A stretch of 64,000 nucleotides of DNA, taken from a virus. A program made the translations under genes and the position numbers. The notes below the pieces were generated by a model. That model was not told where the DNA came from, searched no databases, and saw nothing but the letters and a program-made list of their open reading frames with translations. Every line of letters starts with the position of its first letter. Positions within the stretch are counted from its first letter, which is position 1. Positions 1 through 64,000 of this stretch are shown here, piece after piece. The stretch is from IMG/VR virus record IMGVR_UViG_3300014039_000006. One strand, given 5' to 3'.

Positions 1-1
1 C

Positions 2-1324
2 GGACGAAAAGCAGATACGACAGCCGGACGAAGAAGCACGGCAGAAGGATATAATACAACCGCTTCTGATACATACGCTCATGCCGAAGGGTATCAATCC
101 GTGGCAAGTAACATTTCAAGCCATGCCGAAGGGTACGACACCGAAGCAAGCGGGTATTATACCCATGCCGAAGGCTACGGAACAAAAGCTACAGATCAAG
201 GCGCACATGCCGAAGGATATTCAACAGAAGCATCCGGTTCGGACGGATCCCACGCAGAGGGTTACCAGACAAAAGCAAGTGGTTCAAACGCTCATGCCGA
301 AGGAAGAGAGACGGTTGCTTCCGGCACATATTCCCACGCAGAAGGATATCAGTCTAAGGCGACAAAAGGCGCCGCACACGCAGAAGGTCAAAAAACAACA
401 GCATCTGCTTACTATTCCCATGCAGAGGGCGAAGAAACCGTGGCATCCGGCTATGACTCCCATGCAGAAGGTCGTGGTGTTATTGCTAACGGCGAGTACC
501 AGCACGCACAGGGTAAATACAACGTTGAAGACACCAAAAACCAATACGCACATATTGTAGGCGGTGGAATAAGCGAAGATAGCCGAAAGAATATCCATAC
601 ACTTGATTGGAACGGAAATGCGGTGTTTTCCGGAGACGTGACAAATGGTGACGGCGTGTCCATGAATCAGTTAAAAAGTCAGATCGAAAGCAGTGGAAGT
701 GACCTATATACAAGCACCGGAATTAATATCGGAAGAAAAGGTGGAACAACAGCCGGAAGTCGAAGCAGTGCGTTGGGTGCTGAAAACGAAGCGTCTGGAA
801 GCTGTTCATATGTAGAAGGGAATAATTGCGTTTCGTCATATCAGAACACACACGCAGAAGGATATTCAACAAAAGCCACGGGAAACAATGCACATTCCGA
901 GGGGAGCGGAACAGAAGCGTCTGGAGAGCACTCTCACGCAGAAGGAACAAACACAAAAGCCAAAGGGTATGCTTCCCATGCGGAAGGAATTGAAACAATT
1001 GCAAACGGAAGCGGACAGCATGTAGGTGGAAGATACAATGTCGAAGATACTCAAGGACAGTATCTTTTCATTATCGGAAACGGAACAAGCGACACGGAAA
1101 GAAAAAATGCAATGACGCTTGATTCAAGTGGAAACGCTACGGTTAGCGGAAATATGATATGCAACTATACAGACGGTTCGCAAATATCAATGGTAGGCAT
1201 GAAAGCGCAAATGGACGGACAATACAACGGTCTTTCTTCTAGCTTATCTTCACTTAGTCAGGCGCTAACGGCGCTTACAGAAAGAGTAGCGGCATTAGAA
1301 GGAAATACAGAAACCACATCATAA
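2..1324 (+). CDS. Tail fibre / adhesin-like protein with Hep_Hag-type repeats (5' end outside window)
   Basis: The frame is open from base 2, upstream of the M at 101. Two blocks of ~14-aa xHAEGxxTxASGxx repeats each end in GxYNVEDT...RKNxxTLDxxGNAxxSG. C-terminal coiled-coil-like tail. Confidence 0.7.
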   Translation, partial: GRKADTTAGRRSTAEGYNTTASDTYAHAEGYQSVASNISSHAEGYDTEASGYYTHAEGYGTKATDQGAHAEGYSTEASGSDGSHAEGYQTKASGSNAHAEGRETVASGTYSHAEGYQSKATKGAAHAEGQKTTASAYYSHAEGEETVASGYDSHAEGRGVIANGEYQHAQGKYNVEDTKNQYAHIVGGGISEDSRKNIHTLDWNGNAVFSGDVTNGDGVSMNQLKSQIESSGSDLYTSTGINIGRKGGTTAGSRSSALGAENEASGSCSYVEGNNCVSSYQNTHAEGYSTKATGNNAHSEGSGTEASGEHSHAEGTNTKAKGYASHAEGIETIANGSGQHVGGRYNVEDTQGQYLFIIGNGTSDTERKNAMTLDSSGNATVSGNMICNYTDGSQISMVGMKAQMDGQYNGLSSSLSSLSQALTALTERVAALEGNTETTS

Positions 1325-1341
1325 AAGGTAGGTGATAGATT

Positions 1342-1650
1342 ATGAAACGAGGTACAACGCCAACACTTGAAATTGCGGTAGACGGAGTAAAAGTCGCAGA
1401 TTTGTCAAATATCTATGTCACGTTCAAACAGGATGATTTGATAATTACAAAGTCCGGCGAGGACATACAAGTGAATGAAGATGATAATTCGTTAGGAGTT
1501 TCTTTAAGCCAAAAGGAAACTCTTTTTTTTCGCCCAGGATTCGTTTACTTGCAGATGCGTGCGGTTACAAGTGGTGGAAATGCCATTGCGACAGATGTTC
1601 AGAAAATGGATGCATTGGAAATCTTGCAAGAGGGGGTAATTGACTTATGA
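1342..1650 (+). CDS. Hypothetical protein, tail-fibre module
   Basis: 102-aa ORF with an SD-like AGGTAGGTGA upstream, co-directional with the fibre genes. No motif recognised. Confidence 0.55.
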   Translation: MKRGTTPTLEIAVDGVKVADLSNIYVTFKQDDLIITKSGEDIQVNEDDNSLGVSLSQKETLFFRPGFVYLQMRAVTSGGNAIATDVQKMDALEILQEGVIDL

Positions 1651-1868
1651 GTTGTGGGTGTGGAATCAAACTGACGGTTTCTGAAAAATTTCAAGAAGTA
1701 ATTGGAACAGAAACCTACAAAGGGGATTACACCGTTATTCCCAAAGTGGAAGAACAAGTAATGGAGACAAAAAACAAAACCATGACCGACAATGTGAAAG
1801 TTTTGAAAATCCCTTATAGTGAGGTAGATAACTTGTCTGGCGGTCAAACAATTACCATAGGAGGTTAA
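1647..1868 (+). CDS. Hypothetical protein
   Basis: 73-aa ORF whose start overlaps the upstream stop (ATGA coupling). Confidence 0.45.
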   Translation: MSCGCGIKLTVSEKFQEVIGTETYKGDYTVIPKVEEQVMETKNKTMTDNVKVLKIPYSEVDNLSGGQTITIGG

Positions 1869-1872
1869 GAAC

Positions 1873-2445
1873 ATGGCAGTTAACAAAGTAGTTTACGGCG
1901 AAGAGGTACTTATTGATTTGACAGGAGATTCCGTTACAGAAGATACCCTTGCAAAAGGCATTACGGCGCATGACAAGTCCGGAGCGGTTATTACTGGTAC
2001 AAGTACAAAGGATGTGGACTCCACCGATGCAACGGCGGCAGTAGCAGAAATTCTTCTTGGAAAAACCGCATACGCAAGAGGTCAGAAGCTAACGGGTACA
2101 ATGCCGAACAATGGAGCGGTTACGGGAGAAATCACGGACAAAGATACGGATTACACAGTTCCTCTTGGTTTCCATGACGGATCCGGAAAAGTGGGAATTG
2201 CAACAGCAGAAAAAGCAAAGATTATTGCCGGAAACATTAAGCAAGGCGTAACCCTTCTTGGAGTTGAAGGTACATATTCCGGTGAGGGGGTAAATTTACA
2301 AGCTAAAACAGTTACTCCGTCAAAAACTGCACAGACGGTACAGGCAGATGCCGGATATGATGCCTTATCTTCTGTTACTGTAAATGCAATTCCTTACACG
2401 GAAACAGCTAATGCCGCCGGAGGAAAGACGGCAACAATCGGTTAA
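1873..2445 (+). CDS. Tail fibre-associated protein (shares N-terminal module with the next ORF)
   Basis: GGAGG SD. N-terminus MAVNKVVYGEEVLIDLTGDSVTEDTLAKGITAHDKSGAVITG parallels MAINKVEYSGNTLIDLTSDSVTPESLLSGVTAHDASGNLITG of ORF 2460. Confidence 0.6.
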   Translation: MAVNKVVYGEEVLIDLTGDSVTEDTLAKGITAHDKSGAVITGTSTKDVDSTDATAAVAEILLGKTAYARGQKLTGTMPNNGAVTGEITDKDTDYTVPLGFHDGSGKVGIATAEKAKIIAGNIKQGVTLLGVEGTYSGEGVNLQAKTVTPSKTAQTVQADAGYDALSSVTVNAIPYTETANAAGGKTATIG

Positions 2446-2459
2446 AGGAGCAATGGATT

Positions 2460-3299
2460 ATGGCAATTAATAAAGTGGAATATAGCGGAAATACATTAAT
2501 TGACTTGACTTCTGACAGCGTGACACCGGAATCTTTGCTTTCCGGTGTCACTGCGCATGATGCGTCAGGAAATTTGATTACAGGAGAACTTAATCCGCAA
2601 AAAATATTTGATAATGCCGGATATCACAACAGTATTTTTCGCGGAAAGAACTTGGGAACGTCTGTCACGGAAGAACAATACGAAGCTATTTCTTCCGGAG
2701 AGTTCACAGATTTATTTGTTGGCGATTACTGGACTTTGAATAACGTAGTTTACCGTATCGTCGGCTTTGACCTGTTTTTACATACAGGAGATACAGAACT
2801 TACAACGCATCACGTTGTTATTGTTCCTGATAAAAATATGTACAGTCACGCGATGAACGATACAAATGTGACTACAGGTGGTTATTATAACAGCAAAATG
2901 AAACAAAGTGGTCTGACACAGGCTCTGACTACGGTAAAGGCGGCATTTGGTGAAAGTCACATAGTAAAAAGAAGAGTAATTTTGACGAATGCCATAAGTG
3001 GAGATAATCCATCCGGATGGGCGTGGTACGATACCTACATTGACCTTATGACAGAACGGCAGGTATATGGATCTCCTGCATGGGGACAGGCGGCACATAA
3101 TGGATATGATGCCGGATGTGAGTATTCAAGACTCCCATTGTTTACACTTGCACCGGAATTTATCACAAATAGAGCATGGTATTGGCTGCGAGATATCCGG
3201 TCGTCGTCTGCCTTCGCCGATGTCGGCAGCCTTGGCGGTGCCGACGGCGCCGGCGCGTCCTACTCCGGCGGGGTTCGCCCGCTTTTTTTAATCTCTTAA
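2460..3299 (+). CDS. DGR target protein 1 (putative receptor-binding protein with C-terminal variable region)
   Basis: AAGGAG SD. The C-terminus WYWLRDIRSSSAFADVGSLGGADGAGASYSGGVRPLFLIS is encoded by VR1. Lies directly upstream of avd-TR-RT. Confidence 0.85.
   Translation: MAINKVEYSGNTLIDLTSDSVTPESLLSGVTAHDASGNLITGELNPQKIFDNAGYHNSIFRGKNLGTSVTEEQYEAISSGEFTDLFVGDYWTLNNVVYRIVGFDLFLHTGDTELTTHHVVIVPDKNMYSHAMNDTNVTTGGYYNSKMKQSGLTQALTTVKAAFGESHIVKRRVILTNAISGDNPSGWAWYDTYIDLMTERQVYGSPAWGQAAHNGYDAGCEYSRLPLFTLAPEFITNRAWYWLRDIRSSSAFADVGSLGGADGAGASYSGGVRPLFLIS
3194..3281 (+). repeat. DGR variable region VR1
   Basis: Colinear with TR 3901-3988. All 21 mismatches are at TR adenine positions. Confidence 0.9.
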
Positions 3300-3309
3300 T
3301 CGTCAATCG

Positions 3310-3326
3310 CCGCCCCGTGTGGGCGG
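3310..3326 (+). promoter_or_regulatory. GC-rich hairpin downstream of VR1 (DGR target-recognition-type element)
   Basis: CCGCCC-CGTGT-GGGCGG lies 29 nt after the VR1 end. The same CGCCC-CGTGT-GGGCG core follows VR2 and VR3. Confidence 0.65.
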
Positions 3327-3349
3327 AGTTGACGGAGAAAGGAACATAT

Positions 3350-3877
3350 ATGTCAGAAATACCAAAGTCAAGAAGAAAAGAATCAAAATTAGAAGTAATC
3401 CACAAAGCATATAGACTACGTTCAAGAATAACAAATGAGCTAATATGCAGTTTCGGATATTCTCAAAAGAAATATGAAGCACATTTAAACAAGGCGGTAA
3501 GACATATTCGGGATGAAACAGAACGTAAGGAGAAGAAAGAAGTTTTACGCAAAATGGAAGAAAACTTTGATTTCTGGATTATTGAAAAAGAAAGAGATGA
3601 TATCCTGCATTACACAAAAGGGATCGTAAATCATCTTATATCTGCAAACACGATATATCCGGTCAACGTACCGGAATATGAAGAGCGAAGACTGGAAATG
3701 GACAGGGCATTAGTGTGTTGCACGTGTCTTCAACAGGAATTGCAGTACATTGCAGAAGTTCTTCCGTCCGACAAGAATAAATACATGAACATAGTGCTTG
3801 AAATTCAAACGATTCGAGAAATGATAAAGGGACTTCGACAATCTGACAACAGATTTTTAAGAGATATTAAGAAATAA
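3350..3877 (+). CDS. avd: Accessory variability determinant (Avd)-like protein
   Basis: 175-aa basic, helical-looking ORF between the target gene and TR, with a GGAGAAAGGAA SD. ATG at 3350 is chosen because the upstream part of track ORF 3176 overlaps VR1. Confidence 0.7.
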   Translation: MSEIPKSRRKESKLEVIHKAYRLRSRITNELICSFGYSQKKYEAHLNKAVRHIRDETERKEKKEVLRKMEENFDFWIIEKERDDILHYTKGIVNHLISANTIYPVNVPEYEERRLEMDRALVCCTCLQQELQYIAEVLPSDKNKYMNIVLEIQTIREMIKGLRQSDNRFLRDIKK

Positions 3878-3900
3878 GAAGTATGTTAGGGTAACCTTTG

Positions 3901-3988
3901 TATCCAGTCGTCGTCTAACTTCGCCAATGTCAACAACAATGGCAATGCCAACAACAACGACGCGTCCAACTCCAACGGAGTTCGCCCG
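3901..3988 (+). repeat. DGR template repeat (TR)
   Basis: Contains 26 adenines and reads as AAY-rich SSNFANVNNNGNANNNDASNSNGVRP. Matches VR1, VR2 and VR3. Confidence 0.9.
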
Positions 3989-4029
3989 ATTTCACAACTA
4001 CCTACTTGACATAGATTCTACTGGTAGCA

Positions 4030-5346
4030 ATGGGAAAGGAAAGGTTATCCATTCAGTGGAAACTGATAAAAGAAAATTCCGATATACTAAGTTACGACAA
4101 GGTATTAGAAACGGGGTTAAATATGAATCCATTAATAGATGCGAATAGTTTATATGACGCCGGAACACTTGCAATAAAAAGCAGCAGCTTCAAGTACAAA
4201 ACACAATTATTTGAAATGAACCATCTTTTGGAAACTGCATTATTGCAGAGAGAATTGCAAGAAGGAACGTATAAGCCGGAAAAAGGAACAAAGTTTCTGA
4301 TCCATGAAAGAGGAAAAATCAGATACATCACAAGCAACACGATGAGGGATAAAACGGTTAACCATGTGTTGTGTGATGAAATCGTCATACCATCCATAGA
4401 AAAGTACTTGATTTACGACAACAGCGCTTCGCAGAAAGGCAAGGGAACTTCTTTTGCCAGAAAGAGACTGGAAGAACACTTGCACAGTTATTATAGAAAA
4501 TATGGAACTAATGACGGCTATATCTTGTTGATGGATTTTTCTGGTTATTATGCAAATATTCCACACGATAAATGCAAGGACATTCTGTATAGAATGGTTT
4601 TCCGAGACGGACTTGAAGAAGAACCGACCAAAACAGTAATTGAAAATATTTTTAAATCCTACGAAATGGATGTTTCCTATATGTCTGATGAAGAAATAAA
4701 AGTCTTGTATAGCACAAAGGTAGATCCTGTAATGAACCAAAACGTTCCGAAAGAATTGCTTACAGAACAAAAGATGCTAAAGAAAGGAGCGGACATAGGA
4801 AATCAGCTTGCTCAAGCAATAGGAATTACTTTTCCTTATAAGATTGATAATTATGTGAAAATCGTAAGAGGGTGCAAATTTTACGCCAGATATACGGATG
4901 ACAGCTATATTATTTCGAGCGATAGGGAATTTTTGTTTGATGTTTTGGACGGTATTAAAGAAATTGCGGATGAACATGGAATCATATTGAACAAAAAGAA
5001 AACGAGGATAGTAAAGATTTCCTCGTTTTTCAGATTTATGCAGATAGGATATTCCCTAACTGCCACAGGAAAAGTGATAAAGAAAATAAATCCTAAAAAT
5101 GTGAGAAGGGAAAGGGTGAAGCTGAAAAAATATAAAAAGTTGTTAGATAATGGAAAAATGACATATGCAGACATAGAAAATTGCTTTAAGTCTTGGATAT
5201 GTACATACTGGAAAATTATGTCGCACCAACAATTATACAATATGAACGCCCTGTATAAGGAGCTGTTTGGAAAGGGAATAAAATGGAAAACGAAAAATTC
5301 ACGATTACATTGGTTGATGGAACACAGTTCACCGGACTTTCAATGA
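4030..5346 (+). CDS. DGR reverse transcriptase
   Basis: RT motifs: LLMDFSGYYANI, NSASQKGKG (SQ motif) and the catalytic YTDD box (ARYTDDSYII). Immediately downstream of TR. An alternative start is at 4123 (MNPLID). Confidence 0.85.
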   Translation: MGKERLSIQWKLIKENSDILSYDKVLETGLNMNPLIDANSLYDAGTLAIKSSSFKYKTQLFEMNHLLETALLQRELQEGTYKPEKGTKFLIHERGKIRYITSNTMRDKTVNHVLCDEIVIPSIEKYLIYDNSASQKGKGTSFARKRLEEHLHSYYRKYGTNDGYILLMDFSGYYANIPHDKCKDILYRMVFRDGLEEEPTKTVIENIFKSYEMDVSYMSDEEIKVLYSTKVDPVMNQNVPKELLTEQKMLKKGADIGNQLAQAIGITFPYKIDNYVKIVRGCKFYARYTDDSYIISSDREFLFDVLDGIKEIADEHGIILNKKKTRIVKISSFFRFMQIGYSLTATGKVIKKINPKNVRRERVKLKKYKKLLDNGKMTYADIENCFKSWICTYWKIMSHQQLYNMNALYKELFGKGIKWKTKNSRLHWLMEHSSPDFQ

Positions 5347-5582
5347 ATGGTAACTGCTTCATTAGTAGTACGGAGATTGAGAAAGACAAACTTGCCGATG
5401 ACAATCTTTTGACTGTCACAATTAACGAAGAAACGTATGAGAATATGACTTGCGACAATCTTTGGGAGGATAATGGAGAATGGTGGTTTATCTTGCGTGA
5501 AAAGACCACAGAGGAACTGAAAGAATTAGAACTGAATGCAAAGATTGAGTTCTTGATGGCGATGCAGGGGGTAATTGAATGA
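5283..5582 (+). CDS. Hypothetical protein
   Basis: 99-aa ORF overlapping the RT 3' end in another frame. No motif. Confidence 0.45.
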   Translation: MENEKFTITLVDGTQFTGLSMNGNCFISSTEIEKDKLADDNLLTVTINEETYENMTCDNLWEDNGEWWFILREKTTEELKELELNAKIEFLMAMQGVIE

Positions 5583-5713
5583 GCAAAAATTTTAAAAAAG
5601 TACAAATGTACTACAAGATGGGTATTTACAATAAGCAGATAGTTAAAATGCTCGTATGGAAGCTGATTACTTCCGACGAGTACGAATTAATCACCGGAGA
5701 AAAGTATGAATAA
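5579..5713 (+). CDS. XkdX-like small phage protein
   Basis: 44-aa ORF not in the track: MSKNFKKVQMYYKMGIYNKQIVKMLVWKLITSDEYELITGEKYE. The ending ITxxEYxxITG is typical of the XkdX family. ATGA-coupled to the upstream ORF. Confidence 0.55.
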   Translation: MSKNFKKVQMYYKMGIYNKQIVKMLVWKLITSDEYELITGEKYE

Positions 5714-5945
5714 TCCAGAAGAAAAATTTACAAGATCTGATGTGGAAATAGCGATAGAAGAAGCCATTGACAGTTATACATTGCGCCTTATGGTTGCGGA
5801 TAGTAAAAAACCCGATCTGCTTATTCAATCGTACAAAAGATTGCATGAAGATGGAAAGATATTAAAGAAAGATCTTCTTGATCGTGTAATGTGGGAAATC
5901 ATTACACAGGAAGAATACAATTACATAACCGGACAGGAGGTATAA
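5706..5945 (+). CDS. Hypothetical protein with XkdX-like C-terminus
   Basis: C-terminus EIITQEEYNYITGQEV. Position just before the holin. Confidence 0.5.
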   Translation: MNNPEEKFTRSDVEIAIEEAIDSYTLRLMVADSKKPDLLIQSYKRLHEDGKILKKDLLDRVMWEIITQEEYNYITGQEV

Positions 5946-5949
5946 GTAT

Positions 5950-6315
5950 ATGGAAGAATGCATTAAATTAATTGCTGTATTGGCAATCCTAGCGTTGGCA
6001 AACATTGTCGGCGGTGTGGTAAACAATGTTAAGTTAAAGAAGTTTTCTTTCAGCTGGAAAAAACTGCTGAATGGAGTGATTCAGTTTTTAGGAATTGGAT
6101 TTATGTTTGTAGCGTTGGCATATTGCATAGAAACCATTCCAGAAATTGGAAATGCTCTGGGCGTACAACCCAAAACAATGATATTAGCTGCTATTACCAT
6201 ATATGCAAAGAAGATTTTCGAGCAGCTTAATGATTTTATCAATTTAAAGAAGGAAATAAAGGCAAATTCGGAAGAAGAAAAAGAAGAAGTAGACACAGAA
6301 TATATGGATATGTGA
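5950..6315 (+). CDS. Holin
   Basis: 121 aa with three hydrophobic segments and a charged C-terminal tail. Directly precedes the endolysin. GGAGG SD. Confidence 0.7.
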   Translation: MEECIKLIAVLAILALANIVGGVVNNVKLKKFSFSWKKLLNGVIQFLGIGFMFVALAYCIETIPEIGNALGVQPKTMILAAITIYAKKIFEQLNDFINLKKEIKANSEEEKEEVDTEYMDM

Positions 6316-6325
6316 GGTGGCAGAT

Positions 6326-7531
6326 ATGGAAGTAAAAGAGTTTATTGATAAAATTGCAGAAAAAACCATTGCATCTTGCAAGGATGTAAACCTGTTGCCG
6401 TCACCGTCCATTGCACAGGCAATTATAGAAAGTGCGCATGGGACCAGTCAGCTTGCGGTAGAAGCTAATGCGTTGTTTGGAATTAAGGCAGACAGTAGAT
6501 GGAGTGGAAAAACGTATCAGAAATCCACAAAAGAATTTCAAAACGGACAGTATGTTGATGTTGTGGCAAAATTTCGAATGTATGATACATGGGAAGAGTC
6601 TATTGAAGATCACGCACAGTTTCTTATAAAAAACAAAAGGTATTCAAACCTTGTAGGAGTAACGGATTACAAGGAATACTGCAAGTTGATAAAGGAAGAC
6701 GGATATGCTACTTCGCCTACATACATCCAAACACTTATTGATTGCATTGAAAAATACAACCTCACGCAGTATGATACCGATGAGGACCAGGAGGAAAAGC
6801 CGAAACAACCGAAAAAGATTCGGTCATTCAATGTTCATGCTGGGCATAACCCTAGCGGCAAAGTTGCTTGCGGTTCGGTGGGTTATCTGAACGAGTCCGA
6901 TGAAAACCGGAATGTCTGCAATGGATTGATTGAAAAAATCAAGAACGCCGGACACGTAGTTTATAACTGCACCTGTGATGACGGTACAAGCCAAAAAGAT
7001 GTATTGCAAAAGATTGTAGCAAAGTGCAATCAACATACGGTTGATCTTGATATTTCCGTTCACTTCAATGCCTTGTCAAAGGAATACATTTCAGACAGTA
7101 AGACAAAGGGCGTTGAGGTGTGGATTCATCCGAATAACAAGGGAAAAGAAGTTGAAAAAACTGCACAGGCAATTTGTGACAGCGTAGCCAAATTGGGATT
7201 TACAAACCGTGGCGTCAAGTATTCTGACGGTCTTTATGTTCTTAAGAACACAAAATCTCCGGCGATGCTGATTGAGTGTTGCTTTGTAGACGATGTAGAC
7301 GATTTCCAGCTTTATGAATGTTCCAAAATGGTACAGGCTATTTATGACGGTCTTTCCATTGAAACAGTGGAAGATAAGGAAGAAAAGAAGTTGTACTATG
7401 TCATTGCCGGTGTATATTCTTCGGAAGAAAATGCAAAGGCATTTGCGGAATCACTTGCAAGCAAGGGTTACCTGATGAATGCAGACGGCAACCTCATCCG
7501 TGGAATTACAACGCAGATTAAAGAAATGTAA
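6326..7531 (+). CDS. Endolysin (glucosaminidase + N-acetylmuramoyl-L-alanine amidase + SPOR-like domain)
   Basis: N-terminal LPSPSIAQAIIESAHGTS (glucosaminidase-type). Central HAGHNPSG...VHFNA (Amidase_3-type). C-terminal YYVIAGVYSSEENAKAFAESL (SPOR-like). Confidence 0.8.
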   Translation: MEVKEFIDKIAEKTIASCKDVNLLPSPSIAQAIIESAHGTSQLAVEANALFGIKADSRWSGKTYQKSTKEFQNGQYVDVVAKFRMYDTWEESIEDHAQFLIKNKRYSNLVGVTDYKEYCKLIKEDGYATSPTYIQTLIDCIEKYNLTQYDTDEDQEEKPKQPKKIRSFNVHAGHNPSGKVACGSVGYLNESDENRNVCNGLIEKIKNAGHVVYNCTCDDGTSQKDVLQKIVAKCNQHTVDLDISVHFNALSKEYISDSKTKGVEVWIHPNNKGKEVEKTAQAICDSVAKLGFTNRGVKYSDGLYVLKNTKSPAMLIECCFVDDVDDFQLYECSKMVQAIYDGLSIETVEDKEEKKLYYVIAGVYSSEENAKAFAESLASKGYLMNADGNLIRGITTQIKEM

Positions 7532-7537
7532 GAAAAT

Positions 7538-7568
7538 GGGGATGTCATTACGGCATCCCCTTATTTTT
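7538..7568. terminator. Bidirectional intrinsic terminator between the lysis genes and the repressor
   Basis: GGGGATG-N9-CATCCCC followed by TTATTTTTA. Convergent genes lie on both sides. Confidence 0.7.
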
Positions 7569-8361
7569 ATCTCACGCCTAAAGTCCCGTCAGAATTTAGA
7601 AATCCGACAATATATCCGATTTTATCATCAATGTCCCTATCTTTAAATACAAGGTTGCTATTGATAACGGAAATGTATTCCCATATTTTCTTCCCATTGA
7701 CAATTCTATGAGTTTTCTGCACCAGATAAATATATCCGTCAAGGGTAACAATGCATAATTCATTGTCAAGTGCGTCACGGTCAGCAGAAATCAAGATAAT
7801 TTCACCTTGCATAAAATGTGGCATATAATAGTTACACGGCATTTTCAAACCGCAGTAAACCTTATTTCTGATGGATTCGGGTAAGTCATTGATGCATAGG
7901 GTTTCCGTGACATTGGTTGTCATTAAGTGGCTGTCGAGATATTTGGGAGTAAAGACGGAAATGTATTTCTTCTTCCATTCAAGTTTCGAGTATATTTTCT
8001 GCTGATGCCGGATAAAATATCTCACCATGTACAAGGAATGTTCCGGAAGTGTTTTGCATATGGCAATAGATTCTTGCGTAACCGGGTTGATGCAATTTGC
8101 GCCAATCAAATCGTCAACACTGATTTTAAGAGCCTTTGCAATGGAAACGACCGTTGATAGCTGAATATCCTTTTTCCCCTTATCATAAAGGATATTATTT
8201 AGCGTTGCGGTAGATATTCCGGTAATTTCTGCAAACTCGCTTTGCGTCATATCCGGTTGCCCGGTATACAACATGATGTTGTTTCTCAAATTCTCAATAC
8301 AATTTTCTGAATCATTTGAGAGTTTTGTCGATAAATAACGTATTCTTTCTTCTGTTAACAT
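7567..8361 (-). CDS. CI-like repressor (XRE HTH plus C-terminal domain)
   Basis: HTH segment MTQSEFAEITGISTATLNNILYDKG...VVSIAKALKISVDDLIG. 264 aa, divergent from the early genes. Confidence 0.7.
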   Translation of the reverse strand: MLTEERIRYLSTKLSNDSENCIENLRNNIMLYTGQPDMTQSEFAEITGISTATLNNILYDKGKKDIQLSTVVSIAKALKISVDDLIGANCINPVTQESIAICKTLPEHSLYMVRYFIRHQQKIYSKLEWKKKYISVFTPKYLDSHLMTTNVTETLCINDLPESIRNKVYCGLKMPCNYYMPHFMQGEIILISADRDALDNELCIVTLDGYIYLVQKTHRIVNGKKIWEYISVINSNLVFKDRDIDDKIGYIVGFLNSDGTLGVR

Positions 8362-8711
8362 AGTTTTCCCCTTTCACAAACGTGTTAAGATGTAAGTGTC
8401 TTCCATGAAAGGAAGATACAAGTTCCGGTTTGAGGGCGGTGTTTATTGGCGTTTTCACCGTCCTCATTTAAAAATATTATAAATCGGCGTAAAAAATCTC
8501 ACAAGAAAAGATCATGTAAAATATTGCATTATGTGATAAATTGTTTGATAATTTAATTGTGTAAAAAGGGAATTGGGAGGTGCAAAATGGAAGAAGAGGA
8601 TTATAAAAACAAAATCATTAAAATGATTAATGAAATGGAAAACGAAGATTTTCTTTTCAAAATTTATCATTATATAATTCCAAAATATAAGAAAGAAAAA
8701 GAAGCAGGAAA

Positions 8712-9080
8712 TTAATCCTGCTTCTTATATTTTTCCGACATTCCTTTAGCTATCTTTCTAAGAGCCTTCTTACTGTCTTCATCAAGTCCCATATAAACTG
8801 TAATTAAAGACTTTATAAAATCATCATCTGAATCATCGATCTCGGAAAGCAACTCTGTAAAGGTTCCGTCCTTTTCTTTGTAAACGTTTCCAGTGCCATT
8901 AATCAACCAATCTTCATTGACATTAAATTCCTTGCATATCAAAGCAAGAGTCTGATCTGAAGGAAAATTTTCTCCGCTTTCTATTTTACATATTGCAGAT
9001 CTTGAAATTGATAATTTTTTCGCAAATGCATTTTGACTTAATCCAGAATCGTTTCTGATTTTTTTGATTCTTTCATTCAT
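8712..9080 (-). CDS. XRE-family HTH repressor
   Basis: MNERIKKIRNDSGLSQNAFAKKLSISRSAICKIESGEN. AAGGAGG SD before the ATG at 9080. Confidence 0.8.
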   Translation of the reverse strand: MNERIKKIRNDSGLSQNAFAKKLSISRSAICKIESGENFPSDQTLALICKEFNVNEDWLINGTGNVYKEKDGTFTELLSEIDDSDDDFIKSLITVYMGLDEDSKKALRKIAKGMSEKYKKQD

Positions 9081-9113
9081 AACACAACCTCCTTTCTGAA
9101 AATATATTAGCAT

Positions 9114-9203
9114 ACAATGTTCATTTAGTCAACATAAAAGTATTGACACATATCATTTAATGTGCTAATATGTGTACATCAGATGAACAAAGGAGGTGGA
9201 TTT
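9114..9203. promoter_or_regulatory. Divergent early promoter/operator region (genetic switch)
   Basis: TTGACA (9143-9148), 17 nt, TAATAT (9166-9171). Inverted GTTCAT...ATGAAC elements flank it. Lies between divergent genes. Confidence 0.55.
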
Positions 9204-9371
9204 ATGGCAGATGTATTAGGAATGGTTATTCCGGAAAATGAGCAGGAAGAAATCAAAGAGTTTGTTTCAACATTATTGATTCTTCCAAAAGAAGATAGAG
9301 CGGTACTTCTTTCAAATGCTAATGCATTTAAGGTTCGTAGAGATATTGAAAAAGCAAAGAATGCGAGATAA
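9204..9371 (+). CDS. Small early protein (Cro position)
   Basis: 55 aa, AAAGGAGG SD, first gene of the rightward early operon. No clear HTH seen. Confidence 0.5.
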   Translation: MADVLGMVIPENEQEEIKEFVSTLLILPKEDRAVLLSNANAFKVRRDIEKAKNAR

Positions 9372-9379
9372 GGAGTGGA

Positions 9380-9547
9380 ATGGAGAACAATATTGATCTT
9401 TTAAAAGAAACTCTCTGTCAACAGTTGCAGCTATTGGCAGAGAGAAGCAAAAAAGAGGATATATCGGTGAAAGAACTTTGCGATATATCCAATGAAATGA
9501 ACAAACTGGTAAGTGCTATTTACGGCTTAAGTGTTCGTTCAATATAG
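9380..9547 (+). CDS. Hypothetical small protein
   Basis: 55-aa ORF not in the track (MENNIDLLKETLCQQLQLL...), with a GGAGTGGA SD. Confidence 0.4.
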   Translation: MENNIDLLKETLCQQLQLLAERSKKEDISVKELCDISNEMNKLVSAIYGLSVRSI

Positions 9548-9710
9548 ATTGAATGTCGCTAATATTTCTTTGGATTGCTGGTAGTTCAGTAAGCATATCG
9601 TTTTGAGCCATATTTTGAACTGCACAACATTTCCTATTAAGACTATTAAAATACCAAGCGCATTTATCTTTAATGCAATCTTGGAAGTTGTTTATAGGAC
9701 ATTTAGACAC
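9516..9710 (-). CDS. Hypothetical Cys-rich small protein
   Basis: 64 aa with an AGGAGGTGA SD on the minus strand. Confidence 0.45.
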   Translation of the reverse strand: MSKCPINNFQDCIKDKCAWYFNSLNRKCCAVQNMAQNDMLTELPAIQRNISDIQSILNEHLSRK

Positions 9711-9759
9711 GGTATCACCTCCTTATAGGAGAGTATAACACACGGAAAGGAGAAACGAA

Positions 9760-10554
9760 ATGGAGGAACTTGTTAAGGTGGACATGAGAACACCTATTGA
9801 AATTGCCCTTGATATTGATAATGAGGGAATGACAACGGCTAGAAAGTTGTATGAGTTCTTAGAACTTGATACAAGCCATTATTCAAGGTGGGTAAAGGCA
9901 AATATCATTGAGAATGAATTTGCTACGGAAAACGAGGATTATTTTTACTCGCCATCAATGGCGAATGAACAAAGTAGGGGTAATTTTGCAGAAGATTATA
10001 AGTTGACGGCGCACTTTGCAAAGAAATTATCTGTCAAGGGAAATGGGGAAAAAGCAGAACAGGCAAGAGAGTATTTTACTACCGTAGAGGAACGAGTCAA
10101 GCAGAAAGCAATTGATATGTCACAACTTTCTCCGCAGATGCAAATGGTTATGTCTATGGCAGAGGGAATGGCAAGACAGGAATTGGAGCAGAAGCGACAG
10201 GCGAAGAAGATTGAGGAAGTACAACAGACCGTCAGCAATATGAAAGACATTTTCACAACGCCGATTGGTGATTGGAAAAATGAGATTAACGCTAGGGTTC
10301 GCGAGATCGCCATTAAGAGTGGTATTCCTTATCAGGAGTTATACGGTCAGCTTTACGGAGAACTGGAAAACAAGGCGCATTGCTGTTTAAGCCGTTTACA
10401 GGAAAACAAGAAAAAGAGAATGGAAAATGCCGGAAACACAAATACGGCAATTAAAGAAGGCACAACTAAGATTGCGGTTATTTGTGACAAACCACAGCTT
10501 AAAGAGATTTTTGAAAGTATCGTGAGGACTTATGCGATGCGGTACTGTTCGTGA
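9760..10554 (+). CDS. Phage antirepressor (AntA/AntB-type N-terminus)
   Basis: N-terminal TTARKLYEFLELDTSHYSRWVKANIIENEFATENEDY resembles the AntA/AntB antirepressor domain. Confidence 0.6.
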   Translation: MEELVKVDMRTPIEIALDIDNEGMTTARKLYEFLELDTSHYSRWVKANIIENEFATENEDYFYSPSMANEQSRGNFAEDYKLTAHFAKKLSVKGNGEKAEQAREYFTTVEERVKQKAIDMSQLSPQMQMVMSMAEGMARQELEQKRQAKKIEEVQQTVSNMKDIFTTPIGDWKNEINARVREIAIKSGIPYQELYGQLYGELENKAHCCLSRLQENKKKRMENAGNTNTAIKEGTTKIAVICDKPQLKEIFESIVRTYAMRYCS

Positions 10555-10565
10555 AAGGAGTAGAA

Positions 10566-10850
10566 ATGAAAACATATACACAGTTAAGCGGAGAAGTGAT
10601 AAGAGGAAATGAGGAAGAAATTTATTTGACTAGAGTGCGGTCAAGTAACATTTTACAATCTTTTTTCTGCAATGAAGAAAGGCTATATTGCATTTCTTCC
10701 CATGATTCGAAATTGATTCACAAAGATAAATCATATGAAGATGCAGTAACAATGATTGTTGCAGAAGAGAAAGAAGAGATTACGCATTATTGTTACATAG
10801 TGATTGCAAATTGCTCTGGAACTTTTATATCTGAATGGGAGGATGTTTAA
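10566..10850 (+). CDS. Hypothetical protein
   Basis: AAAGGAG SD before the ATG at 10566. Confidence 0.5.
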   Translation: MKTYTQLSGEVIRGNEEEIYLTRVRSSNILQSFFCNEERLYCISSHDSKLIHKDKSYEDAVTMIVAEEKEEITHYCYIVIANCSGTFISEWEDV

Positions 10851-11263
10851 TGAAAAACCGAGAGAAATACGCAGACTTTCTTATTGAGTGTGCGATACGT
10901 GGAACAGGTGTTGCGGTTAACAAGGACGGCAAGCCTTGTAATTGCATGGATTTAGAGTGCGGAGATTGTCTTTTTAACAATCCGTCTGTGGATTGTGCAG
11001 AAATGACGAGAAAATGGGCGTACGCAGAGTATGAAGAGCCGAAAGTCGATTGGAGTAAAGTGCCGGTTGATACGAAGATGTGGGTTAGAAGTGCGAAAGA
11101 TAAGCCGTGGATTCCGAGACATTATTCAGGAATGAGAGATCGCTCGGGAAATCCGCTTGTATTTGAAGATGGTTGCACATCGTTTACTTGCGAAAGAGAT
11201 TCTTGCGGAAAGCCATTTTTAGGAGTTTATCTTGATTACAGATTTGATGAGGATATCTTATGA
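10850..11263 (+). CDS. Hypothetical protein
   Basis: GGGAGGA SD. Cys-rich. Confidence 0.5.
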   Translation: MKNREKYADFLIECAIRGTGVAVNKDGKPCNCMDLECGDCLFNNPSVDCAEMTRKWAYAEYEEPKVDWSKVPVDTKMWVRSAKDKPWIPRHYSGMRDRSGNPLVFEDGCTSFTCERDSCGKPFLGVYLDYRFDEDIL

Positions 11264-11667
11264 GAAAGAAATTGATTGTGTTTCTTCCTATTATAATGGC
11301 GTTTCTTTTATCCATTCCAGTCAAAGCCAATAACGAACCGTTTGTGATGCACACCACGGCATATTGCCAGGGAACGATAACTGCAAGCGGAACAAAGGTC
11401 AGACGTGGCATATGTGCCGTGAAGAAAGAATGGTTGGGAAAACTTGCCATTGTCTACGAATACAAGGACGGAGAGATCGGGGATGTTATCGGATATTATG
11501 AGTGCCTTGATACAGGATTTGGTGGCGATGCTGATGGTGACGGTATTGGAAGCATAGAAGCCGGAAGGTGCATTGATATTTATTTTCCAACTTTGGAAGA
11601 ATGTAAGGATTGGATGAAGCAGACAGGTGGAAAAGTATATGTCCAGCTTGTGGATGCGGAAGGTTAG
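11260..11667 (+). CDS. Secreted 3D-domain protein
   Basis: Signal-peptide-like MRKKLIVFLPIIMAFLLSIPVKA, then HTTAYCQGTITASGTKVRRGICAV (3D-domain type). Confidence 0.6.
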   Translation: MRKKLIVFLPIIMAFLLSIPVKANNEPFVMHTTAYCQGTITASGTKVRRGICAVKKEWLGKLAIVYEYKDGEIGDVIGYYECLDTGFGGDADGDGIGSIEAGRCIDIYFPTLEECKDWMKQTGGKVYVQLVDAEG

Positions 11668-11682
11668 GGAGAAGGTGAAGAA

Positions 11683-11811
11683 ATGTACATACCACCGTTT
11701 TGGTGCGGAGTGATTGCCACGATCTTATTTGAACTGGCAGTAACAATTATTATGGCATTTGCCGTAAGGACGAAACCGGAGAAAGGAGAGGAAGACGATG
11801 ATCGTAACTAA
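11683..11811 (+). CDS. Small membrane protein
   Basis: 42-aa ORF not in the track, with one hydrophobic helix (FWCGVIATILFELAVTIIMAFAV). Confidence 0.3.
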   Translation: MYIPPFWCGVIATILFELAVTIIMAFAVRTKPEKGEEDDDRN

Positions 11812-11949
11812 TTTTAATGAGATGAGCATTGAAGAACTGGAAGCTATTTGTGACACGCTCCACATGGAATTATCCATTAACGACGGAAAGATCGTAGGGG
11901 CAGAGGAATAGCACCTACAACGACCGGAAATCAGAATAGGTGCTATAAA

Positions 11950-12378
11950 GTGAATCAGCTATTGCTTTTTCATGCCCTATTATACCGGAGAAAGGAGAAA
12001 AAGTCAAACGTGACAAAAGATAGGATAGAAAAAATTCTTATGAATATGGGGATATATCCATATCATGTTGGGTTTAAGTATCTTGTAGAAGCGATCCCGT
12101 TAGCTTTTGAAACCTTAGGAAAAACATCATTTGCAATGTATATCTATTGCGAGGTTGGAGAGAAATGCGGAGTTGATTACAGGTGCGTAGAACGTGGAAT
12201 AAGAGAGTCGCTAAAGAACATCAAAAGAGATAGCAGCGATTTCAAAAAGTACATCGGGATTAACAAGAATGAAAAGGTTACCACGAAGAAATTTCTTTCC
12301 ATGTTTGCATACAATTCTTTAAAAGAAAGGGGTGAAAGAATTGAACGAGATACAAATAACAGGAACGGTATTGGATAA
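11950..12378 (+). CDS. Spo0A C-terminal-domain-like DNA-binding protein
   Basis: GIYPYHVGFKYLVEAIPLA...YCEVGEKCGVDYRCVERGIRESLKNI resembles the Spo0A effector domain. The true start may be internal (GTG 12010 or ATG 12040). Confidence 0.5.
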   Translation: MNQLLLFHALLYRRKEKKSNVTKDRIEKILMNMGIYPYHVGFKYLVEAIPLAFETLGKTSFAMYIYCEVGEKCGVDYRCVERGIRESLKNIKRDSSDFKKYIGINKNEKVTTKKFLSMFAYNSLKERGERIERDTNNRNGIG

Positions 12379-12955
12379 TCCGAAATATTCACATTCGATC
12401 GGAGATTGCGTGATTTATTCATTTCCACTTGCGACCAGAAGATTAAGCAGAAATGTAGATTATGTAATGGTGCATATTTACGAAGAAATTAAAGACCAGT
12501 TTTACTTCGGTAAAAAGATTTCTATTTCTGGTGAAATGAGGACTTACAGGAGAAGAGGGGATGACGATAAACTTCATCTTTATCTGTATATAATGCCATA
12601 TGCAATAGATACAAATTCGGAGTTACTTGGAGAGGACGAAGACACCGGAGTTATCGAAGGGGAAATTCAATGGATTATTCCCTTGAGGAAGACTCCCAGA
12701 GGTCGAACAATCGTTGATTTTTGCTTGAAAAGTGAAAGGTTTAACGGAAAATACGACACCATTCCTTGTATTGCATGGGAAGAAAATGCGAATGATATTT
12801 CCTTATTGAAACCTGGAGATAAATTGAAAGTGAGAGGACGGTTGCAGAGCCGTGAATATGTAAAGAAATTTGAAAGCGGAGAAGCGGAAGTAAGAACCGC
12901 CTATGAGTTTTCTGTTTTTGAAGTGGAAGGGAGAAAAAATGGACTTAAACAGTAA
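12332..12955 (+). CDS. Tandem OB-fold, SSB-like protein
   Basis: Two repeats of the pattern ITGxV...P......G..v..F.la....., as at an SSB N-terminus. GTG start. Confidence 0.45.
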   Translation: MKELNEIQITGTVLDNPKYSHSIGDCVIYSFPLATRRLSRNVDYVMVHIYEEIKDQFYFGKKISISGEMRTYRRRGDDDKLHLYLYIMPYAIDTNSELLGEDEDTGVIEGEIQWIIPLRKTPRGRTIVDFCLKSERFNGKYDTIPCIAWEENANDISLLKPGDKLKVRGRLQSREYVKKFESGEAEVRTAYEFSVFEVEGRKNGLKQ

Positions 12956-13250
12956 AGAAAAAGAGGAACTATTTCAAAAAATGAACAGTGCAAATGTAGA
13001 TACGGTTTACGAGATCATCAAGAAAGATCAGCTTATCTTGATGATGCACGAATTAAAGGTGAAACAAGGTGCCGATCAAAAATTAACAACAACAGCGCTT
13101 CAAGCATTTTGCATATTGTTAGGAACTCTTGAAGGAGAAACAGGCTGCATAATTAAGAAAGTTGCATATGATCTTCTGTTTTCAATAATTGATATGAGAT
13201 TGCGCATGGAATATGAAGCAGAGAAAGGAGAAAAGGAAGATGAAAATTAA
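12939..13250 (+). CDS. Hypothetical protein
   Basis: ORF with an internal ATG and an SD-like GGGAGAAAAA. Confidence 0.45.
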   Translation: MDLNSKEKEELFQKMNSANVDTVYEIIKKDQLILMMHELKVKQGADQKLTTTALQAFCILLGTLEGETGCIIKKVAYDLLFSIIDMRLRMEYEAEKGEKEDEN

Positions 13251-15195
13251 ACACGTATTTGCACAGAATTTCTGCAAGTTTACAGGAACAAAAACGATTG
13301 ATTTTGATTTTTCAGACAAGACGATCGTTTCCGGAGCAAATGAAGCCGGAAAGTCTACAATTAAGACACTGATTTATTGGATCCTGAATTGCCGTGATGA
13401 AAACGGTAAGGAGATTACAGGAATCAGACCGCATGATAAGGACGGCGTGTACATGGACAACGTAGAAACGGTTGGAGCGGTTACATTTGACATTGACGGC
13501 GAAGAAAAGACCATGAAGAAGGTATTCCGGCAGAATATTAATAAGAAAGGCGAGTTTACCGGAAACGTCACGGATTATTATGTCAATGATATTCCGAAGA
13601 AAGCCACGGATTATGCGGATTTTATTGGCGAACGGATTGTTTCTGACGGTAAATTACCGTACTGCATTAATACCATGACTTTACTGCTTAAAAACTCCAC
13701 AGAACAGCGTGCGTTGTTACATGATACGTTCGGTCAACATACCGATGCGGATATCTGCGATATGTTTCCGGAGTTTGAGCCGTTGAAATCTATTCTTTCA
13801 GACGGAACAATCGAGGAACTGAAAAAGCGATGTAACACACAGTTGAACGGCACAAGAGGTAAGAACGGTAGCAAAGGATTGAATGACTTGCTTGACGAAA
13901 TCCCTAGCCGTATTGATGAGGTCAGCAGACAGAAAGTTGACCTTGACTTTGCGGAACTTGAACTGCAAAAGAACGGGATCCTTGAAAGAATTGCACAAAT
14001 TGACAAGTCATTATCAGACAATGAAGAACTTCTTGAAGAGGAAAAGAAGAAATCGGACGGCATTCTGGAATTGAAATTCAAGATTTCAGAATTGCAGAAC
14101 GAAGCCAACAGGAAAAACGACAAGAAGCGTGCTGATATCCGGTCACAGATTAGCCGTTTGGAGAACAACAGAGTGCAGTTGGATTCCGAAATTAAGGATC
14201 TTACCTTCAAGGACAAGTATCTTTCCAATTCGATCCTTACAAAAACAGAAGAACGAAAGAAACTCGCGGAGAAGTGGAAGGTAGAACATGACCGTGTATT
14301 TGACGATTCTACACTGGTTTGTCCTTATTGCGGTCAAGAATACCCAGAAGAGAAAAAAGGCCAGTTAAAGGCTGAATTTCAACAACACAAGGCCGATGAA
14401 CTGAAACACATCGAAGAAGAGGGAATGAATCTGAAATCTTACATTGACGATGGCAATGCAGAGATTTCAAAGATGCATGAATCTATTGAAGAAAAGAACA
14501 CAGAATTGCAGAAGATTATTGATGAAATTGCAAATTTGAATGCAGAATACAATGCAATTTCGGCTGTTGTGGATATTTCCGATACGGAAGAGGTAAAGGA
14601 AATTCAGAAACAGATTTCAGAAATGGAATCTGCAATGAAGAAAGAAAATTACATTGATGATATCAGGGTGAAACACAAAGCGGAAAGAGACCTTGCGAAT
14701 GCAGAATTAGCAGAGGTTCAGGCTAAAATTGCAAAGTCAGCATTCAATGCACAATTAGATGACAGAATCGCAGAACTGGAAGAGGAAAATAGAAATATCG
14801 CACAGAAAATTACGGACGTTCAAGCACAACTTGACCTGTTAAAACGGTTTAGTCGGAAGAAAAATGAACTTCTGGAAGCAGATGTGAACAGTTACTTGAA
14901 TTTCTGCAAGGTGAAAATGTTCCGTCCTCTTATTAACGGTGACACAGAAGAATGCTGCGAGTTTATTTACAACGGAGAGCCATACGGACAAAGATTAAAC
15001 CATGGAGCAAGGATTCTTGTAGAAATTGACATTTGCCGGGCATTTCAGAAGAAATATGGAGCAGAGATCCCAATTATCGTTGATGATACAGAGTCCGTTG
15101 ATGATTGGCGTATTCCGGAGATTGAAAGTCAGCTTATTTTATTGAAAAGAACGGATGAAAAGGAATTGTTCGTGAAAGGAGTCACGAATGGGTAA
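13240..15195 (+). CDS. AAA/SMC-like ATPase (SbcC/Rad50-like recombination protein)
   Basis: Walker A GANEAGKST, a long central coiled coil containing CPYCGQ, and a C-terminal IIVDDTES (Walker B-like). Confidence 0.7.
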   Translation: MKIKHVFAQNFCKFTGTKTIDFDFSDKTIVSGANEAGKSTIKTLIYWILNCRDENGKEITGIRPHDKDGVYMDNVETVGAVTFDIDGEEKTMKKVFRQNINKKGEFTGNVTDYYVNDIPKKATDYADFIGERIVSDGKLPYCINTMTLLLKNSTEQRALLHDTFGQHTDADICDMFPEFEPLKSILSDGTIEELKKRCNTQLNGTRGKNGSKGLNDLLDEIPSRIDEVSRQKVDLDFAELELQKNGILERIAQIDKSLSDNEELLEEEKKKSDGILELKFKISELQNEANRKNDKKRADIRSQISRLENNRVQLDSEIKDLTFKDKYLSNSILTKTEERKKLAEKWKVEHDRVFDDSTLVCPYCGQEYPEEKKGQLKAEFQQHKADELKHIEEEGMNLKSYIDDGNAEISKMHESIEEKNTELQKIIDEIANLNAEYNAISAVVDISDTEEVKEIQKQISEMESAMKKENYIDDIRVKHKAERDLANAELAEVQAKIAKSAFNAQLDDRIAELEEENRNIAQKITDVQAQLDLLKRFSRKKNELLEADVNSYLNFCKVKMFRPLINGDTEECCEFIYNGEPYGQRLNHGARILVEIDICRAFQKKYGAEIPIIVDDTESVDDWRIPEIESQLILLKRTDEKELFVKGVTNG

Positions 15196-15619
15196 GCCAG
15201 TTCAAGAAAGTCGATTTGAATACAAAGGATATCCTTGCGTTGTTTTGTTTCAACCTATCGGATTCAGGACTGGATATGTCGGGATTCGTTCTGAAAAGAC
15301 GATAAAGGCAATAAATATTGAAGAAATTAATTGTCACGGTGGAATTACCTACGCAAAAAATCATCTGTACGGACAGAAAGATCAAGACATCTTTTGGATC
15401 GGTTTTGACTGCGGACATTGTTTTGATGGGTATGATGCTGAAAAAATTAAAGAGTATTACAAGGACAATGAACGGGTAATGAAGTCGTTTGTAATAATGC
15501 AGACATTTTACCGGGAACGAAACAAAGAATTAGAAGTAAGAACTTTGGAATATGCAGAAGAAGAGTGCAAGAAAATTGTAGAACAGTTGGTTTTACTTGA
15601 AAAGGAGGAAGAAAAATGA
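15188..15619 (+). CDS. Hypothetical protein
   Basis: 143-aa ORF overlapping the ATPase stop. Confidence 0.5.
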   Translation: MGKPVQESRFEYKGYPCVVLFQPIGFRTGYVGIRSEKTIKAINIEEINCHGGITYAKNHLYGQKDQDIFWIGFDCGHCFDGYDAEKIKEYYKDNERVMKSFVIMQTFYRERNKELEVRTLEYAEEECKKIVEQLVLLEKEEEK

Positions 15620-15927
15620 AGTTGTATTTTCACTTTTTAGATTCCAGTGTTATCGGTGGGGTTCGTGTTGAAGAGTGTGAGGTTAATGAAAAGCCAAAAT
15701 CATATACGGCGTCTACGAAGTTTCCGGAAGGCTATACGGATAGGATAGTAAGAAAGACGGAAATCGGTGTAGTTATTGGCAGATTTAATCCGGTTGTCGT
15801 GCACTATGAGAAAGACGAAGACCGTGCAAGAAACTTGTTTATTAGAAAAGTTATCGAGAAAATGAACGTTCTTGATGATGAAGAAGCAAGGTTGAAAAAG
15901 TTATATGAAATTTTAAATCAAAAATAA
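15616..15927 (+). CDS. Hypothetical protein
   Basis: ATGA-coupled ORF. Confidence 0.5.
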   Translation: MKLYFHFLDSSVIGGVRVEECEVNEKPKSYTASTKFPEGYTDRIVRKTEIGVVIGRFNPVVVHYEKDEDRARNLFIRKVIEKMNVLDDEEARLKKLYEILNQK

Positions 15928-15940
15928 ATGGAGGTAGGAA

Positions 15941-16213
15941 ATGAAAATTGAAAAGACCACAAACATATGTGCCAAAACGACAAATGGCGTAGAAATCAAA
16001 GTTGGTGATTCCCTGTTATTTACGGCAGAAGGAAAGAGCATTGTAGGAAAGTTTAAGGGATTCGGTAAACGCGGATCCTTGGAATTTGAAAACATTCTTG
16101 ACGGTAGCTTGTTTGCGTTGATGCCGAAGAGCATTGAAAAGATTTATCCGGCGAAATTGGTTGTTGATGATGATTTCCCTATGAACAAACCGGAAGAAAG
16201 TGAGGTTAAGTGA
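15941..16213 (+). CDS. Hypothetical protein
   Basis: GGAGG SD. Confidence 0.5.
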   Translation: MKIEKTTNICAKTTNGVEIKVGDSLLFTAEGKSIVGKFKGFGKRGSLEFENILDGSLFALMPKSIEKIYPAKLVVDDDFPMNKPEESEVK

Positions 16214-16215
16214 TT

Positions 16216-16965
16216 ATGGCAGAAACGGCAGAGGTAGCAGTTAAAAACAAGGCAGAAGTCAAGGAAAGCACAAACAAGGTTACAGATTATAGCCTTGGAA
16301 TCTTTGGAACTTCGGACAACTTCATTATGGCAATGCAGATGGCAAAGGCGCTTTCTGAATCGACCATTGTTCCGCAGATTTACCAGAAGAATCCGTCAAA
16401 CTGTTTGATTGCGATTGAACAGGCGCAACGACTTAATATCAGTCCGATTATGGTTATGCAGAATTTGTTCCCGATTCAGGGAAAACCGTCATGGGCGTCG
16501 AAATTCTTGATTGCCATGATAAACCAGTCCGGAAAATTCGACATGGAATTGCAGTATGAAGAGACGAAAGACAAGGACGGAAAGCCGTATTCTTGTGTGG
16601 CTTGGACTACGAAGAACGGCAGAAAAATTGAAGGTATGGAAGTCAATATGCAAATGGCAAAAGACGAAGGGTGGTACGGAAAGAACGGCAGTAAGTGGAA
16701 AACCATGCCACAGCTTATGCTTCGCTACCGTGCAGCTTCATTCTTTTCTTCCTTAAACTGTCCTGAACTTACACTTGGCATTCACACAAAGGAAGAATTA
16801 GAGGACGGAGATTTCAAGGAATATCCAATGGAAGATTTACAGAAGATTGTACAGAAGGACATTGAACAGAACGCCAACGCACAGGAATTTGAGGAAGTTG
16901 CAGAGGGCGAAGTTGTAACCGAACCGGACGGACAGGCGGTAAAGGCTCCGTTTGCAGAGGGATAA
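16216..16965 (+). CDS. recT: RecT-family single-strand annealing protein
   Basis: LIAIEQAQRLNISPIMVMQNLFPIQGKPSWASKFLIAMINQSG...MLRYRAASFF is typical of RecT. Confidence 0.75.
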   Translation: MAETAEVAVKNKAEVKESTNKVTDYSLGIFGTSDNFIMAMQMAKALSESTIVPQIYQKNPSNCLIAIEQAQRLNISPIMVMQNLFPIQGKPSWASKFLIAMINQSGKFDMELQYEETKDKDGKPYSCVAWTTKNGRKIEGMEVNMQMAKDEGWYGKNGSKWKTMPQLMLRYRAASFFSSLNCPELTLGIHTKEELEDGDFKEYPMEDLQKIVQKDIEQNANAQEFEEVAEGEVVTEPDGQAVKAPFAEG

Positions 16966-17002
16966 GGCATGATGAAACAGGGTGATGCGAGGAAGGAGTT
17001 TT

Positions 17003-17428
17003 ATGCAAGCAGAATGGAAGATTAAAGGTATTTACAAGGCAGACGCTCAAAAGATTGCGGATGAAATAGGGGACAATAAGATTTCTCCGCAAGAATTACT
17101 AGAAAAGGCAAGGAATGAAGATTCTGAACTTCATAAGTGTTTTGAGTGGGACGATTCCGTAGCTGCCGAAAAGTACAGATTGATACAGGCGAGACAGATA
17201 ATTGTGAACCTTGTGTATAAAAAGGCCACAAAAGAGGAACAGCCTGTAAGATGCTTTCAGATTAGTTCCGAAAGAACCGTCTATCAGCCAACGACACAAT
17301 TTCTTGTGCAAGAGGACGAATATCAGGCATTGCTTAAACGGGCGAAATCGGAACTTGAAAGTTTCAAAAGGAGATATTCTACACTTACTGAATTGGAGTC
17401 GGTATTTGAAGCAATAGAAGCATTATAA
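17003..17428 (+). CDS. Hypothetical phage protein
   Basis: GGAAGGAG SD. Contains the conserved-looking SELHKCFEWDDSVAAEKYRLIQARQII. Confidence 0.5.
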   Translation: MQAEWKIKGIYKADAQKIADEIGDNKISPQELLEKARNEDSELHKCFEWDDSVAAEKYRLIQARQIIVNLVYKKATKEEQPVRCFQISSERTVYQPTTQFLVQEDEYQALLKRAKSELESFKRRYSTLTELESVFEAIEAL

Positions 17429-17449
17429 AGGAACAAAAATATATTTAGT

Positions 17450-17730
17450 GTACTGGTAGGTGTTATGTTGGCATTAAAGTCAATAATTCAGAAAAGGAAA
17501 CTACAGATAAGAGAAGCAAAATACAAAACATAGGAAATAACTAAAAATTGATTTTAAAGCTGACACAATGCCTATCAGTACAAAAGGCATTTTCAAGTGT
17601 CTAGTAGGTAAGTTGATTTCTTACCAAAACACTACAGAACAGCAAACTACAGAGCAGAAAACTATAATGCAGAACAGCGTAGCAAAAAAATAGATAAACC
17701 ACATAGATTTTGACTTACCTGTTAGGCACT
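17450..17730 (+). ncRNA. Candidate structured RNA: two tandem stem-closed domains (17450-17581 and 17596-17730)
   Basis: A 15-bp stem (17450-17464 / 17567-17581) and an 18-bp stem (17596-17613 / 17713-17730). All 6 non-Watson-Crick positions are G.T in the + sense. The ~100-nt loops are A-rich and homologous. The 327-nt gap has no ORF. Confidence 0.5.
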
Positions 17731-17755
17731 TGATGATGCAAAAGAAAGGAGAAAA

Positions 17756-18433
17756 ATGGCAAAAGCAAAGAAAATCACAATCGAACCGCTGAAAGAAACT
17801 ACAATGCTTATTTCTCTTGTTGGAGATACTGATTTGATTTTATCTTCTAGAAACAGGCTGTATGTTCAATCGGAAGTTTGGAGACAATCACACGATAAAG
17901 GAAGTGATCTACCGGATATATTTAAACAATCAAAGAACATCTGGGAGAACAGAATTACTTCTATTCACTGGAAGAATCCTATTGAATATCACGATGAAGA
18001 TATTTCTCTTTACACGGAAGATGAATGGAAGAAGTACATGAAAGAAAATCAGCCTTGCTTGCTCGGAATTGGCTTTAGAAAAAGTTTTAAAGAAGCGTTT
18101 GTTACTTTTTACAAGGACAGTACAGGTAAAAACGGAACTGATTTTACAAGAGCATTGTGTATGGGAGACACCATTTTTCCTATTACGTTTTCTTCTGTAA
18201 GAATTGAAGATACTCTTGTCCCGACTAATGAAATGTGCACAACCTCTGTTATACAGACACAGAATGTTTTTAGCGGTTGGAAATGCGATATTTTGATTAG
18301 TTGCGTTGACATTGTTTTTCCGCCGGAAACAATCTTATCTGTTATTAATACAACAGGAAAATATATCGGCATTGGATCGCAACGCAAGAACGGAATGGGA
18401 AGATACCACATTGAAAATGTAAAAATGGTTTAG
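17756..18433 (+). CDS. Hypothetical protein with RAMP/Cas6-like C-terminal glycine loop
   Basis: 225 aa, AAAGGAG SD. GIGSQRKNGMG lies 10 aa from the C-terminus and fits GhGxxxxxGhG. No other motif recognised. Confidence 0.6.
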   Translation: MAKAKKITIEPLKETTMLISLVGDTDLILSSRNRLYVQSEVWRQSHDKGSDLPDIFKQSKNIWENRITSIHWKNPIEYHDEDISLYTEDEWKKYMKENQPCLLGIGFRKSFKEAFVTFYKDSTGKNGTDFTRALCMGDTIFPITFSSVRIEDTLVPTNEMCTTSVIQTQNVFSGWKCDILISCVDIVFPPETILSVINTTGKYIGIGSQRKNGMGRYHIENVKMV

Positions 18434-18447
18434 AAAGGAGTTTTTCG

Positions 18448-18675
18448 ATGAGAGTTATAAGTCAGGACGGAACACTTGATATTCCGTATGAAGGCCATAT
18501 ATTCGGTGCAGATACGGAAGAAAATTGCATAATAGCGGTACATTTTAAAAACCCTAGTCCATGCATGGCTTGGTATTCTACGAAAGAAAAAACACTTAAG
18601 GCTCTTAAAATGTTGCGCGAAGCACGTAAAAACGGATGCGTAGTATTTCAATTTCCAAAGGAAGATGAGGTATAA
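18448..18675 (+). CDS. Hypothetical protein
   Basis: AAAGGAG SD. Confidence 0.5.
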   Translation: MRVISQDGTLDIPYEGHIFGADTEENCIIAVHFKNPSPCMAWYSTKEKTLKALKMLREARKNGCVVFQFPKEDEV

Positions 18676-18677
18676 AT

Positions 18678-19034
18678 ATGAAGATTATTGAGGGAAAAGA
18701 AAAAGAATACAAGGAATGGTACGACAAAAATAGCGATGCTTATAGCAGAGCATGTTTTACATTCGCAGAAAGATGGGCGGAACTTTTGGAAGAAAAAATA
18801 GACAACTCTTCCGATTGCCCGATGAAGGTAATTGTCGATAACGCAGAACAATTAAGTGACGAAGCAGACACAGAAGGAATCACGGGATTTATGTATGGTT
18901 GCGCTGTTAATATTCTCTCGAGAGAATGGGAATACGGCGATGAATTGAGAAGATGGCATAACGGAAAATACGATTATCAGGGCGAAGGAACTGTAAATCC
19001 GGCTATTCTTACGGTTGGTGGCAAAGATGATTAA
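18678..19034 (+). CDS. Hypothetical protein
   Basis: 118-aa ORF in the array. Confidence 0.5.
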   Translation: MKIIEGKEKEYKEWYDKNSDAYSRACFTFAERWAELLEEKIDNSSDCPMKVIVDNAEQLSDEADTEGITGFMYGCAVNILSREWEYGDELRRWHNGKYDYQGEGTVNPAILTVGGKDD

Positions 19035-19731
19035 TCTGAAATGCCTATCTTCCGGAAGTAAAGGGAACTGCTATCTTCTGGAAGCTGATAACGGAGAAGT
19101 GCTTATCATTGATGCCGGAATACCAATCATGGATATTAAGCGTGGTCTGAACTGGAATGTAAGAAGTGTAGTCGGTGCGGTTGTTACGCACCGGCACACA
19201 GACCACAGTAAAAGCATTGATGATTTACGTCACATGGGAATAAGGGTTGTTGCACCGTATGAATCCGGAAATGTAAAGTCCATGAGTTTTTCGATGGGAA
19301 GTTTCAAGATGCAGGCTTTTGATGTTCCACATAACGGTTGTTGGAATAACGGATTTTTGATTAAGACTCCGGACGGACAGAAAATCTTGTATATGACCGA
19401 TTTGGAGTATTGCCCGTATTCTTTCCGGAAGCAGAGCGTAGACCATATGCTTATCGAGTGCAATTACATGAAATCACTGGTTGATACGGACGCTCCGAAT
19501 TATGTTCACAAGATTCGAGGTCACTGTGAACTGGAAACGACAAAAGGAATCGTCAAAGAGAACGCAACAAATAGCCTTGTAAACGTTATATTGTGTCATT
19601 TGGGGCGTGATACTTGCGAAGAGGACAAAGTTATCGAAGAAGTAAAAAAGATCGTTCCTAAAGCCAATGTGGACGTTGCAAAAGTCGGTAAGGAATGGAT
19701 TTTAAGAAAGGGCGGTGAGTGTCCGTTTTGA
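19015..19731 (+). CDS. Metallo-beta-lactamase-fold hydrolase
   Basis: HxHxDH motif in VVTHRHTDHSKS. 238 aa. Confidence 0.75.
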   Translation: MVAKMINLKCLSSGSKGNCYLLEADNGEVLIIDAGIPIMDIKRGLNWNVRSVVGAVVTHRHTDHSKSIDDLRHMGIRVVAPYESGNVKSMSFSMGSFKMQAFDVPHNGCWNNGFLIKTPDGQKILYMTDLEYCPYSFRKQSVDHMLIECNYMKSLVDTDAPNYVHKIRGHCELETTKGIVKENATNSLVNVILCHLGRDTCEEDKVIEEVKKIVPKANVDVAKVGKEWILRKGGECPF

Positions 19732-19900
19732 GTACTTGGATTTCTATTTTTGATGCAATATCAATAGTGATAGATAGTCTTTGTGTATCATTTTGGTATT
19801 TGCAGTTTAAGAAAGAACAATCACAAAAAAATTTGTTTTGGCTTATTGTGTGTTCGGTATTATTGATAAAAACAATTATTTGAAAGCGAGGTAAAACGCA

Positions 19901-20332
19901 ATGAATAAAGTAATTATATGTGGAAGACTTGTCCGTGATCCGGAAGTGAGATATTCACAGGGAGAAAAGTCAACGGCTATCGCAAGGTACACGGTAGCGG
20001 TAGACCGGAAATTTAAAAAAGACGGAGAACAGAGCACAGATTTTATTAGCTGCATTGCTTTTGGAAAGCCGGCTGAATTTGCGGAAAAGTATCTCCGCAA
20101 GGGAATTAAGATGCTGATTGTCGGTCGCATTCAGACCGGAAGTTACACAAACAAGGACGGTCAGAAAGTCTACACGACAGACGTTGTTGTTGAGGAACAG
20201 GAGTTTTCAGAAAGCAAAAATTCTTCTCAATCTGCAAATCAGAACACGCAAGCACCTCCCGTTGGCGAATCTACTGGCGATGAATTTATGAGCATTCCGG
20301 ACGGAATCGACGAAGAACTACCATTTAACTAA
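19901..20332 (+). CDS. ssb: Single-stranded DNA-binding protein
   Basis: MNKVIICGRLVRDPEVRY...FISCIAFGKPAEFAEKYLRKG and an acidic C-terminal tip DEELPF. Confidence 0.9.
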   Translation: MNKVIICGRLVRDPEVRYSQGEKSTAIARYTVAVDRKFKKDGEQSTDFISCIAFGKPAEFAEKYLRKGIKMLIVGRIQTGSYTNKDGQKVYTTDVVVEEQEFSESKNSSQSANQNTQAPPVGESTGDEFMSIPDGIDEELPFN

Positions 20333-20344
20333 GGAGTGTGCGAT

Positions 20345-20731
20345 ATGAAGAAAAAGGAACTTGCATATACCATGCTTCAAGGTGGCGCATCCATTAATGA
20401 AGTAGCTGAAAAGACAGGATTCAGTAAAGTCTACGTTAGGGAAATAAGAAGAAGTGCCATTCCTAAAATTACAATTTCGGATTATGAAGACAAAATTTGT
20501 TCCATGAGAGAAGAGGGAAAAACATATGAAGAAATCGGCAGAGAAATCGGATATAGCGAATCGACAATCAAAAACTTTTTGCAGAAAGTCAGACAGGAAA
20601 GGAAGATCGTAGAAAACGCCCAGGAAGAAAGGAATCTTACATACGCTTCCAATAAACCTCCGAGAAGTTACCGGGTTTCCTATCATGGGAAACGGTATCT
20701 TTGCGAAAATGAGTTTTATATTCCGAGATAA
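20345..20731 (+). CDS. HTH DNA-binding protein (two sigma-70 region 4-like HTH units)
   Basis: GASINEVAEKTGFSKVYVREI and TYEEIGREIGYSESTIKNFLQKV. Confidence 0.55.
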   Translation: MKKKELAYTMLQGGASINEVAEKTGFSKVYVREIRRSAIPKITISDYEDKICSMREEGKTYEEIGREIGYSESTIKNFLQKVRQERKIVENAQEERNLTYASNKPPRSYRVSYHGKRYLCENEFYIPR

Positions 20732-20743
20732 TGGAGGTTTTTG

Positions 20744-20923
20744 ATGAAAACAAGAATTGGACGTTTGAAAATTGGAGATTGCTTCACTTGTGATGGAATT
20801 ATGTACAAAATAATTTCATTAGAAGAAAATCTAAGCGGATATGTTGTTTGCCGCGATCTGGAAATCGGTAAGATGTGGCTTTTTCAGATTGATGAAAAAG
20901 TTGAAGCGGTTATATTAAGGTGA
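20744..20923 (+). CDS. Hypothetical small protein
   Basis: GGAGG SD. Confidence 0.45.
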   Translation: MKTRIGRLKIGDCFTCDGIMYKIISLEENLSGYVVCRDLEIGKMWLFQIDEKVEAVILR

Positions 20924-20938
20924 TTGGAGGAAAAGAAA

Positions 20939-21505
20939 ATGAAGGTAAAAAGAACAGTAACAATGAAAGTTAGCAATTTTGAGGTTGGCGATCGGATCAC
21001 CGTAAAACTTTCTGGATATGGGAAGTTTACGGCTACGGCACACGAGATCACAGACAAGGGAACACTATTTATCTTTGATGATTGTGTTTGTGAAAGACAA
21101 ATGAACGAAGAAAATACGAATGAAGGTGGATATTTGGAATCAGACCTTAGAAAGTTTGTGGCACAGGATCTGTTAAAGGCATTTCCGGATAAACTTTTGG
21201 AGAGAATGGCAAAGGACGATAACGGAGATCTACTTTCCATTCCGACCTACGGACAGGTTTTGGGTAAAGACTGGGACGATGAGTGGGATGAGAAAAACAT
21301 TGAGATCGACAAGAGAGAACAATTGCCACTGATGCAGAAAAGAAAGAACCGGATTGCAGATTTACAAAACGAATGGACATGGTACTGGTTGCAAAATAAA
21401 GTCCTGTCGTCGTCTGCCTTCGCCGGTGTCGGCGGCGATGGCTATGCCGGCTACGCCGGCGCGTCCGACTCCGGCGGGGTTCGCCCAGCTTTCCTAATCA
21501 AGTAA
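20939..21505 (+). CDS. DGR target protein 2 (remote VR; paralogue of 27084..27653)
   Basis: C-terminus WYWLQNKVLSSSAFAGVGGDGYAGYAGASDSGGVRPAFLIK is encoded by VR2. TTGGAGGA SD before the ATG at 20939. Confidence 0.85.
   Translation: MKVKRTVTMKVSNFEVGDRITVKLSGYGKFTATAHEITDKGTLFIFDDCVCERQMNEENTNEGGYLESDLRKFVAQDLLKAFPDKLLERMAKDDNGDLLSIPTYGQVLGKDWDDEWDEKNIEIDKREQLPLMQKRKNRIADLQNEWTWYWLQNKVLSSSAFAGVGGDGYAGYAGASDSGGVRPAFLIK
21401..21486 (+). repeat. DGR variable region VR2
   Basis: Colinear with TR. All 22 internal mismatches are at TR adenines. Confidence 0.9.
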
Positions 21506-21512
21506 TCATTAA

Positions 21513-21535
21513 TCCACGCCCCGTGTGGGCGTGGA
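21513..21535 (+). promoter_or_regulatory. GC hairpin downstream of VR2
   Basis: TCCACGCCC-CGTGT-GGGCGTGGA, identical to the copy after VR3. Confidence 0.65.
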
Positions 21536-21565
21536 AATGGAAGTAAATTAAAGGAGTGACAAGAA

Positions 21566-21808
21566 ATGAAAATTGAATGTTTGGATTTAAGACCTTGTAA
21601 ATATGATGGAAAAAACTATCTTTTTCATTGTTGGGAGCATTTTTCAGAGATTGTGGAACCATCACCATTGATGGGAGGACATTGTGGTGGAGTAGTTGGT
21701 TGTACTTTTGGAATTGTGGAAGATGAAAACGGAAAAGTTTTTCGGGTTCCAGCCTACGAAATTACATTTACTGATAACAAGTTTAGAGAATATTGTTTTG
21801 TGGATTAA
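21566..21808 (+). CDS. Hypothetical protein
   Basis: AAAGGAG SD. Confidence 0.5.
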   Translation: MKIECLDLRPCKYDGKNYLFHCWEHFSEIVEPSPLMGGHCGGVVGCTFGIVEDENGKVFRVPAYEITFTDNKFREYCFVD

Positions 21809-21830
21809 ATTAAAGGAGTGAAAATAAAAG

Positions 21831-21998
21831 ATGAATGAAAATTATTACAAGAATATGCCGGAAGACTTCCGGAAAGCGGTAGCGGTAATCAAGGATTACT
21901 GCCAGAATGAAGAATGTGCAGCAGACTGTGAATGTGACAACTGTCCGTATCCGTTAAGCATGATACGGTGTGGGGATCGTTTAAAGGAAGTAAATTAA
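21831..21998 (+). CDS. Hypothetical Cys-rich small protein
   Basis: 55-aa ORF not in the track (MNENYYKNMPEDFRK...CQNEECAADCECDNCPYP), with an AAAGGAG SD. Confidence 0.45.
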   Translation: MNENYYKNMPEDFRKAVAVIKDYCQNEECAADCECDNCPYPLSMIRCGDRLKEVN

Positions 21999-22015
21999 AG
22001 TTTAGGAGGACAAAC

Positions 22016-22342
22016 ATGCAGGAAGCGTTTAAAAGAATTCTGTCAAAGCTTGAGGGAATAGAAGTACACTGTTTAGAAATGAGTGATTGGCAAGGACAGA
22101 ATGCGATTGAAAGTGCTATTGAAATTGTCAAACAGGAACAACAAAGTTACATTGGAAATTGGATTCCATGTAGCGAAAGGCTCCCTGATAAAGAAGGAAG
22201 CTATTTGGTTGTAGGAAAGACAGGCGGTGCCGTTGTTACAAGATGGTATGCACCAAGCAAATATTATCCGAATGGTCATTTCGGTGGAAATTGTGCAGAT
22301 TACATCAGATATTGGATGCCAAGACCGATAGCACCAGAATAA
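22016..22342 (+). CDS. DUF551-type phage protein
   Basis: WIPCSERLPDKEGSY motif. TAGGAGG SD. Confidence 0.6.
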   Translation: MQEAFKRILSKLEGIEVHCLEMSDWQGQNAIESAIEIVKQEQQSYIGNWIPCSERLPDKEGSYLVVGKTGGAVVTRWYAPSKYYPNGHFGGNCADYIRYWMPRPIAPE

Positions 22343-22381
22343 AAAGCGGAACTAAACTGAAATTTAGGAGGAATAATAAAA

Positions 22382-22582
22382 ATGGCAAAATACACTGTAT
22401 ATGGAAACTATATCTTTCCATGCGTTTTGGGTGAATATGAAGCTGATTCACAGGAAGAAGCTATTCAAATGGCATTAGACGATGCAGAACCCGATATGGG
22501 ATTATGTTATACCTGTTCCAGAAAATTTTCGGATAGTGGAATGCTTGATGAAGAATCTTGCACAGCAGAAATTGAAGATTAA
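22382..22582 (+). CDS. Hypothetical protein
   Basis: TAGGAGG SD. Confidence 0.5.
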   Translation: MAKYTVYGNYIFPCVLGEYEADSQEEAIQMALDDAEPDMGLCYTCSRKFSDSGMLDEESCTAEIED

Positions 22583-22594
22583 CGGAGGTAAACC

Positions 22595-22900
22595 ATGAAA
22601 TATGTAATTGAATTAGAACCAATCAAGGGAACAAACCTTTATAAGGCGAAAGGATTTAACACACTGGTGTTTGATGAGTACGGATTGCAACAGCTTACAC
22701 CGTATGAGGTCATTAGATTACCCCGAATTGGAGATACCATAAGAAACGAGAACGGAACAGCACTTTATGAGTTCAGAGGTTATGACAAAAATGGAAGAAT
22801 CAATGCGGTAAATAAATCGAGTGGAAGGTTTGCAAATTTAAGCAGAGACCATATCGTCGTTGTAGACGATAAAACTAATCCGGAAAAAATAGAGTGCTAA
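22595..22900 (+). CDS. Hypothetical protein
   Basis: GGAGG SD. Confidence 0.5.
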   Translation: MKYVIELEPIKGTNLYKAKGFNTLVFDEYGLQQLTPYEVIRLPRIGDTIRNENGTALYEFRGYDKNGRINAVNKSSGRFANLSRDHIVVVDDKTNPEKIEC

Positions 22901-22916
22901 AGGAGAACGATGCAGA

Positions 22917-23501
22917 TTGAGTTATCAAGATATAAGAAAGCAAAAGGCGATAGAGCAGAAGAACCGGAAACGACTGTTGGAAGTGAATGGGAGCCTTGAT
23001 GATAGTAGCGGAATTTACTTTTTGACACGAACGGACGAAAACGGCATTAAATACGCCTACATCGGACAGGCAAAGCACATTCTCACAAGGCTTGCACAGC
23101 ACCTTGTCGGTTATCAGCATATCGACCTCTCGTTGAAGTCTCATGGTTTGTATTCTGTTGATAATATTTACGGTTGGAAGATTGGGTTTCTGCATTTTCC
23201 GTTAGAAAAACTGGACGAAAAAGAACAATATTACATAAGGCAGTATGCAGTGAATGGTTATCAGCTTCGGAACAAAACCGGTGGCGGTCAAGGAAAAGGG
23301 AAAGAGAAGATTGACGAATACCGACCGGTGAAAGGCTACTATGACGGATTGAAACAAGGTAGAAAGAACCTTGCGAGGGAATTGTCCTGTATCATTGAAA
23401 AACACCTTGTTATTTCTTTGAAAGCGGAGAAACAGGGAAATAAGGTTTCACAGAAGCAGTACGAAAAGTTTATGGATTTGCTAAAGGTTGGTGATGAGTG
23501 A
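22917..23501 (+). CDS. GIY-YIG nuclease-domain protein
   Basis: GIYFLTRTDENGIKYAYIGQAKHILTRLAQH. TTG start after AAAGGAG. Confidence 0.65.
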   Translation: MSYQDIRKQKAIEQKNRKRLLEVNGSLDDSSGIYFLTRTDENGIKYAYIGQAKHILTRLAQHLVGYQHIDLSLKSHGLYSVDNIYGWKIGFLHFPLEKLDEKEQYYIRQYAVNGYQLRNKTGGGQGKGKEKIDEYRPVKGYYDGLKQGRKNLARELSCIIEKHLVISLKAEKQGNKVSQKQYEKFMDLLKVGDE

Positions 23502-23624
23502 CATAGAAGAAATCCAAGGTAAAAGAGAGTATTGCAAGCGAAAAGAAGATCAAGCTGATTAAGAAAAAATAAAGAAAGGAATAAGGTTGTGCGCACATAA
23601 AACCATGGTTTCCTTTCGAGAGAA

Positions 23625-24461
23625 ATGAAAAAATTAAAATGCGAAATTTACAGAGATTCAATGCAAAACTACAAGAAATATGCAATCCCTCCGGCACAGC
23701 TTATTATTGCCGATGTCCCTTACAATGTAGGGAATAACTTCTACGGAAGCAACCCTATGTGGTATCAAGGTGGGGACAATAAAAACGGAGAAAGCAAACT
23801 TGCCGGAAAAGCCGCTTTTAATTCAGACTTCAACTTTAATCTTTATGAGTATTTTCATTTTTGTTCAAAAATGCTTAAGAAAGAGCCTAAGAAATCCAGC
23901 GTAAGAGGTAGAAGTTCAGAAGCACCATGCATGATTGTATTTTGTTCTTTTGAACAGATGTACACATTGATTGAAGCGGCTAAAAAGCACGGATTTGTTC
24001 ATTACATACCACTTGTATTTGTCAAAAATTACAGTCCGCAAGTATTAAAAGCAAATATGAGAATTGTGGGAGCTACGGAATATGCCCTTGTGCTTTACAG
24101 GAATAAGTTGCCGAAATTTAGAAACGGTGCGAAGTTTGACGAAGAAGGTAAAACCATTCGTGGAACTGGAAAGATGATCTTTAACTGGTTTTCATGGGAG
24201 AAAGACGGAAAAGATATTCCGAAAATTCATCCGGCACAGAAACCAGTAGTGGTACTAAAGAAGCTAATCGAGATTTTTACAGACGAAGGAGATGTTATTA
24301 TAGACCCTTGTTGTGGAAGCGGAAGCACGTTAAGAGCCGCAACAGAAATGGGTAGAAGTGCTTTTGGATTTGAAATTGACCGGAATTTCTATCAAAGAGC
24401 CAAAGAAGAAATGCTTAATTTTGAAAAAGAAAATCAAATGAGCATATTCGATTATGAATAA
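23625..24461 (+). CDS. DNA methyltransferase (N6-A / N4-C, beta class)
   Basis: Motif IV IADVPYN precedes motif I IDPCCGSGSTLRAA. Confidence 0.8.
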   Translation: MKKLKCEIYRDSMQNYKKYAIPPAQLIIADVPYNVGNNFYGSNPMWYQGGDNKNGESKLAGKAAFNSDFNFNLYEYFHFCSKMLKKEPKKSSVRGRSSEAPCMIVFCSFEQMYTLIEAAKKHGFVHYIPLVFVKNYSPQVLKANMRIVGATEYALVLYRNKLPKFRNGAKFDEEGKTIRGTGKMIFNWFSWEKDGKDIPKIHPAQKPVVVLKKLIEIFTDEGDVIIDPCCGSGSTLRAATEMGRSAFGFEIDRNFYQRAKEEMLNFEKENQMSIFDYE

Positions 24462-24511
24462 ATATATTCTAACTGGAATAAGAAAATTCACGGAACTTGA
24501 AAGGAGTAAAA

Positions 24512-25075
24512 ATGCCAAAACATTATGATGATCCACAGGAAATTGCAAGAATGATGGTGGAATTGAAACGTTTACGGCAGACGGCGCAGAGAAGTCCGTT
24601 TACCGGATTGCTTACCATTTTCTGCTATGTCCTTTGGAAAGATTACAAATATAGCCAAACAAAACTTGCGAAATTCTGTGAGGACTTTTCAAAGTACGAT
24701 GCAGAATATGACGGACAGAATATTTCCGAACTTGATAACGGGTTATGGGATTATGCCGATTGGAAAGTGGAATTTACGCCGTATACTGAAAAGGATTATC
24801 CGTTTTACAAGTCCCCTATGGCACAGAAAGTAGTACGGGAACAGGTGAAAGCCAACAACGAAATTAATGAGAAAGCGACGAGGTATTTAACCTACGGATT
24901 TACGGTTTTGATGAATGACGGAACGAAGAAACAGAAGTTGACAAACATCAAAGATAAAATCCAGAAGCGCATTGATGAAGTGACCGCCGATGAAAGAGAC
25001 AAGTGCATCATGGATTTGTGGAAAGAGTTGGTTGACGAAGCCGGAATTTACATTGAGAAACCGGTGATCGATTAA
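24512..25075 (+). CDS. Hypothetical protein
   Basis: AAAGGAG SD. Confidence 0.5.
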   Translation: MPKHYDDPQEIARMMVELKRLRQTAQRSPFTGLLTIFCYVLWKDYKYSQTKLAKFCEDFSKYDAEYDGQNISELDNGLWDYADWKVEFTPYTEKDYPFYKSPMAQKVVREQVKANNEINEKATRYLTYGFTVLMNDGTKKQKLTNIKDKIQKRIDEVTADERDKCIMDLWKELVDEAGIYIEKPVID

Positions 25076-25094
25076 AGGAAAGGAGTTGTTATGA

Positions 25095-25790
25095 GTGAAA
25101 GGAAAACGAACGTTTGACATAAAGCTTGTTAGTTCCGACACTTTTCTTAATATGCCGATATCTGCACAATGTTTATTCTTCCACCTTTGCATCAGGGCAG
25201 ACGATGAAGGATTTGTTGACCGTGTAAAAAGCATTATAAAACAGTGCGGTGCTACGGATGAAGATTTGGAAGTGTTGAAGAAAAAGAGATACGTTCTTAC
25301 ATTTCCAGAATCGAATGTCATCGTGATTAAACACTGGAAACTTCACAATCTGATTGACAAGGACGAGTTTGAATCTACGGTATATGCCGAGGAAAAGTCA
25401 AAACTGTACGAAAAAGAGAACGGTGCTTATACCTTTGATTCACGCAAGGCTGAAAAGTTGAGTGACAAATTGAATATTGGTGAAAGAAAAACTCAATTAG
25501 ATACCGTAAAAGAAGTGATTTCCTATTTAAACGAGAAATGCGGTACGAAATACCGTTACTCCACGCTTGCTAATCAGAGAGGAATCGTTGCAAGGCTTAA
25601 TGAGGGAAATTACACCGTTGAAGATTTTAAGGCAGTGATTGATAAAAAGGTGGCTGATTGGGGAAATAACCCTACAATGTGCACCTATTTACGACCGGAA
25701 ACTTTGTTCGGAAACAAGTTTGAAAGCTATCTTAATCAGTTATCTTCTTCCGGAAAAACTGAATTTGACGAATGGGGTGATTGCCGTTGA
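25095..25790 (+). CDS. Replisome organizer / DnaD-like phage replication protein
   Basis: C-terminal VISYLNEKCGTKYRYSTLANQRGIVARLNEGNYTVEDFKAVIDKKVADW...YLRPETLFGNKFESY (phage conserved C-terminal / DnaD-like repeat). Confidence 0.7.
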   Translation: MKGKRTFDIKLVSSDTFLNMPISAQCLFFHLCIRADDEGFVDRVKSIIKQCGATDEDLEVLKKKRYVLTFPESNVIVIKHWKLHNLIDKDEFESTVYAEEKSKLYEKENGAYTFDSRKAEKLSDKLNIGERKTQLDTVKEVISYLNEKCGTKYRYSTLANQRGIVARLNEGNYTVEDFKAVIDKKVADWGNNPTMCTYLRPETLFGNKFESYLNQLSSSGKTEFDEWGDCR

Positions 25791-26413
25791 CACGTGATGA
25801 AACAATAGAAATTTTGATGATGGTTCAAGCCGCTTACCCGAATTTTAACGTACCGGACAAAAAAGTCACGGTCAACACATGGTTTCTCTTCTTTGAGAAT
25901 TACTCGGTTGATGTGATTAAGGGAGCATTAATGGCATACATCACAAGTGATAAGAACGGATTCGCTCCGGCAATCGGACAGATTATCGAAATTGCAGAGT
26001 CCATGACAAACGCACAGGAACTTGACAGTATGGCGGCGTGGTCTCTTGTCAGTAAGTCATTGCGAAATGGATATTATCACGCAAGGGAAGAGTTTGAAAA
26101 ACTGCCGAAACTGGTACAACAAGCGGTCGGAAGTCCGGACAATCTTCGAAATTGGAGTACATCGGATTATAGTGCTATCGAAACTGTGATCCAGAGCAAC
26201 TTCTTACGGTCTTACCGGATATGCGTTGAACGTGACAAGAAAATGCGTTGTATGCCGGAACAAATCAGAAACCAGATCGAAAACAATATACCTGTTTTTC
26301 ATCTTCCGGAATCAGAACCGAAACCGATGATTGAGCAAAATAAAACGGACGGAATTTCAGAAAAAACGGAAAAGTTGCTGGAAGAGTTTAAAAGAAAGGA
26401 AATGATGAATTGA
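25781..26413 (+). CDS. G39P-like helicase loader/inhibitor-domain protein
   Basis: TIEILMMVQAAYPNFNVPDKKVTVNTWFLFFENYSVDVIKGAL resembles the SPP1 G39P family. Confidence 0.5.
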   Translation: MPLTRDETIEILMMVQAAYPNFNVPDKKVTVNTWFLFFENYSVDVIKGALMAYITSDKNGFAPAIGQIIEIAESMTNAQELDSMAAWSLVSKSLRNGYYHAREEFEKLPKLVQQAVGSPDNLRNWSTSDYSAIETVIQSNFLRSYRICVERDKKMRCMPEQIRNQIENNIPVFHLPESEPKPMIEQNKTDGISEKTEKLLEEFKRKEMMN

Positions 26414-26820
26414 TGAAAGATTATTGTATTTTCCACGAACGAATGAAAAGCAGAATGAATCTTTGTTGTATGACCGGAAGAGAACTTTCCGAAAAGACGG
26501 GAATAACAGAAGTTTCAATAAGCAGATATTTAACAGGGCAAAGAGTTCCAAAAGCGACAGAAATAATAAAAATTGCAAATGCTTTGAATTGCTCTTGTGA
26601 TTATCTTTTAGGGAAAAATCCGAAGAAAAATTTATCCATCAAAGAAGCTATCAACATTCTTGAATTAAATAGACCTTTTGAAGAAAATGAACTTCAAAAT
26701 GCGCTTGATATTGCGATCGAATCGTTAAAAATGCAAATAAAAATGGAAAAAGAATGTTCTACTTATGATGAGTGCCGCAAGTGTAATATTTGCCTTAGCG
26801 ATTTCATTATAGAAAAGTGA
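26410..26820 (+). CDS. XRE-family HTH protein
   Basis: MTGRELSEKTGITEVSISRYLTGQRVPKATEIIKIANALNCSCDYLLG. Confidence 0.7.
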   Translation: MMKDYCIFHERMKSRMNLCCMTGRELSEKTGITEVSISRYLTGQRVPKATEIIKIANALNCSCDYLLGKNPKKNLSIKEAINILELNRPFEENELQNALDIAIESLKMQIKMEKECSTYDECRKCNICLSDFIIEK

Positions 26821-26862
26821 ATGAACGGAAACATGAATATCCAGTATTGAGAAAGGATCCTT

Positions 26863-27066
26863 ATGAAGCAAACATTCATAGTAAGAATTAAAACTAATCA
26901 CAAAAGTTTTAACAAATGGATTAAAGAACATGATAAGACAGTAAGAGAAAAAGTACTCGATGATGCGATTCTTTATTTTGAGAAGCACGCACACGAGGTA
27001 TACGACCATGTGAGCGCAAGGGATTTTATTTGCGACAGGTTGGAAGAACTTAAAAACAAAAATTAA
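26863..27066 (+). CDS. Hypothetical protein
   Basis: AAAGGA SD. Confidence 0.45.
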   Translation: MKQTFIVRIKTNHKSFNKWIKEHDKTVREKVLDDAILYFEKHAHEVYDHVSARDFICDRLEELKNKN

Positions 27067-27083
27067 GAATGGAGGAATTTAAA

Positions 27084-27653
27084 ATGAAAGCATGGAGAAA
27101 AGTAAAAATGGAGATCAAAAACTATGAGGTCGGAGATCAGATCGCGGTGAAACTCAAAGGCTTCGGAAAATTTACTGCAACGGCACAGAGAGTTTATGAC
27201 GATGGAAAAACGCTGTTTCTTTTCGATAACTGCGTTGCAGAACGGCAGATGAACGAAAACGGTTCAAATTCCGGAGGTTTTTATGAATCCGACTTATGCA
27301 AGTGGATGAATACAGAATTGGTGAAAACTTTTCCCACTAAACTTCTTGACCGCATGATTTATACGAACGAAGAACATGAATGCCTGCTTCGAATTCCGAC
27401 AAGAAAGGAAATGTTCGGAGAAGATGAATATAGTCAATATTACGAACCGGATAACGAGGAACAATTTGAACTTATGAAAGACAGAAAAAACCGTGTTTGT
27501 TCTCTTCCTGATGATGAATATGCATGGTATTGGTTGATGAATGCGCATCTCCGGTCGTCGTCTTACTTCGCCCCTGTCAGCGCCAGTGGCCGTGCCAACG
27601 GCTTCGGCGCGTCCAGCTCTGGCGGGGTTCGCCCGGCTTTCCTAATCAAGTAA
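27084..27653 (+). CDS. DGR target protein 3 (remote VR; paralogue of 20939..21505)
   Basis: C-terminus WYWLMNAHLRSSSYFAPVSASGRANGFGASSSGGVRPAFLIK is encoded by VR3. The N-terminal ~140 aa align with target 2. Confidence 0.85.
   Translation: MKAWRKVKMEIKNYEVGDQIAVKLKGFGKFTATAQRVYDDGKTLFLFDNCVAERQMNENGSNSGGFYESDLCKWMNTELVKTFPTKLLDRMIYTNEEHECLLRIPTRKEMFGEDEYSQYYEPDNEEQFELMKDRKNRVCSLPDDEYAWYWLMNAHLRSSSYFAPVSASGRANGFGASSSGGVRPAFLIK
27548..27635 (+). repeat. DGR variable region VR3
   Basis: Colinear with TR. 20 mismatches are at TR adenines, plus one C->T at 27620. Confidence 0.9.
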
Positions 27654-27660
27654 TCATTAA

Positions 27661-27683
27661 TCCACGCCCCGTGTGGGCGTGGA
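27661..27683 (+). promoter_or_regulatory. GC hairpin downstream of VR3
   Basis: TCCACGCCC-CGTGT-GGGCGTGGA. Confidence 0.65.
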
Positions 27684-27719
27684 AATGGAAGTGAAATTAA
27701 AATTTCGGAGGTAAAGTAG

Positions 27720-28307
27720 ATGGCACAATATAGAACAAAATCATGTGAAATTGAAGCAATTCAATGGACTGATAATACAAATGAAATAAAATCATTTTGT
27801 GGAAATAGTTGCACATATTCCGTAGAAGAACAGTGCATGGGAAGTTGGAAAGGCATTCCGATCGAGAGATTGATTATTCACACATTGGAAGGAGATATGG
27901 TTGCAAGCAGAAACGACTACATCATAAAAGGATTGAAAGGTGAATTTTATCCATGCAAGCCAGATGTATTTAACCAAAAGTATAAATTAATAAATGATAC
28001 TATGGAAATACAAGAAGAGCAGAGATGGATACCGGTAACTGAAAGGTTGCCAGAAGAACTTACACCAGTAAATATTACGTGGATAAATAGAAATCCTGAA
28101 CAATATTATGCGGATATAAAGGATGTTCCTTTTTCCACTACAGGAGTTTTTCATCGCGGAAAGTGGTATTGGTGGTCTACGGTAGTTGTTGATTATCTTT
28201 CAGAATATGGAAGATATGACATGGATTTGGTAGATAAAGATATTGAAATTATAGCATGGCAACCGTTGCCGGAGCCGTACAAAGGAGAAAATAACCACAA
28301 TATGTAG
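27720..28307 (+). CDS. DUF551-type phage protein
   Basis: WIPVTERLPEE motif. GGAGG SD. Confidence 0.6.
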   Translation: MAQYRTKSCEIEAIQWTDNTNEIKSFCGNSCTYSVEEQCMGSWKGIPIERLIIHTLEGDMVASRNDYIIKGLKGEFYPCKPDVFNQKYKLINDTMEIQEEQRWIPVTERLPEELTPVNITWINRNPEQYYADIKDVPFSTTGVFHRGKWYWWSTVVVDYLSEYGRYDMDLVDKDIEIIAWQPLPEPYKGENNHNM

Positions 28308-28333
28308 CAATCCCGGATTACAAGATATTGTAT
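28293..28333. repeat. 41-bp imperfect-palindrome repeat, copy 1
   Basis: AACCACAATATGTAGCAATCCCGGATTACAAGATATTGTAT matches 39326-39366 at 38 of 41 positions, in the same orientation. Confidence 0.8.
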
Positions 28334-28350
28334 GGAAAGTGAGGAAAATA

Positions 28351-29115
28351 ATGGCAAGGAGAGAATTGTTACACATAAGTAAATTAAATGATTTTGGGAA
28401 ATGGCTTGAAGAACAAGGATATATGATTTTACCAACGAGCAAAAATCCATATGAGGTTTTAAGAGCAAAAAAGGATAAGGATATAGTAATCATTTATTGC
28501 AAAGCAAGTAGTAAGGAACATTTGTCCATAATGGATAAGGATTATTCTTTGATTCGAAGATTTATCAACGAAAGTAAGAAGAATGTCAATGTCGACCGAA
28601 TTGAGAACATGACGGAGAATGAAGCGGTTAAGTATATGAAGATAGAAAGAGAGTGCATTAATCGAAATTGCGACAGGAATTGCGCAGAATGCGATATTGT
28701 ACAGGAAGTAGATGATCTGAACAGTGCTTATGATGTCGCGATTAAGGCGTTGAAAGACATTTCTTGGTATCAGGCATTGGGAAATAAAGAAGAATGCCAA
28801 AAAGCATTTATTCTTTACAGGGAAATGTATAAGCGAAAGTTTACGCTTGAAATCGTGGAAGAGTACATGAAGTTTGAAGACGAATGTCTAAGAAAGAACT
28901 TTACTTTTAAGAGTTTGATCGAAGCAAGAGAAAAGCAGACACCAAAGCAGCCATGTCTTGAAGGTGACGGATACGCAGATGGACATCTTGTATATAACAC
29001 GTGGATCTGTCCTTGCTGCGGCAAGTATTATGAGATTGACTATGAAAAATATGATTACTGCCCGAATTGCGGACAGGCTGTAGATTGGAGTATGGAAAAT
29101 GAAGATATTGATTGA
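28351..29115 (+). CDS. Hypothetical protein with C-terminal zinc ribbon
   Basis: CPCCGKYYEIDYEKYDYCPNCG. Confidence 0.5.
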   Translation: MARRELLHISKLNDFGKWLEEQGYMILPTSKNPYEVLRAKKDKDIVIIYCKASSKEHLSIMDKDYSLIRRFINESKKNVNVDRIENMTENEAVKYMKIERECINRNCDRNCAECDIVQEVDDLNSAYDVAIKALKDISWYQALGNKEECQKAFILYREMYKRKFTLEIVEEYMKFEDECLRKNFTFKSLIEAREKQTPKQPCLEGDGYADGHLVYNTWICPCCGKYYEIDYEKYDYCPNCGQAVDWSMENEDID

Positions 29116-29560
29116 TATTCCAAAAGAATTTGAGATTGATTACCGTACAGACAGATTCGCTGACTTTTTTGGTCGTGTTGAAGCTGACATGGATGTGATA
29201 TGCGGCAACTATGAGAGAGAAACAGCGGATATGATGGTAAATGCTTTTGCCGAAAGCAGACCATACGATTTGGACGTAGTTATGGAGCAGTTAGAATCGA
29301 GAACGGATATTGACAAAATAATAGGGAAAAAGAAAGAATACGGAAGGTGGATTCCAGTAGAAGAATACCTACCTCCGATACCAGAAAGCGAATACATACA
29401 CATTCTTCATTCAAGCGAAGTTGTTGCCGTATTATCTGATTGCGGAAACGTATTTATTGCTAAATACAACTTTGGTATTGAAAGGTGGATAGGGGCATCG
29501 GATCATAAAATTACTCATTGGACTCCATTACCGGAAACACCCGAGAAAGGAATAAAATGA
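29099..29560 (+). CDS. DUF551-type phage protein
   Basis: WIPVEEYLPP motif. Confidence 0.55.
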   Translation: MKILIDIPKEFEIDYRTDRFADFFGRVEADMDVICGNYERETADMMVNAFAESRPYDLDVVMEQLESRTDIDKIIGKKKEYGRWIPVEEYLPPIPESEYIHILHSSEVVAVLSDCGNVFIAKYNFGIERWIGASDHKITHWTPLPETPEKGIK

Positions 29561-29799
29561 ACATAAGCAAAAAACTAATTGATTTTATGTGGATTCCTGT
29601 TTCCAAAAGGCTGCCGAAAGAAGATTTGTATTGCAAGGGAGCAAGTAAACCTTGTTTGGTTGCAGCGAGAAAATACGGAGTTTTTGATGCATATTATGAT
29701 TTTGAAAACCATGAATGGGCTTTTCTTGAAGAAGAATGCTATGCTTCTACAAACGAAGTTACCCACTGGATGCCAATTTCGGAAGCACCGTGGAAATAA
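29557..29799 (+). CDS. DUF551-type phage protein
   Basis: WIPVSKRLPKEDLY motif. ATG overlaps the upstream stop. Confidence 0.55.
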   Translation: MNISKKLIDFMWIPVSKRLPKEDLYCKGASKPCLVAARKYGVFDAYYDFENHEWAFLEEECYASTNEVTHWMPISEAPWK

Positions 29800-29835
29800 A
29801 AATTATCTTCATAATAGATTAAATAACCTCATATA

Positions 29836-30057
29836 ATGAAAGGAAAACGGCTTATGAAGTTGTCCAAACTTACAAAGCCGGAACTTGACAAAATACTTCA
29901 AAATGCCAATTTTACGAAAGATGAAGAAGAAATATTTTTAATGTTGTCAAAAGGAAAATCTATAACAGAAATTGCTTGCGCTTTAAATTTGTGCAATCGT
30001 TCTGTAAACAGGAAAATTCTTCTTTTGAAATCTAAAATAAAAAGATTGGAGTTGTAA
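29836..30057 (+). CDS. Sigma-70 region 4 / LuxR-type HTH regulator (late regulator candidate)
   Basis: FTKDEEEIFLMLSKGKSITEIACALNLCNRSVNRKILLLKSKI. Alternative ATG at 29854. Confidence 0.6.
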   Translation: MKGKRLMKLSKLTKPELDKILQNANFTKDEEEIFLMLSKGKSITEIACALNLCNRSVNRKILLLKSKIKRLEL

Positions 30058-30150
30058 AATGGTTAAAGTTACTCTGAATGGCGAAGAAGTTAAAACAGAA
30101 GAATTAGAACTTTCACAAAAGATCATAGAATATATAGTTTCTTTGTTGGA

Positions 30151-30179
30151 TTGACAGAAAAATATTATAAGAGTAAAAT
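30151..30179 (+). promoter_or_regulatory. SigmaA-type promoter upstream of the serine integrase
   Basis: TTGACA, 17 nt, TAAAAT. A 9-bp-stem hairpin (30175-30208) follows. Confidence 0.55.
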
Positions 30180-30233
30180 GCCGTATATCGTGATGTATGC
30201 GGCATTTTTACTAAAGAAAGGAGTAGTGTTTTA

Positions 30234-31598
30234 ATGAATTGTGTCGCATATATGCGTGTTTCAACGGAGAAACAAGCAGAAGAAGGAAATGGATTGGATA
30301 GTCAAAAACGGGATATCGAAATATATTGTCGCAAAAATGAGTTGATTATATCCGATTGGTATATTGATGACGGATATACAGGAGCGAATACCGATAGACC
30401 GGCTTTGCAAAGGCTGATTACGGATTGTTCAAAACACAGGATAAAATGCATAGTTGCTTTTAAACTGGACAGGCTTTCACGTAGCATGGTTGATGGAATA
30501 TACTTGATAGAGAGAGTTTTCATGCCAAATCAAGTAGAATTTAAGTGCGTGCATGACAGTGTAAGCTATGATAGTCCTATGGAACAAGCATACACACAAA
30601 TGATGGCTGTATTTGCACAACTTGATAAAAACACGATGCTGTTGAGAATGCGCGGAGGAATGCTTGAAAGAGTAAAAAAAGGATATTGGATGGGCGGTGG
30701 AAATACACCTTATTGTTACCGATATGATACTGAATCCGGTACACTGATTCCGATACCTGAAAGAGCAGAACAGGCAAGGCAAGCGTTAGAAATGTTCATA
30801 AACGGATATTCTGATGAACAAATAATGAAAATGTTTGGATATAAAAGCGAATTTGTTGTCAGAAGAATACTTACCGGAGTTGTAAACATTGGGATGATAC
30901 CGTACAAAGGAGAGGTTTTTCAAGGACTTCACGAACCTATCTTTGATAAAAGCCGGTTTGAACTTGCACAGGAAATAAGAAAGTCCAGAAGAATAACAAG
31001 GACAAAATGCTTTGACCGAGAAACAAATTTGCTTACTGGATTATGTTATTGTGGCGTGTGCGGTTGCAAAATGAGATACCAGAAATGGACTCATGGAAAG
31101 CACAGGATTTATTGCTGTTCCAGAAACAAGGATTTAAACTATCTTCCGAACTGGTCTGAAAATTGCGATAATTCTCTTGTGTGGGCGATTGATATTGAGA
31201 AGCAAGTTGAAAAAGAGATACTGAAAATATCCGTTAATCTTTCAAAAAGCAAGCCAAAAGAGAAGAAAAGTAAACTTGAAATCATGGAATCACAGCTTGA
31301 TAAAGAGAAAGTAAAGTTAAAAAGGCTTTATTCTTTATACGCAGACGGAAACGACACCGTTCTTGACATGATTAAAGACCTAGAACTGAAAATTGATGGG
31401 ATGAAGATGAAAATAACAGAAGAAGCCAAAAGTCCGTTGAATACACAGAAGAAAGAGTTTGTTTATGAAAATATAAAAAACCTTGCCGATATGTGGGGTC
31501 ACATTGACAAGGCTAAGAAAAACTCTATATTAAAAAGCATAATATCTAAAATTGTAATTGTCAATGATGATATTGAAATACAATTAAAAAACTTTTAG
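30234..31598 (+). CDS. Large serine recombinase (integrase)
   Basis: N-terminal AYMRVSTEKQAEEGNGLDSQ catalytic domain, recombinase domain, zinc ribbon CYCGVCGCKMRY and a C-terminal coiled coil. 454 aa. Confidence 0.9.
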   Translation: MNCVAYMRVSTEKQAEEGNGLDSQKRDIEIYCRKNELIISDWYIDDGYTGANTDRPALQRLITDCSKHRIKCIVAFKLDRLSRSMVDGIYLIERVFMPNQVEFKCVHDSVSYDSPMEQAYTQMMAVFAQLDKNTMLLRMRGGMLERVKKGYWMGGGNTPYCYRYDTESGTLIPIPERAEQARQALEMFINGYSDEQIMKMFGYKSEFVVRRILTGVVNIGMIPYKGEVFQGLHEPIFDKSRFELAQEIRKSRRITRTKCFDRETNLLTGLCYCGVCGCKMRYQKWTHGKHRIYCCSRNKDLNYLPNWSENCDNSLVWAIDIEKQVEKEILKISVNLSKSKPKEKKSKLEIMESQLDKEKVKLKRLYSLYADGNDTVLDMIKDLELKIDGMKMKITEEAKSPLNTQKKEFVYENIKNLADMWGHIDKAKKNSILKSIISKIVIVNDDIEIQLKNF

Positions 31599-31918
31599 AA
31601 CGTAACGCCATAACGATAGCATTGCGTAGAGATATACTGTTAGCAGAAGCATAGTGCAAGTCCTACGGCGAATAGTCTCTGCTAATTTGATGCCGCATAT
31701 ATCACGGTTTTAAGCCATTTTTGAAAAATAAATGTCGCTAAAGTGTCGCTTTTATGTCACTTTTGGCGTCTTTTTTTATGCAAAAATTTAGACATAAGGA
31801 GACGAAAACATGTTATTTAATTTCAGTTCAGTAGACTCTCCGGAACAACCACTTTTTCTTACACAAGATGAAACGGATATTTTGGTAGAATCAGAAAAAC
31901 TTGATAGGAGGTCAGACC

Positions 31919-32419
31919 ATGCAACCGTATGTAAACCCGAACTACTTTAATGCTCAACCTCAATATGGAGTTGGCAATTATTATTCGTATCAACCGCAGA
32001 GAATTAATCCGGCAGAACAGAATTATGCTTCTTATTCTCCACAGATGCAGACCGGTCCCATTCAGCAAAATCAAGGCATTCACGGAAAATTTATCCAGAT
32101 GCCGGAAAACATTGTTGCTAATGATGTGCCTATGGACGGATCCGTTGCCATTTTCCCTATGCAAGATATGAGCAGCATCTTTGTTAAAAGTTGGGGAGCA
32201 GACGGCAAAATCGCTACGGTCGTTTTTAAGCCTGTTTTGAACGATAGCACTAACAATTTACTGTTCGATGCAGAAAAAGCGAAATTTGACCTATCAGACG
32301 AAGCCACAGCGGTATTTATGAAACGCTTTGATGAACTGGAACAGAAGATTGAGCAGTTAAAAACTTCGCAGACGCAAAAGAAAACTTCAACTTCGCAGAG
32401 AAAGGATGATTCAGAATGA
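31919..32419 (+). CDS. Hypothetical protein with Q/N/Y/P-rich N-terminus
   Basis: TAGGAGG SD. MQPYVNPNYFNAQPQYGVGNYYSYQPQRINPAEQNYASYSPQMQTGP is followed by a folded-looking domain. Confidence 0.55.
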   Translation: MQPYVNPNYFNAQPQYGVGNYYSYQPQRINPAEQNYASYSPQMQTGPIQQNQGIHGKFIQMPENIVANDVPMDGSVAIFPMQDMSSIFVKSWGADGKIATVVFKPVLNDSTNNLLFDAEKAKFDLSDEATAVFMKRFDELEQKIEQLKTSQTQKKTSTSQRKDDSE

Positions 32420-32655
32420 TGGGTATAAATCCAATGCAGCTTATGCAGATGTTTAAGGGAAATCCACAACAGGCTATGCAACAGCTTATGGGTAATAGTC
32501 AGATCATGTCCAACCCAACAGCTAAAAACGCTTTGAATATGGCTCAAAAAGGAGATTTCAAAGGAATAGAGCAGATAGCAAGAAATATGTGCAAAGAAAA
32601 CGGTGTAAATCCGGAAGAAATGTACAACAACGTAAAAAGTCGTTTTGGTATGTAG
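32416..32655 (+). CDS. Hypothetical M/Q-rich small protein
   Basis: ATGA-coupled. MMGINPMQLMQMFKGNPQQAMQQLMGNSQ. Confidence 0.5.
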   Translation: MMGINPMQLMQMFKGNPQQAMQQLMGNSQIMSNPTAKNALNMAQKGDFKGIEQIARNMCKENGVNPEEMYNNVKSRFGM

Positions 32656-32722
32656 CATATTAGAGGTGCGCGCAAATCTTAAGACCTCTTTATGAAATAA
32701 TTTTATTAAGGAGGACAATAAT

Positions 32723-33520
32723 ATGTTCGAATCAAACACACCCTTTACAATGCCCGTAATGCCTGCTACCGGTGGCTATGATAACGGTGGAGCATGGGGA
32801 GACGGCGGATGGTTATGGATCATCGTTGTGTTTGCCTTACTCTTTGGCTGGGGAAATAACGGCTGGGGAGGATTCGGCGGTGGCAACGGTGGCGGTTATG
32901 TCGCAACGGCAGCTACACAAGCAGACATTCAGCGTGGATTCGATAATTCCGCAGTAATCTCAAAACTTGACGGTATTACAAACGGATTATGTGATGGTTT
33001 CTATGCAGTAAATAATGGTATGCTTACCGGGTTTAATGGAATCAACACAAACATCTTGCAGACCGGATACGGAATCCAACAGGCAATCAACGCAGACACA
33101 ATAGCCAATATGCAGAACACAAACGCCTTACAGGCTCAACTTGCAAACTGTTGCTGTGAAACCCGTGAAGCTATTCAGGGAGTAAACTACAACATGGCAC
33201 AGAATACCTGTGCATTGCAGAACACCATGAACAGTAACACGAGAGACATTATTGACAGCCAGAACGCAGGAACCCGTGCGATCTTAGACTATTTGTGTCA
33301 GGAAAAGATCTCTTCCTTACAGGCAGAGAATAACGATCTCCGCAGAGCAGCTTCACAGGATCGTCAGAGCGCATTACTCACTACTGCAATGTCTGCACAG
33401 ACAAACCAGATTATTGATGCGATCCGTCCGACACCTGTTCCGGCATTCCCGGCATCTAACCTTTACGGATATTCCGCATACAACGGATATGGATGTAATA
33501 GCGGTTGCGGTTGCGCATAA
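32723..33520 (+). CDS. Hypothetical membrane-anchored G/N/Q-rich protein with Cys clusters
   Basis: AAGGAGG SD. Hydrophobic WLWIIVVFALLFGW, a GWGGFGGGNGGG tract, an NCCCE cluster, and C-terminal GCNSGCGCA. Confidence 0.55.
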   Translation: MFESNTPFTMPVMPATGGYDNGGAWGDGGWLWIIVVFALLFGWGNNGWGGFGGGNGGGYVATAATQADIQRGFDNSAVISKLDGITNGLCDGFYAVNNGMLTGFNGINTNILQTGYGIQQAINADTIANMQNTNALQAQLANCCCETREAIQGVNYNMAQNTCALQNTMNSNTRDIIDSQNAGTRAILDYLCQEKISSLQAENNDLRRAASQDRQSALLTTAMSAQTNQIIDAIRPTPVPAFPASNLYGYSAYNGYGCNSGCGCA

Positions 33521-33747
33521 TGGGTGACAACAACAACGGTTGGTCTTTTCTTGATATGCTTACCGTGTTTTCGGTCTTACTGCAAATGATGGGTTATCAA
33601 AGCGACCAGAAGCAAGCGTCCAATGACGATATTTTGAGAGAGTTGCAAAGACAGAACATGGATTATCTGGAAAAGATCACGGCACAACAAAAGAAAATCA
33701 TGGAAATTTTATCTGAAATAAAGTCAGATTTCGCCAATAATGGCTGA
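33520..33747 (+). CDS. Hypothetical small membrane protein
   Basis: ATG overlaps the upstream TAA. One hydrophobic helix. Confidence 0.45.
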   Translation: MGDNNNGWSFLDMLTVFSVLLQMMGYQSDQKQASNDDILRELQRQNMDYLEKITAQQKKIMEILSEIKSDFANNG

Positions 33748-33753
33748 TAACAA

Positions 33754-33784
33754 AGGGGTAGGCGAAAGTCTACCCCTTATTTTA
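33754..33784 (+). terminator. Intrinsic terminator
   Basis: AGGGGTAG-N8-CTACCCCT followed by TATTTT. Confidence 0.65.
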
Positions 33785-33804
33785 ATAACAGGAGGTAAAA
33801 ATTT

Positions 33805-34233
33805 ATGGCTTGCAGAAATGTATGTAAATTGTGCGACAATCTTATCATTTCCCAGTCGGTCACGTTTACAGACGGAAACCTTATCATCAATCTTCCAGCC
33901 GGAAGTTATGCAAACGGAAAGAAAGCCTGCATCGTTGTAGCGCAGGCAATTCCGGATGCAACAACGATTAATGCTCCGGTGTACATTACCATCGGAACAG
34001 GAACGGTGCTTTATCCACTTACAAAGCGTAATTGCCGACAGGTAACAGCTTGTGGATTAAGAACACGGACAAGATACAGTACTTGCGTAGAAACCACACC
34101 TACAGGCGGTTTATTCCGACTTCTCGGAGATCCTTGCTGTTCTCCAAATAACAATCTTACATCAATTAATGGAACAGCTCCGGTTGCGCCGACAAATGAT
34201 GTACAGACTCAAAGTGTGAAAGGAGTGAAGTAG
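33805..34233 (+). CDS. Hypothetical Cys-rich beta-type protein
   Basis: GGAGG SD. N-terminal CRNVCKLC and C-terminal CC. 142 aa. Confidence 0.55.
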   Translation: MACRNVCKLCDNLIISQSVTFTDGNLIINLPAGSYANGKKACIVVAQAIPDATTINAPVYITIGTGTVLYPLTKRNCRQVTACGLRTRTRYSTCVETTPTGGLFRLLGDPCCSPNNNLTSINGTAPVAPTNDVQTQSVKGVK

Positions 34234-34234
34234 T

Positions 34235-34921
34235 ATGCATATCAAAAGAATCCATGAAATGTTAGAGTGTCTTACCGAAGTAGCAAAGACACAGCTTGAT
34301 AAAGGAGCCAGTTGCGTAAACACGGACGAAATGGGTAAGGTGGTAGACATGATTAAGGATCTTACCGAAGCGGAGTATCATGCCCTTATCGCAAAGTCCA
34401 TGGAAGAATACGAAGAAGAGGAAAAGGAAGCCGAGAAATTCCGTCTGCATCTTTTTGAGGAAAGGTTTGGAGAAGATGAAGGAAGAAGATTTTACGACCA
34501 TTACAGATACGCTAATGGAAGATTCGCACCTAAAGGATCCGGAACATATAGACGTAATTATACTCCTTATCTTGGCAGTTCTTCTTTCATGCCTGAATGG
34601 GACGAAAACGAACCCATGTCCCAAAGAAGAATGAGGGACATGGACAGGCACGACGGAAGAATGTATTATACCGAACCGTCTTATCAGAGTAATAGCCGTG
34701 AATACAGTGAAAGCCGATATGACAAGGCAAGACGTATGTACACGGAAAGCAAGGAAATGCATAAGGCGAATACACAGACCGATAAAGACCAGAAGATGAA
34801 AGACCTTGAAAACTATTTCAAGGAGATTTCCGAGGACTTAACCGATGTGATTTCTGACGCTACGGCAGAGGAAAAAGCCATGTTGAGAACAAAATTAACC
34901 GGACTTGCCGGAAGAATTTAG
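34235..34921 (+). CDS. Hypothetical charged/low-complexity protein
   Basis: AAAGGAG SD. R/Y/E/D/M-rich central region. Confidence 0.55.
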   Translation: MHIKRIHEMLECLTEVAKTQLDKGASCVNTDEMGKVVDMIKDLTEAEYHALIAKSMEEYEEEEKEAEKFRLHLFEERFGEDEGRRFYDHYRYANGRFAPKGSGTYRRNYTPYLGSSSFMPEWDENEPMSQRRMRDMDRHDGRMYYTEPSYQSNSREYSESRYDKARRMYTESKEMHKANTQTDKDQKMKDLENYFKEISEDLTDVISDATAEEKAMLRTKLTGLAGRI

Positions 34922-35055
34922 ATGATAGGGGCAGAAATGCCCCTATTCCTGTACATTGACAACTAAATAGTGGCTAGTGATTAAGGCGTCTAAAGTTGAT
35001 TAATTTTATCGAATATGGTAGAATTTTCCCATCATAAAAGAGAGGGGATATACAT

Positions 35056-36405
35056 ATGAAGATTTGTCCTAAATGCAGTTCATTTGCAAATGATGATTCA
35101 AATTTCTGTCCAAGATGTGGATCTAACCTTGATACCAATATTCCGGTTTCTAATCATTCACAATTAAGAACGGAGAAAAACAAGAATAAAGTGTCTGCAT
35201 CTGCAATAGTAGCTACTGTTATAGGAACTATTGCTTTGTGCCTGTACTTTAGTTATTTTTCATTATTTGTTGGAACGGTAGGTATAATTGTTGGAATTAT
35301 TGCGATTGCGCTATCAAGATCGGATAGGAGCAGATTTATTTCAATAATCGGAATTTCATTTTCAGTATTGGCTTTTATTACATTCTTTGCCTTTCAAAGA
35401 GAACAGGCTAATAATGAAAAACCAAATGAACAAAAAGAAGAAATTGCCGTTGAAACACCTAGTCCGACCGTTGAACCGACAGAAGCACCTATAAACTATA
35501 AAGAAGTTTTTCTCTATGATTTGATTTTGAATAGTACATCGTATGTAAATCAATATGTGGAAACTTCATTTTCCATACATTATTGTTATCCAAAAGAAAA
35601 TGATGGATTAACGGAAATTGCGAGTGAATATACGGATTATGACTTAACCGGAGAAATGGATAATATTTTTATTTATCTTGACGGGTTAGTGGAGTATGAA
35701 ATGGATCAGTATATTACTGTCCGAGGAAGGTTTGTATACAAAGATTCTAGATACTGTATTATTGATGCCGAGGTTACCGACATTGGTTCGCAATCCGAGA
35801 AGAGTTTTCAAGACGGTCTCATCATTTACACGCATTACCGGAACGAGGAATTACAGGCAAGCAAGGAAAGTTTTATTGCAAGTTGTGTGGAAGTGTCCTA
35901 TGATGATCTTTTGCGTTATCCGGAAACCTATCAAGATGTGCCGATTAAACTCACCATAGTTGCATCTGATGTAAAAGCAGACGGTTGGATTTTCAAGGGA
36001 GATATTCTTGCGGAGTATCAAGGCGGCGACTTGATTGTGTTTGACGATCGAGAAGTCCGTGAGCCGAGACTTGTTAACGGAGATAAGGTGACCGTTTATG
36101 CGACAGGTGACGGACTTGGAAAGATGAAGATAAAAGAGGATCGTTTCATATACGAAAAGACCGTAGATGATTACAACGTACCGCAGATAAGCATTAAGTA
36201 CACGGAGTGGGATAAAGCGTTTACGGAAATGGATAGCAGTTCAAAGGCAAGCGACGACGGCGACCTCTATGATGAAGGTAAGCGTGCCGGAGATGACCTT
36301 GCAGAAACACTAGGAGAAATTGATTGGGACGAAAACAAGGAAGATGCGAGAGAAGCCGGAGAAGAACTTGCGGAATACATAAACGAAATAATAGGTGCAG
36401 AATAA
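35056..36405 (+). CDS. Zinc-ribbon membrane protein
   Basis: CPKCSSF...CPRCGS, then three hydrophobic segments, a large extracytoplasmic-looking domain and an acidic tail. Confidence 0.6.
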   Translation: MKICPKCSSFANDDSNFCPRCGSNLDTNIPVSNHSQLRTEKNKNKVSASAIVATVIGTIALCLYFSYFSLFVGTVGIIVGIIAIALSRSDRSRFISIIGISFSVLAFITFFAFQREQANNEKPNEQKEEIAVETPSPTVEPTEAPINYKEVFLYDLILNSTSYVNQYVETSFSIHYCYPKENDGLTEIASEYTDYDLTGEMDNIFIYLDGLVEYEMDQYITVRGRFVYKDSRYCIIDAEVTDIGSQSEKSFQDGLIIYTHYRNEELQASKESFIASCVEVSYDDLLRYPETYQDVPIKLTIVASDVKADGWIFKGDILAEYQGGDLIVFDDREVREPRLVNGDKVTVYATGDGLGKMKIKEDRFIYEKTVDDYNVPQISIKYTEWDKAFTEMDSSSKASDDGDLYDEGKRAGDDLAETLGEIDWDENKEDAREAGEELAEYINEIIGAE

Positions 36406-36412
36406 GGGAATT

Positions 36413-36447
36413 GGGGCGGTTTAATCCGCTCCTTTTCTTTTTTTTAA
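36413..36447 (+). terminator. Intrinsic terminator
   Basis: GGGGCGG-N6-CCGCTCC followed by TTTTCTTTTTTTT. Confidence 0.75.
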
Positions 36448-36455
36448 ATTTGTGC

Positions 36456-36497
36456 TTGACTTTTTGTAGCGACAGTATTATATTTACTGTAGCGACA
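36456..36497 (+). promoter_or_regulatory. Promoter with two AGCGACA operator-like repeats
   Basis: TTGACT, 17 nt, TATATT. TGTAGCGACA occurs at 36465-36474 and 36488-36497. Confidence 0.5.
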
Positions 36498-36518
36498 AAA
36501 AAGAAATGAGGTGAGAAG

Positions 36519-36698
36519 GTGTCGCCAGAAAGAGGAAGACCAAAATTAGACAATAAAAAAGACACTATGCTTAGAGTTCGTATTGATGATGATGTAGTTA
36601 AGAAATTGGAAATCGCTTCAAATAACTTGAACATAACGAAGTCTGATGTTGTTAGAAATGGTATAGAAAGTGAATACCAAAGGTCATTAAAAAAATAA
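36519..36698 (+). CDS. Ribbon-helix-helix (CopG-like) regulator
   Basis: 59-aa ORF not in the track (GTG start): MSPERGRPKLDNKKDTMLRVRIDDDVVKKLEIASNNLNITKSDVVRNGIE. Confidence 0.55.
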   Translation: MSPERGRPKLDNKKDTMLRVRIDDDVVKKLEIASNNLNITKSDVVRNGIESEYQRSLKK

Positions 36699-36821
36699 AG
36701 TGTTGCTCCGCTACCAACGACAACAACACTTTAAGAACCGAGATTTCTCTCATGTGAAATATTCTATCACACGGGAAAATCTCTTTCAAGTAAATTTTAA
36801 TTTTTGAAAGGTGGTAGAATA

Positions 36822-37061
36822 ATGAATAAGTTTCTTGAAATTATTTACATGAACCAGATTATGGACAAGGACTGGGGCAAATGCGAAGAGAACTTCGCAA
36901 AGTTCACGAACAGGCTGAAAGAAATCGTAAGCGAAGAGATTTTCGAGGAGTTAGACGAACTTCTCACGGACTGCATCACCGAAAACAACGCCATGTATGC
37001 CGTAGACGGTATGAAGCTTGCAATCGGCGTTCTTGACGGAACGTTCATTCCGAAAGCGTAG
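36822..37061 (+). CDS. Hypothetical protein
   Basis: AAAGGTGG SD. Confidence 0.5.
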   Translation: MNKFLEIIYMNQIMDKDWGKCEENFAKFTNRLKEIVSEEIFEELDELLTDCITENNAMYAVDGMKLAIGVLDGTFIPKA

Positions 37062-37073
37062 GAGGTGACCACT

Positions 37074-37211
37074 ATGAAAAATTCTTACACAATGGTTACC
37101 ATTCCACAAGAAAGATACGATCGCATGGTGGAATCCTACGACAAGGCACTGAAAGAACTGGAAGAACTTCGGAAGGAGTTGGAACAGTTCAAGAAGGGCG
37201 GTGCTTGCTGA
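37074..37211 (+). CDS. Hypothetical small coiled-coil protein
   Basis: 45-aa ORF not in the track, with a GGAGGTGA SD. Confidence 0.45.
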   Translation: MKNSYTMVTIPQERYDRMVESYDKALKELEELRKELEQFKKGGAC

Positions 37212-37900
37212 TGAATGAACTTGTAAACATTGAGGGAACGGATTTAAGAATTCGCGAGTGGAACGGTCAAAGAGTGGTTACGTTTAATGATATTGATGAA
37301 GTTCACGGAAAAAGGCCAGGAACTTCGAGAAGAAACTTCAACAGATATAAGCAATATTTTGTTCAAGGTGAAGATTTCTTTTCTCTGACAAGAGAATGTT
37401 CTAATGAGACAAATTGTCCCAATAGAAACATTAAAATACCAAACAAAGGTATTGTGGTGTTGACAGAAAGCGGTTATTTGATGATAACAAAGACTTTCAA
37501 TGATGAACTTTCTTGGAAAGTACAACGATCTTTGGTCGAAGTTTATTTTCATTGCAAGGGATTACAGGAAGAAGTTGATCCAGAAACCGATGATGCGGAC
37601 ATTGACTTGATCGAGGAAAAACCGCAAGTGCCACTTATCAAAGGGTGGCACAACCGGAACAAGGGCAGACTTGCAAGGATTCAGAGCCGTACCGGACTCA
37701 CATTGACAAGGATTTACCATTGCATCCTTAAGAATGTCGGCGAAAAATACGACCTCAAGGAAGCAAACAATATGTACAAGAAATGCACCGGAAAAGAACC
37801 GGAATACGCAATGGACATTGTAGAATACTTTCCGGAACTTGCGGAAGCTGCCGACAGGTATCTGGACGGCGTAGAACGAGCATTGAACGCAAGGAGGTAG
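37211..37900 (+). CDS. ORF6N-domain antirepressor-like protein
   Basis: IREWNGQRVVTFNDIDEVHGKRPGTSRRNFNRYKQYFVQGEDFFSL. Confidence 0.65.
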   Translation: MNELVNIEGTDLRIREWNGQRVVTFNDIDEVHGKRPGTSRRNFNRYKQYFVQGEDFFSLTRECSNETNCPNRNIKIPNKGIVVLTESGYLMITKTFNDELSWKVQRSLVEVYFHCKGLQEEVDPETDDADIDLIEEKPQVPLIKGWHNRNKGRLARIQSRTGLTLTRIYHCILKNVGEKYDLKEANNMYKKCTGKEPEYAMDIVEYFPELAEAADRYLDGVERALNARR

Positions 37901-37907
37901 AGAAACG

Positions 37908-38189
37908 ATGACGGAACCTAAAATATTGAACCATTGCCCGTTATGCGGTGCAAACATGAAATACATGGCAATCAGACAATATGGGGAAGTGCATGAAATC
38001 ACTTCAAGAGGTCACATCAAAGCTAATTCAAGAAGAGAAAGCATAGATTCAGTTAACACAAACTATCTGATCTGTTGTAGTGACGAATGTAATTTTATAG
38101 CGGAAAATCTTCTGTCTGAAGATCACCCAGAAATCAAGATTTTTAAAGAAAGAGGTACATTTTATTATACCGTGGAGGACAAGGAATGA
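37908..38189 (+). CDS. Hypothetical zinc-ribbon protein
   Basis: CPLCGAN...CCSDECNF. Confidence 0.45.
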   Translation: MTEPKILNHCPLCGANMKYMAIRQYGEVHEITSRGHIKANSRRESIDSVNTNYLICCSDECNFIAENLLSEDHPEIKIFKERGTFYYTVEDKE

Positions 38190-38506
38190 GAAAGAAATAT
38201 CAGGATTTTCTGCTTGAAGCACTGGACTTACTGGACTGCATACCTCCGGCAGAGGAAGATCGACCGCCGGAAATGGTAGCCAGAGATTACAGTAACGCCG
38301 TGTTTCTTATGCAGAGAATGAGACAGTATGTAGATGCCATGAACAGGATCGAACCGAAGATTTTGCATGAAAGAAAGTACCGTGACGGAAGATACAACCT
38401 TGAAGAAATCACCGGAATGTTTAACAAGTACGGGGAAGAAGCAGAAAAGGAAATGATCCGGTACAAGGCTTTCATCAATCAGAGAAAAGCGGAGAACTGG
38501 AGATAA
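38186..38506 (+). CDS. Hypothetical protein
   Basis: ATGA-coupled ORF. Confidence 0.45.
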   Translation: MRKKYQDFLLEALDLLDCIPPAEEDRPPEMVARDYSNAVFLMQRMRQYVDAMNRIEPKILHERKYRDGRYNLEEITGMFNKYGEEAEKEMIRYKAFINQRKAENWR

Positions 38507-38567
38507 CAGTAAAGACCACTAGCCATTATTGGTTGGTGGTTTTTATTTTGACAAAAGGAGGTAGCAG

Positions 38568-38891
38568 ATGTATTTTACAGTGAACAATAATACGTGGGTG
38601 CTGAAATTCGTAAACCCACAGAGCAAAGACTTACAGAGAAGCGACGGAACTTACACGTTTGGAGTCACGGACAACTCCGTGAAAACCGTCTTTATCATGT
38701 GCGGAATGTCACCGGAAATGACGGAAAGAGTGCTATGCCACGAGATCACACACGTTTTCTGCTTTGAGAACGGTATTTCTATTCCGATTGAACTGGAAGA
38801 ACGACTATGTAACTTCATGGCTGATTATGGGAAAGAAATCATTTATCTGTTGGACGATTTGTTGAAAAACATTGAGAGGATCGCAATATAA
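38568..38891 (+). CDS. Small HExxH metallopeptidase-like protein
   Basis: VLCHEITHVFCFENGIS. Paralogue-like to 55672..56037. GGAGG SD. Confidence 0.55.
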   Translation: MYFTVNNNTWVLKFVNPQSKDLQRSDGTYTFGVTDNSVKTVFIMCGMSPEMTERVLCHEITHVFCFENGISIPIELEERLCNFMADYGKEIIYLLDDLLKNIERIAI

Positions 38892-39325
38892 GTAAAAATC
38901 GTAGTAATCGCGTACTAATGATTTTTGAGATTTTCCGTGAAAACCGATTTTCAAAAATCTCGGGAAAAACGCCAAAAAAAGATGTCACCCCAAAAAAGTC
39001 CGGGAGAAAAAAATTTCTTTCTTCCTCCCGGCTCCCTTCGCCCAACTCTAACGGCAATGCGATTATTTATATTGTACCCATACCGACTACACACCGGCGA
39101 AACTCCGGCATCATACCGGCATTAATACGGCGGCGGTTGTGTGCGCTACTGCCTACGCTGAAATCCGCACACGGCGTTAGAGGGGCACAATCAGACCATA
39201 CAAGCATAAATATATTATGGTATGGTACAATGCCATAATAAAGCCTATTAGCGGCGTTGTCAAGGTGCATTCTGATCCGTATTGTGTCAACCTGTCTACT
39301 TTAAAAGTGACAAAATAACACTTTT

Positions 39326-39366
39326 AACCACAATATATAGCAATCCCGGATCGCAAGATATTGTAT
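39326..39366. repeat. 41-bp imperfect-palindrome repeat, copy 2
   Basis: AACCACAATATATAGCAATCCCGGATCGCAAGATATTGTAT. Confidence 0.8.
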
Positions 39367-39379
39367 AATTTTGAATAAA

Positions 39380-39423
39380 ACCACCGCCCGGAATCGAACC
39401 GGGCAAGCACTCAATACGGTGGC
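39380..39423 (-). ncRNA. tRNA-like acceptor/T-arm minihelix B
   Basis: Minus strand: GCCACCG-N13-CCCGG-TTCGATT-CCGGG-CGGTGGT, followed by TTTTATT. The 5' G belongs to the TAG stop of the upstream ORF. Confidence 0.55.
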
Positions 39424-39536
39424 TAACGCTCAAGTTCAAAGATCGCCCAGCGCAAAGCTGCGACCGCTTCCGTGTCGTTTTCTTTCTCTGCACGCTCCAA
39501 CAGGGTGTATAAGGTGTCTATCTTTTTGTTTTCCAT
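39423..39536 (-). CDS. Hypothetical 37-aa protein (mini-operon ORF4)
   Basis: Not in the track. AAAGGAG SD. MENKKIDTLYTLLERAEKENDTEAVAALRWAIFELER. Confidence 0.4.
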   Translation of the reverse strand: MENKKIDTLYTLLERAEKENDTEAVAALRWAIFELER

Positions 39537-39568
39537 AGTTGCATACTCCTTTCTTTTATTTTTGTATA

Positions 39569-39622
39569 TGGCAAAGCCGGGGAATCGAACCCCGGAAAAT
39601 ACCGTCTATTCTTGTCTATGCC
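39569..39622 (-). ncRNA. tRNA-like acceptor/T-arm minihelix A
   Basis: Minus strand: GGCATAG-N20-CCGGGG-TTCGATT-CCCCGG-CTTTGCC-A. The 5' strand contains the TAG stop of ORF3. Confidence 0.5.
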
Positions 39623-39888
39623 AAAATCATTCTAGCCGTACTATATACATACTGTCTATTAAAACGGTGATGCTTGAAATCTCCAACGCTTTCAATTCTT
39701 TCTGCCGTGTTGGGATATTTCAAAGAAAAAACCGTGAAATACTTATCGAGCAGATCATCCGGACACTCTAAACAGTTTATCGCGCTCTGAATCTCGCTTT
39801 TGTTACTGTTCTGGTAGATCCCGTCAATCTTCACGCCTTTTTCTTCCTGTAATTGCTCCAATTTCTTAAGCATTTCGTATTTTGTCAT
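39616..39888 (-). CDS. Hypothetical 90-aa protein (mini-operon ORF3)
   Basis: GAAAGGAAG SD, ATG at 39888 (MTKYEMLKKLEQL...). The upstream part of track ORF 39616..39960 overlaps the RNA motif. Confidence 0.55.
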   Translation of the reverse strand: MTKYEMLKKLEQLQEEKGVKIDGIYQNSNKSEIQSAINCLECPDDLLDKYFTVFSLKYPNTAERIESVGDFKHHRFNRQYVYSTARMILA

Positions 39889-39904
39889 AATATTTTCTTC
39901 CTTT

Positions 39905-39973
39905 CTGCCCTGTCTCATCGGTACAGGTGGGGCGGTTCCTGTAGACGGTGGATTTTCCACCGTTTCGACTATC
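39905..39973 (-). ncRNA. Hammerhead type II-like element 2
   Basis: Minus strand: ATAGTC-GAAA-CGGTGG/CCACCG-TC|TACAGG/CCTGTA-CCGATGA-GAC. Confidence 0.55.
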
Positions 39974-40112
39974 TACAACTATTTAATTCAATGCATTTGT
40001 GGTTGCAATCTTCAATGCTTCCGGCAAATACGATTATATCGTTTCCGTCCTCACTCTTTTCTACTACGCAAAAGCCAAAATAATTATGATATGTTATATA
40101 ATATTCGTTCAT
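39969..40112 (-). CDS. Hypothetical 47-aa protein (mini-operon ORF2)
   Basis: Not in the track. MNEYYITYHNYFGFCVVEKSEDGNDIIVFAGSIEDCNHKCIELNSCR. Confidence 0.4.
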   Translation of the reverse strand: MNEYYITYHNYFGFCVVEKSEDGNDIIVFAGSIEDCNHKCIELNSCR

Positions 40113-40124
40113 TCCTTTCCCCTT

Positions 40125-40192
40125 CTAGCCTGTCATCATCGGAGCCGGGCGGCTGTCCCACGGCTGACGCTCCGGAGAGCGTTTCGACTATT
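40125..40192 (-). ncRNA. Hammerhead type II-like element 1
   Basis: Minus strand: ATAGTC-GAAA-CGCTC-TCCG-GAGCG-TC|AGCCG/CGGCT-CCGATGA-T-GAC. Confidence 0.55.
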
Positions 40193-40373
40193 TGTTTTCA
40201 ATTTCTTCTTTATATCTTTCTGCTTCTTCCAGTGTTGCGAAGTGTTTGCCAAATCCGCAATATGCAAATGTCTTTCCACCGTCAACGCTTCTAAAGATCA
40301 TAGCGTTGTAGTTGTAAATGTTTGCGACTGGAAAATGTAATTTCTGGATTTCTACCTTTTCGATTGTTTTCAT
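40188..40373 (-). CDS. Hypothetical 61-aa protein (mini-operon ORF1)
   Basis: AAAGGAGAG SD. Confidence 0.55.
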   Translation of the reverse strand: MKTIEKVEIQKLHFPVANIYNYNAMIFRSVDGGKTFAYCGFGKHFATLEEAERYKEEIENK

Positions 40374-40414
40374 ATTTGACTCTCCTTTTTGTTTGGTTTG
40401 TTTTCTTGTTGATA

Positions 40415-40580
40415 TTAATATAACACGATAACGTCATATTTGCAATATAAAATATGTAACAAAATTAATAAAAAATCGCATCCATTAATTGTTTAATATG
40501 TATAACGATAACGTTGTAATAATAACACGATATAATATTTGTTGACATGGATAAAACAATATGCTATCGTTATATGCAGA
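40415..40580. promoter_or_regulatory. Divergent promoter region with four TAAC(AC)GATA(A/G)C operator-like sites
   Basis: Sites at 40420-40434, 40501-40514, 40521-40536 and, inverted, 40561-40577. TTGACA at 40542. Minus-strand TTGCAA, 17 nt, TATATT spans site 1. Confidence 0.55.
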
Positions 40581-40619
40581 TAATATAAAACATAGCCAAT
40601 AGAAAGCGAGGTAGTAAGA

Positions 40620-40823
40620 ATGCCGGCAACAAAAGCACATATTAAAGCAACAACCAAATACGAGAAAAAAGCGTATTTTAAAACTTTGGTAAGATTTAAA
40701 AAATCAGATGAAGAAAAGATCAGAGAAGCAGCAGCCGGAAATCTAAATGGATTTATAGTTGATTGTGTACTGAAAGCAATTAATGACGTAAGCGAAAATA
40801 ATTTAATAGGTGCAAAAGAATAG
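40620..40823 (+). CDS. Small RHH/Arc-like regulator (paralogue of 41010..41426)
   Basis: KATTKYEKKAYFKTLVRFKKSDEEKIREAAAGNLNGFIVDCVLKAI aligns with KKAQNNYNSKFDLVQIKLPKGTKEKIREIIKENDTISGFCLKAVLNAI. Confidence 0.5.
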   Translation: MPATKAHIKATTKYEKKAYFKTLVRFKKSDEEKIREAAAGNLNGFIVDCVLKAINDVSENNLIGAKE

Positions 40824-40845
40824 GGACGGGAAACCGTCCTTTTTC
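40824..40845 (+). terminator. Intrinsic terminator
   Basis: GGACGG-GAAA-CCGTCC followed by TTTTT. Confidence 0.7.
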
Positions 40846-40889
40846 TATGGGATCCCCGGATATGGAATAGTTATATAACATGATATATA

Positions 40890-40990
40890 ATAATTTCTAT
40901 ATGGTAATTATTATATAGTGATTCTGTATGATATTTACTATATAATAATTCTGTGTTAAAATTACTATATAGTAATTCGTATATAATAAT
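40890..40990 (+). repeat. Array of about four direct repeats (consensus ACTATATAGTAATTCTGT)
   Basis: Copies near 40894, 40909, 40937 and 40963, just upstream of ORF 41010. Confidence 0.6.
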
Positions 40991-41009
40991 CATAACAGGA
41001 GGTTTTACA

Positions 41010-41426
41010 ATGGCATTACCGAAATATGTTAAAAAGGCGCAGAATAACTATAATTCTAAGTTTGATCTTGTGCAAATTAAACTACCAAAAGGAACAAAGG
41101 AAAAGATCCGGGAAATAATCAAAGAAAATGATACTATAAGCGGATTCTGTTTAAAAGCTGTCCTAAATGCAATCGAAAACGGAAGCAGTGCGCAGGATCC
41201 CGGAGCAGTACCCGGTGAATCGGATCCGGATTTTGAGGAATACGACGAGAAGAGACAACAGCAAGAACTACAAGCCATGCTGGACGCTGCCAGAGCGAGA
41301 CACGCAGCCAATAATTACGAGGACAGGGAGCAGAAGCGCAGAGATACCATCGCGGCAGCTTCGGACATCAACGAAGGAGTGGCTGACTACAAGAAACCCG
41401 ACCCGGAGACCTACTTAAACGATTGA
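41010..41426 (+). CDS. RHH/Arc-like regulator paralogue with acidic C-terminal extension
   Basis: GGAGG SD before the ATG at 41010. N-terminal 50 aa are homologous to ORF 40620. Confidence 0.5.
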   Translation: MALPKYVKKAQNNYNSKFDLVQIKLPKGTKEKIREIIKENDTISGFCLKAVLNAIENGSSAQDPGAVPGESDPDFEEYDEKRQQQELQAMLDAARARHAANNYEDREQKRRDTIAAASDINEGVADYKKPDPETYLND

Positions 41427-41737
41427 AATTTGATTTTTACCCATTAGGTGGATAAATTATCAAGAAAAGATTTAAAAACCTTGTATAAGACGATTTGAAC
41501 CCTTAAAAAGGTTTTTAGTGTAACGGGTCAGCCAAAAGAGAAAACCGGACAATTTTTTCCCAACCCGGCACTTTTATTCCTGACCTCTGCCCCTATTATA
41601 TTTATAACAGTAGTGTATATTAAAGGTCTCTGTATGTAAATTCTTGGCTACTCACTACAGTTTAGAAAAAATATAGATTATGAGGGGGAATAATGGCCGG
41701 AGTTGCGGATGCAACCCGGAGCGCAGCGGAACATGGA

Positions 41738-41853
41738 GGATATAAATAAACATCTTTTCAGTTTATTTATATCCGACCGAGTGATAAATAAACATCTTTT
41801 CAGTTTATTTATCACGAGTACAGATATTGAACATCTTTTCAGTTCAATATCTG
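41738..41853 (+). repeat. Three tandem perfect hairpins with an invariant 9-nt loop
   Basis: Hairpins at 41738-41774, 41781-41815 and 41821-41853, all with the loop ATCTTTTCA closed by AAC/GTT. Stems are 12-14 bp; the third stem differs in sequence but stays complementary. Confidence 0.8.
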
Positions 41854-41878
41854 AACACTACTGATATACCTAAACAAT

Positions 41879-41996
41879 CTCAACGTAAATAAAGCCAATA
41901 AACTATCGTTTAGTCAATACATTGTTTTTATAACACTCTCAACGTAGATACTACCAATAACTTACCGTGTAGCCAATAACTTATATTTATAACACT
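41879..41996 (+). repeat. Two adjacent 59-bp direct repeats
   Basis: 41879-41937 and 41938-41996 match at 46 of 59 positions. Both start CTCAACGTA and end TTTATAACACT. Confidence 0.8.
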
Positions 41997-42328
41997 ATTA
42001 TTTACACTGTATATATTATATATAAGGGGAAGTGATTTTGAAACCGACAAATTGTTGACGAAAATTAGTTGTTGCATCATTCCGGTATTTAGTGTATCGT
42101 TAAATCATAAGTTGAACAGTGAAAACTTAATATCGTACAACACACATTAGTTTTACCAGTTATGCAAGTTTTATTTTTGTTTGATTCATCAAAAAGAGTT
42201 TTACAGTTTACAGTTACATTTACGATTTGATTACCAAGGAAGTGTTTAGAGATTGACGCTATAATTGCGTTTATTTCTTGATACTTCCTTTTTTGTTTGC
42301 CCAAAATACCGAGAAAGGAGCCGGAACG

Positions 42329-43108
42329 ATGAACGAAGAAAAGAAAGTTGAAGTTGTCAGTTTTGCGGATCAGGTAGAAGCCGAATTTATCCGGCTTTAT
42401 GAACAGTACCGGATAGCAGACGCCCCAGAGCGAAGAGTCCCGGATATGATCGACGCTATCTGGCCGAAGATCTACAAGAAGATTTTTGAACTGGATGAGT
42501 CCGAATCCTGGATTAATTGCAGTCATACAAGATTAAGGACTTGGAGATATTTAGACGTTGAATCTGTATGTGACGCCTATATAAATCTTTGCCGTGTATA
42601 CGGTGGAAAGATTAAACTTAATTCTTTCTGTGAATTAACTGGTATACATAGATATACTCTAGATCTATGGCATGAAAAAAATATAAATAATACTGTTATA
42701 TTTGAATTATCCGAAAAAGATATAGAGAAAGAATATAAGGAGACCGTATATATATTTAATAATATAAATGGCGAGGATATTGTTAGAAGACCTGAATGGA
42801 ATGAGATGAGGTTAAGTACTAAAAGAATCGACGTGCGACAAAAAATTGTCACTGCTGCCCGAGAGCAGAGCCGAAATGCAAGGTCAATTGACACTGTTGG
42901 TAATATCCAGATGAGCAACAATGATGAGGAACTCGGTTTCTTGTATGATACTAAACGAGATTTCAGAAAAGAGAGCATCAGACAGGCGTTAACAGTGGAT
43001 GATCTGCCAAAACTGGGAAATCTTAACAGGGGCACAGAAACACAAGATATAGTATGTAACGCAATACCGAATACTACATATGCGAAAATGACAGAAAATA
43101 GCGAATAA
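42329..43108 (+). CDS. Putative terminase small subunit
   Basis: AAAGGAG SD. HTH-like CDAYINLCRVYGGKIKLNSFCELTGIHRYTLDLW as in many TerS proteins. Lies at the head of the packaging region but 4.7 kb from TerL. Confidence 0.45.
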   Translation: MNEEKKVEVVSFADQVEAEFIRLYEQYRIADAPERRVPDMIDAIWPKIYKKIFELDESESWINCSHTRLRTWRYLDVESVCDAYINLCRVYGGKIKLNSFCELTGIHRYTLDLWHEKNINNTVIFELSEKDIEKEYKETVYIFNNINGEDIVRRPEWNEMRLSTKRIDVRQKIVTAAREQSRNARSIDTVGNIQMSNNDEELGFLYDTKRDFRKESIRQALTVDDLPKLGNLNRGTETQDIVCNAIPNTTYAKMTENSE

Positions 43109-43380
43109 AAATAGAGTATAGTCTATTTTTACGCATGAAAAATTGTGCAATATGACCAACGAATCCGGAATGACTCCTTGACTACCAGAAGCACCCGGGA
43201 GGGGTTACACGGGAGCCGCCGAAACCGCCCGCTTAGCCCCACAACCACCCGCAAAATCAAAAGCCGTTTATCCAAAACAGATAAACAATGCAAGGACAAT
43301 CCAATCCTTAAAAAATTTTTTAAAAACAAAAAGGAGAAAGATAAAATGAGAAGATAAAACGCACAATGGGAAATTTAAAA

Positions 43381-43409
43381 AATAAAAGACCTCTCCGAAG
43401 AGAAGTCCT
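43381..43409 (-). terminator. Intrinsic terminator (minus strand)
   Basis: Minus strand: GACTTCTC-TTCG-GAGAGGTC followed by TTTTATTTTTT. Confidence 0.65.
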
Positions 43410-43415
43410 TTACAA

Positions 43416-43574
43416 TTATTTCCCAATGCTTTTTAAATAAGCATCCAGGGATTTATCCAATATTTTACTCATTGGTATGCCGCTTTCGTCGGAATACTCC
43501 TTTAATCTCCGGTGTATTTCCTTGTCAATAGAACTTGAAATAAAAATACGGTTTTTCAATCTTCTGTCAGCCAT
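43416..43574 (-). CDS. Ribbon-helix-helix (CopG-like) protein
   Basis: 52-aa ORF not in the track, AAGGAGGTGA SD. MADRRLKNRIFISSSIDKEIHRRLKEYSDESGIPMSKILDKSLDAYL. Confidence 0.55.
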   Translation of the reverse strand: MADRRLKNRIFISSSIDKEIHRRLKEYSDESGIPMSKILDKSLDAYLKSIGK

Positions 43575-43702
43575 GTAATCACCTCCTTTGGTGGATTATA
43601 CAATAAAATTCCATATAGTTCAATAAGCTACTTGAAATTTTATCTAAAATGCTATATACTTATAGAAAAGTACATAAGCATTTATAAAAAGGAGATTGGA
43701 CT

Positions 43703-44278
43703 ATGAAAATTGGGTATGTGAGAGTTTCAACAGTGGATCAGAATGAAGATCGACAGATTGAGGGACTTGAAAAGTATGGAATTGAAAAATGGTACATGGA
43801 GAAGGTTTCCGGGAAAAACATGAACCGGGAGCAGCTACAGGAAATGCTTTCTTGCATAAAAGAAGGAGATACCGTTTATGTACATGATTTTAGCCGATTG
43901 GCAAGAAGTACCAAGGATTTATTGGAAATCGTAGAAGTCCTTAATAAAAAGGGCGTTCACCTTGTAAGTAACAAGGAAAACATTGATACGTCTACTCCAC
44001 AAGGAAAATTGATGGTAACAATGCTTGCTGCAATTTACGAGTTTGAGAGAACAAATATGCTTGAACGTCAGGCAGAGGGAATTGAAATTGCAAAGAGGAA
44101 AAAGGTTTACAAGGGAAGAAAGCCGAAAGATATTTCCAGAGAGCAGATAATTGACGGCCTTAAGAGATACAAAGACGGACTTGTTACGAAAAAGGATCTC
44201 GCAAAGGAAATCGGGGTTTCGATTCCGACGCTTAACAAGAACTTTGACGAATTTGATCTTGGGAACAGTAAAGAATGA
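43703..44278 (+). CDS. Small serine recombinase (resolvase/invertase family)
   Basis: MKIGYVRVSTVDQNEDRQ catalytic N-terminus and a C-terminal HTH. 191 aa. Confidence 0.9.
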   Translation: MKIGYVRVSTVDQNEDRQIEGLEKYGIEKWYMEKVSGKNMNREQLQEMLSCIKEGDTVYVHDFSRLARSTKDLLEIVEVLNKKGVHLVSNKENIDTSTPQGKLMVTMLAAIYEFERTNMLERQAEGIEIAKRKKVYKGRKPKDISREQIIDGLKRYKDGLVTKKDLAKEIGVSIPTLNKNFDEFDLGNSKE

Positions 44279-44421
44279 AAATTTTTGGAAAAGAAATAAA
44301 CGACGAATGTAAAAATTGCGGAAAGATTCTTGAATGCGAATTATTCCGTCAAGGTCACGGGATTGGCGTTGAGCGTACCAATGTATCAGAAATGGTACGA
44401 TGCCAATTAGACCACTATCAA

Positions 44422-44494
44422 AGGGATATCGCCAAGCGGTAACGGCACAGGATTTTGATTCCTGTATTCGTGGGTTCGAATCCCACTATCCCCG
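44422..44494 (+). tRNA. tRNA-Gln (anticodon UUG)
   Basis: Cloverleaf: acceptor AGGGATA/TATCCCC (A1.C72 mismatch), D arm GCC..GGC, anticodon arm CAGGA-TTTTGAT-TCCTG, T arm GTGGG-TTCGAAT-CCCAC. No encoded CCA. Confidence 0.8.
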
Positions 44495-44693
44495 TTTGGG
44501 TTACTTTTTCATAGCCCATGACATTTTCTCCTTTATACGTAAACCCACTAGCGGAAAGCTGTTAAGGACCGTCACAAGGTCCGGTGGGATTCTATGGATG
44601 GTGCATTCCATAACCGTAAAGACGGACACCAAAGAAATCCTTTCTAAGTGTTAAATGTACAGTGCCGGTTCTGATGCACGGAGCCGGTGCGCA

Positions 44694-44771
44694 TGGATAG
44701 TATGCAAACGGGTAAGCAAAAGGTCGAAAGACCGGATCAGCATTGCAAGGTTCAAGTCCTTGCCTATCCAC
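44694..44771 (+). ncRNA. tRNA-shaped RNA 1 lacking an anticodon loop
   Basis: Acceptor TGGATAG/CTATCCA, U8, D loop with GG, T arm GCAAGG-TTCAAGT-CCTTGC. The anticodon arm is replaced by GGTC-GAAA-GACC plus an 11-nt linker. Confidence 0.6.
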
Positions 44772-44941
44772 TCTCCGTAAGGCCATACGGAGCCTAGGAG
44801 CCGGTCATAGATATGTTGCAAGCAGAAATGACGGTGAAAAACTTATATTCGTGGTGAGAAGCTAAAACGTGAGACAACATAGCCGTTTGGTAGCGAATAG
44901 CATTCTTGAAGTTTCAAATGGGTTTATAGGGGATGCCATAA

Positions 44942-45057
44942 CGGATAGTAGCTCAATAGGAAGAGCAGTATTTGAAAAATGTGTTAACAAAACACTAACA
45001 GCAATTACTTTTTTCAGGGGCGCATACGTGTTGGCGGTTCGAGTCCGTCCTATCCGA
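44942..45057 (+). ncRNA. tRNA-shaped RNA 2 with an expanded, branched anticodon domain
   Basis: Acceptor CGGATAG/CTATCCG, U8, D arm GCTC-AATAGGAA-GAGC, T arm GGCGG-TTCGAGT-CCGTC. A 65-nt insert (TGAAAAA...TTTTTCA stem, GTGTT/AACAC hairpin) replaces the 17-nt anticodon arm. Confidence 0.6.
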
Positions 45058-45203
45058 TTTACAACGCACACAGCAATTACAATGGACAAAACAGATAATT
45101 TTGAAACCAATAAATGCGTTGTTTTTATACAACCCTAACAGCAAACAATAATTATTTTTCTTTGGGCAAAAATGAAAAACAAGGGTTGGGAAAGGTGAAA
45201 AAA

Positions 45204-46664
45204 ATGGAATTTTCAGAAGCAATGAGAAATGACGGGAAGTTTACAAGAACGGAAAATGGTGCTGTTGCGTTAAACACAACAGGAAATTCGTGCCTTGATC
45301 TTTTTGGAACGATAGGTTCATTAAGATGCGCTGATAAAGTAAGGATTGAAACCATGTTTGCGGAAGCATACAAAGAAAATCCATTACTTGCTACAAAATG
45401 CGTATTTTACGCAAGAGACATTAGATGCGGTCTTGGCGAGAGAAAAACATTTAGAACACTTATTAAGTATATGGCAGAAAATCACCCAGAATCTATTCGC
45501 AATAATATTGATTTGATTGGCTTTTACGGAAGATATGATGATCTTTATTCTCTTGTCGGAACGCAACTTGAAGATGAAATGTTTTCTTCGATGAAAGATC
45601 AGTTTGAAAAAGATCTGGACTCCATGGAAAAAGGTTGCGCAGTTTCGCTTCTTGGAAAATGGATTAAAACAAGCGCAACCAGAAACAAAGACGGTAAGCA
45701 ACTTGGAATTTTGACGGCTGAAAAATTAGGATATGAGAACAAAGAATTTAATATTCTTGTTCGTAAATTACGGTCTTATATAGGGATTGTTGAAAGGGAT
45801 ATGTCTGCCGGAAACTGGGATAAAATTAAATATCCGGAAGTACCTAGCCGTGCAATGATGCTTTATAGAAAAGCGTTTGAAAGACACGATGCAGAAAGAT
45901 TTTCGGATTTTACAAGAAAAGCGTTATCTGGCGAAGAAAAAATCAATTCTTCTACGCTTTACCCATATGATATTGTCGAAAAAATATTATATAGTGGAAA
46001 AAATAGTGAAGTATTAGAAGCACAATGGAAGCAACTTCCTGACTACGTGGAAAAAGGAACAAATGCTTTGGTTATGGCAGATGTATCGGGATCCATGTAT
46101 GGAAGACCAATGGCAACATCAATTGGCCTTGCAATTTACTTTGCAGAGAGAAATGTCGGTGCATATCATAATCTGTTTATGACATTTTCCAGTATGCCAA
46201 AAACAGTTGCCTTAAAGGGAGAAACGCTTGAACAGAAGATATGCAATGTGAGCAGAGCGAATTGGAGCATGAATACAGATCTTCAAGCGGCTTTCTATAA
46301 AGTCCTTGAAATTGCGAAAAAAAACAATGTTTCACGGGAAGAAATGCCAAAATCTATTATTGTTATTTCTGATATGGAAATTGATGCTTGCGGAGACGAA
46401 GACTGGTCTTTCTATGACAATACGGCAAAGAAATTTAATGAGTCCGGTTATGATATTCCAAACATTATTTTTTGGAATGTAAACAGCAGAAGCAATGTAT
46501 TTCACGCAGATGCGGACAGAAAAGGAGTTCAAATTTGCAGCGGACAGTCAACCACAGTCTTTAAGCAATTGATTGGTTGCATTGGCTTTACTCCGGTTGA
46601 AATGATGAAAAAAGTTTTATGCTCTGAAAGATACGAGAATATTTCGATAGTGGGGAAAGCCTAG
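45204..46664 (+). CDS. Ro60-like architecture protein (helical N-domain + vWA with MIDAS; resembles DUF2828 family)
   Basis: N-terminus FTRTENGAVALNTTGNSCLDLFGTIGSLR (recalled as the DUF2828 signature). ~300-aa helical region, then the DxSGS MIDAS motif in VMADVSGSMYG. Confidence 0.6.
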   Translation: MEFSEAMRNDGKFTRTENGAVALNTTGNSCLDLFGTIGSLRCADKVRIETMFAEAYKENPLLATKCVFYARDIRCGLGERKTFRTLIKYMAENHPESIRNNIDLIGFYGRYDDLYSLVGTQLEDEMFSSMKDQFEKDLDSMEKGCAVSLLGKWIKTSATRNKDGKQLGILTAEKLGYENKEFNILVRKLRSYIGIVERDMSAGNWDKIKYPEVPSRAMMLYRKAFERHDAERFSDFTRKALSGEEKINSSTLYPYDIVEKILYSGKNSEVLEAQWKQLPDYVEKGTNALVMADVSGSMYGRPMATSIGLAIYFAERNVGAYHNLFMTFSSMPKTVALKGETLEQKICNVSRANWSMNTDLQAAFYKVLEIAKKNNVSREEMPKSIIVISDMEIDACGDEDWSFYDNTAKKFNESGYDIPNIIFWNVNSRSNVFHADADRKGVQICSGQSTTVFKQLIGCIGFTPVEMMKKVLCSERYENISIVGKA

Positions 46665-46665
46665 A

Positions 46666-46767
46666 ATGATCTTGAATTGCATAAATTGTGGCGCACCGAT
46701 TGATAATACGAAAACGAAATGTCCGTATTGCGACACTCCGTATAAGTTAAATGGATTTACTGGTTAG
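46666..46767 (+). CDS. Zinc-ribbon mini-protein
   Basis: 33-aa ORF not in the track: MILNCINCGAPIDNTKTKCPYCDTPYKLNGFTG. Confidence 0.35.
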   Translation: MILNCINCGAPIDNTKTKCPYCDTPYKLNGFTG

Positions 46768-46943
46768 ATTTCAGAGGAAAGTGGACGTGGCGTATTAAAT
46801 ATAGGCGGTCATTTCTACGATGTTTATTTATCCAGTGTAGAAGTGAAAAATGATTGCTACATGGGATATAGGGATAACACAGGAAGACTGATAAGAAAAT
46901 CCGGGTACATTCACAGAATGTTTACATTGGAGACTTACTAAAC

Positions 46944-47432
46944 ATGATGATAAATATTTTGTTTCTCGTGGATTCAATAGAAGATGCCGCATTAGAAACA
47001 TACATAACTGAAAATGTCGTGAAAGATAAACGGGGAATTTTTGACATTGATTATGACAATGCAATGATAAGCATTAATAACATAAAAGTGTGGTTTTGCG
47101 CTCCAGAAGCTGAAAGATGCATTTCTCCAATATTGTTTTGCAATTGTGTAGTTGTAGATGTAAATACGGCTAAAGGAATTTTGGAAAAAGAAAATCTGCA
47201 AAGGATGTGTAAAACGATACCGTTTTATGACAGGGCGTGTTTTTATAAAACAATGATTGACGAATGGGAGAGGAAGAACGTGAAAAAGAGTATTATTGAC
47301 CGCTGGAAGAAACACGGAGAATTTACAAGGCGTTGCATGATAGCCGGATTTTCAAAAGACTTCATTCCTACACGTTTTGAATATGCGATTACAGGCACTA
47401 AACTTCATAAGTTGATTTATGGGAGAAACTGA
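46944..47432 (+). CDS. Hypothetical protein
   Basis: 162-aa ORF. Confidence 0.5.
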   Translation: MMINILFLVDSIEDAALETYITENVVKDKRGIFDIDYDNAMISINNIKVWFCAPEAERCISPILFCNCVVVDVNTAKGILEKENLQRMCKTIPFYDRACFYKTMIDEWERKNVKKSIIDRWKKHGEFTRRCMIAGFSKDFIPTRFEYAITGTKLHKLIYGRN

Positions 47433-47578
47433 TGTCAGAAAGAGAACTTAAGTTGAAAATTGAAGAATGTGCGGAACAGATAGCTAAGTCTTTGTGCAAA
47501 GGCAAGGATATTGAGATTCGAAAGTCTGCAAATGGAATCAGCGTTGCGGAAATAAGCAAGAAAGTTGTGAGACGATGA
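47432..47578 (+). CDS. Hypothetical small protein
   Basis: 48-aa ORF not in the track, ATGA-coupled. Confidence 0.4.
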   Translation: MSERELKLKIEECAEQIAKSLCKGKDIEIRKSANGISVAEISKKVVRR

Positions 47579-47751
47579 AAAAGAAAATAGAACGAATTAT
47601 TGACTTTTTGGATTCTTTTTTCTATTATCCAAAGATGAAGAGATATTTTATCGATAAGGGGTTGTTTAGCTACAATCCTTGGCAATATGAAAAATTTGCC
47701 AGAATAAAATATGCGTGGTGGCATTGTCACCATGGAAAATTGAGAGATTAA
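47575..47751 (+). CDS. Hypothetical small protein
   Basis: 58-aa ORF not in the track, ATGA-coupled. Confidence 0.4.
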   Translation: MKKKIERIIDFLDSFFYYPKMKRYFIDKGLFSYNPWQYEKFARIKYAWWHCHHGKLRD

Positions 47752-47835
47752 ATCTAACGGCACAACAGATATGGTTGTTGTGCAACAAGTCAAAATGGAG
47801 ACTTCTTTTATTTTGCAAAGGAGGTCTCTTTCTTT

Positions 47836-49587
47836 ATGTCTGTTGAACTCCAACAAACAGTTCAAGGTTATGAAAATTACATACAAAGAAAAGGCATAGA
47901 TGAAGAAGTCATTTATGCAATGCTAGAAGCGTCCACAGTAGCCATTAAGACGGAAAAGGATATTCAGTACGGACTTGTCCTTGCGGATAAAACCAAAAGT
48001 CTTATAGACTCATATACGGCATTGCATACAGACGGAGGAAGTATATGGGATCTTGAAGCATACGCTCAAAAGCACGAAACAGAGTACAAACTTGTTAATT
48101 GGGAATATGATCTTTTGTGGCTTGAAGCAAGAGAAAGATTTGAAAGTTTTATGCTTTACCTTGAAAAACGCCGTCCAGTAGAAGAAAGGTTTTATCAACC
48201 TAGAGTTATTCCGCTTAGAAGAGTTGCTAATGGCATTCAGGATCTTGTCGATGACAAACTGGACGAATTGTTTGTAAACTGCCCGAGCCGTGTTGGAAAA
48301 ACACAAATTGTTAAGTTGGGATTCGTTTGGTATGGATCTAAATTTCCAGAAAAATCCAACCTTTACACTGCATATTCGGACAAGATTACCGGCGGATTCT
48401 ATGACGGCATTCTTGAAATTATGACCGATCCAACATACACATATGCAGATATTTTTCCTGAAAACGTAGAAAAGAAGCTGATTACAGATGGAAAAGACAC
48501 AACGATTGACCTTATCCGAAAGAAAACTTATCCAACGTTTACCATGCGAAGTATTTATGGAACGCTGAACGGAGCCTGTGATTGTTCTGGAATGGGAGTT
48601 GCAGACGATTTGTTTAGTGGTATTGAGGAAGCATTAAGTCTAGATCGTCAGATCACCGTATGGGGGAAATTTGATAACAACTTTATGAAGCGTCTTAAGC
48701 GTAAGGCGAAATTGATTAATATGGGAACTAGATGGGCGCCTTTAGACGTTCAGGGAAGAAGAAGAAACCTTCTTGAAAACAAACCGGAATATAAAAACAG
48801 AAGGTGGAATGCGATTGTAATTCCGGCTTTAAATGAAAACGAAGAAAGTAACTTTGATTACCCGTATAATCTCGGATATTCTACCGAAGATTATTTGATG
48901 ATTCGGTCTTCTTTTGAGGAAAACGATGATATGGCATCTTGGTATGCACAGGATCAACAGGAGCCGATTGATCGTCATGGAGCATTATTTACCACTGACA
49001 ACATGAAATATTTTAATCCTACACAGGATTTACCGGATCGAGTACCGGATCGTATATTTGCAGCAGTGGATCCGGCATATGGTGGTGGTGACTTTGTGGC
49101 AATGCCTATTTGCTATCAGTTTACAACAGATTACTTTGTGGTAGATGTGGTTTACAACAACGGGGACAAAGAAGTTACAGTCCCGGAAGTAACGCAAAGA
49201 ATAGCTTTTCACCTTGAAAAATTCGCACCAAAAACAGCAGAGGTGCATTTTGAGGAAACAAAAACAACTACAGAATACCGGACTTTATGCCAGGAAGAAT
49301 GGAAAAGATTAAATGCACCGGTAAATGCTACGCATGACGCAGCACCAAACAACATATCCAAAGTTGACCGAATAAAAAACCATGCTCCGGATATTAGGAA
49401 ACTGTATTTTGTTGATAGGGAGCATCGAACAAAAGAGTACAACCAGTACTTTCAGAACATATTGACTTTTAAAACAGACGGTAAAAATAAGCATGATGAC
49501 GGAATAGATGCCACGGCGCAGCTTTGCGATATGATTTATGGCAGAAGAAGAACACGAAACACTGTTATTATTCAGAGTCCAATTTAA
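47836..49587 (+). CDS. Terminase large subunit
   Basis: Walker A-like NCPSRVGKTQ, and the C-terminal nuclease motif AAVDPAYGGGDFVAMPICY...HDDGIDA. AAAGGAGG SD. Confidence 0.85.
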   Translation: MSVELQQTVQGYENYIQRKGIDEEVIYAMLEASTVAIKTEKDIQYGLVLADKTKSLIDSYTALHTDGGSIWDLEAYAQKHETEYKLVNWEYDLLWLEARERFESFMLYLEKRRPVEERFYQPRVIPLRRVANGIQDLVDDKLDELFVNCPSRVGKTQIVKLGFVWYGSKFPEKSNLYTAYSDKITGGFYDGILEIMTDPTYTYADIFPENVEKKLITDGKDTTIDLIRKKTYPTFTMRSIYGTLNGACDCSGMGVADDLFSGIEEALSLDRQITVWGKFDNNFMKRLKRKAKLINMGTRWAPLDVQGRRRNLLENKPEYKNRRWNAIVIPALNENEESNFDYPYNLGYSTEDYLMIRSSFEENDDMASWYAQDQQEPIDRHGALFTTDNMKYFNPTQDLPDRVPDRIFAAVDPAYGGGDFVAMPICYQFTTDYFVVDVVYNNGDKEVTVPEVTQRIAFHLEKFAPKTAEVHFEETKTTTEYRTLCQEEWKRLNAPVNATHDAAPNNISKVDRIKNHAPDIRKLYFVDREHRTKEYNQYFQNILTFKTDGKNKHDDGIDATAQLCDMIYGRRRTRNTVIIQSPI

Positions 49588-49601
49588 AGGGGAGGCATTT
49601 T

Positions 49602-50012
49602 ATGACAACACAGGAATACTTAAGTCAGGTAGAAAGATATAACCGCATGATTAAAAATAAACTGGAAGATATTGGAAAACTTCGGGCAATGGCTACGTCC
49701 ATTACTTTAAGTCCAAAAGATGTTGATGTTCAGAAAACAACGGAAAAAGATAAAATCGGATCCGTTGTTGTAAAAATTATCGACATGGAAAAAGAAGTTG
49801 ACGCCTTGATTGACAAAAGATGCCGCATTATTAATCAGATTGAAAGCGTGTCGGATCAGAATATGTATGAGGTTCTTGCGCAGAGATACATAAAAAACAT
49901 TCAGCCTAAGTCAATCTGCATTGAAAAAATTGGTTCGGAGAGACACATTCGCCGGATTTTAAGATCGGCAGAGACAGAGTTTGAGCGTATGTACGGAGCG
50001 GAATATATGTAA
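49602..50012 (+). CDS. Sigma-like / ArpU-DUF1492-type late transcription regulator
   Basis: YLSQVERYNRMIKNKLEDIGKLRAMA...MYEVLAQRYIKNIQPKSICIEKIGSERHIRRILRSAETEF (C-terminal region-4-like HTH). Confidence 0.55.
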   Translation: MTTQEYLSQVERYNRMIKNKLEDIGKLRAMATSITLSPKDVDVQKTTEKDKIGSVVVKIIDMEKEVDALIDKRCRIINQIESVSDQNMYEVLAQRYIKNIQPKSICIEKIGSERHIRRILRSAETEFERMYGAEYM

Positions 50013-50133
50013 TGTCCGCAAATGTCCGCATTTGTCATTATATGTCAGTTGAAATACGAAAAACCGTATTTTATAATTAAAATCGAAATAGTACCGATAG
50101 AAGTATTCCTCATTTGTATCACCCCAATGCGAG

Positions 50134-50161
50134 AGCACCGTCTTTGTAGATGGTGCTTTTT
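50134..50161 (+). terminator. Intrinsic terminator
   Basis: AGCACC-N12-GGTGCT followed by TTTTT. Confidence 0.65.
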
Positions 50162-50163
50162 GC

Positions 50164-50379
50164 ATGATGAAAAGAGATTTTATGAAATACAAACCCAAAA
50201 CCATATACTGTCCACAATGCAACCGCAAGGTAGGAACACATGATGGACGATCAACAAACAATCTTATTTGCAGATGTAAGAAGTGTAAAAAGAGAGTTAT
50301 TTATTATCCGGCAACTATGGAAACGGAAGTAAAGCCACTTCCGAAAAGAACCACAAGCAGCGGAATGACATTTATCTAG
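50164..50379 (+). CDS. Com-like zinc-ribbon protein
   Basis: IYCPQCNRKVGTHDGRSTNNLICRCKKCKKRVIY resembles the Mu Com family. The start may be the ATG at 50182. Confidence 0.5.
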   Translation: MMKRDFMKYKPKTIYCPQCNRKVGTHDGRSTNNLICRCKKCKKRVIYYPATMETEVKPLPKRTTSSGMTFI

Positions 50380-50387
50380 GAGTAATT

Positions 50388-51923
50388 ATGCAGACAGGAA
50401 GAACCGTTTTATACACTGATGTGCCAGAAATTACATACGATAACGTTATTGAAGTCTTAAGAAAAGCAATGTCGGGGCATACGGTCAATTCTGCAAGAAT
50501 AAAGTTTTTGCTTGAATATGATGCCGGATATCAGCCGATTTTAAGAAAGAAAATAGTACGTCCTGAAATTGATTGTCAATGTGTAGATAACGTAGCAAAT
50601 GAAATAACAGAATTTTGGTGCGGTTTTTGTGGAGGAAATCCGATTACCTTAGTTCAAAACGGAGATAGCACTAATCCTAGAATCGCAGAAGGAATCAAGG
50701 CATTAAACAAAGAATACGATTTAGCAAAGATAAAAACCAAAACGCAAGAAATATTTCGATATATGTTTGTTTGCGGAATTGGCTATGTACTGATTGACGT
50801 AAATACGGAATGGAAAAAAGGGAAAAGTCATTTTACTTACGATGTTCTGGATCCTAGAACGGCATTTGTTGTTAAGTCAAGTTATTACCCAGATCACAGG
50901 GTAATGCTTGGAGTTACTTATAGACATGATGATTCATCCGGAAATACATATTTTACTTGTTATAGTAAAGATGCTCGATATGAAATCAAGAATCAGGTAG
51001 AGCATATGGAAAGAAGCGGAGAAATCAATTTCCTAGGAACCATTCCGATTATTGAATATTTCAGATCCTATGATCGTATGGGGGTATGGGAAAGACAGAT
51101 TCCGGAAATGGACAACTTGAATTTGATGATATCTGATTTTTCCAATGATGTAGACCAAAACACACAGGCTATCTTCCATTCAAACGATATAGAATTTCCT
51201 AAAGTTACTGTAGAAAATGAAGATGGAACAGTTACAGAAGAAGTTAAAAAGCCCAAAAATGGAGACTGGTTACAAACGTTTACTACGTCAGAAGGAAAAA
51301 CACCGATTATTGAGCCAATATCAATAGATTATGATTATTCTGGAATGCTGAATAACATACAGGTAAGAAGACAAATGATATTGGAAAAATGCAATGTTCC
51401 GCAAAGAAACGATAATTCTGGTGGTAGTACCGGAGTTGCAATGAGCGATGCAACCGGATGGAGTCATGCGGAAATGGCAGCTTCAAAACAGCAGATGATT
51501 ATTGATTCTTGCAAAATGGAAGAGGTCGAAGTCGTTCTCGCAGCTATTAATATTTCCCAAGAAGTGGAACAGGAGAATCCGCTTAGGGAACTTAGCTTAG
51601 AAGATATAGAGCCAAACATTAAACGGCAAAAAACATATGAAATGTCAACGAAGGTTAATTCTATGGCAACTTTATTGAGTCATGGATTTAGCCTTGAAGA
51701 TGCGGTTAATTCAATTCCGTTTTTTGATGATCCTAATGAGGTTTGCTTGAGAAGTGGAGAAGGGATAAAGAAATACCAAGATAGTATATTCAATAAAACT
51801 TCACAGAATCAGGCACAAGGTGGAGAAGGAGAACAGAAACCAAACTCTGACAGGACAATGCAGGATCTTTCCGATCAGGTTTCCAACAGTCCGGTGATTG
51901 ATAAGAGCCGAACGGATAAGTAG
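50388..51923 (+). CDS. Portal protein (SPP1 Gp6-like)
   Basis: 511 aa, downstream of TerL. N-terminal pattern ...IKFLLEYDAGYQPILRKK...NVANEITEF...GNPITL. Confidence 0.8.
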   Translation: MQTGRTVLYTDVPEITYDNVIEVLRKAMSGHTVNSARIKFLLEYDAGYQPILRKKIVRPEIDCQCVDNVANEITEFWCGFCGGNPITLVQNGDSTNPRIAEGIKALNKEYDLAKIKTKTQEIFRYMFVCGIGYVLIDVNTEWKKGKSHFTYDVLDPRTAFVVKSSYYPDHRVMLGVTYRHDDSSGNTYFTCYSKDARYEIKNQVEHMERSGEINFLGTIPIIEYFRSYDRMGVWERQIPEMDNLNLMISDFSNDVDQNTQAIFHSNDIEFPKVTVENEDGTVTEEVKKPKNGDWLQTFTTSEGKTPIIEPISIDYDYSGMLNNIQVRRQMILEKCNVPQRNDNSGGSTGVAMSDATGWSHAEMAASKQQMIIDSCKMEEVEVVLAAINISQEVEQENPLRELSLEDIEPNIKRQKTYEMSTKVNSMATLLSHGFSLEDAVNSIPFFDDPNEVCLRSGEGIKKYQDSIFNKTSQNQAQGGEGEQKPNSDRTMQDLSDQVSNSPVIDKSRTDK

Positions 51924-51930
51924 GTGACCT

Positions 51931-52527
51931 ATGGACAAATTAAATGTATTGTCGTTTGATCGCTATTTTGGAGAAATGGAATTATCCGAAGAACAAAAGA
52001 AAATGAGGATTGAAGAAGCAGAAAAGTTTGAAAAAATGATGTTTTTTATCTTTGAACTGGTTTCTATTATGTTGGATTACCAATACATAAACAAGGAATA
52101 TTTGGAGCAAGAATTGAAACAGCGTTATTTAAACATAGCTGAAAAGTATTCCGGCATTGATGATTATGTAGAGGATTATGCACAGGAATTTGCTTCTTTA
52201 ACCATTCAGGTTACCTTAGAAAACCTGTCAGATGATTACTATACGTCAGAAGAGAGAGCAACTCTGATAGCGGAGAATGAAGCCAATAGCAATATCAATT
52301 ATTTTGACATGAAACAGGCTATTGAAGAAAGAAAAACAAAAAAGCGTTGGAAAACACAACGGGATAAGAAAGTAAGGGAAACACATAGACGGATTGACGG
52401 ACAAGAAATTGACATTGAAGACGCTTTTCTTGTAGGTGACAGTTTAATGAGGTTTCCAAAAGACATTTATTACGGTGCAAGACTTGAAGAGATAGCCGGA
52501 TGTAGATGTGTAGTTGAATATTTATGA
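51931..52527 (+). CDS. Minor head protein (Mu F / SPP1 gp7-like)
   Basis: WKTQRDKKVRETHRRIDGQEIDIEDAF...CRCV. Follows the portal gene. Confidence 0.65.
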   Translation: MDKLNVLSFDRYFGEMELSEEQKKMRIEEAEKFEKMMFFIFELVSIMLDYQYINKEYLEQELKQRYLNIAEKYSGIDDYVEDYAQEFASLTIQVTLENLSDDYYTSEERATLIAENEANSNINYFDMKQAIEERKTKKRWKTQRDKKVRETHRRIDGQEIDIEDAFLVGDSLMRFPKDIYYGARLEEIAGCRCVVEYL

Positions 52528-52652
52528 TATTAAGCCATTAGGAATTTTTCTAGTGGCTTTTTATATGCCCCAGAGAAGGGGTTTTTAAATTTCGCAAACG
52601 TCAGAGAAAGACGGAATAACGAGCAAAATTATTGAAAGAAAGAGGTAAAAAC

Positions 52653-63210: not shown

Positions 63211-64000
63211 ATGAACGTATCAGATGCAACCAAAAATGAATACAGGAGTTCCAGTGTTCACAAGAACCTAACTATTAAATTTCCGGAAATTGGACTCACG
63301 ATTGATAACACAAAAATTTATCAAGAAAGTATGAAACTCAAAGAGTCCATTCTGGAAAAGAATAACATTGAGTTTGTCGGTTGCATCGCCAGTTCCTTTT
63401 CCGTCCAGATTCAAGGACTTAAGGAAGATGTTAAGGGAAAAAAAATTGAAGCATCTATTACCACGGACGGAAGCACCGATGAACCGATACCGTTATTTCA
63501 CGGCATCGTAGACAGTGCCGTATTGCAAGACAACCGATTAAGCAAGACCATAACGGCATATGACATTCTTTATACCAAAGGAAATACAGAGGTTTCCGGT
63601 TGGTACAATTCTCTGACATTTCCTATCACCATAAAGCAGTTTCGGGATTCCTTGTTTTCCTATCTTGGGATCACACAGGACGAAACATCACTTGTCAACG
63701 ATGAAATTTCCATAAGCAAGCAGTACGACCCAAAGACGCTTAAGGCTTTGAATGTGATTAAGGCTATCTGCCAGATAAACGGAGTTTTTGGCATTATCAA
63801 CCGTGACGGTTTATTTGAATACCGGACAACGCAAAGCGGTCTTTATCCGTCTGGAAACCTTTATCCGTCCGATGATTTGTACCCGTTTTCCGGTGACGAA
63901 ACGGAACTTACCGAGGAAGAAGTTGCGGAAGCAATGCAGTATTACAAGAAAATCCGGTACGAGGAATTTAAGGTAAAGCCGGTTGACAAAATCACCATTA
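63211..64000 (+). CDS. Tail-associated protein (Tal / tail endopeptidase-like), 3' end outside window
   Basis: ATG at 63211 after GAGGGAAAAGG. The frame is open to the window end (MNVSDATKNEYRSSSVHKNLTIKFPE...). Absent from the track because it has no stop. Confidence 0.6.
   Translation, partial: MNVSDATKNEYRSSSVHKNLTIKFPEIGLTIDNTKIYQESMKLKESILEKNNIEFVGCIASSFSVQIQGLKEDVKGKKIEASITTDGSTDEPIPLFHGIVDSAVLQDNRLSKTITAYDILYTKGNTEVSGWYNSLTFPITIKQFRDSLFSYLGITQDETSLVNDEISISKQYDPKTLKALNVIKAICQINGVFGIINRDGLFEYRTTQSGLYPSGNLYPSDDLYPFSGDETELTEEEVAEAMQYYKKIRYEEFKVKPVDKITI

What the first reader, a model, noticed from the sequence alone, without database searches (positions are those of the whole stretch)
17450..18433. 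Tandem stem-closed A-rich RNA domains followed by a protein with a Cas6/RAMP-type glycine loop
The 327-nt gap between ORFs 17428 and 17756 folds into two similar units of about 133 nt. Unit 1 is closed by GTACTGGTAGGTGTT / AATGCCTATCAGTAC (15 bp). Unit 2 is closed by AGTGTCTAGTAGGTAAGT / ACTTACCTGTTAGGCACT (18 bp). All six non-Watson-Crick positions are G.T in the + sense and would be C.A on the other strand, which argues for a + strand RNA or ssDNA structure. The 5' stem strands are homologous (GTGTACTGGTAGGT versus GTGTCTAGTAGGTA). The ~100-nt loops are about half adenine and carry ACTACAGA and GCAGAACAGC repeats. In unit 2, GGTAAG can pair locally (17620-17625) or distally (17714-17719), a switch-like alternative. 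The downstream 225-aa protein ends ...GIGSQRKNGMGRYHIENVKMV. This matches the GhGxxxxxGhG loop that sits near the C-terminus of Cas6 and other RAMP proteins. No CRISPR array or other cas gene is present.
Basis: partly seen in the sequence, partly recalled or inferred. Interest (0 to 1): 0.7.

Follow-up and report, generated by a model that had tools for sequence, protein, structure and literature searches.

The report
Phage VIPR guide-RNA locus, A-rich code
This phage carries a small Cas7-like protein and two structured guide RNAs whose five-base repeats spell out, two letters at a time, a conserved helicase gene of rival phages; this is a variant of the just-described VIPR system that uses a different repeat code.

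Summary
The 327-nt gap (17429-17755) holds two stem-closed, A-rich units (17449-17582 and 17587-17739). ORF 17756-18433 models as a Cas7/Csm3-like RAMP and matches the solved SUSP1 Vipr protein.

The locus is a VIPR (Viral Interference Programmable Repeat) system, a kind first described in 2026 preprints. A conserved A-[C/U/A]-A alternates with a variable NN, where published vrRNAs have GGY/NN.

Read with the published one-nucleotide-skip rule, the NNs of unit 2 match codons KL(D/E)ALEDLIEAANGKP of an SNF2-family helicase. At least 120 viral contigs and at least 120 bacterial genomes (mostly gut Clostridia) carry the match, with free wobble positions. The same NNs in reverse order gave one hit.

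In 79 related loci, arrays of 2-11 such units keep their stems, with covariation, while the loops differ completely. Guides from relatives hit DNA-polymerase and helicase motifs of the same target phages, and only at skip 1.

A conserved 141-aa gene (17003-17428) always precedes the array.

The most likely function is RNA-guided silencing of competing phages or prophages. It is a new variant of a known kind. Expression and activity are untested, and unit 1 has no identified target.

The parts
17003..17428 (+). Candidate Vipr-accessory gene (141 aa; the mechanical ORF list starts it at a GTG at 16982). Mostly helical, with no known domain.
   Evidence: A homolog sits directly upstream of the RNA array in 77 of 79 related loci. 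It moves with the array and the vipr gene when neighbouring genes are rearranged. There are 753 homologs, mostly 141-143 aa. It has no Pfam, NCBIfam or PDB match and falls in PHROG 15946, function unknown. The AlphaFold model is poor (pLDDT 54).
17449..17582 (+). vrRNA-like unit 1 (134 nt). 5' arm 17449-17484, pentamer tract about 17488-17542 (TCAGA AAAGG AAACT ACAGA TAAGA GAAGC AAAAT ACAAA ACATA GGAAA TAACT), 3' arm 17547-17582.
   Evidence: Fold, inverted repeat I1 and pentamer parse. The family repeat model scores it 7.7, the second-best region in the window on either strand. No target was found.
17587..17739 (+). vrRNA-like unit 2 (153 nt). 5' arm 17587-17613, with an alternative local hairpin at 17606-17625. 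The tract of 16 pentamers is at 17624-17703 (CCAAA ACACT ACAGA ACAGC AAACT ACAGA GCAGA AAACT ATAAT GCAGA ACAGC GTAGC AAAAA AATAG ATAAA CCACA). 3' arm 17713-17739.
   Evidence: Fold, inverted repeat I2 and parse. It is the top repeat-model score in the window (15.2, against 3.9 or less elsewhere). Read as NNx, its NN series matches helicase codons KL(D/E)ALEDLIEAANGKP at 14 of 16 NN in 67 of 120 target contigs (30 of 32 bases in 65).
17756..18433 (+). vipr-like gene: a 225-aa Cas7/Csm3-like RAMP with the C-terminal G-loop GIGSQRKNGMGRY.
   Evidence: AlphaFold model at pLDDT 85.5. Foldseek against PDB: Csm3 and type VII Cas7, E 8e-7 to 1e-4. BFVD: 'Cas system-associated RAMP superfamily protein', E 2.6e-6. 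Profile against PDB: SUSP1 Vipr 36pp_D, E 6e-4. BLASTP against the SUSP2 homolog: 22% identity over 105 aa. The remote relative P0209 is flanked by canonical YNNGG arrays.

Best explanation
The region is a VIPR locus. It comprises a candidate accessory gene (17003-17428), two guide-RNA genes (17449-17582 and 17587-17739) and a vipr gene (17756-18433) that encodes a Cas7-like RAMP.

Each RNA is made on the + strand as a long imperfect hairpin. Its loop is a tract of 11-16 pentanucleotide repeats in which a conserved A-[C/U/A]-A alternates with a variable dinucleotide (NN).

By analogy with the solved SUSP1 system, one Vipr protomer binds each pentamer. It buries the conserved trinucleotide and presents the NN. 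The NN series then pairs with double-stranded DNA, skipping every third target base.

Unit 2 is aimed at the codons for KL(D/E)ALEDLIEAANGKP in an SNF2-family helicase. That gene belongs to phages and prophages that also encode a family A DNA polymerase, and the window has no homolog of it. The skipped bases fall on codon wobble positions, so synonymous changes do not let the target escape. The likely outcome is repression of replication genes of competing phages or resident prophages.

**Shown by computation:** the protein fold, the repeat code, conserved stems around hypervariable loops, strand polarity, and target matches with controls.

**Inferred:** transcription, processing of the long stem, assembly of the RNA-protein complex, silencing rather than cleavage, and the role of the 141-aa gene.
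For: **Protein.**
- Cas7/Csm3-like fold.
- Profile match to the solved SUSP1 Vipr protein.
- A remote relative from the same profile search sits between canonical YNNGG arrays.

**Repeat code.**
- An unbiased EM fit on 301 unique loops from related loci gave a 5-nt periodic profile: N, A 75%, C 42/T 28/A 24%, A 84%, N. Log-likelihood was -21449, against -24356 for shuffled loops.
- That profile picks out only 17481-17530 and 17606-17700 in the 64-kb window on both strands.
- The commonest trinucleotides are ACA 39%, ATA 25% and AAA 13%. The median is 11 pentamers per loop.

**Handle plus variable guide.**
- Related loci carry 2-11 units, with 367 unique units.
- Units share arms but have unrelated loops.
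- On 47 arm pairs, 98.3% of cells are paired, against 88.7% when shuffled. Nine of 18 pairs show compensatory change, and 0 of 500 shuffles reach the covariation score.

**Strand.**
- G.U pairs 1431 against A/C mismatches 222.
- The + strand is more stable in 230 of 284 units.

**Targets.**
- All hits lie in one SNF2 helicase motif, with free wobble bases and 14 of 16 NN matched.
- The 12-NN pattern gave at least 120 hits in bacterial genomes, mainly Oscillospiraceae, Lachnospiraceae, Faecalibacterium and Ruminococcus.
- The reversed-order control gave 1 hit.
- Of 205 guides from relatives, 23 match at 90% or more of their NNs in those target loci at skip 1. None do at skip 0, 2 or 3, none of 615 shuffles do, and none do when reversed.
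- Those guides hit family A DNA-polymerase motifs such as ADFSAIEARVIA and GPKFVENIVQAT, always in the coding sense.
- The window has no self-target above chance and no homolog of the target genes.

**Published mechanism.** bioRxiv 10.64898/2026.04.26.720920 and 10.64898/2026.04.26.720927.
Against: - There are no expression, processing or binding data for this family.
- The conserved trinucleotide is not GGY or any of the published alternatives (NNNGG, YNNNG, NNNNG). Transferring the mechanism from SUSP1 is therefore an inference.
- Sequence similarity to SUSP1 Vipr is weak (22% identity, C-terminal half only).
- Unit 1 has no target. Its 18-base patterns gave 1 and 1 hits in IMG/VR and 54 unrelated hits in metagenomes.
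- Among near-identical loops, substitutions are not confined to the NN positions. Only the third A is clearly protected: 2% variable, against 7-11% at the other four positions.
- Target contigs average 52% G+C, against 39% for the VIPR phages. Shared hosts are plausible but not shown.
- No convincing promoter or terminator was found around the units.
Confidence: 0.88

Rival explanations
1. This is a Cas6-like system. The 225-aa RAMP is an endoribonuclease that recognises and cuts the stem-closed RNAs. Those RNAs act as something other than DNA guides, for example as decoys or regulators.
For: The G-loop gives a weak match to the MMB-1 Cas6 G-loop (E 0.57). The long stems look like processing substrates.
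Against: - The fifty best structural matches listed are CRISPR effector-complex backbone subunits (Csm3/Cas7, type VII Cas7); no Cas6 entry appears among them.
- The sequence match is to Vipr.
- The loops carry a 5-nt code whose NNs match foreign genes only at skip 1. A pure processing model does not predict this.
Confidence: 0.05
2. The intergenic region is a replication origin or other protein-binding DNA element. The A-rich repeats would be iterons and the inverted repeats cruciform or unwinding elements. The adjacent RAMP-like gene would be unrelated.
For: The region is A-rich, repetitive and palindromic. It lies in the recombination/replication gene block, with RecT at 16210-16965 and an SbcC/Rad50-like ATPase at 13213-15195.
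Against: - The strand-asymmetric G.U excess has no meaning for duplex DNA.
- Loops are hypervariable between near-identical phages while the stems covary. Iterons behave the opposite way.
- The array is tightly linked to the RAMP gene in 79 loci.
- The NNx matches to foreign genes fit no origin model.
- Iteron-like tandem repeats exist elsewhere in the window (40884-40990 and 41873-41996).
Confidence: 0.02
3. The structured region is a cis-regulatory 5' leader of the downstream gene, or an anti-defence RNA decoy belonging to the neighbouring anti-defence genes. The codon-like matches would be coincidental.
For: The units lie directly upstream of the ORF, with a competing local/distal pairing. 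A Tad4 Thoeris-inhibitor homolog lies 245 nt downstream of the ORF (Pfam E 7e-34).
Against: - Tad4 is present in only 2 of 79 related loci.
- Leaders do not come in arrays of up to 11 units with swapped loops.
- The matches are far beyond chance and specific to one register, one order and one skip length.
Confidence: 0.04

Closest known systems
VIPR systems, type II (Escherichia phage SUSP1 / SUSP2, P. fulva prophage); bioRxiv 10.64898/2026.04.26.720920 and 10.64898/2026.04.26.720927
   Same: - A stand-alone small RAMP protein with a G-loop, encoded by a phage.
- An adjacent small accessory gene and long non-coding flanks holding several guide-RNA genes.
- Guides built of about 9-16 pentanucleotide repeats, with a conserved trinucleotide alternating with a variable NN.
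- Targets match at NNx, with the skip on codon wobble positions.
- Targets lie in other phages or prophages, with no self-targets.

   Different: - The conserved trinucleotide is A-[C/U/A]-A, not GGY. The tract is A-rich rather than G/U-rich; compare L325.
- The G-loop residues that read G1 and G2 in SUSP1 (D177, W178) align with S/T and Q here.
- The repeat tract is enclosed by a roughly 28-bp stem formed by its own 5' and 3' flanks, with a competing 5' hairpin. SUSP1 instead has a 3' tail with a pseudoknot.
- The protein is 225 aa, against about 200, and only the C-terminal half aligns.
- The targets seen here are replication-gene motifs.
Class 1 CRISPR backbone subunits (Cas7 family: Csm3, Cmr4, type VII Cas7) with crRNA
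   Same: It shares the RRM/RAMP fold, G-loop and thumb (Foldseek E 8e-7, TM about 0.5). One protomer binds per fixed RNA increment, and guide-target pairing is periodically interrupted (established for Cas7).
   Different: There is no CRISPR array, no Cas10/Cas8/Cas5/Cas6 partners and no acquisition genes. The increment is 5 nt with only 2 nt read, not 6 nt with 5 read. The guide is hard-wired in a repeat scaffold rather than carried as a spacer.
Cas6 endoribonucleases
   Same: Both have a C-terminal glycine-rich loop of GhGxxxxxGhG type and an RNA hairpin partner.
   Different: Cas6 entries do not appear among the fifty best structural matches listed, no catalytic motif was identified, and the RNA is not a CRISPR repeat.

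Membership tests
VIPR (Viral Interference Programmable Repeat) systems | Vipr protein: a minimal RAMP (RRM core, G-loop, thumb) outside a CRISPR locus | tested here: met
   Foldseek hits to Csm3/Cas7 and a RAMP hit in BFVD. Profile hit to SUSP1 Vipr at E 6e-4. The G-loop is largely invariant in the family. No CRISPR array, and the PADLOC scan of neighbouring ORFs gave no cas hit apart from two weak, sub-threshold Cas10 matches for ORF 16982-17428.
VIPR (Viral Interference Programmable Repeat) systems | Adjacent vrRNA genes made of tandem pentanucleotide repeats (about 9-16) in which a conserved trinucleotide alternates with a variable NN | tested here: met
   5-nt periodic profile from 301 loops. 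Median 11 pentamers per loop. The window's units have 11 and 16 pentamers. Loops are hypervariable between shared stems.
VIPR (Viral Interference Programmable Repeat) systems | Repeat consensus GGY/NN (YNNGG), or the published alternatives NNNGG, YNNNG, NNNNG | tested here: not met
   There is no GGYNN array on either strand of the window (best 4 of 10 pentamers, in coding sequence). The consensus is A-[C/U/A]-A-N-N with no conserved G. The published alternatives are quoted.
VIPR (Viral Interference Programmable Repeat) systems | Target recognition by the NN series with one skipped target base per repeat | tested here: met
   This was tested by sequence matching only. Unit 2 matches 14 of 16 NN in at least 65 contigs. 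Of 205 guides from relatives, 23 match at skip 1 and none at skip 0, 2 or 3 or in the shuffled and reversed controls. The reversed-order scan gave 1 hit.
VIPR (Viral Interference Programmable Repeat) systems | vrRNA is expressed, co-purifies with Vipr and represses targets | not testable with these tools
   Needs small-RNA sequencing, pull-down and reporter assays.
VIPR (Viral Interference Programmable Repeat) systems | A vap accessory gene (vap1-6) next to vipr | tested here: inconclusive
   A 141-aa gene is syntenic in 77 of 79 loci. Its fold could not be predicted. The sequences of vap1-6 were not available for comparison.
VIPR (Viral Interference Programmable Repeat) systems | Conserved 3' tail (a pseudoknot in the SUSP1 clade) capping the repeat tract | tested here: not met
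   Here the tract is closed by pairing of its 5' and 3' flanks, with covariation, plus a local 5' hairpin. A pseudoknot was not searched for.
CRISPR-Cas (Cas6 or Cas7 as part of a CRISPR system) | CRISPR repeat-spacer array and further cas genes in the locus | tested here: not met
   No repeat-spacer array. Among the six neighbouring ORFs scanned, the only PADLOC cas signals are two weak, sub-threshold Cas10 matches for ORF 16982-17428 (E 8e-4 and 2e-3). The whole window was not screened for cas genes.
Iteron-type replication origin | Conserved direct repeats bound by an initiator; the sequence is conserved among relatives and has no strand-specific RNA signal | tested here: not met
   Repeat tracts are hypervariable. 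There is a G.U strand asymmetry. The stems covary.

The most novel reading that the evidence does not exclude
This may be an undescribed VIPR lineage, outside the seven published types.

- Its guide scaffold has no conserved G: A-[C/U/A]-A/NN here and AAA/NN in a deeper branch (L326).
- Its G-loop pocket has changed to match.
- Its guides are made as stem-closed precursors with a switchable 5' hairpin.

[quoted passage not shown] It is specialised against invariant replication-protein motifs of competing phages and prophages of gut Clostridia.
Probability: 0.55. Interest if true: 0.85.

Novelty: new variant of a known kind. Interest (0 to 1): 0.78.

Why it matters
VIPR was reported only in 2026 and has been characterised on GGY/NN guides.

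**A second, G-free scaffold would show three things.**
- The buried trinucleotide is an evolvable protein-RNA handshake, not a fixed feature.
- Comparing two natural solutions for the same pocket becomes possible: D-W-R in SUSP1 against S/T-Q-R here.
- Pairs of Vipr proteins and guides that should not cross-talk become available, which is useful for multiplexed programmable DNA binding.

**The stem-closed precursor and competing 5' hairpin** point to a maturation or loading step that has not been described.

**Ecologically,** the family is abundant in gut viromes. Its guides aim at the most invariant motifs of the rival's helicase and DNA polymerase, ignoring wobble positions. This is a clear natural case of escape-resistant inter-phage targeting, with many predicted guide-target pairs ready to test.

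Tried and rejected
- **Rfam:** no family in the region.
- **Protein libraries:** Pfam, NCBIfam and PADLOC gave nothing for the 225-aa ORF.
- **GenBank phages:** no match by blastn or tblastn against 50,697 records.
- **Plain Fourier period-5 scan:** it did not single out the region. Motif-phased counts and the learned profile did.
- **First target search (window plus related loci):** it gave only artefacts. These were unmasked homologous arrays at skip 3 and coding 'units' matching their own homologs at skip 1.
- **Self-targeting in the window:** nothing above shuffled controls.
- **Unit 1 target searches:**
  - Two 18-base patterns gave 1 hit each in IMG/VR. One lies in a TPP-dependent enzyme.
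  - The metagenome scan gave 54 unrelated hits.
  - The best local match, 20 of 26 bases, equals the shuffled controls.
- **Loop-length differences as multiples of 5:** not significant (p = 0.11). The loop boundaries came from RNAfold and are imprecise.
- **Substitutions confined to NN:** only partly borne out.
- **Structure of the 141-aa gene:** the prediction was too poor to search (pLDDT 54). Its weak PADLOC Cas10 hit (E 8e-4) is treated as noise.
- **Hammerhead ribozyme at 40124-40189:** no repeat tract lies next to it.
- **Preprint data:** the supplementary tables and type logos are not held, so membership in types I-VII could not be checked.
Full report
**Observation.**
The gap between ORF 16982-17428 and ORF 17756-18433 is 327 nt. 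Each has three G.T pairs and no A.C pair.

They are the outer parts of longer imperfect helices: 36-nt arms at 17449-17484/17547-17582 and 27-nt arms at 17587-17613/17713-17739. The + strand folds at -83.8 kcal/mol (z = -7.9). The - strand folds at -75.4 kcal/mol (z = -5.3). The two loops share 49 nt at 73% identity. No Rfam family matches the region.

**The protein.**
ORF 17756-18433 has no Pfam, NCBIfam or PADLOC match and falls in a PHROG of unknown function. The homolog search gave 187 proteins at E <= 0.001; none of the 120 listed has a Pfam domain or a functional name, and the few that are named are called hypothetical proteins, some from uncultured Caudoviricetes. Much of the C-terminal loop G-K-Y-I-G-I-G-x-Q-R-x-N-G-x-G-R-Y-H is invariant.

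- An AlphaFold model built on 30 homologs has pLDDT 85.5.
- Its best PDB matches are Csm3/Cas7 backbone subunits of type III-A and type VII effectors (E 8e-7 to 1e-4, probability 1.0, TM about 0.5).
- In the viral structure library it matches a family member (TM 0.8) and a protein named 'Cas system-associated RAMP superfamily protein'.
- By sequence, the family profile hits one solved structure, 36pp_D 'SUSP1 Vipr protein' (E 6e-4, residues 123-220). It also hits the G-loop of MMB-1 Cas6 weakly (E 0.57).

**What VIPR is.**
Two 2026 preprints describe Viral Interference Programmable Repeat systems (bioRxiv 10.64898/2026.04.26.720920 and 10.64898/2026.04.26.720927).

- A small phage-encoded RAMP, Vipr, oligomerises with one protomer per repeat on vrRNAs made of 9-16 YNNGG pentamers.
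- It buries the conserved GGY and presents the variable NN.
- The NN series pairs with DNA, skipping every third base.
- Targets are mostly genes of competing phages or satellites, with the skip on codon wobble positions.
- A small accessory gene (vap) sits next to vipr.
- Seven types are reported. The alternative repeats named in the text are NNNGG, YNNNG and NNNNG.

**The loops are pentamer tracts with a different code.**
The window has no GGYNN array on either strand (best 4 of 10 pentamers, in coding sequence). The loops are nonetheless 5-nt periodic.

I fetched 79 loci encoding relatives of the protein at 45-100% identity. Nearly all carry arrays of stem-closed A-rich units upstream of the gene. 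There are 2-11 units per locus and 367 unique units. Median unit length is 125 nt, with about 28 stem pairs and a loop of about 64 nt.

An EM fit with random starts on 301 unique loops converged every time on one profile: N, A (75%), C/T/A (42/28/24%), A (84%), N. Log-likelihood was -21449, against -24356 for shuffled loops. ACA, ATA and AAA make up 78% of the trinucleotides. All 16 dinucleotides occur at NN. The median tract has 11 pentamers.

Scored with local composition as the null, this profile marks only 17606-17700 (15.2) and 17481-17530 (7.7) in the whole window on both strands. The next best score is 3.9.

The window's tracts parse as follows:

- Unit 1: TCAGA AAAGG AAACT ACAGA TAAGA GAAGC AAAAT ACAAA ACATA GGAAA TAACT.
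- Unit 2: CCAAA ACACT ACAGA ACAGC AAACT ACAGA GCAGA AAACT ATAAT GCAGA ACAGC GTAGC AAAAA AATAG ATAAA CCACA.

**Handles and guides.**
Units from different phages share nearly identical arms but have loops of unrelated sequence and length. Even phages whose Vipr is 99-100% identical to the window's differ in the loops. Unit 1 of L005, for example, is 20 nt shorter.

On 47 distinct arm pairs of one stem superfamily:

- 98.3% of cells form a standard pair, against 88.7% in shuffles and 31-55% when partners are slid.
- Nine of 18 pairs show changes on both sides.
- 0 of 500 shuffles reach the covariation score.

G.U pairs outnumber A/C mismatches 1431 to 222. The + strand is the more stable in 230 of 284 units (p = 9e-31). 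The RNA is therefore made in the sense of the genes.

The 5' half of a unit alone forms a local hairpin far better than shuffles (p = 2.5e-42; 95% of units at -5 kcal/mol or lower). The 3' half alone does not. What this switch does is unexplained.

**Targets.**
Applying the published rule to unit 2 gives the pattern GANGCNCTNGANGANCTNATNGANGCNGC, with 20 specified bases.

Every match inspected lies in the coding frame of the motif KL(D/E)ALEDLIEAANGKP. The gene encodes a 455-470-aa protein with an SNF2-related domain (Pfam E 1e-17). The third codon positions vary freely. The match extends to 14 of 16 NN in 67 of 120 contigs (30 of 32 bases in 65).

Controls:

- The same NNs in reverse order gave 1 hit.
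- Two 18-base patterns from unit 1 gave 1 hit each.

A 12-NN version of the unit 2 pattern has at least 120 matches in bacterial genomes. These are mostly Oscillospiraceae, Lachnospiraceae, Faecalibacterium, Ruminococcus and other Clostridia, plus some Actinomycetaceae. This suggests that prophages are targeted.

The 120 target contigs had been retrieved with the window's guide alone. In them, 23 of 205 guides from relatives (excluding the window's own clade) match at 90% or more of their NNs at skip 1. None do at skip 0, 2 or 3. None of 615 order-shuffled versions do, and none do when reversed.

Those guides hit motifs of a 650-aa family A DNA polymerase in the same phages: ADFSAIEARVIA, GPKFVENIVQAT, ANRTGRWAGRIIQ and EKQKLTEGKELIKYFSVP. 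All are in the coding sense, with NN on codon positions 1-2.

The window has no match above chance to its own guides. It has no homolog of the target helicase or polymerase.

**Unit 1.**
It is a diverged relative of unit 2 with a weaker repeat score. No consistent target was found in IMG/VR, in the metagenome collection (54 unrelated hits) or in the target loci. It may be decaying, or aimed at an unsampled element.

**Accessory gene and context.**
A homolog of the upstream gene lies directly before the array in 77 of 79 loci. Its real start is probably 17003, giving 141 aa. It stays with the array and vipr when the SbcC/Rad50-like ATPase and RecT genes change position. It has 753 homologs but no known domain, no solved relative and no usable structure model. 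It is the candidate vap.

The downstream 75-aa ORF and the Tad4 homolog are not conserved partners (15 and 2 loci).

**Link to canonical VIPR.**
- A remote relative found with the same profile (P0209, 195 aa) is flanked on both sides by classical YNNGG arrays.
- The SUSP2 locus shows the published G/U-rich arrays.
- A closer relative (P0133, E 3e-32) has stem-closed units whose pentamers read NN-AAA. The G-free scaffold therefore extends beyond the window's clade.
- In the HMMER alignment, the SUSP1 G-loop residues reported to read G1 and G2 (D177, W178) align with S/T and Q here, while R179 is kept. This fits a changed specificity but is an inference.

**Verdict.**
It meets the family's architectural and target-code features. 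It does not meet the published repeat consensus or the 3' tail structure. I therefore file it as a new variant of a known kind.

I could not see the preprint's type logos or tables. It might therefore correspond to one of the seven types, although the text names no G-free repeat.

Still inferred are transcription, maturation, complex formation, silencing and a shared host with the targets. Target contigs average 52% G+C, against 39% for the VIPR phages.

Noticed in passing
window 40124-40189 (-): Type II hammerhead ribozyme (Rfam RF02276, 43.1 bits against a gathering score of 37). The VIPR preprint mentions hammerhead-interspersed vrRNA arrays, but no pentamer tract lies near this one.
   Followed up: partly
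window 18678-19034 (+): Homolog of the Thoeris inhibitor Tad4 (Pfam PF25186, E 7e-34), 245 nt downstream of the vipr-like gene. It is present in only 2 of 79 related loci, so it is a separate anti-defence cargo gene.
   Followed up: partly
window 40884-40990 and 41873-41996: Tandem repeats of 27 nt x 3.9 and 59 nt x 2.1 in an AT-rich stretch. They look like iterons and could be an origin or a regulatory region.
   Followed up: no
window 44422-44494 and 44942-45057 (+): Two tRNA matches. The second spans 116 nt against a 71-position model, which suggests an insertion or intron.
   Followed up: no
window 17606-17625; 284 related units in L004-L081: The inner part of the 5' arm can pair either with a segment just downstream, forming a local hairpin, or with the 3' arm. 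This three-way complementarity is conserved across the family (5' half against shuffles, p = 2.5e-42; 3' half, not significant). Its role is unknown; it could act in maturation, loading or capping.
   Followed up: partly
L326 1630-2090: A more distant relative of the protein (P0133, E 3e-32) has three stem-closed units whose pentamers read NN-AAA, for example GTAAA GCAAA CAAAC GTAAA. The conserved trinucleotide drifts within the A-rich lineage.
   Followed up: partly
L005 3612-3725 versus window 17449-17582: A phage with a 100% identical Vipr protein and identical stems has a unit-1 loop 20 nt (four pentamers) shorter and partly different. The guide tract turns over quickly.
   Followed up: partly
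related loci L004-L081, NN positions of 3225 pentamers: The commonest NNs are GA, AA, GC, TT, AT, GT and GG. These are the first two codon bases of abundant amino acids (D/E, K/N, A, F/L, I/M, V, G). This fits guides that mostly read coding strands.
   Followed up: no
window 16982-17428: Weak PADLOC hits of the 148-aa ORF translation to Cas10/Csm1 N-terminal regions (E 8e-4 and 2e-3). They are probably noise, but the gene is the conserved partner of the RAMP.
   Followed up: partly
window 13213-15195 and 16210-16965: An SbcC/Rad50/SMC-like ATPase (660 aa) and a RecT-like annealing protein. The ATPase lies just upstream of the accessory gene in most relatives (71 of 79 loci carry it) but downstream of vipr in L071. 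It probably belongs to the recombination module rather than to VIPR.
   Followed up: partly

Follow-up and report, generated by a model that had tools for sequence, protein, structure and literature searches.

A stand-alone DUF6273 protein encoded in the early region as a remote target of a phage diversity-generating retroelement

Organization of the locus

The window analysed here, a 64,000-nucleotide stretch of virus DNA (IMG/VR record IMGVR_UViG_3300014039_000006), is most of a gut phage genome of ~67 kb, with sister contigs measuring 67.1-68.9 kb. Its landmarks, including the core of one diversity-generating retroelement (DGR) as well as two genes with remote variable repeats of this element (VR2 and VR3), are the following.

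1-3299, tail fibres
3350-5346, DGR core
5950-7531, holin and endolysin
7567-8361, opposite strand, repressor
13213, SbcC-like gene
16210, RecT
18678-19034, plus strand, Tad4 Thoeris inhibitor (Pfam Tad4, E=7e-34)
19015-19731, plus strand, MBL-fold hydrolase (Pfam Lactamase_B/B_2)
19901-20332, plus strand, SSB (phrog_44, E=2e-51; phrog_392 is a further match in the context 18678-20332)
After SSB, in this order: HTH gene, VR2 gene, DUF551, GIY-YIG-like gene
23625, methyltransferase
25095, DnaD-like gene, followed by helicase loader, HTH gene and VR3 gene
30234, serine recombinase
47836, TerL, followed by portal and capsid
58436-62755, tape measure

The VR2 gene is tightly packed with the lytic early genes, on the same strand as these and opposite to the repressor. 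SSB lies 0.6 kb and Tad4 1.9 kb upstream of it, and sister genomes carry two or three cytosine-methylase genes directly upstream. The TerL, portal, capsid and tape-measure genes are found at 47.8-62.8 kb, with structural genes beginning ~26 kb from the VR2 gene. A preliminary description of this locus had placed the gene among early/replication-side genes, and its neighbours (SbcC-like, RecT, Tad4, MBL, SSB, HTH, methyltransferase, DnaD-like and helicase loader) agree with this. Gene position as such is no proof of timing or of absence from virions, and a promoter and terminator scan stayed at background level and was uninformative on timing. We considered whether the MBL hydrolase might be an Apyc1 anti-Pycsar enzyme and rejected this candidate: relatives gave only 'faint' precomputed matches, and the protein of the window matches generic Lactamase_B families only.

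The retroelement and its target genes consist of these features.

2460-3299, plus strand, target gene 1, a fibre-like tail-side protein of 279 aa, its VR1 spanning 3195-3280 and its hairpin 3301-3334
3350-3877, plus strand, Avd-like accessory gene, 175 aa (phrog_3206 'Avd protein of DGR', E=2.8e-5, a weak match)
3902-3987, plus strand, template repeat (TR) with 26 adenines
4030-5346, plus strand, DGR reverse transcriptase (RT), a 438-aa ORF (Pfam RVT_1, E=1.6e-12; phrog_1423, E=1e-51)
20939-21505, plus strand, target gene 2, a stand-alone DUF6273 protein of 188 aa (Pfam DUF6273, E=4e-9; phrog_21980, E=3e-57)
21401-21486, plus strand, variable repeat VR2, in frame, residues 155-183 of ORF 20939-21505
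21487-21539, plus strand, 3' recognition module of VR2, the flank AGCTTTCCTAATCAAGTAATC and then a GC hairpin at 21507-21539
27069-27653, plus strand, target gene 3, a 194-aa paralogue of target 2 (Pfam DUF6273, E=2.6e-12), its VR3 spanning 27549-27634 and its hairpin 27655-27687

The weak phrog_3206 match of the Avd-like ORF 3350-3877 is backed by its equal position and clear similarity to ORF 34541-35095 of phage Fontainebleau. The RT contains the motifs IGNQLAQ and YTDD (read from the sequence), which we take to be DGR-typical. It has 1471 homologues, and members of its cluster measure 407 or 438 aa; because most orthologues begin at Met32, the start codon is probably at 4123. At its N-terminus, target 1 has a ~93-aa extension that is not present in the small targets. 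The first ~45 aa of this extension are a motif common to the neighbouring fibre ORF 1873-2445, and the extension may serve as a virion-attachment module. The remainder of target 1 (residues 94-279) aligns with residues 18-188 of the VR2 protein at 29% identity (E=5e-14).

One template and three variable repeats

An 86-bp repeat family has four members in the window: TR (3902-3987), VR1 (3195-3280), VR2 (21401-21486) and VR3 (27549-27634). The copy at 3902-3987 is adenine-rich and the other three are adenine-poor; because the adenine-rich copy sits between the Avd-like ORF and the reverse transcriptase, we regard it as the TR of a DGR. In such elements the TR is transcribed, Avd and RT copy it with misincorporation at adenines, and the resulting cDNA replaces the VR. 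In an ungapped alignment, VR2 and TR differ at 22 of 86 positions, and every one of these 22 mismatches falls on one of the 26 TR adenines, with none at the other 60 positions (hypergeometric P = 8.8e-17); the adenine count drops from 26 in TR to four in VR2. The preliminary description had called VR2 colinear with TR with all 22 internal differences at TR adenines, and the alignment agrees (P ~9e-17). VR1 differs from TR at 21 adenines and nowhere else, and VR3 at 20 adenines and one other position. While the match between VR2 and TR thus stood, the family had been given three members rather than four, VR3 having been omitted. Likewise, the remoteness of VR2 from the template holds, yet the start-to-start distance is 17.5 kb and not 17.4 kb; that between TR and VR3 is 23.6 kb.

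Read in the VR frame, TR encodes I-Q-SSS-N-FA-N-V-NNN-G-N-A-NNN-D-AS-N-S-N-G-VRP. It holds 11 AAY codons, in which adenine substitution cannot give rise to stop codons. In VR2, the rewritten codons are the 11 AAY and 3-4 other adenine-containing codons, all within codons 155-183, and VR2 does encode the C-terminus of a 188-aa protein whose peptide had been quoted exactly. VR1, VR2 and VR3 were mutated independently, and the specificity residues are not common to them.

The direction of transfer in DGRs, from TR to VR, is set by an asymmetry between the elements IMH and IMH*. The flank of VR2, AGCTTTCCTAATCAAGTAATC, is unlike the TR flank, which amounts to an asymmetry of this type. All three VRs have the end GTTCGCCC in common. 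From the point where homology ends up to the hairpin, VR2 and VR3 are near-identical to each other and VR1 is similar to them, while TR differs. A GC-rich hairpin with a 9-bp stem and the loop CGTGT follows ~27 nt downstream of each VR (3/3). That of VR2 has its core, with the same stem length and loop, at 21513-21535 and folds as DNA with a dG of -13.1 (z -5.4; 0/200 shuffles equally stable), and that of VR3 (27655-27687) has a z of -4.7. Across the three VRs, the hairpins range from -13 to -14.6 kcal/mol with z values of -4.2 to -5.4, and 0/200 shuffles fold as well. DNA folding against shuffles gave no comparable hairpin after TR (z +0.28).

Homing into VR2 in related genomes

The VR2 protein has 508 homologues, many of them exactly 188 aa long and 76-93% identical. 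In an alignment of 46 homologues, orthologue entropy peaks exactly at the codons with TR adenines, and the scaffold residues between them are invariant. Among orthologues, 31-46% of VR residues differ versus 4-16% elsewhere. The 15 closest homologues differ at 5-12 of the 26 VR residues versus 6-26 of the other 162, and their VR differences lie at adenine codons in 100% of cases, or in 10 of 11. Such comparisons show that the scaffold is under purifying selection and that the programmed codons vary freely.

A further line of evidence comes from non-adenine sites. In a sister lineage, whose RT falls in the same 90%-identity cluster as the 98%-identical representative P0121, ten loci with TR and VR1 were recovered. 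Between the TR of the window and that of this lineage, five positions other than adenines have changed (C>T, C>T, C>G, C>T and C>T). On a contig that holds TR, VR1, VR2 and VR3 together (ERZ808299 NODE_360), VR2 and VR3 carry the sister alleles at 5/5 of these sites; VR1 of the sister lineage likewise carries the sister TR alleles, and the three VRs of the window carry the TR alleles of the window at the same five diagnostic sites. Only copying from the resident TR accounts for this tracking of alleles. In a 58-kb relative, the cassette of TR and VR1 has been swapped: VR1 has no non-adenine mismatch to the new TR, while for VR2 and VR3 the count of such mismatches is 9-10 against the resident TR, but only 0-1 against the TR of the old lineage. 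The non-adenine imprint of the remote VRs was therefore written by the last TR that homed there, and remote VRs can become orphaned. Taken together, the allele comparisons demonstrate historical homing into both VR2 and VR3.

The preliminary description held that an invariant VR2 beside a varying VR1 would speak against diversification of VR2. Checked between genomes, the opposite was found: VR1 and VR2 both vary among genomes whose RT protein and TR are identical. Besides, identical VR2 alleles recur across samples (P0002 in three samples, P0055 in >20 contigs), so diversification is episodic and may have ceased in some lineages. Given the adenine-only mismatches and four independent lines of evidence, namely the hairpin, the variation among orthologues, the alleles of the sister lineage and the swapped cassette of the 58-kb relative, the earlier claim that VR2 is a trans, i.e. 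non-adjacent, target is well founded, and we consider VR2 almost certain to be a true DGR target.

The VR2 protein and the DUF6273 family

Target gene 2 is preceded by GGAGG at 20926-20930, 8 nt before its ATG, and its 188 aa are the length of most orthologues. Targets 2 and 3 are 52% identical to each other (E=9e-64), and both match Pfam DUF6273 and phrog_21980. The VR2 protein is one domain throughout, without an N-terminal attachment or trimerisation domain. No hydrophobic segment was detected in it (maximum KD over 19 aa, 0.62), and a signal peptide or lipobox was found neither in this protein nor in 85 stand-alone relatives, in line with the earlier account of a small protein without signal peptide or TM segment.

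An AlphaFold2 model of the VR2 protein built from 76 homologues reached a pLDDT of 78 and a pTM of 0.79, with low confidence only in the hypervariable stretch 158-177. When this model was compared with the PDB by Foldseek, the sole significant match was the IgA peptidase of Thomasclavelia ramosa, whose N-terminal domain is annotated as DUF6273 (PMC12402451). The same search, with the VR loop at low confidence, did not recover Mtd, TvpA or FGE, and a profile search against PDB sequences returned chance-level matches only and no Mtd. DUF6273 is reported to be C-type-lectin-like; because the PDB fold search missed Mtd, TvpA and FGE, this assignment rests on the literature and the Pfam family. Foldseek matches of the N-terminus to Tudor/KOW-like folds were weak (E>0.5) and were dismissed as noise. 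Against predicted viral structures, Foldseek matched small as well as large DUF6273 proteins, including tail-fibre and RBP-annotated ones. The homology of the VR2 domain to the fibre-side target and to the DUF6273 domains of tail fibres counts against reading the small protein as acting off the virion.

An HMM search of 1.8 billion representatives yielded 2,751 members of the family at E<=1e-3. The best 150 of these 2,751 include 85 stand-alone proteins (160-215 aa), 54 proteins with N-terminal extensions and four giant multi-repeat proteins; an N-terminal hydrophobic stretch was found in 0/85 of the stand-alone representatives. Searches of Pfam and PADLOC did not place the VR2 protein in a described anti-defence or defence family: Pfam gives DUF6273 only, and PADLOC gives no match for the target proteins. 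Nor does it have the architecture of tentaclin, a Hoc-like DGR target in which an N-terminal DUF6273 with a 5'-proximal VR is followed by Ig-like domains (PMC10743442): the VR2 protein has no Ig-like domain, and its VR is C-terminal.

Recurrence of the layout

Searched by megablast, the 17-30 kb part of the window had no match among 50,697 phage records, and tblastn (E<=1e-5) in the phage collection recovered only Fontainebleau. A degenerate TR/VR scaffold pattern (adenines as N) gave zero matches in IMG/VR, JGI metagenomes and GTDB genomes, because the lineage is absent there and the TRs of sister lineages differ at non-adenine sites; a re-derived pattern found only further copies of VR2 and VR3. 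In IMG/VR, a single-protein scan found one 65% relative, and the relatives of the RT in that collection were of no use because of their distance.

Fontainebleau (ON453893), an induced OMM12 prophage of Acutalibacter, encodes a 45%-identical homologue of 189 aa (WAK78934) in its replication module. The genes on either side of its remote VR are PolA (DNA polymerase I) and a helicase; the TR is 25 kb away, and all core mismatches to it are at adenines. Like the window, Fontainebleau has Avd, RT and a fibre-side target, the last of these homologous to that of the window, and each of its two VRs is followed by a GC hairpin; it differs in having one remote target, a replication machinery with PolA and helicases, and a genome of 39 kb. 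The paper naming Fontainebleau makes no mention of its DGR. A 53-kb phage family (L038) has the same dual-target layout; DUF6353 genes and a DUF5906 primase-like gene surround its small DUF6273 gene, which is 4.8 kb away from the TR. In both L038 and Fontainebleau, the remote target has adenine-only mismatches and the hairpin. Synteny of the L038 type, i.e. DUF6353 genes and a DUF5906 primase-like gene, is seen in 36/36 relatives from GTDB genomes; within 10 kb of the gene, no structural marker was found at these 36 prophage loci. Nearly all of the GTDB relatives belong to gut Clostridia (Blautia, Enterocloster, Hungatella, Dorea, [Ruminococcus] torques, Oscillospiraceae and Acutalibacteraceae). 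An 86%-identical copy resides in yet another backbone, and in the genomes L034 and L039 the small target gene is part of the first early-gene block after the integrase. Overall, placement in an early or replication module was seen in at least five unrelated backbones. Furthermore, a 68.5-kb relative harbours a complete extra DGR in its early region, between an SbcC-like gene and RecT. It comprises an Avd-like gene, a TR and a 343-aa RT. Its targets are two small lectin-like proteins encoded side by side, and the mismatches are adenine-specific.

In FP_Toutatis (Toutatisvirus), as in the window, one TR serves a tail- or head-side DUF6273 protein beside Avd-TR-RT and a remote small DUF6273 protein (gp24) with a C-terminal VR (10.1101/2024.10.15.618418; PMC11792537). 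The VR of gp24 is thus published, and we checked the location of the gene, which is between methyltransferases and the replication initiator. FP_Toutatis has an unrelated backbone and host, and its adjacent target is a Hoc-like tentaclin where that of the window is fibre-like; the window in turn has two remote paralogous targets and three VRs in all. The remote distances are close, 17,480 nt in FP_Toutatis versus 17.5 kb in the window, yet kinship on this ground was rejected, as the two genomes share no detectable similarity. Given the layout of Fontainebleau, L038 and FP_Toutatis, the L038-type synteny of the GTDB loci and the extra early-region DGR, DGR targets include a class that recurs, the small stand-alone DUF6273 proteins of early regions.

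Comparison with other DGRs helps to place this class. In the Bordetella phage BPP-1, the VR resides in the C-lectin-type domain of Mtd, a protein of 381 aa which is the proven tail-fibre tip, is encoded adjacent to the cassette and has beta-prism and sandwich attachment domains. With this system the window has in common the adenine-specific transfer from TR to VR, the core of Avd and RT, the C-terminal VR, the 3' GC hairpin and the IMH/IMH* asymmetry. The VR2 protein, in contrast, is a bare domain of 188 aa encoded 17.5 kb away among early genes, with no detectable sequence or Foldseek match to Mtd. The prism and sandwich domains of Mtd are also described in PMC10743442. The same study (Baykov et al. 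2023) presents tgt2 of nd4/nd12, like the VR2 protein a small, single-domain DUF6273 protein with a C-terminal VR and the second target of a phage DGR. Unlike the VR2 protein, the two tgt2 proteins have 234 and 294 aa and flanking helices and are described within the DGR cassette, with no early-region location reported. Cellular DGRs with remote targets, such as the TvpA family of Treponema denticola (survey PMC5758913), resemble the window in that one TR homes in trans into several dispersed VRs with a shared recognition element; their targets are chromosomal and mostly lipoproteins or surface proteins, whereas the DGR of the window is phage-borne and its targets are signal-less.

Discussion

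We propose that the TR at 3902-3987 is transcribed and that the Avd/RT pair makes cDNA with random misincorporation opposite adenines, which would then replace any VR bearing the cognate 3' recognition module. Since three VRs carry this module, one TR rewrites three genes, those of the adjacent fibre-like protein and of two small remote paralogues. For VR2, the outcome would be that 11 AAY and 3-4 other codons are randomised within the final 34 residues of a DUF6273 domain that stands alone, a theoretical space of ~5e14 variants with no stop codons possible, while the invariant scaffold WYWLQNK..SSS.FA.V...G.A....AS.S.GVRP would be retained. The small protein would be made with the early genes as a soluble, unanchored and variable binder. 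We think it somewhat probable that this explanation holds in full, i.e. that VR2 is a working, non-adjacent target of the single DGR of this phage and that the small protein is an early-made binder acting off the virion. A role other than adsorption is plausible for the VR2 protein. On gene position and the missing anchor and export signals, the chances that it acts off the virion, and not as a fixed tail receptor-binding protein, appear about even.

The best-surviving alternative would keep the small protein on the virion, as an accessory receptor-binding protein (an Mtd-like adhesin) docked non-covalently on fibre or baseplate, such that the DGR diversifies several adhesins for host range. 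This reading is favoured in published accounts of related targets (PMC10743442; 10.1101/2024.10.15.618418). It fits the whole-domain homology to the tail-side target, the occurrence of DUF6273 domains in tail fibres and RBP-annotated viral proteins, and the consistent pairing of a small target with a fibre-side target under the same TR. Nevertheless, we consider it rather unlikely. The small protein has no N-terminal attachment or trimerisation domain, where the fibre-side protein has its ~93 extra residues and Mtd its prism and sandwich domains. Moreover, the VR2 gene has SSB, RecT, DnaD and methyltransferase genes around it and is 17.5 kb away from the cassette, an early or replication placement that recurs in at least five unrelated backbones and is unexpected for a late structural gene, and one relative even has a dedicated DGR inside its early region.

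Alternatively, the small protein might work outside the cell, either released at lysis or by non-classical export, or expressed in lysogeny. It could then mask receptors on debris or siblings (progeny protection, superinfection exclusion) or benefit the lysogen. A precedent is the tentaclin of Mushuvirus, a DGR-diversified DUF6273 protein in the lysogen secretome (10.64898/2026.05.08.723808), and both the TR held in common with a receptor-binding fibre and the position of the L034/L039 gene in the first early block after the integrase are compatible with such a role. Yet neither the VR2 protein nor its 85 stand-alone relatives have a signal peptide or lipobox, the gene is tightly packed on the strand of the lytic early genes and opposite to the repressor, and VR1, VR2 and VR3 were mutated independently and do not have specificity residues in common, which leaves an extracellular binder quite improbable. 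Finally, VR2 might be a relic, the copy of a fibre-tip domain that matched the TR in the past and that, in the present genome, has lost both mutagenesis and function. This is suggested by the orphaned VR2 and VR3 copies of the 58-kb relative and by alleles frozen across many samples, but is extremely improbable given that VR2 of the window has 0 non-adenine mismatches over 86 nt to its resident TR along with an intact hairpin and an intact ORF, that scaffold residues are kept in hundreds of homologues and that VR2 differs between genomes with an identical TR.

Returning to the preferred reading, a working remote target and an early-made binder off the virion, the literature already contains parts of it. 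Non-adjacent targets inside prophages were catalogued in 2018 (Wu et al., PMC5758913), and small DUF6273 proteins have been described as second targets in FP_Toutatis, Lelie, CP11 and nd4/nd12 (10.1101/2024.10.15.618418, PMC11792537, PMC10743442), Lelie and CP11 being Faecalibacterium prophages (PMC11792537). The novelty that the preliminary description implied for a remote target was therefore overstated. The largest metagenomic DGR survey was restricted to adjacent targets and could not detect remote ones (PMC8144416). As to function, the published view is that small DUF6273 targets presumably bind receptors or that their function is 'not entirely clear'. For the DUF6273 tentaclin of Mushuvirus, a preprint of 2026 suggests that it is secreted and expressed in lysogeny (10.64898/2026.05.08.723808), and a survey of the same year reports no DGR that targets known anti-defence proteins (10.64898/2026.03.05.709809). 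The consistent early-module placement of small DUF6273 targets and their lack of anchor domains were not found stated in the accessible parts of the published accounts. A far-reaching extension of the preferred reading would be that the stand-alone, signal-less DUF6273 proteins of early regions, near Tad4, methyltransferase and replication genes, constitute a conserved class of DGR-diversified binders that are expressed early, stay inside the cell and are directed against variable host factors; we regard this generalisation as distinctly unlikely, if worth stating.

Phage DGRs are almost always explained as host-range devices on tail fibres, and most DGR targets remain unannotated. The pattern in this locus and its relatives, in which a fibre tip shares its TR with one or two early-region proteins that are bare and lectin-like, is widespread, conserved and under selection. 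Because two cultured systems have the same architecture, Acutalibacter muris (OMM12) with Fontainebleau and Faecalibacterium with FP_Toutatis, what the small targets do is directly testable. Should these small proteins indeed work within the cell or away from the virion, phages would put targeted hypermutation to a second, unexplored use. If they are intracellular binders, their use may resemble that of programmable antibodies, e.g. in neutralising or evading polymorphic defence proteins or in capturing host machinery, and phage DGRs would then serve counter-defence or host takeover besides adsorption.

A third target and the substitution pattern of the variable repeats

Besides VR1 and VR2, the window contains a third variable repeat, VR3, within a paralogue of the VR2 protein gene:

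27069-27687 (including the hairpin): VR3 target gene, encoding a 194-aa DUF6273 protein with 52% identity to the VR2 protein

VR3 itself (27549-27634) differs from the template repeat (TR) at 20 adenines and one non-adenine position, and its 3' flank and hairpin are the same as those of VR2. The gene is bordered by an HTH regulator on one side and a DUF551 gene on the other, with DnaD-like and helicase-loader genes upstream.

Adenine replacements were strongly biased towards guanine at all three variable repeats, with 17 G, 3 T and 2 C at VR2 (21401-21486); the corresponding counts were 16 G, 2 T and 3 C at VR1 (3195-3280), and 12 G, 3 T and 5 C at VR3. In the variable codons of 46 orthologues, the predominant residues were Gly, Asn, Tyr, Asp, Ala, Ser and Thr, which is a paratope-like composition. 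Either a bias of the reverse transcriptase (RT) or selection could be the source of the A>G preference and of this composition.

DGR rearrangements in related phages

In a 58-kb relative (ERZ808252 NODE_243; loci L026, L017 and L018), the cassette comprising TR and VR1 has been swapped, which is a cassette exchange by recombination. VR2 and VR3 of this contig retain the alleles of the previous TR, with 9-10 non-adenine mismatches to the resident one, and are therefore orphaned remote targets. The TR of another genome, L020 (2779-2864), contains 20 adenines, not 24, and A>G changes at its 3' end give rise to GGC codons as found in the variable repeats. These changes may reflect back-conversion from a variable repeat to the TR, or decay of the TR.

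A further relative (L030, 8001-12169; logan ERR11010924_165, 68.5 kb; also L031) shares the window's backbone and carries a second complete DGR within the early region, with the following components:

10566-10937: Avd-like gene
about 10964-11032: TR
11138-12169: RT, 343 aa

This second DGR serves a pair of neighbouring genes for small lectin-like proteins of 201 and 194 aa. No match to this early-region TR was seen in the VR2-type gene of L030 (8001-8570), whose protein product occurs in identical form in more than 20 contigs.

Neighbouring genes, repeats and RNA elements

The VR2 gene lies 1.9 kb downstream of a confident homologue of Tad4, an inhibitor of type I Thoeris (18678-19034; Pfam E=7e-34). 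This homologue overlaps the start of a gene for an MBL-fold hydrolase, for which matches to Apyc1 in relatives were only faint.

Two other kinds of repeat were observed. A 42-nt direct repeat (TAACCACAATATrTAGCAATCCCGGAT..CAAGATATTGTAT) occurs at 28292-28333 and 39325-39366, its copies being 93% identical and 11 kb apart. In the tail-fibre-like ORF at 101-1324, the motif 'SHAEGYxTxASG' recurs with a period of 42 nt (14 aa), forming two blocks (36-1008).

RNA elements were found at three places:

40124-40189, minus strand: type II hammerhead ribozyme match (Rfam; 43.1 bits, gathering score 37)
44422-44494: tRNA-Gln(UUG)
44942-45057: second tRNA-like element, whose anticodon arm contains a 54-nt insertion

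The hammerhead match lies inside, and on the opposite strand to, an automatically listed plus-strand ORF (39999-40340) in a region of small ORFs. The tRNA-like element was matched by Rfam (41.6 bits) and not called by ARAGORN; directly downstream, a 516-aa DUF2828/DUF7788 protein is encoded (phrog_850, 'RNA-binding protein'; region 44422-46664). This arrangement recalls a Ro60-like protein paired with a tRNA mimic of the Y-RNA/YrlA type.

Mobility of integration modules and of the target gene

Two serine recombinases are encoded mid-genome:

30234-31598: large serine integrase, 454 aa
43703-44278: resolvase/invertase, 191 aa

In the sister genomes, the place following VR3 is instead occupied by a tyrosine integrase gene, and the integration modules are therefore exchangeable. 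A copy of the VR2 protein with 86% identity is encoded in a different phage backbone (L013; ERZ26858460 NODE_165, 90 kb) with PcfJ, tyrosine integrases, HicAB and a GpA-type terminase. The small target gene thus moves between phages.

What the first reader, a model, noticed from the sequence alone, without database searches (positions are those of the whole stretch)
27084..27683. Third DGR variable region VR3, 23.6 kb from the template, in a paralogue of target 2
27548-27635 is colinear with TR, with 20 differences at TR adenines and a single non-adenine change (TR C3973 versus T27620). The host ORF aligns with target 2 along its length (MKVKRTVTMKVSNFEVGDRITVKLSGYGKFTATA versus MKAWRKVKMEIKNYEVGDQIAVKLKGFGKFTATA). 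One TR therefore serves three VRs in two protein families. The lone non-A change may mark ordinary drift or reduced homing at this copy.
Basis: seen in the sequence. Interest (0 to 1): 0.7.

Follow-up and report, generated by a model that had tools for sequence, protein, structure and literature searches.

The report
Third active DGR target in phage
A gut phage uses one reverse-transcriptase "mutator" template to rewrite three genes, and this third copy, 23.6 kb from the template, is real and still being rewritten; this layout has already been described in related gut phages.

Summary
27548-27635 is colinear with the template repeat (TR, 3901-3988). It differs at 20 of 26 TR adenines and at 1 of 62 other bases (Fisher p = 1.4e-13).

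VR3 ends a 189-aa DUF6273 protein (27084-27653) that is 53% identical to target 2. It carries the same 3' flank and GC hairpin as the other two variable repeats.

VR3 is active, not decayed:
- A sister genome is identical over 20,570 bp except for 16 substitutions, all inside VR3. Fifteen lie at TR adenines. The sixteenth restores the TR base at the lone non-adenine site, 27620, which is a synonymous TCC/TCT change.
- In a relative whose TR has itself diverged at 7 positions, VR3 matches that relative's own TR at every non-adenine.
- VR-only variants on the same protein backbone also exist for targets 1 and 2. Target 1 has the most alleles.

The architecture is known: an adjacent large target plus a small DUF6273 target far away among replication genes. 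It has been reported for Roseburia phage Shimadzu (orf43, shown active by reads) and for Faecalibacterium Toutatis, Lelie and CP11. I also found it in Acutalibacter phage Fontainebleau.

This case has two paralogous remote targets. It is a new member of a known kind. The function of the small targets remains unknown.

The parts
27084..27653 (+). Target 3 gene. It encodes a 189-aa soluble DUF6273 protein with a small N-terminal beta-barrel followed by the DUF6273 domain. VR3 forms its C-terminal end.
   Evidence: Pfam PF19789 at 47.4 bits against a cut-off of 23.5. phrog_21980, E = 2.7e-43. 431 homologues, mostly 182-190 aa. AF2 model pLDDT 83.5. No hydrophobic N-terminus or transmembrane segment.
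27548..27635 (+). VR3, the variable repeat colinear with the TR.
   Evidence: 20 A-site and 1 non-A difference from the TR. 16 substitutions against the sister genome L011, all within 27564-27626.
27620..27620 (+). The lone non-adenine difference (T here, C in the TR). It is a synonymous Ser change, TCC to TCT.
   Evidence: The sister allele in L011 and L012 has C at this site.
27624..27660 (+). GC-rich 3' end of VR3 plus the conserved spacer (GGGGTTCGCCCGGCTTTCC..TAATC..TAATC..AATC). This is the putative IMH-like target-recognition segment. It differs from the TR's 3' continuation.
   Evidence: Alignment of the three VR 3' ends against the TR 3' end. The assignment as IMH is inferred from the BPP-1 paradigm and was not tested.
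27661..27683 (+). Hairpin downstream of the stop codon, with a 9-bp stem (TCCACGCCC/GGGCGTGGA) and a 5-nt loop.
   Evidence: DNA fold -13.1 kcal/mol, z = -4.7, 0 of 200 shuffles as stable. It is present after all three VRs and absent after the TR. Hairpins with different stems sit at the same place in distant relatives.
27636..27692 (+). 57-nt 3' flank that is 100% identical to the flank of VR2 (21488-21544).
   Evidence: The gene body upstream is only 63% identical. In a relative, both copies share two lineage-specific substitutions.
3901..3988 (+). Template repeat (TR), with 26 adenines.
   Evidence: It is identical in all near-isogenic genomes.
3350..3877 (+). Accessory gene, Avd-like, 175 aa.
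   Evidence: phrog_3206 'Avd protein of DGR', E = 2.8e-5. Called as a 175-aa gene in relatives.
4030..5346 (+). DGR reverse transcriptase. An alternative start at 4123 gives 407 aa.
   Evidence: PF00078, E = 1.6e-12. The best solved relative is 8ub7, a 328-aa reverse transcriptase; the alignment covers the IGNQLAQ and YTDD motifs. Most homologues are called at about 407 aa.
2460..3299 (+). Target 1, 279 aa, the last gene of the tail module. It contains VR1 at 3194-3281.
   Evidence: VR1 differs by 7-15 substitutions in otherwise identical or 99%-identical genomes. Tail-gene context.
20939..21505 (+). Target 2, 188 aa, a DUF6273 paralogue. It contains VR2 at 21400-21487 and a hairpin at 21513-21535.
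   Evidence: A VR2-only variant exists in L035/P0225.

Best explanation
VR3 is a functional, currently used target site of the phage's single diversity-generating retroelement (DGR).

Proposed mechanism:
1. The cassette at 2460-5346 comprises target 1, an Avd-like gene, the TR and the RT. It makes a TR-containing RNA.
2. The RT, with Avd, copies that RNA into cDNA and misincorporates opposite adenines.
3. The cDNA replaces the homologous 88-nt stretch in trans at three sites of the ~66-kb genome: VR1 (0.7 kb upstream), VR2 (17.5 kb downstream) and VR3 (23.6 kb downstream).
4. Each site is marked by the same GC-rich 3' end, a conserved spacer and a GC hairpin.
5. In target 3 this recodes about 13 codons (TR codons AAC, AAT, GAC, CAG and ATC) at the C-terminus of a 189-aa soluble DUF6273 protein. 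The protein is encoded among replication and early genes.

Shown here:
- the adenine-specific TR/VR pattern;
- the shared 3' elements;
- VR3-only differences between near-isogenic genomes;
- co-variation of VR3 with a diverged TR in a relative.

Inferred from the BPP-1 paradigm:
- the RNA and cDNA steps;
- the role of the IMH-like segment and the hairpin.

The protein's function is not shown. I take it to be a diversified ligand-binding module. Whether it acts on the virion, after lysis, or inside the infected cell is open. My estimate is roughly 55% for virion-associated or released at lysis, and 25-30% for intracellular.
For: (1) Pattern. 20 of 26 adenines and 1 of 62 other bases differ, p = 1.4e-13, and TR adenines fall at codon positions 1 and 2.

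(2) Machinery in the same genome.
- An RT with an intact YTDD motif and an IGxxx(A/S)Q-like motif. Its closest solved relative is the 328-aa reverse transcriptase of 8ub7.
- An Avd-like gene.

(3) Recognition elements. All three VRs, but not the TR, are followed by the conserved spacer and a stable hairpin. Equivalent hairpins with different stems occur in distant relatives.

(4) Recent rewriting. L011 (ERZ27300201, a 66,074-bp contig) equals window 17084-37653 except for 16 substitutions, all in 27564-27626. Fifteen lie at TR adenines and one restores TR C at 27620. That allele has 20 A and 0 non-A differences from the TR. The same allele appears in a second assembly, L012.

(5) Long-term rewriting. 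In the lineage of L036 and L039 the TR differs at 7 of 88 positions. Its VR3 has 0 non-A and 19 A differences from that TR, while the gene body is 7.1% diverged from the window.

(6) Orthologues at 68-95% identity vary mostly at the TR-adenine codons.

(7) Precedent. The homologue orf43 of Roseburia phage Shimadzu (tblastn E = 3e-12) was shown by virion reads to be diversified by its DGR (bioRxiv 10.1101/575076).
Against: - No sequencing reads were available, so within-population heterogeneity at VR3 was not measured.
- Only two VR3 alleles were found on this exact backbone, against many for VR1. Homing at VR3 may be rarer, or its variants less often retained.
- The window allele and the sister allele share 10 identical substitutions among the 26 adenine sites. 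This could reflect selection, the bias towards G, or partial rather than whole-VR replacement.
- The Avd assignment is weak (E = 2.8e-5).
- In the relative lineage, the TR (L039) and VR3 (L036) come from different samples' assemblies of what appears to be the same phage.
Confidence: 0.93

Rival explanations
1. VR3 is a decayed, no longer used relic of a former DGR target. Its resemblance to the TR is historical.
For: There is one non-adenine difference, at 27620. The 90% protein cluster for target 3 is small, with 3 members against 64 for target 1.
Against: - The non-A change is synonymous and absent from the sister allele.
- The only differences across 20.5 kb between two genomes are A-site changes in VR3.
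- A relative's VR3 mirrors all non-A changes of its own TR.
- The IMH-like flank and the hairpin are intact.
Confidence: 0.02
2. The VR3 alleles are old DGR products shuffled between co-circulating phages by homologous recombination. Alternatively they are copied from VR1 or VR2 by gene conversion. On this view, homing at this copy is not ongoing.
For: - Recombination patches are seen nearby in near-identical genomes (28079-28340 and 29058-29251).
- The 57-nt 3' flank of VR2 and VR3 evolves in concert, which implies some gene conversion between the paralogues.
Against: - The sister VR3 allele differs from VR2 at 18 positions of the 152-nt match, so it is not a copy of VR2.
- The exchanged tract would have to begin and end inside about 90 nt, with 10 kb of perfect identity on each side.
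- The relative's VR3 carries every non-A variant of its own TR, which needs templating by that TR.
Confidence: 0.04
3. The VR3 sequence, or its difference from L011, is an assembly artefact caused by collapse or chimerism between the repeated VR2 and VR3 regions.
For: VR2 and VR3 share a 57-nt identical flank. Some SPAdes contigs break exactly there: L012 spans 21490-27690 and L016 ends at 27692.
Against: - The exact target-3 protein is on at least 20 contigs from several samples and two assemblers.
- The sister allele is in two independent assemblies.
- VR2 and VR3 differ at 23 of 88 positions, and the genes are unambiguous upstream.
Confidence: 0.01

Closest known systems
Bordetella phage BPP-1 DGR (mtd VR, TR, avd, brt; IMH and downstream hairpin)
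   Same: - Adenine-specific TR-to-VR substitution.
[quoted passage not shown]
- Target-Avd-TR-RT gene order.
- A GC-rich VR 3' end followed by a GC hairpin that is absent from the TR.
   Different: - Three targets instead of one, two of them 17.5 and 23.6 kb from the TR.
- The targets are DUF6273 proteins with no sequence or Foldseek match to Mtd.
- The hairpin has a 9-bp stem and a 5-nt loop, and starts about 26 nt after the VR.
- The Avd-like protein is longer (175 aa).
Roseburia phage Shimadzu VR2 in orf43 (bioRxiv 10.1101/575076; LR596903)
   Same: - A small DUF6273-type protein homologous to target 3 (31.7% identity over 73% of the query, E = 3e-12).
- It is encoded among methyltransferase, Erf, SSB and replication genes.
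- It is a second VR, far from a cassette that sits next to a tail gene.
- It was shown to be diversified in virion reads.
   Different: Shimadzu has one remote target and this phage has two paralogous ones. Shimadzu is reported as a myovirus. Its RT is only about 32% identical.
Faecalibacterium Toutatisvirus, Lelie and CP11: 'large and small' DUF6273 DGR targets (PMC11792537; bioRxiv 10.1101/2024.10.15.618418)
   Same: One TR serves an adjacent larger target and a small DUF6273 protein of unknown function. In Toutatis that protein lies 17,480 nt from the TR. The VR sits at the C-terminus of DUF6273.
   Different: - Those phages have two VRs, not three.
- Their adjacent target is a Hoc-like or tentaclin protein with Ig domains. 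Here it is a 279-aa protein at the end of the tail module with no Pfam hit.
- No close sequence relationship to those phages turned up in the phage-collection searches.
Acutalibacter phage Fontainebleau (ON453893)
   Same: - It has the closest RT in the annotated phage collection (56% identity).
- It has a 41%-identical small DUF6273 homologue placed between the DNA polymerase and helicase genes.
- I found that homologue to be a VR of a TR about 25 kb away. All differences across the roughly 85-nt core lie at TR adenines, and a downstream hairpin is present.
   Different: It has one remote target only, and its genome is 39 kb. The record annotates the gene as a hypothetical protein with no DGR feature in the stretches I fetched.
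Multi-target and non-adjacent-target DGRs in general (Wu et al. 2018, PMC5758913; Treponema denticola)
   Same: [quoted passage not shown] Phage-associated DGRs often have a non-adjacent target within 50 kb, inside the same prophage. A DGR with three diversified targets is illustrated in that paper.
   Different: None in kind. This is another instance, with both remote targets being paralogues outside the structural module.

Membership tests
DGR variable repeat (target site of a diversity-generating retroelement) | A TR/VR pair whose differences are essentially confined to TR adenines. | tested here: met
   20 of 26 A and 1 of 62 non-A differ, p = 1.4e-13. The sister allele has 20 A and 0 non-A differences.
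DGR variable repeat (target site of a diversity-generating retroelement) | A DGR-type reverse transcriptase next to the TR in the same replicon. | tested here: met
   RVT_1 hit. The best PDB match is 8ub7, a 328-aa reverse transcriptase. IGNQLAQ and YTDD motifs are present. The TR lies 42 nt upstream of the RT gene, or 135 nt if the start at 4123 is used.
DGR variable repeat (target site of a diversity-generating retroelement) | An accessory protein (Avd or HRDC type) in the cassette. | tested here: met
   3350-3877 hits phrog_3206 'Avd protein of DGR' at E = 2.8e-5. There is no Pfam or NCBIfam hit, so the support is modest.
DGR variable repeat (target site of a diversity-generating retroelement) | The VR lies at the 3' end of an ORF, with TR adenines at codon positions 1 and 2 (AAY codons). 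| tested here: met
   Adenines by codon position: 12, 13 and 1. There are eleven AAC/AAT codons in frame.
DGR variable repeat (target site of a diversity-generating retroelement) | An IMH-like 3' boundary that differs between VR and TR, plus a downstream hairpin. | tested here: met
   Sequence and fold only. Whether these elements are required for homing is not testable with these tools.
DGR variable repeat (target site of a diversity-generating retroelement) | Evidence of actual diversification: VR-restricted, A-site variation between otherwise identical genomes, and VR tracking of its own TR. | tested here: met
   L011 against the window: 16 of 16 differences lie in VR3 across 20,570 bp. A relative's VR3 has 0 non-A differences from its own diverged TR.
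DGR variable repeat (target site of a diversity-generating retroelement) | RT-dependent, cDNA-mediated replacement of the VR (mutagenic homing). | not testable with these tools
   This needs an RT-mutant phage, or read-level time series.
DUF6273 (PF19789) / C-type-lectin-fold DGR target proteins | A Pfam DUF6273 match above the gathering score, with the VR at the C-terminus of the domain. | tested here: met
   Target 3 scores 47.4 bits and target 2 scores 36.9 bits against a cut-off of 23.5. The match runs to the last residue.
DUF6273 (PF19789) / C-type-lectin-fold DGR target proteins | A C-type-lectin-like fold, as in Mtd and TvpA. | tested here: inconclusive
DUF6273 (PF19789) / C-type-lectin-fold DGR target proteins | Target 1 belongs to the same family as targets 2 and 3. 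| tested here: inconclusive
   There is no Pfam hit. Full-length BLASTP gives E = 5e-16, but that score is driven by the TR-templated end. Outside the VR the match is E = 6e-4 at 17% identity, and hhalign probability is 21%.
Small remote DGR targets of Clostridia phages (Shimadzu orf43 type) | A protein of about 180-210 aa, homologous to orf43, encoded in the replication or early module far from the cassette, and lacking a signal peptide. | tested here: met
   Homology. Context in this phage; in Shimadzu and Fontainebleau; in L002. No hydrophobic N-terminus.

The most novel reading that the evidence does not exclude
The small DUF6273 targets (targets 2 and 3, and their relatives in Shimadzu, Fontainebleau and other Clostridia phages) may not be virion receptor-binding proteins. 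They may be early-expressed cytoplasmic binders that the phage diversifies for intracellular conflict, for example to neutralise variable host defence proteins or to exclude competing phages. Having two paralogues would allow two specificities at once.

Observations compatible with this reading:
- They have no signal peptide or transmembrane segment.
- They lie among replication genes in four distinct lineages.
- In this phage a Tad4 anti-Thoeris homologue and an MBL-fold gene lie two to three genes upstream of target 2.

A second, smaller point: the 57-nt recognition flank of VR2 and VR3 evolves in concert without being part of the TR. This hints at a homogenising process beyond canonical homing.
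Probability: 0.2. Interest if true: 0.8.

Novelty: new member of a known kind. Interest (0 to 1): 0.33.

Why it matters
This shows that a single phage DGR keeps three sites in register across 24 kb of a 66-kb genome. Near-isogenic natural genomes capture rewriting at each site separately, which gives a ready natural system for comparing homing frequency at adjacent and remote targets.

It also adds to a recurring and still unexplained class: small soluble DUF6273 proteins encoded among replication genes and hypermutated by DGRs in gut Clostridia phages. Their function is the real open question. If they act inside the cell, DGR-driven diversification would extend from adsorption to intracellular phage-host conflict.

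As a genomic feature the finding is otherwise expected. Multi-target and non-adjacent phage DGR targets are documented, including a homologue of this protein.

Tried and rejected
- Megablast of the VR2-VR3 region and of the DGR cassette against 50,697 GenBank phages found no match.
- The IMG/VR scan with target 3 gave four loci at 54-79% identity, none with a TR in reach. The scan with the RT gave only relatives at 46% identity or less. Neither helped with TR/VR3 co-variation.
- The GTDB genome scan gave one 46% hit on a 3.4-kb MAG contig, so no host could be assigned.
- The first AF2 run, on 31 close homologues, failed in the C-terminal half (pLDDT 60.8). A 93-sequence alignment fixed this.
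- The attempt to place target 1 in DUF6273 outside the VR was inconclusive.
- I considered whether contig breaks at VR2 and VR3 indicate within-sample heterogeneity. I rejected this in favour of the 57-nt exact repeat, which is longer than a typical SPAdes k-mer.
- Which VR3 allele is ancestral could not be resolved.

Full report
**1. Observation**

The stretch 3901-3988 is the template repeat (TR). An ungapped scan of both strands, scoring mismatches at TR adenines separately, finds only four copies, all on the + strand:
- the TR itself;
- VR1 at 3194 (0 non-A, 21 A differences);
- VR2 at 21400 (2 non-A at the two extreme ends, 22 A differences);
- VR3 at 27548 (1 non-A, 20 A differences).

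Relaxing the limit to 14 non-A mismatches adds nothing. The 1,955 bp of the genome that the window lacks holds no further copy.

For VR3, 20 of 26 adenines and 1 of 62 other bases differ (Fisher p = 1.4e-13). The substituted bases are 12 G, 5 C and 3 T. TR adenines sit at codon positions 1, 2 and 3 in the ratio 12/13/1 in the target-3 frame, mostly as AAC/AAT codons. The lone non-A change, C3973 to T27620, is a synonymous Ser TCC-to-TCT change.

The host ORF is 27084-27653. Almost all homologues are called at 189 aa starting MKAWRK, and a GGAGG lies 8 nt upstream of the ATG. It is 53% identical to target 2 over its full length (E = 9e-63).

**2. The element as a whole**

The cassette has the canonical order:
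- target 1 (2460-3299), the last gene after the tape-measure and tail genes;
- an Avd-like 175-aa gene (3350-3877; phrog_3206 'Avd protein of DGR', E = 2.8e-5);
- the TR;
- the RT (4030-5346; RVT_1).

The RT's closest solved relative is 8ub7, a 328-aa reverse transcriptase. It has an IGNQLAQ motif aligned to that chain's IGSLTSQ, and an intact YTDD motif. Most homologues are called from the ATG at 4123.

Related contigs show that the window is 64,000 bp of a roughly 66,074-bp genome. Its two ends are joined by 1,955 bp of tail genes.

All three VRs, but not the TR, continue into a conserved spacer (..TAATC..TAATC..AATC..) and a GC hairpin. At VR3 the hairpin is 27661-27683, with a 9-bp stem and a 5-nt loop. 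It folds at -13.1 kcal/mol as DNA, with z = -4.7, and 0 of 200 shuffles fold as well. The TR's 3' flank folds no better than shuffles. Distant relatives have hairpins at the same place with different stem sequences. These are the features expected of DGR target-recognition elements in the BPP-1 paradigm. That functional assignment is inferred, not tested.

**3. Is VR3 in use?**

Three lines of evidence say yes.

(a) Locus L011 (ERZ27300201, a 66,074-bp contig) is identical to window 17084-37653 except for 16 substitutions, all between 27564 and 27626.
- Fifteen map to TR adenines. The sixteenth is 27620, where L011 carries the TR base C.
- That allele has 20 A and 0 non-A differences from the TR.
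- It recurs in an independent assembly, L012 (ERZ808256).
- The window's own allele occurs on at least 20 contigs from several samples.
- VR2 is unchanged in L011.

(b) In a moderately diverged lineage, the TR differs from the window's TR at 7 of 88 positions. In this lineage L036 carries VR2 and VR3, and L039 carries VR1 and the TR. The target-3 gene body is 7.1% diverged from the window. That lineage's VR3 has 0 non-A and 19 A differences from its own TR. VR3 is therefore kept in register with the TR over evolutionary time.

(c) Orthologues at 68-95% identity vary mostly in the TR-adenine codons.

**4. Which VRs are rewritten?**

All three.
- VR1 differs by 7-15 substitutions from the window in L019, L020, L021 and L024. 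L019, L021 and L024 show no other differences; L020 is 99% identical overall. The TR is invariant in all four.
- Protein-cluster members with the window's exact backbone and VR-only changes exist for all three targets:
  - target 1: P0236, P0240, P0241 and P0246;
  - target 2: P0225;
  - target 3: P0001.
- At the DNA level, L035 (which encodes P0225) shows 11 A-site changes in VR2. It also shows two other differences, but the contig has only 2x coverage.
- The 90% clusters hold 64, 12 and 3 sequences for targets 1, 2 and 3. Among loci spanning both remote VRs, VR2 never changed and VR3 changed in one lineage.

The adjacent target therefore shows more alleles than the remote ones. This could reflect homing frequency or selection, and I cannot separate the two.

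**5. The lone non-A site**

T27620 is synonymous and fixed in every copy of the window's allele that I read. It is absent from the sister allele and from VR1, VR2 and the TR. It is either a point mutation since the last homing event or a rare RT error. Whichever allele is older, the other shows that the site is overwritten or created within a whole-VR replacement, because it lies between changed A-sites at 27615 and 27626. It does not indicate decay.

**6. The proteins**

- Targets 2 and 3 match Pfam DUF6273 above threshold, with the VR at the domain's C-terminus. Both hit phrog_21980, of unknown function.
- A 93-sequence alignment gave an AF2 model with pLDDT 83.5 and pTM 0.82. Confidence is low only in the VR segment.
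- The best Foldseek PDB hit is 9qa6, the Thomasclavelia ramosa IgA peptidase (E = 2.4e-3). [quoted passage not shown] BFVD hits are DUF6273 phage proteins.
- The N-terminal ~45 residues form a small beta-barrel with only weak Tudor/KOW-like matches.
- None of the three targets has a signal-peptide-like or transmembrane segment.
- Target 1 misses the DUF6273 cut-off. Outside the TR-templated end it shows only a weak colinear match to target 3. 'Two families' is therefore acceptable at the sequence level.

**7. Context**

Targets 2 and 3 lie in the early and replication part of the genome. The order of genes is:
- Tad4 homologue (18678-19034, E = 7e-34);
- MBL-fold gene;
- SSB;
- HTH protein;
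- target 2;
- GIY-YIG-like gene;
- N6/N4 methylase;
- Phg_2220_C replication protein;
- helicase-loader-like gene;
- HTH protein;
- target 3;
- DUF551 genes;
- large serine recombinase.

The homologues in Roseburia phage Shimadzu (orf43), Acutalibacter phage Fontainebleau and IMG/VR locus L002 also sit among replication and accessory genes. The target-2 paralogue is not universal: a Hadza prophage relative has a DNA methylase at that position.

**8. Comparison with what is known**

- Non-adjacent phage DGR targets within the same prophage, and DGRs with three diversified targets, are documented (Wu et al. 2018, PMC5758913).
- Shimadzu's VR2 in orf43 was shown to be diversified in virion reads (10.1101/575076).
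- Toutatisvirus has a second DUF6273 target 17,480 nt from the TR (10.1101/2024.10.15.618418).
- Lelie and CP11 have 'large and small' DUF6273 targets (PMC11792537).
- I also found that Fontainebleau (RT 56% identical) has the same layout. Its 'hypothetical protein' at 9330-9899 is a VR of a TR about 25 kb away, and all core differences lie at adenines.

VR3 is therefore a new member of a known kind. The only increment is two paralogous remote targets served by one TR.

**9. An unexplained detail**

The 57 nt after VR3 (27636-27692) cover the last five codons, the stop codon, the spacer and the hairpin. They are 100% identical to the corresponding flank of VR2, while the gene bodies are 63% identical. 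In the diverged lineage both flanks carry the same two substitutions, at 27664 in the stem and 27671 in the loop. The TR does not contain this flank, so canonical homing cannot homogenise it. The options are gene conversion between the paralogues' 3' ends, or joint selection by the recognition machinery.

**10. Verdict**

- Observation: confirmed.
- Interpretation: supported, and strengthened to 'active target'.
- Novelty: low.
- Open question: what these small, apparently non-secreted, replication-module DGR targets do.

Noticed in passing
window 27636-27692 and 21488-21544; L036 15269-15333 and 8550-8614: The 57-nt 3' flank of VR2 and VR3 (stop codon, spacer, hairpin) is identical within a genome although the genes are only 63% identical. 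In a diverged lineage both copies share the same two substitutions. The TR does not contain this flank, so something other than homing keeps the two copies alike, either gene conversion or joint selection.
   Followed up: partly
window 18678-19034 and 19015-19731: A clear homologue of the Thoeris inhibitor Tad4 (PF25186, E = 7e-34) is followed by a metallo-beta-lactamase-fold gene with a faint Apyc1 (anti-Pycsar) signal. Both lie just upstream of SSB and target 2, forming an anti-defence cluster in the early region.
   Followed up: partly
ON453893.1 (Acutalibacter phage Fontainebleau) 9330-9899 and about 35105-35190; loci L028 and L034: The 'hypothetical protein' WAK78934.1, between the DNA polymerase and helicase genes, carries a variable repeat of a TR about 25 kb away. 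All core differences lie at adenines and a hairpin lies downstream. A second VR sits in the gene next to the cassette. No DGR feature is annotated in the stretches I fetched.
   Followed up: yes
window 28079-28340 and 29058-29251: In otherwise identical genomes (L014, L015, L017), substitutions cluster in short patches within the DUF551-type genes downstream of target 3. There are 33 in about 260 bp and 18 in about 125 bp. These look like recombination tracts rather than DGR products, because the changes are not adenine-specific.
   Followed up: no
window ends (64000 joined to 1); L019 4017-5971: The window is 64,000 bp of a roughly 66,074-bp genome that assembles with different start points. 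1,955 bp of tail-gene sequence joins the window's end to its start. The phage appears in many human gut assemblies, including a 143-kb Hadza contig where it looks integrated.
   Followed up: partly
L012 (= window 21490-27690); L016 ends at window 27692: Several SPAdes contigs break exactly at the VR2 and VR3 3' flanks. The 57-nt exact repeat is the likely cause, so multi-VR DGR phages will tend to be fragmented at their remote targets. That would hide such targets from contig-based DGR surveys.
   Followed up: partly
L030 1109-2098; L036 6200-7959: The slot between the HTH gene and target 2 is variable among relatives. The Hadza relative has a cytosine methylase there and no target-2 paralogue within the 20.6 kb fetched. 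The L036 lineage has methylase genes, fragmented in some assemblies, inserted upstream of target 2, and a helicase between the two targets.
   Followed up: no
window 4030 versus 4123: Most RT homologues are called at about 407 aa, which corresponds to a start at ATG 4123 rather than 4030. That start would leave a 135-nt non-coding spacer after the TR.
   Followed up: no

Follow-up and report, generated by a model that had tools for sequence, protein, structure and literature searches.

The window analyzed here, the whole 64,000-nucleotide stretch of viral DNA (IMG/VR record IMGVR_UViG_3300014039_000006), contains four small minus-strand genes, each ending in a structured RNA element. A preliminary description had read them as a mini-operon with promoter and operators upstream, RNA processing-type motifs after every gene and a palindrome at its end. 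This layout stood up: the four ORFs (61, 47, 90 and 37 aa) are real, all four stop with TAG and, judged by sequence position in the window, each TAG lies inside a structured RNA element. Along the minus strand, the region comprises the following features.

40620–40823, plus strand: 67-aa gene divergent from the operon, ribbon-helix-helix-like by eye
40421–40434, 40501–40514, 40505–40518 and 40561–40574: operator-like repeats of the TAYAACRATAACGT type in the divergent control region
40417–40445, minus strand: promoter-like site TTGCAA-17 nt-TATATT with TG extension, 5′ of ORF1, a consensus match alone
40188–40373, minus strand: ORF1, 61 aa; SD AAGGAGA; stop TAG at 40190–40188
40124–40189, minus strand: HH1, type II hammerhead (Rfam RF02276 and descriptor parse)
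39969–40112, minus strand: ORF2, 47 aa; stop TAG at 39971–39969
39907–39970, minus strand: HH2, type II hammerhead (homologue alignment, pair counts, descriptor)
39616–39888, minus strand: ORF3, 90 aa; conserved gene that anchors the operon family
39569–39623, minus strand: tRNA-like element A (local match to model R1, fold, homologous class A elements)
39423–39536, minus strand: ORF4, 37 aa; stop TAG at 39425–39423
39379–39423, minus strand: tRNA-like element B, a mini-tRNA (full-length match to model R1, strict descriptor, fold)
39365–39331 and 39327–39300, minus strand: two hairpins 3′ of element B (fold z = −3.2; neither with a U-tract)

The first two positions of both hammerheads are the AG of the upstream TAG, the first acceptor position of element B is the G of the ORF4 TAG, and the 5′ acceptor strand of element A contains the ORF3 TAG. 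An SD sequence had been placed directly 3′ of every motif; this is the case for HH1, HH2 and element A, but element B has no ORF after it. Hairpin 39365–39331 corresponds to the palindrome noted downstream of element B. Upstream of ORF1, the anticipated control region was found as a promoter-like site with clustered operator-like repeats, of which four of the seven matches in the window lie within 40421–40574 (chance expectation, 2.1 per whole window). The operon would be driven by a single regulated promoter facing a divergent regulator gene, for which the 67-aa gene, matching no family in Pfam or PHROGs, is the candidate.

The proteins had been described as lacking recognizable motifs, and Pfam, PHROGs and a structure search with ORF3 all gave no function. 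ORF1–ORF3 had no Pfam or PHROGs match, and ORF4 matched a PHROG of unknown function weakly and nothing else in these databases. ORF3, with 54 homologue clusters in a protein search and its homologues aligned, is predicted to be a five-helix protein; the model is confident (AlphaFold pLDDT 96) and has no structural neighbour in the PDB or BFVD. ORF1 has a homologue of 80% identity at another operon position in a related locus (L088), ORF2 has homologues in three loci (L046, L077 and L092; 64–78% identity), and ORF4 has homologues in seven (78–92% identity), with a B-type element next in every one.

About 100 related gut-phage loci (Lachnospiraceae and other Clostridia) have the same design. The RNA motifs are conserved in these homologous operons, and the anatomy is general. 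Among 276 unique junctions, 87 carried a hammerhead and 71 a mini-tRNA, as the compact tRNA-like elements are called here; 60 had a gap of >30 nt without a detected element and 58 a gap of ≤30 nt. Hammerheads begin 1–2 nt past the stop codon in 75 of the 87 unique junctions, and mini-tRNAs within −2 to +5 nt of the stop in 48 of 70. Both occurred on the operon strand only, apart from one opposite-strand match each with the mini-tRNA descriptor and model R1. Cassette content is variable and re-ordered among phages, and orthologous junctions differ in the presence or absence of an element. Directly 3′ of the ORF3-homologue stop, most loci have a mini-tRNA, 12 unique sequences have a hammerhead and some loci have no element; in locus L022, this position is taken by a Twister-P5 ribozyme (38.0 bits), and the operon elements run in the order pistol, twister, twister, mini-tRNA.

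Both hammerhead-like motifs of the preliminary description proved to be type II hammerheads. HH1 scored 43.1 bits with the Rfam model Hammerhead_II (RF02276), above the gathering score of 37. It consists of stems II (GUC/GAC), III (GCUC/GAGC) and I (AGCCG/CGGCU), with the predicted cleavage site GUC^A between 40166 and 40165. Its stem I loop AGCC pairs in a pseudoknot with GGCU (40130–40127), which covaries in relatives (AGCC/GGCU versus GGUC/GACC) at two compensatory positions, as read by eye from the descriptor list. HH2 was absent from the Rfam matches even at E ≤ 10, and its assignment comes from an alignment of homologues together with the descriptor. Its stems are III (ACGGUGGA/UCCACCGU), I (UACAGG/CCUGUA) and II (GUC/GAC), with the predicted cleavage site GUC^U between 39944 and 39943 and a pseudoknot of GCCC with GGGC (39910–39907). 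When HH2 was aligned with 30 homologues, picked solely for lying 5′ of ORF3 homologues, 99.3% of cells were paired with five compensatory pairs, as compared to 31–40% in slid controls. The individual helices were 97.8–100% paired, compensatory changes fell in stems I and III, and the pseudoknot was 99.2% paired across the 31 sequences. HH1 and HH2 both have the type II topology, in which stem II is the open one and a GUH triplet follows stem III, in the descriptor parse (stem III, GUC, stem I hairpin, core, GAC/GUC stem II). Over 106 loci, the descriptor returned 131 operon-strand sites and none on the opposite strand.

Hammerheads share an invariant catalytic core, CUGAUGA … GAAA. GAAA is kept in HH1 and HH2, but both read CCGAUGA in place of CUGAUGA (40142–40136 and 39921–39915), with U4→C at 40141 and 39920, respectively, and on sequence grounds they are classified as core-variant hammerheads. 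The same U4C change occurs in 31 of the 87 unique hammerheads of relatives, whose folds are otherwise intact and covarying; the closest relatives (L027, L028 and L030) carry U4. A copy in L048 (2251–2316) exemplifies the non-alpha copies, at 27.7 bits and thus below the gathering threshold. U4C is a natural variant that considerably lowers hammerhead activity in vitro (PMC3088659), and its presence in both hammerheads of the window counts against the scission proposed below.

Decay of the U4C hammerheads would be expected if the elements were recombination linkers or selfish passengers whose cleavage is incidental or lost. As linkers, they would be short conserved stretches at the cassette borders that help small genes to shuffle from phage to phage. 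The shuffled cassettes, the presence or absence of elements at orthologous sites, an identical 12-nt 5′ segment in HH1 and HH2 (D7) and the frequency of U4C all fit such an origin. We nevertheless consider it unlikely. Covariation in the stems goes together with a preserved core and pseudoknot, and this extends to C4 copies, among which stem III comes in three different sequences; such a pattern argues for selection on the fold and not on the DNA sequence alone. Four unrelated RNA folds occupy one position, which points to a shared function at the RNA level. Moreover, in a viroid U4C is known not to preclude biological function (PMC3088659).

The two tRNA-like elements fared differently. Element B is a complete mini-tRNA, while in element A the T-arm is perfect and the proposed acceptor stem is irregular. 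Element B matched model R1 over its full length (39423–39380; 31.3 bits, E = 4.5 × 10−5 for the 64-kb window) and comprises a 7-bp acceptor stem (GCCACCG/CGGUGGU), a 13-nt linker and a 5-bp T-arm (CCCGG-UUCGAUU-CCGGG); the 7 bp and 5 bp are stacked without a spacer, and the element passes the strict descriptor. Its minimum free energy fold has z = −3.4, and its 3′ end has U at the discriminator position and then a U-rich tail. Element A reached 26.3 bits, with R1 matching the linker and T-arm portion only. Its T-stem CCGGGG/CCCCGG (39595–39590 with 39582–39577) encloses the T-loop UUCGAUU (39589–39583) and has 6 bp. The acceptor-like stem pairs UGGCAUAG (39623–39616) with CUUUGCCA (39576–39569), one U-U mismatch included, and its 8 bp use the last ORF3 codons and lie outside the canonical 7+5 geometry (fold z = −2.1). 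Class A elements homologous to element A follow most ORF3 homologues, and the nearest relatives, in L028 and L031, seem partly decayed. A and B were the only significant R1 matches on either strand of the whole window, and both agree with the tRNA consensus T-arm GGTTCRANYCC (A, GGGGTTCGATTCCCC; B, CCGGTTCGATTCCGG). No full cloverleaf was found at either element: ARAGORN reports only a tRNA-Gln (44422–44494) in the window, and the Rfam tRNA model had no match at A or B. The minimal substrate of RNase P, RNase Z and the CCA-adding enzyme is a coaxial acceptor and T helix of about 12 bp.

R1, a covariance model, was derived from three other classes of sequence, those of the window being excluded. 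In 95 loci, it gave 72 matches on the operon strand and one on the opposite strand at E ≤ 0.01. A descriptor requiring the T-loop TTCRANN found 86 sites on the operon strand as compared to one in reverse-complemented, none in reversed and none in complemented sequences. Opposite-strand matches of a relaxed descriptor were rejected as artefacts, mostly reverse complements of hammerhead stem III, and disappeared once the tRNA T-loop was required. A mixed-class MAFFT alignment of the tRNA-like elements settled into a register of chance similarity that broke the structure; it was replaced by a gap-free equal-length alignment and the covariance model. In the R1-based alignment, which had been fitted to the model itself, 93.6% of cells were paired and nine of 12 pairs showed changes on both sides. 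The G-C pairs closing the T-loop are near-invariant, as in real tRNAs (47/47 and 46/47 distinct sequences), and the 7+5 geometry recurs in at least 12 unrelated stem sequences. The class A alignment was 94% paired with zero pairs changed on both sides; on its own, class A neither supports nor refutes the fold, and we therefore used cross-class comparison with strand and reversal controls.

Members of this family are 44–52 nt long, lack D and anticodon arms, encode no CCA and have a U-rich trailer. They are covered by no Rfam family: RAGATH-36 reached 18.6 bits against its gathering score of 70. The best Rfam match to class A elements was mascRNA-menRNA (RF01684), below threshold at 19.5 bits for element A and 22.3 bits for the L048 class A element (gathering score, 42.5). 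In vertebrate nuclear lncRNAs, mascRNA and MEN-beta are small tRNA-like signals for RNase P and RNase Z cleavage within a longer transcript; with scores this far below 42.5, the relation is one of analogy and not of membership.

Several properties of the mini-tRNAs would also suit transcription terminators or attenuators between cassettes, with element B ending the operon. A GC-rich closing stem precedes a U-rich tail; of 70 unique mini-tRNAs at junctions, 51 have T at three or more of the five nucleotides past the acceptor strand; and element B, the last element of the operon, was flagged as terminator-like in a consensus scan. The U-rich tails and this flag are counted against scission. Termination is nonetheless improbable. 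Homologous elements are mostly internal to operons, 71 unique mini-tRNAs having co-oriented ORFs on both sides, and at the inspected junctions the space before the next SD is too short for a promoter. The U-runs are short, typically three T in five, and a terminator needs neither the UUCRANN T-loop nor its closing G-C pairs nor the gap-free junction of T-stem and acceptor. In other phages, a self-cleaving ribozyme can be found at this site instead.

The strict retention of T-loop and G-C hallmarks could alternatively reflect tRNA mimicry for a role other than scission, with the mini-tRNAs serving as decoys, binding platforms or 3′-terminal protective caps resembling viral tRNA-like structures. 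Candidate partners would be the CCA-adding enzyme, T-loop modification enzymes, acceptor-end-targeting toxins and defence nucleases; lacking an anticodon arm, mini-tRNAs cannot be decoys for anticodon nucleases. The missing CCA and U-rich trailer would fit CCA addition after 3′ trimming, and Firmicute tRNA genes include CCA-less ones. Because a decoy role explains neither the exact placement at stop codons nor the exchange with ribozymes, we judge the odds of such mimicry to be poor, slightly more so than those of termination. Elsewhere in the window, a Ro60-like gene lies beside a Y-RNA-like tRNA mimic, indicating that the phage already employs tRNA mimicry.

Class B poses a further question, its linker GCAGAGRAUGC followed by AAGCCCGG resembling the twister segments cGCAGAGgG...UAAUGC...CAAGCCCGg in a comparison with the Twister-P5 consensus. 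The tRNA-like elements, class B at least, might thus be catalytic or ribozyme relics of twister ancestry; pistol, hatchet and twister-sister came to light through searches in the neighborhood of known ribozymes (PMC5737381). However, class B lacks the P2 helix, the 3′ internal loop and a U-A cleavage dinucleotide at the twister position, no twister model matched it at E ≤ 10 or E ≤ 5, and most classes combine a canonical tRNA T-loop with no twister-like linker. Twister ancestry is accordingly the most doubtful of the explanations considered, and we regard it as very unlikely.

On balance, we favor with modest confidence the reading that the window holds an operon of small cassettes separated by exchangeable ribozyme and mini-tRNA modules that direct RNA scission. 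The phage would be a temperate one of gut Clostridia (Lachnospiraceae-type hosts), and the operon an accessory one whose small protein cassettes are shuffled, each cistron being followed by a scission-directing module that begins at the stop codon. After ORF1 and ORF2, type II hammerheads would cut themselves; the stem III hairpin would then close the upstream cistron, and the 5′ end of the downstream RNA would be completely paired within stem I. The modules following ORF3 and ORF4 are mini-tRNAs, in which acceptor stem and T-arm stack on each other, and these would be cut by host RNase P and/or RNase Z in the manner of mitochondrial t-elements. The modules would be functionally equivalent and swapped between phages, which suggests that their job is to separate or insulate neighboring cassettes. 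The folds, with their conservation, covariation, strand and position preference and interchange, are what the sequences demonstrate; in vivo cleavage, the choice of enzyme at the mini-tRNAs and any effect on mRNA stability or translation are conjectural parts of this scheme.

The expectation in the preliminary description that cleavage yields individually stabilized monocistronic mRNAs is likewise conjectural, and in part it is at odds with the geometry of the tRNA-like elements. The canonical RNase P site falls between the A and G of the ORF4 TAG in element B and before the ORF3 TAG in element A, so a cut there would leave upstream mRNA without a stop codon. Bacteria normally send non-stop mRNAs to tmRNA-mediated rescue, which speaks against simple stabilization of the upstream cistron. 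The predicted 3′ minihelix would be retained only if RNase Z cut the 3′ side alone, and would be lost with canonical RNase P cleavage. The non-canonical geometry of element A, its decayed-looking relatives and the absence of double-sided changes in class A also weigh against the proposal.

The hammerhead half of this arrangement is published: clustered hammerheads flank single prophage genes, and tandem arrays from the Lachnospiraceae species Clostridium scindens cleave in vitro (Perreault 2011, PMC3088659). The likeness extends to the type II ribozyme with its pseudoknot of stem I loop and 3′ tail, the prophage setting near integrase and repressor genes, the small variable flanked genes and the proposed role, the cutting of long phage transcripts to gene-length mRNAs. 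In the operons studied here, by contrast, both copies in the window are U4C and junctions also carry tRNA-like, twister or pistol elements; we found no mention of these three at junctions in the main text of that report and no sequence matching HH2 in its supplements. The claim that an operon mixing ribozyme and tRNA-like punctuation is undescribed thus needs qualification for its hammerhead part, and holds for the mini-tRNAs insofar as the full-text literature, which was incompletely covered, yielded no account of ribozyme-type junctions in phage operons that bear tRNA-like elements.

Organelles offer the closest parallel for the mini-tRNAs. The t-elements of plant mitochondria, reportedly described by Hanic-Joyce in 1990, resemble them in their incomplete cloverleaf, GGTTCRANYCC T-arm and location at the ends of protein-coding transcripts. 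At the ends of mRNAs, they guide cleavage by RNase P and RNase Z (Forner et al. 2007, PMC1920247), and some produce 3′ ends inside the reading frame and hence stop-less mRNA (PMC1920247), as is likewise predicted here for A and B. Unlike t-elements, the mini-tRNAs belong to a bacteriophage and its bacterial host, measure 44–52 nt without D and anticodon arms, are systematically joined to a stop codon and interchange with self-cleaving ribozymes, and their cutting is predicted. In animal mitochondria, RNase P and RNase Z excise tRNA-shaped signals between cistrons, and incomplete stop codons are possible; this tRNA punctuation is said to go back to Ojala, Montoya and Attardi in 1981. There, the tRNAs are functional, whereas here non-decoding mini-tRNAs are mixed with ribozymes.

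Co-location of ribozymes also has precedents, reportedly including work by Weinberg in 2015. Ribozyme classes and other structured RNAs cluster by the same gene classes in phage-like regions (PMC5737381). Locus L022 unites one pistol and two twisters in this way, and no RAGATH family matches the mini-tRNAs. In gut phages, theta (HDV-like) ribozymes adjoin tRNAs, yielding a mature functional suppressor tRNA (PMC10879173). These systems share with ours a self-cleaving ribozyme and a tRNA-shaped RNA on one gut-phage transcript, but in the present operons protein cistrons are set apart by either a ribozyme or a tRNA mimic.

It is conceivable, though we hold this wider claim at slightly less than even confidence, that phages of gut Clostridia use interchangeable separators comprising hammerhead, twister and pistol ribozymes and an undescribed family of 44–52-nt mini-tRNAs that recruit host RNase P or RNase Z. 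Such a set would give mitochondrial t-elements and tRNA punctuation their first counterpart in bacteria or phages, and would bring this organellar type of mRNA processing to phages. The products of RNase P and RNase Z have 5′-phosphate and 3′-OH ends, while those of ribozymes have 5′-OH and 2′,3′-cyclic phosphate. Since chemically different ends interchange, phage ribozymes would then function in plain scission or cassette insulation, which would argue against roles that depend on end chemistry, such as ligation or circularization. The role of many bacterial and phage self-cleaving ribozymes is still open (reviewed in PMC6765202), and the occurrence of a hammerhead, twister or tRNA mimic at orthologous junctions is a natural substitution experiment that points to simple scission and makes the idea directly testable. 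The elements could also provide compact natural insulator parts, akin to engineered ribozyme or tRNA spacers, and the mini-tRNAs define an RNA family outside all Rfam models. The record of Dulem virus 39 annotates no RNA features in the matching stretch shown, a hammerhead that gave the single 50-nt match among GenBank phages.

The four small ORFs placed by the preliminary description on the minus strand at 40373-39380, all ending in TAG, are borne out by ORF coordinates and sequence.

Features of the mini-operon
40445-40417, upstream of the operon: promoter-like site TTGCAA-17-TATATT (consensus scan)
40373-40188, minus strand: ORF1, 61 aa, own Shine-Dalgarno, stop TAG
40112-39969, minus strand: ORF2, 47 aa, own Shine-Dalgarno, stop TAG
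39888-39616, minus strand: ORF3, 90 aa, own Shine-Dalgarno, stop TAG
39623-39569, minus strand: element A, tRNA-like, perfect T-arm CCGGGG-UUCGAUU-CCCCGG
39536-39423, minus strand: ORF4, 37 aa, own Shine-Dalgarno, stop TAG
39423-39380, minus strand: element B, tRNA-like, 7-bp stem GCCACCG/CGGUGGU, 13-nt linker, hairpin CCCGG-UUCGAUU-CCGGG

An operator-like repeat, TAYAACRATAACGT, matches seven times in the window (2.1 expected), four of the seven clustering at 40421-40574. Opposite the operon's control region is a divergently oriented gene of 67 aa, judged by eye to be ribbon-helix-helix-like and without a Pfam or PHROGs match. With ~39% G+C and genes for a serine recombinase, a CI-like repressor and an ORF6N domain protein, the window resembles a temperate phage overall. 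ORF1-ORF4 gave no informative Pfam or PHROGs family match, in agreement with the earlier remark that their products lack recognizable motifs. ORF3 is predicted with high confidence to be a five-helix protein (pLDDT 96.1), and its model has no structural neighbor in PDB or BFVD. By analogy with the ardA example of Perreault et al. 2011 (PMC3088659), an accessory or anti-defense role of the cassettes is our guess.

ORF3 homologs fell into 54 clusters, none with a Pfam domain, and led to 106 related loci (L001-L106). These comprised metagenome and sequencing-run assembly contigs (ENA, Logan) encoding the homologs, metagenome-assembled genomes of Lachnospiraceae, Eubacteriales and Christensenella, and IMG/VR gut phages of 30-67 kb. 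Most loci with inspected gene calls show a string of small co-oriented ORFs opposite a divergent Cro/CI-type HTH gene. Gene content is shuffled, with ORF1 and ORF2 homologs at other operon positions in other phages.

A simple hammerhead descriptor detects exactly two sites in the window, at 40189-40124 and 39970-39907, and 131 on the operon strand of the 106 related loci versus none on the opposite strand. The first window element matches Rfam Hammerhead_II at 43.1 bits (gathering score 37), while the second draws no Rfam report even at E<=10. For the latter, we aligned 31 distinct sequences from the 80 nt upstream of ORF3 homologs, selected by position and sequence homology only. In this alignment, the type II hammerhead fold, including its pseudoknot, is 99.3% paired with compensatory changes in five pairs; sliding the 3' partners by 1-3 columns lowers pairing to 31-40%. 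The proposed hammerhead-like motifs after ORF1 and ORF2 are thereby confirmed, the first by Rfam and the second by alignment pairing and descriptor.

Both window hammerheads carry the core CCGAUGA rather than CUGAUGA, with U4 replaced by C at 40141 and 39920. This U4C change recurs in 31 of the family's 87 unique hammerheads (L001-L106), across three hammerhead subtypes and on three different covarying stem III sequences, with stems intact; the window's closest relatives (L027, L028 and L030) have U4. Because U4C considerably decreases activity in vitro yet still supports viroid infectivity (Perreault et al. 2011, PMC3088659), the window hammerheads may be slow rather than dead. The recurrent change could be a natural variant that is either tolerated or kept for its slow cleavage. 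The same operon layout occurs in Dulem virus 39 (L107, PP511791.1) at 1979-2578, with two type II hammerheads that lack annotation in the GenBank record. An annotated CDS of 29 aa there (L107:2049-2138) begins within a hammerhead's CUGAUGA core; it is likely to be a false call.

Elements A and B were found neither by ARAGORN nor by the Rfam tRNA model; the best Rfam match for these tRNA-like elements was a sub-threshold mascRNA hit (19.5 bits). In element B, the hairpin abuts the 3' acceptor strand with zero spacer. The closing stem of element A, UGGCAUAG/CUUUGCCA, is interrupted by a single U-U mismatch, draws on the final codons of ORF3 and lacks the canonical register. We built a covariance model (R1) of mini-tRNAs, that is, acceptor stem plus T-arm without D or anticodon arm, on nine sequences from outside the window that represent three other sequence classes. 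Over both strands of the 64-kb window, R1 found only elements A and B, matching B at full length (31.3 bits, E=4.5e-5) and A across the linker and T-arm only (26.3 bits); the T-arm of the window's real tRNA-Gln scored 11.4 bits. Of the two tRNA-like motifs proposed, B stands as canonical and A stands for its T-arm, its closing stem being irregular.

In the related loci, a descriptor requiring an acceptor stem with at least 6/7 pairs, a 4-30-nt linker, a 5-bp T stem, a TTCRANN loop and zero spacer ahead of the 3' acceptor strand returned 86 operon-strand sites, versus one in the reverse complement and none in reversed or complemented sequence. R1 (E<=0.01) gave 72 operon-strand matches versus one on the other strand. 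In the R1-based alignment, which is fitted to the model, 93.6% of cells pair (65% shuffled, 36-57% slid) and both partners vary at 9 of 12 pairs. Next to the T-loop, the two G-C pairs are nearly or fully invariant (46/47 and 47/47 distinct sequences), as in real tRNAs, and the same geometry recurs with at least 12 unrelated stem sequences. Rfam gives no above-threshold match to a 2.1-kb stretch of L048 with three mini-tRNA classes, the best being mascRNA at 22.3 bits. The 106-locus comparison thus upholds the expectation, posed as a synteny search in related phages, that the RNA motifs are kept in homologous operons.

Downstream of class A mini-tRNAs, the type that element A resembles, a small conserved hairpin (for example, ACCCGGAGCAACCGGAAAA) commonly lies immediately ahead of the next Shine-Dalgarno (L045:2817-2845 and other loci). 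This hairpin, missing from the window copy, could act as a 5' stabilizer of the downstream RNA following a 3'-side cut. In several copies of class B, resembling element B (L003:3488-3531, L006:3852-3895, L012:3542-3585 and similar), the first three hairpin-loop nucleotides look by eye complementary to the linker (CCC with GGG, CUC with GAG, UUC with GAA), which suggests a loop-linker tertiary pair.

The key result is that one module type is replaced by another at the same site. Directly after the ORF3-homolog stop codon, the majority of related phages have a class A mini-tRNA, 12 unique sequences have a type II hammerhead (for example, L003-L008, L026, L032, L057 and L062) and L022 has a Twister-P5 ribozyme (38.0 bits); in other loci, no element intervenes and the next Shine-Dalgarno comes directly. 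The L022 operon (L022:1498-4221), from a Bacillota metagenome-assembled genome, reads 60-aa ORF, pistol (49.8 bits), 137-aa ORF, Twister-P5 (33.9 bits, just below threshold), 72-aa ORF, ORF3 homolog, the second Twister-P5, a protein with a J-domain-like motif (by eye), mini-tRNA and 96-aa ORF. We classified 276 unique ORF-ORF junctions in related operons.

Junction types in related operons
Hammerhead: 87
Mini-tRNA: 71
Gap >30 nt, no element detected: 60
Gap <=30 nt: 58

Among the 60 longer gaps with no element detected are some that hold degenerate mini-tRNAs of the kind seen in window element A. The YGAAA onset lies 1-2 nt past the stop at 75/87 hammerhead junctions, and the acceptor stem starts -2 to +5 nt from it at 48/70 mini-tRNA junctions, so the reported coupling of stop codon and following RNA motif is general across these operons. 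TAG is the commonest stop (58/87 and 40/70, respectively), probably because its AG or G belongs to the element.

These data bear on other readings of the mini-tRNAs. They could be terminators or attenuators, as their U-rich tails and the flagging of element B in a terminator scan would fit, but most are internal to operons and a terminator has no need of a tRNA T-loop. Against a reading as recombination linkers or decaying passengers, covariation and the use of one site by four unrelated folds favor a function at the RNA level. They could also be tRNA-mimic decoys or 3' caps. A last possibility is that they are relics of ribozymes: by eye, the class B linker GCAGAGRAUGC together with the AAGCCCGG that comes after it resembles conserved twister segments, although the twister P2 helix, internal loop and cleavage dinucleotide are all absent from class B.

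Beside the observed folds, conservation, strand and position specificity and module substitution, we set a processing scheme. The hammerheads would cut after C40166 and C39944; the upstream cistron would keep its stop codon and the stem III hairpin, and a paired stem I would form the 5' end of the downstream RNA, close ahead of the next Shine-Dalgarno. For the mini-tRNAs we propose cleavage by host RNase P (5' side) and/or RNase Z (3' side), two enzymes known to need no more than a stacked acceptor/T-arm helix as substrate. Plant mitochondrial t-elements are cut by RNase P and/or RNase Z (PMC1920247). The canonical RNase P site falls between A and G of ORF4's TAG in element B and before ORF3's TAG in element A. 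Cleavage there would therefore yield stop-less mRNAs, which in bacteria should trigger tmRNA rescue. It may be that RNase Z acts alone, that the cut serves to restrain upstream gene expression, or that translation is over before the element can fold. Stop-less mRNAs do occur for nad6 and ccmC in plant mitochondria (PMC1920247). RNase P/Z ends are chemically unlike ribozyme ends, yet the modules are exchanged; this argues that what counts is scission itself, and against a role in ligation or circularization through 2',3'-cyclic phosphate ends.

Hammerhead punctuation of this kind is already published: in prophages, multiple hammerheads flank individual, variable genes, processing into gene-length mRNAs was proposed, and tandem arrays, including those of Clostridium scindens, cleave in vitro (Perreault et al. 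2011, PMC3088659). Co-location of different ribozyme classes is likewise known (PMC5737381; PMC6765202). The literature searched, of incomplete coverage such that absence is not proof, yielded no description of mini-tRNAs at ribozyme-type phage junctions, and no Rfam family covers them. Of the preliminary remark that no described operon mixing ribozyme and tRNA-like punctuation was known, the hammerhead half thus has a published precedent, and the mini-tRNA half found none in the literature searched. We rate the system as a ribozyme-punctuated phage operon with t-element-like tRNA mimics as equivalent punctuation, the mini-tRNA part being apparently new.

Other window regions also drew attention. 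Just downstream of the operon, on the minus strand, a strong promoter-like site (TTGACA-17-TATTAT, 11/12 matches, 39263-39235) precedes ~200 GC-rich nt with no convincing ORF and, at the end, a clear intrinsic terminator (CCGGGAGG...CUCCCGG plus U-run). This region (38990-39263) is a candidate stand-alone non-coding RNA, 81-87% conserved in five related loci (L027-L031) and without an Rfam match at E<=1; three compensatory pairs occur in five sequences, whose divergence is too low for a fold test. On the plus strand, a gene at 45114-46664 encodes a DUF2828 plus DUF7788 protein, whose family is related to Ro60/TROVE. Upstream of it lie tRNA-Gln (44422-44494), two loose tRNA-like descriptor matches (44543-44589 and 44710-44769) and a 'tRNA' with a 54-nt insertion in place of the anticodon arm (44942-45057; Rfam tRNA 41.6 bits, ARAGORN silent). 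The arrangement at 44422-46664 suggests a Ro60-like protein accompanied by a tRNA mimic of Y-RNA type. A plus-strand reverse-transcriptase gene at 4030-5346 (RVT_1, E=1.6e-12) could belong to a diversity-generating retroelement or a retron-type system.
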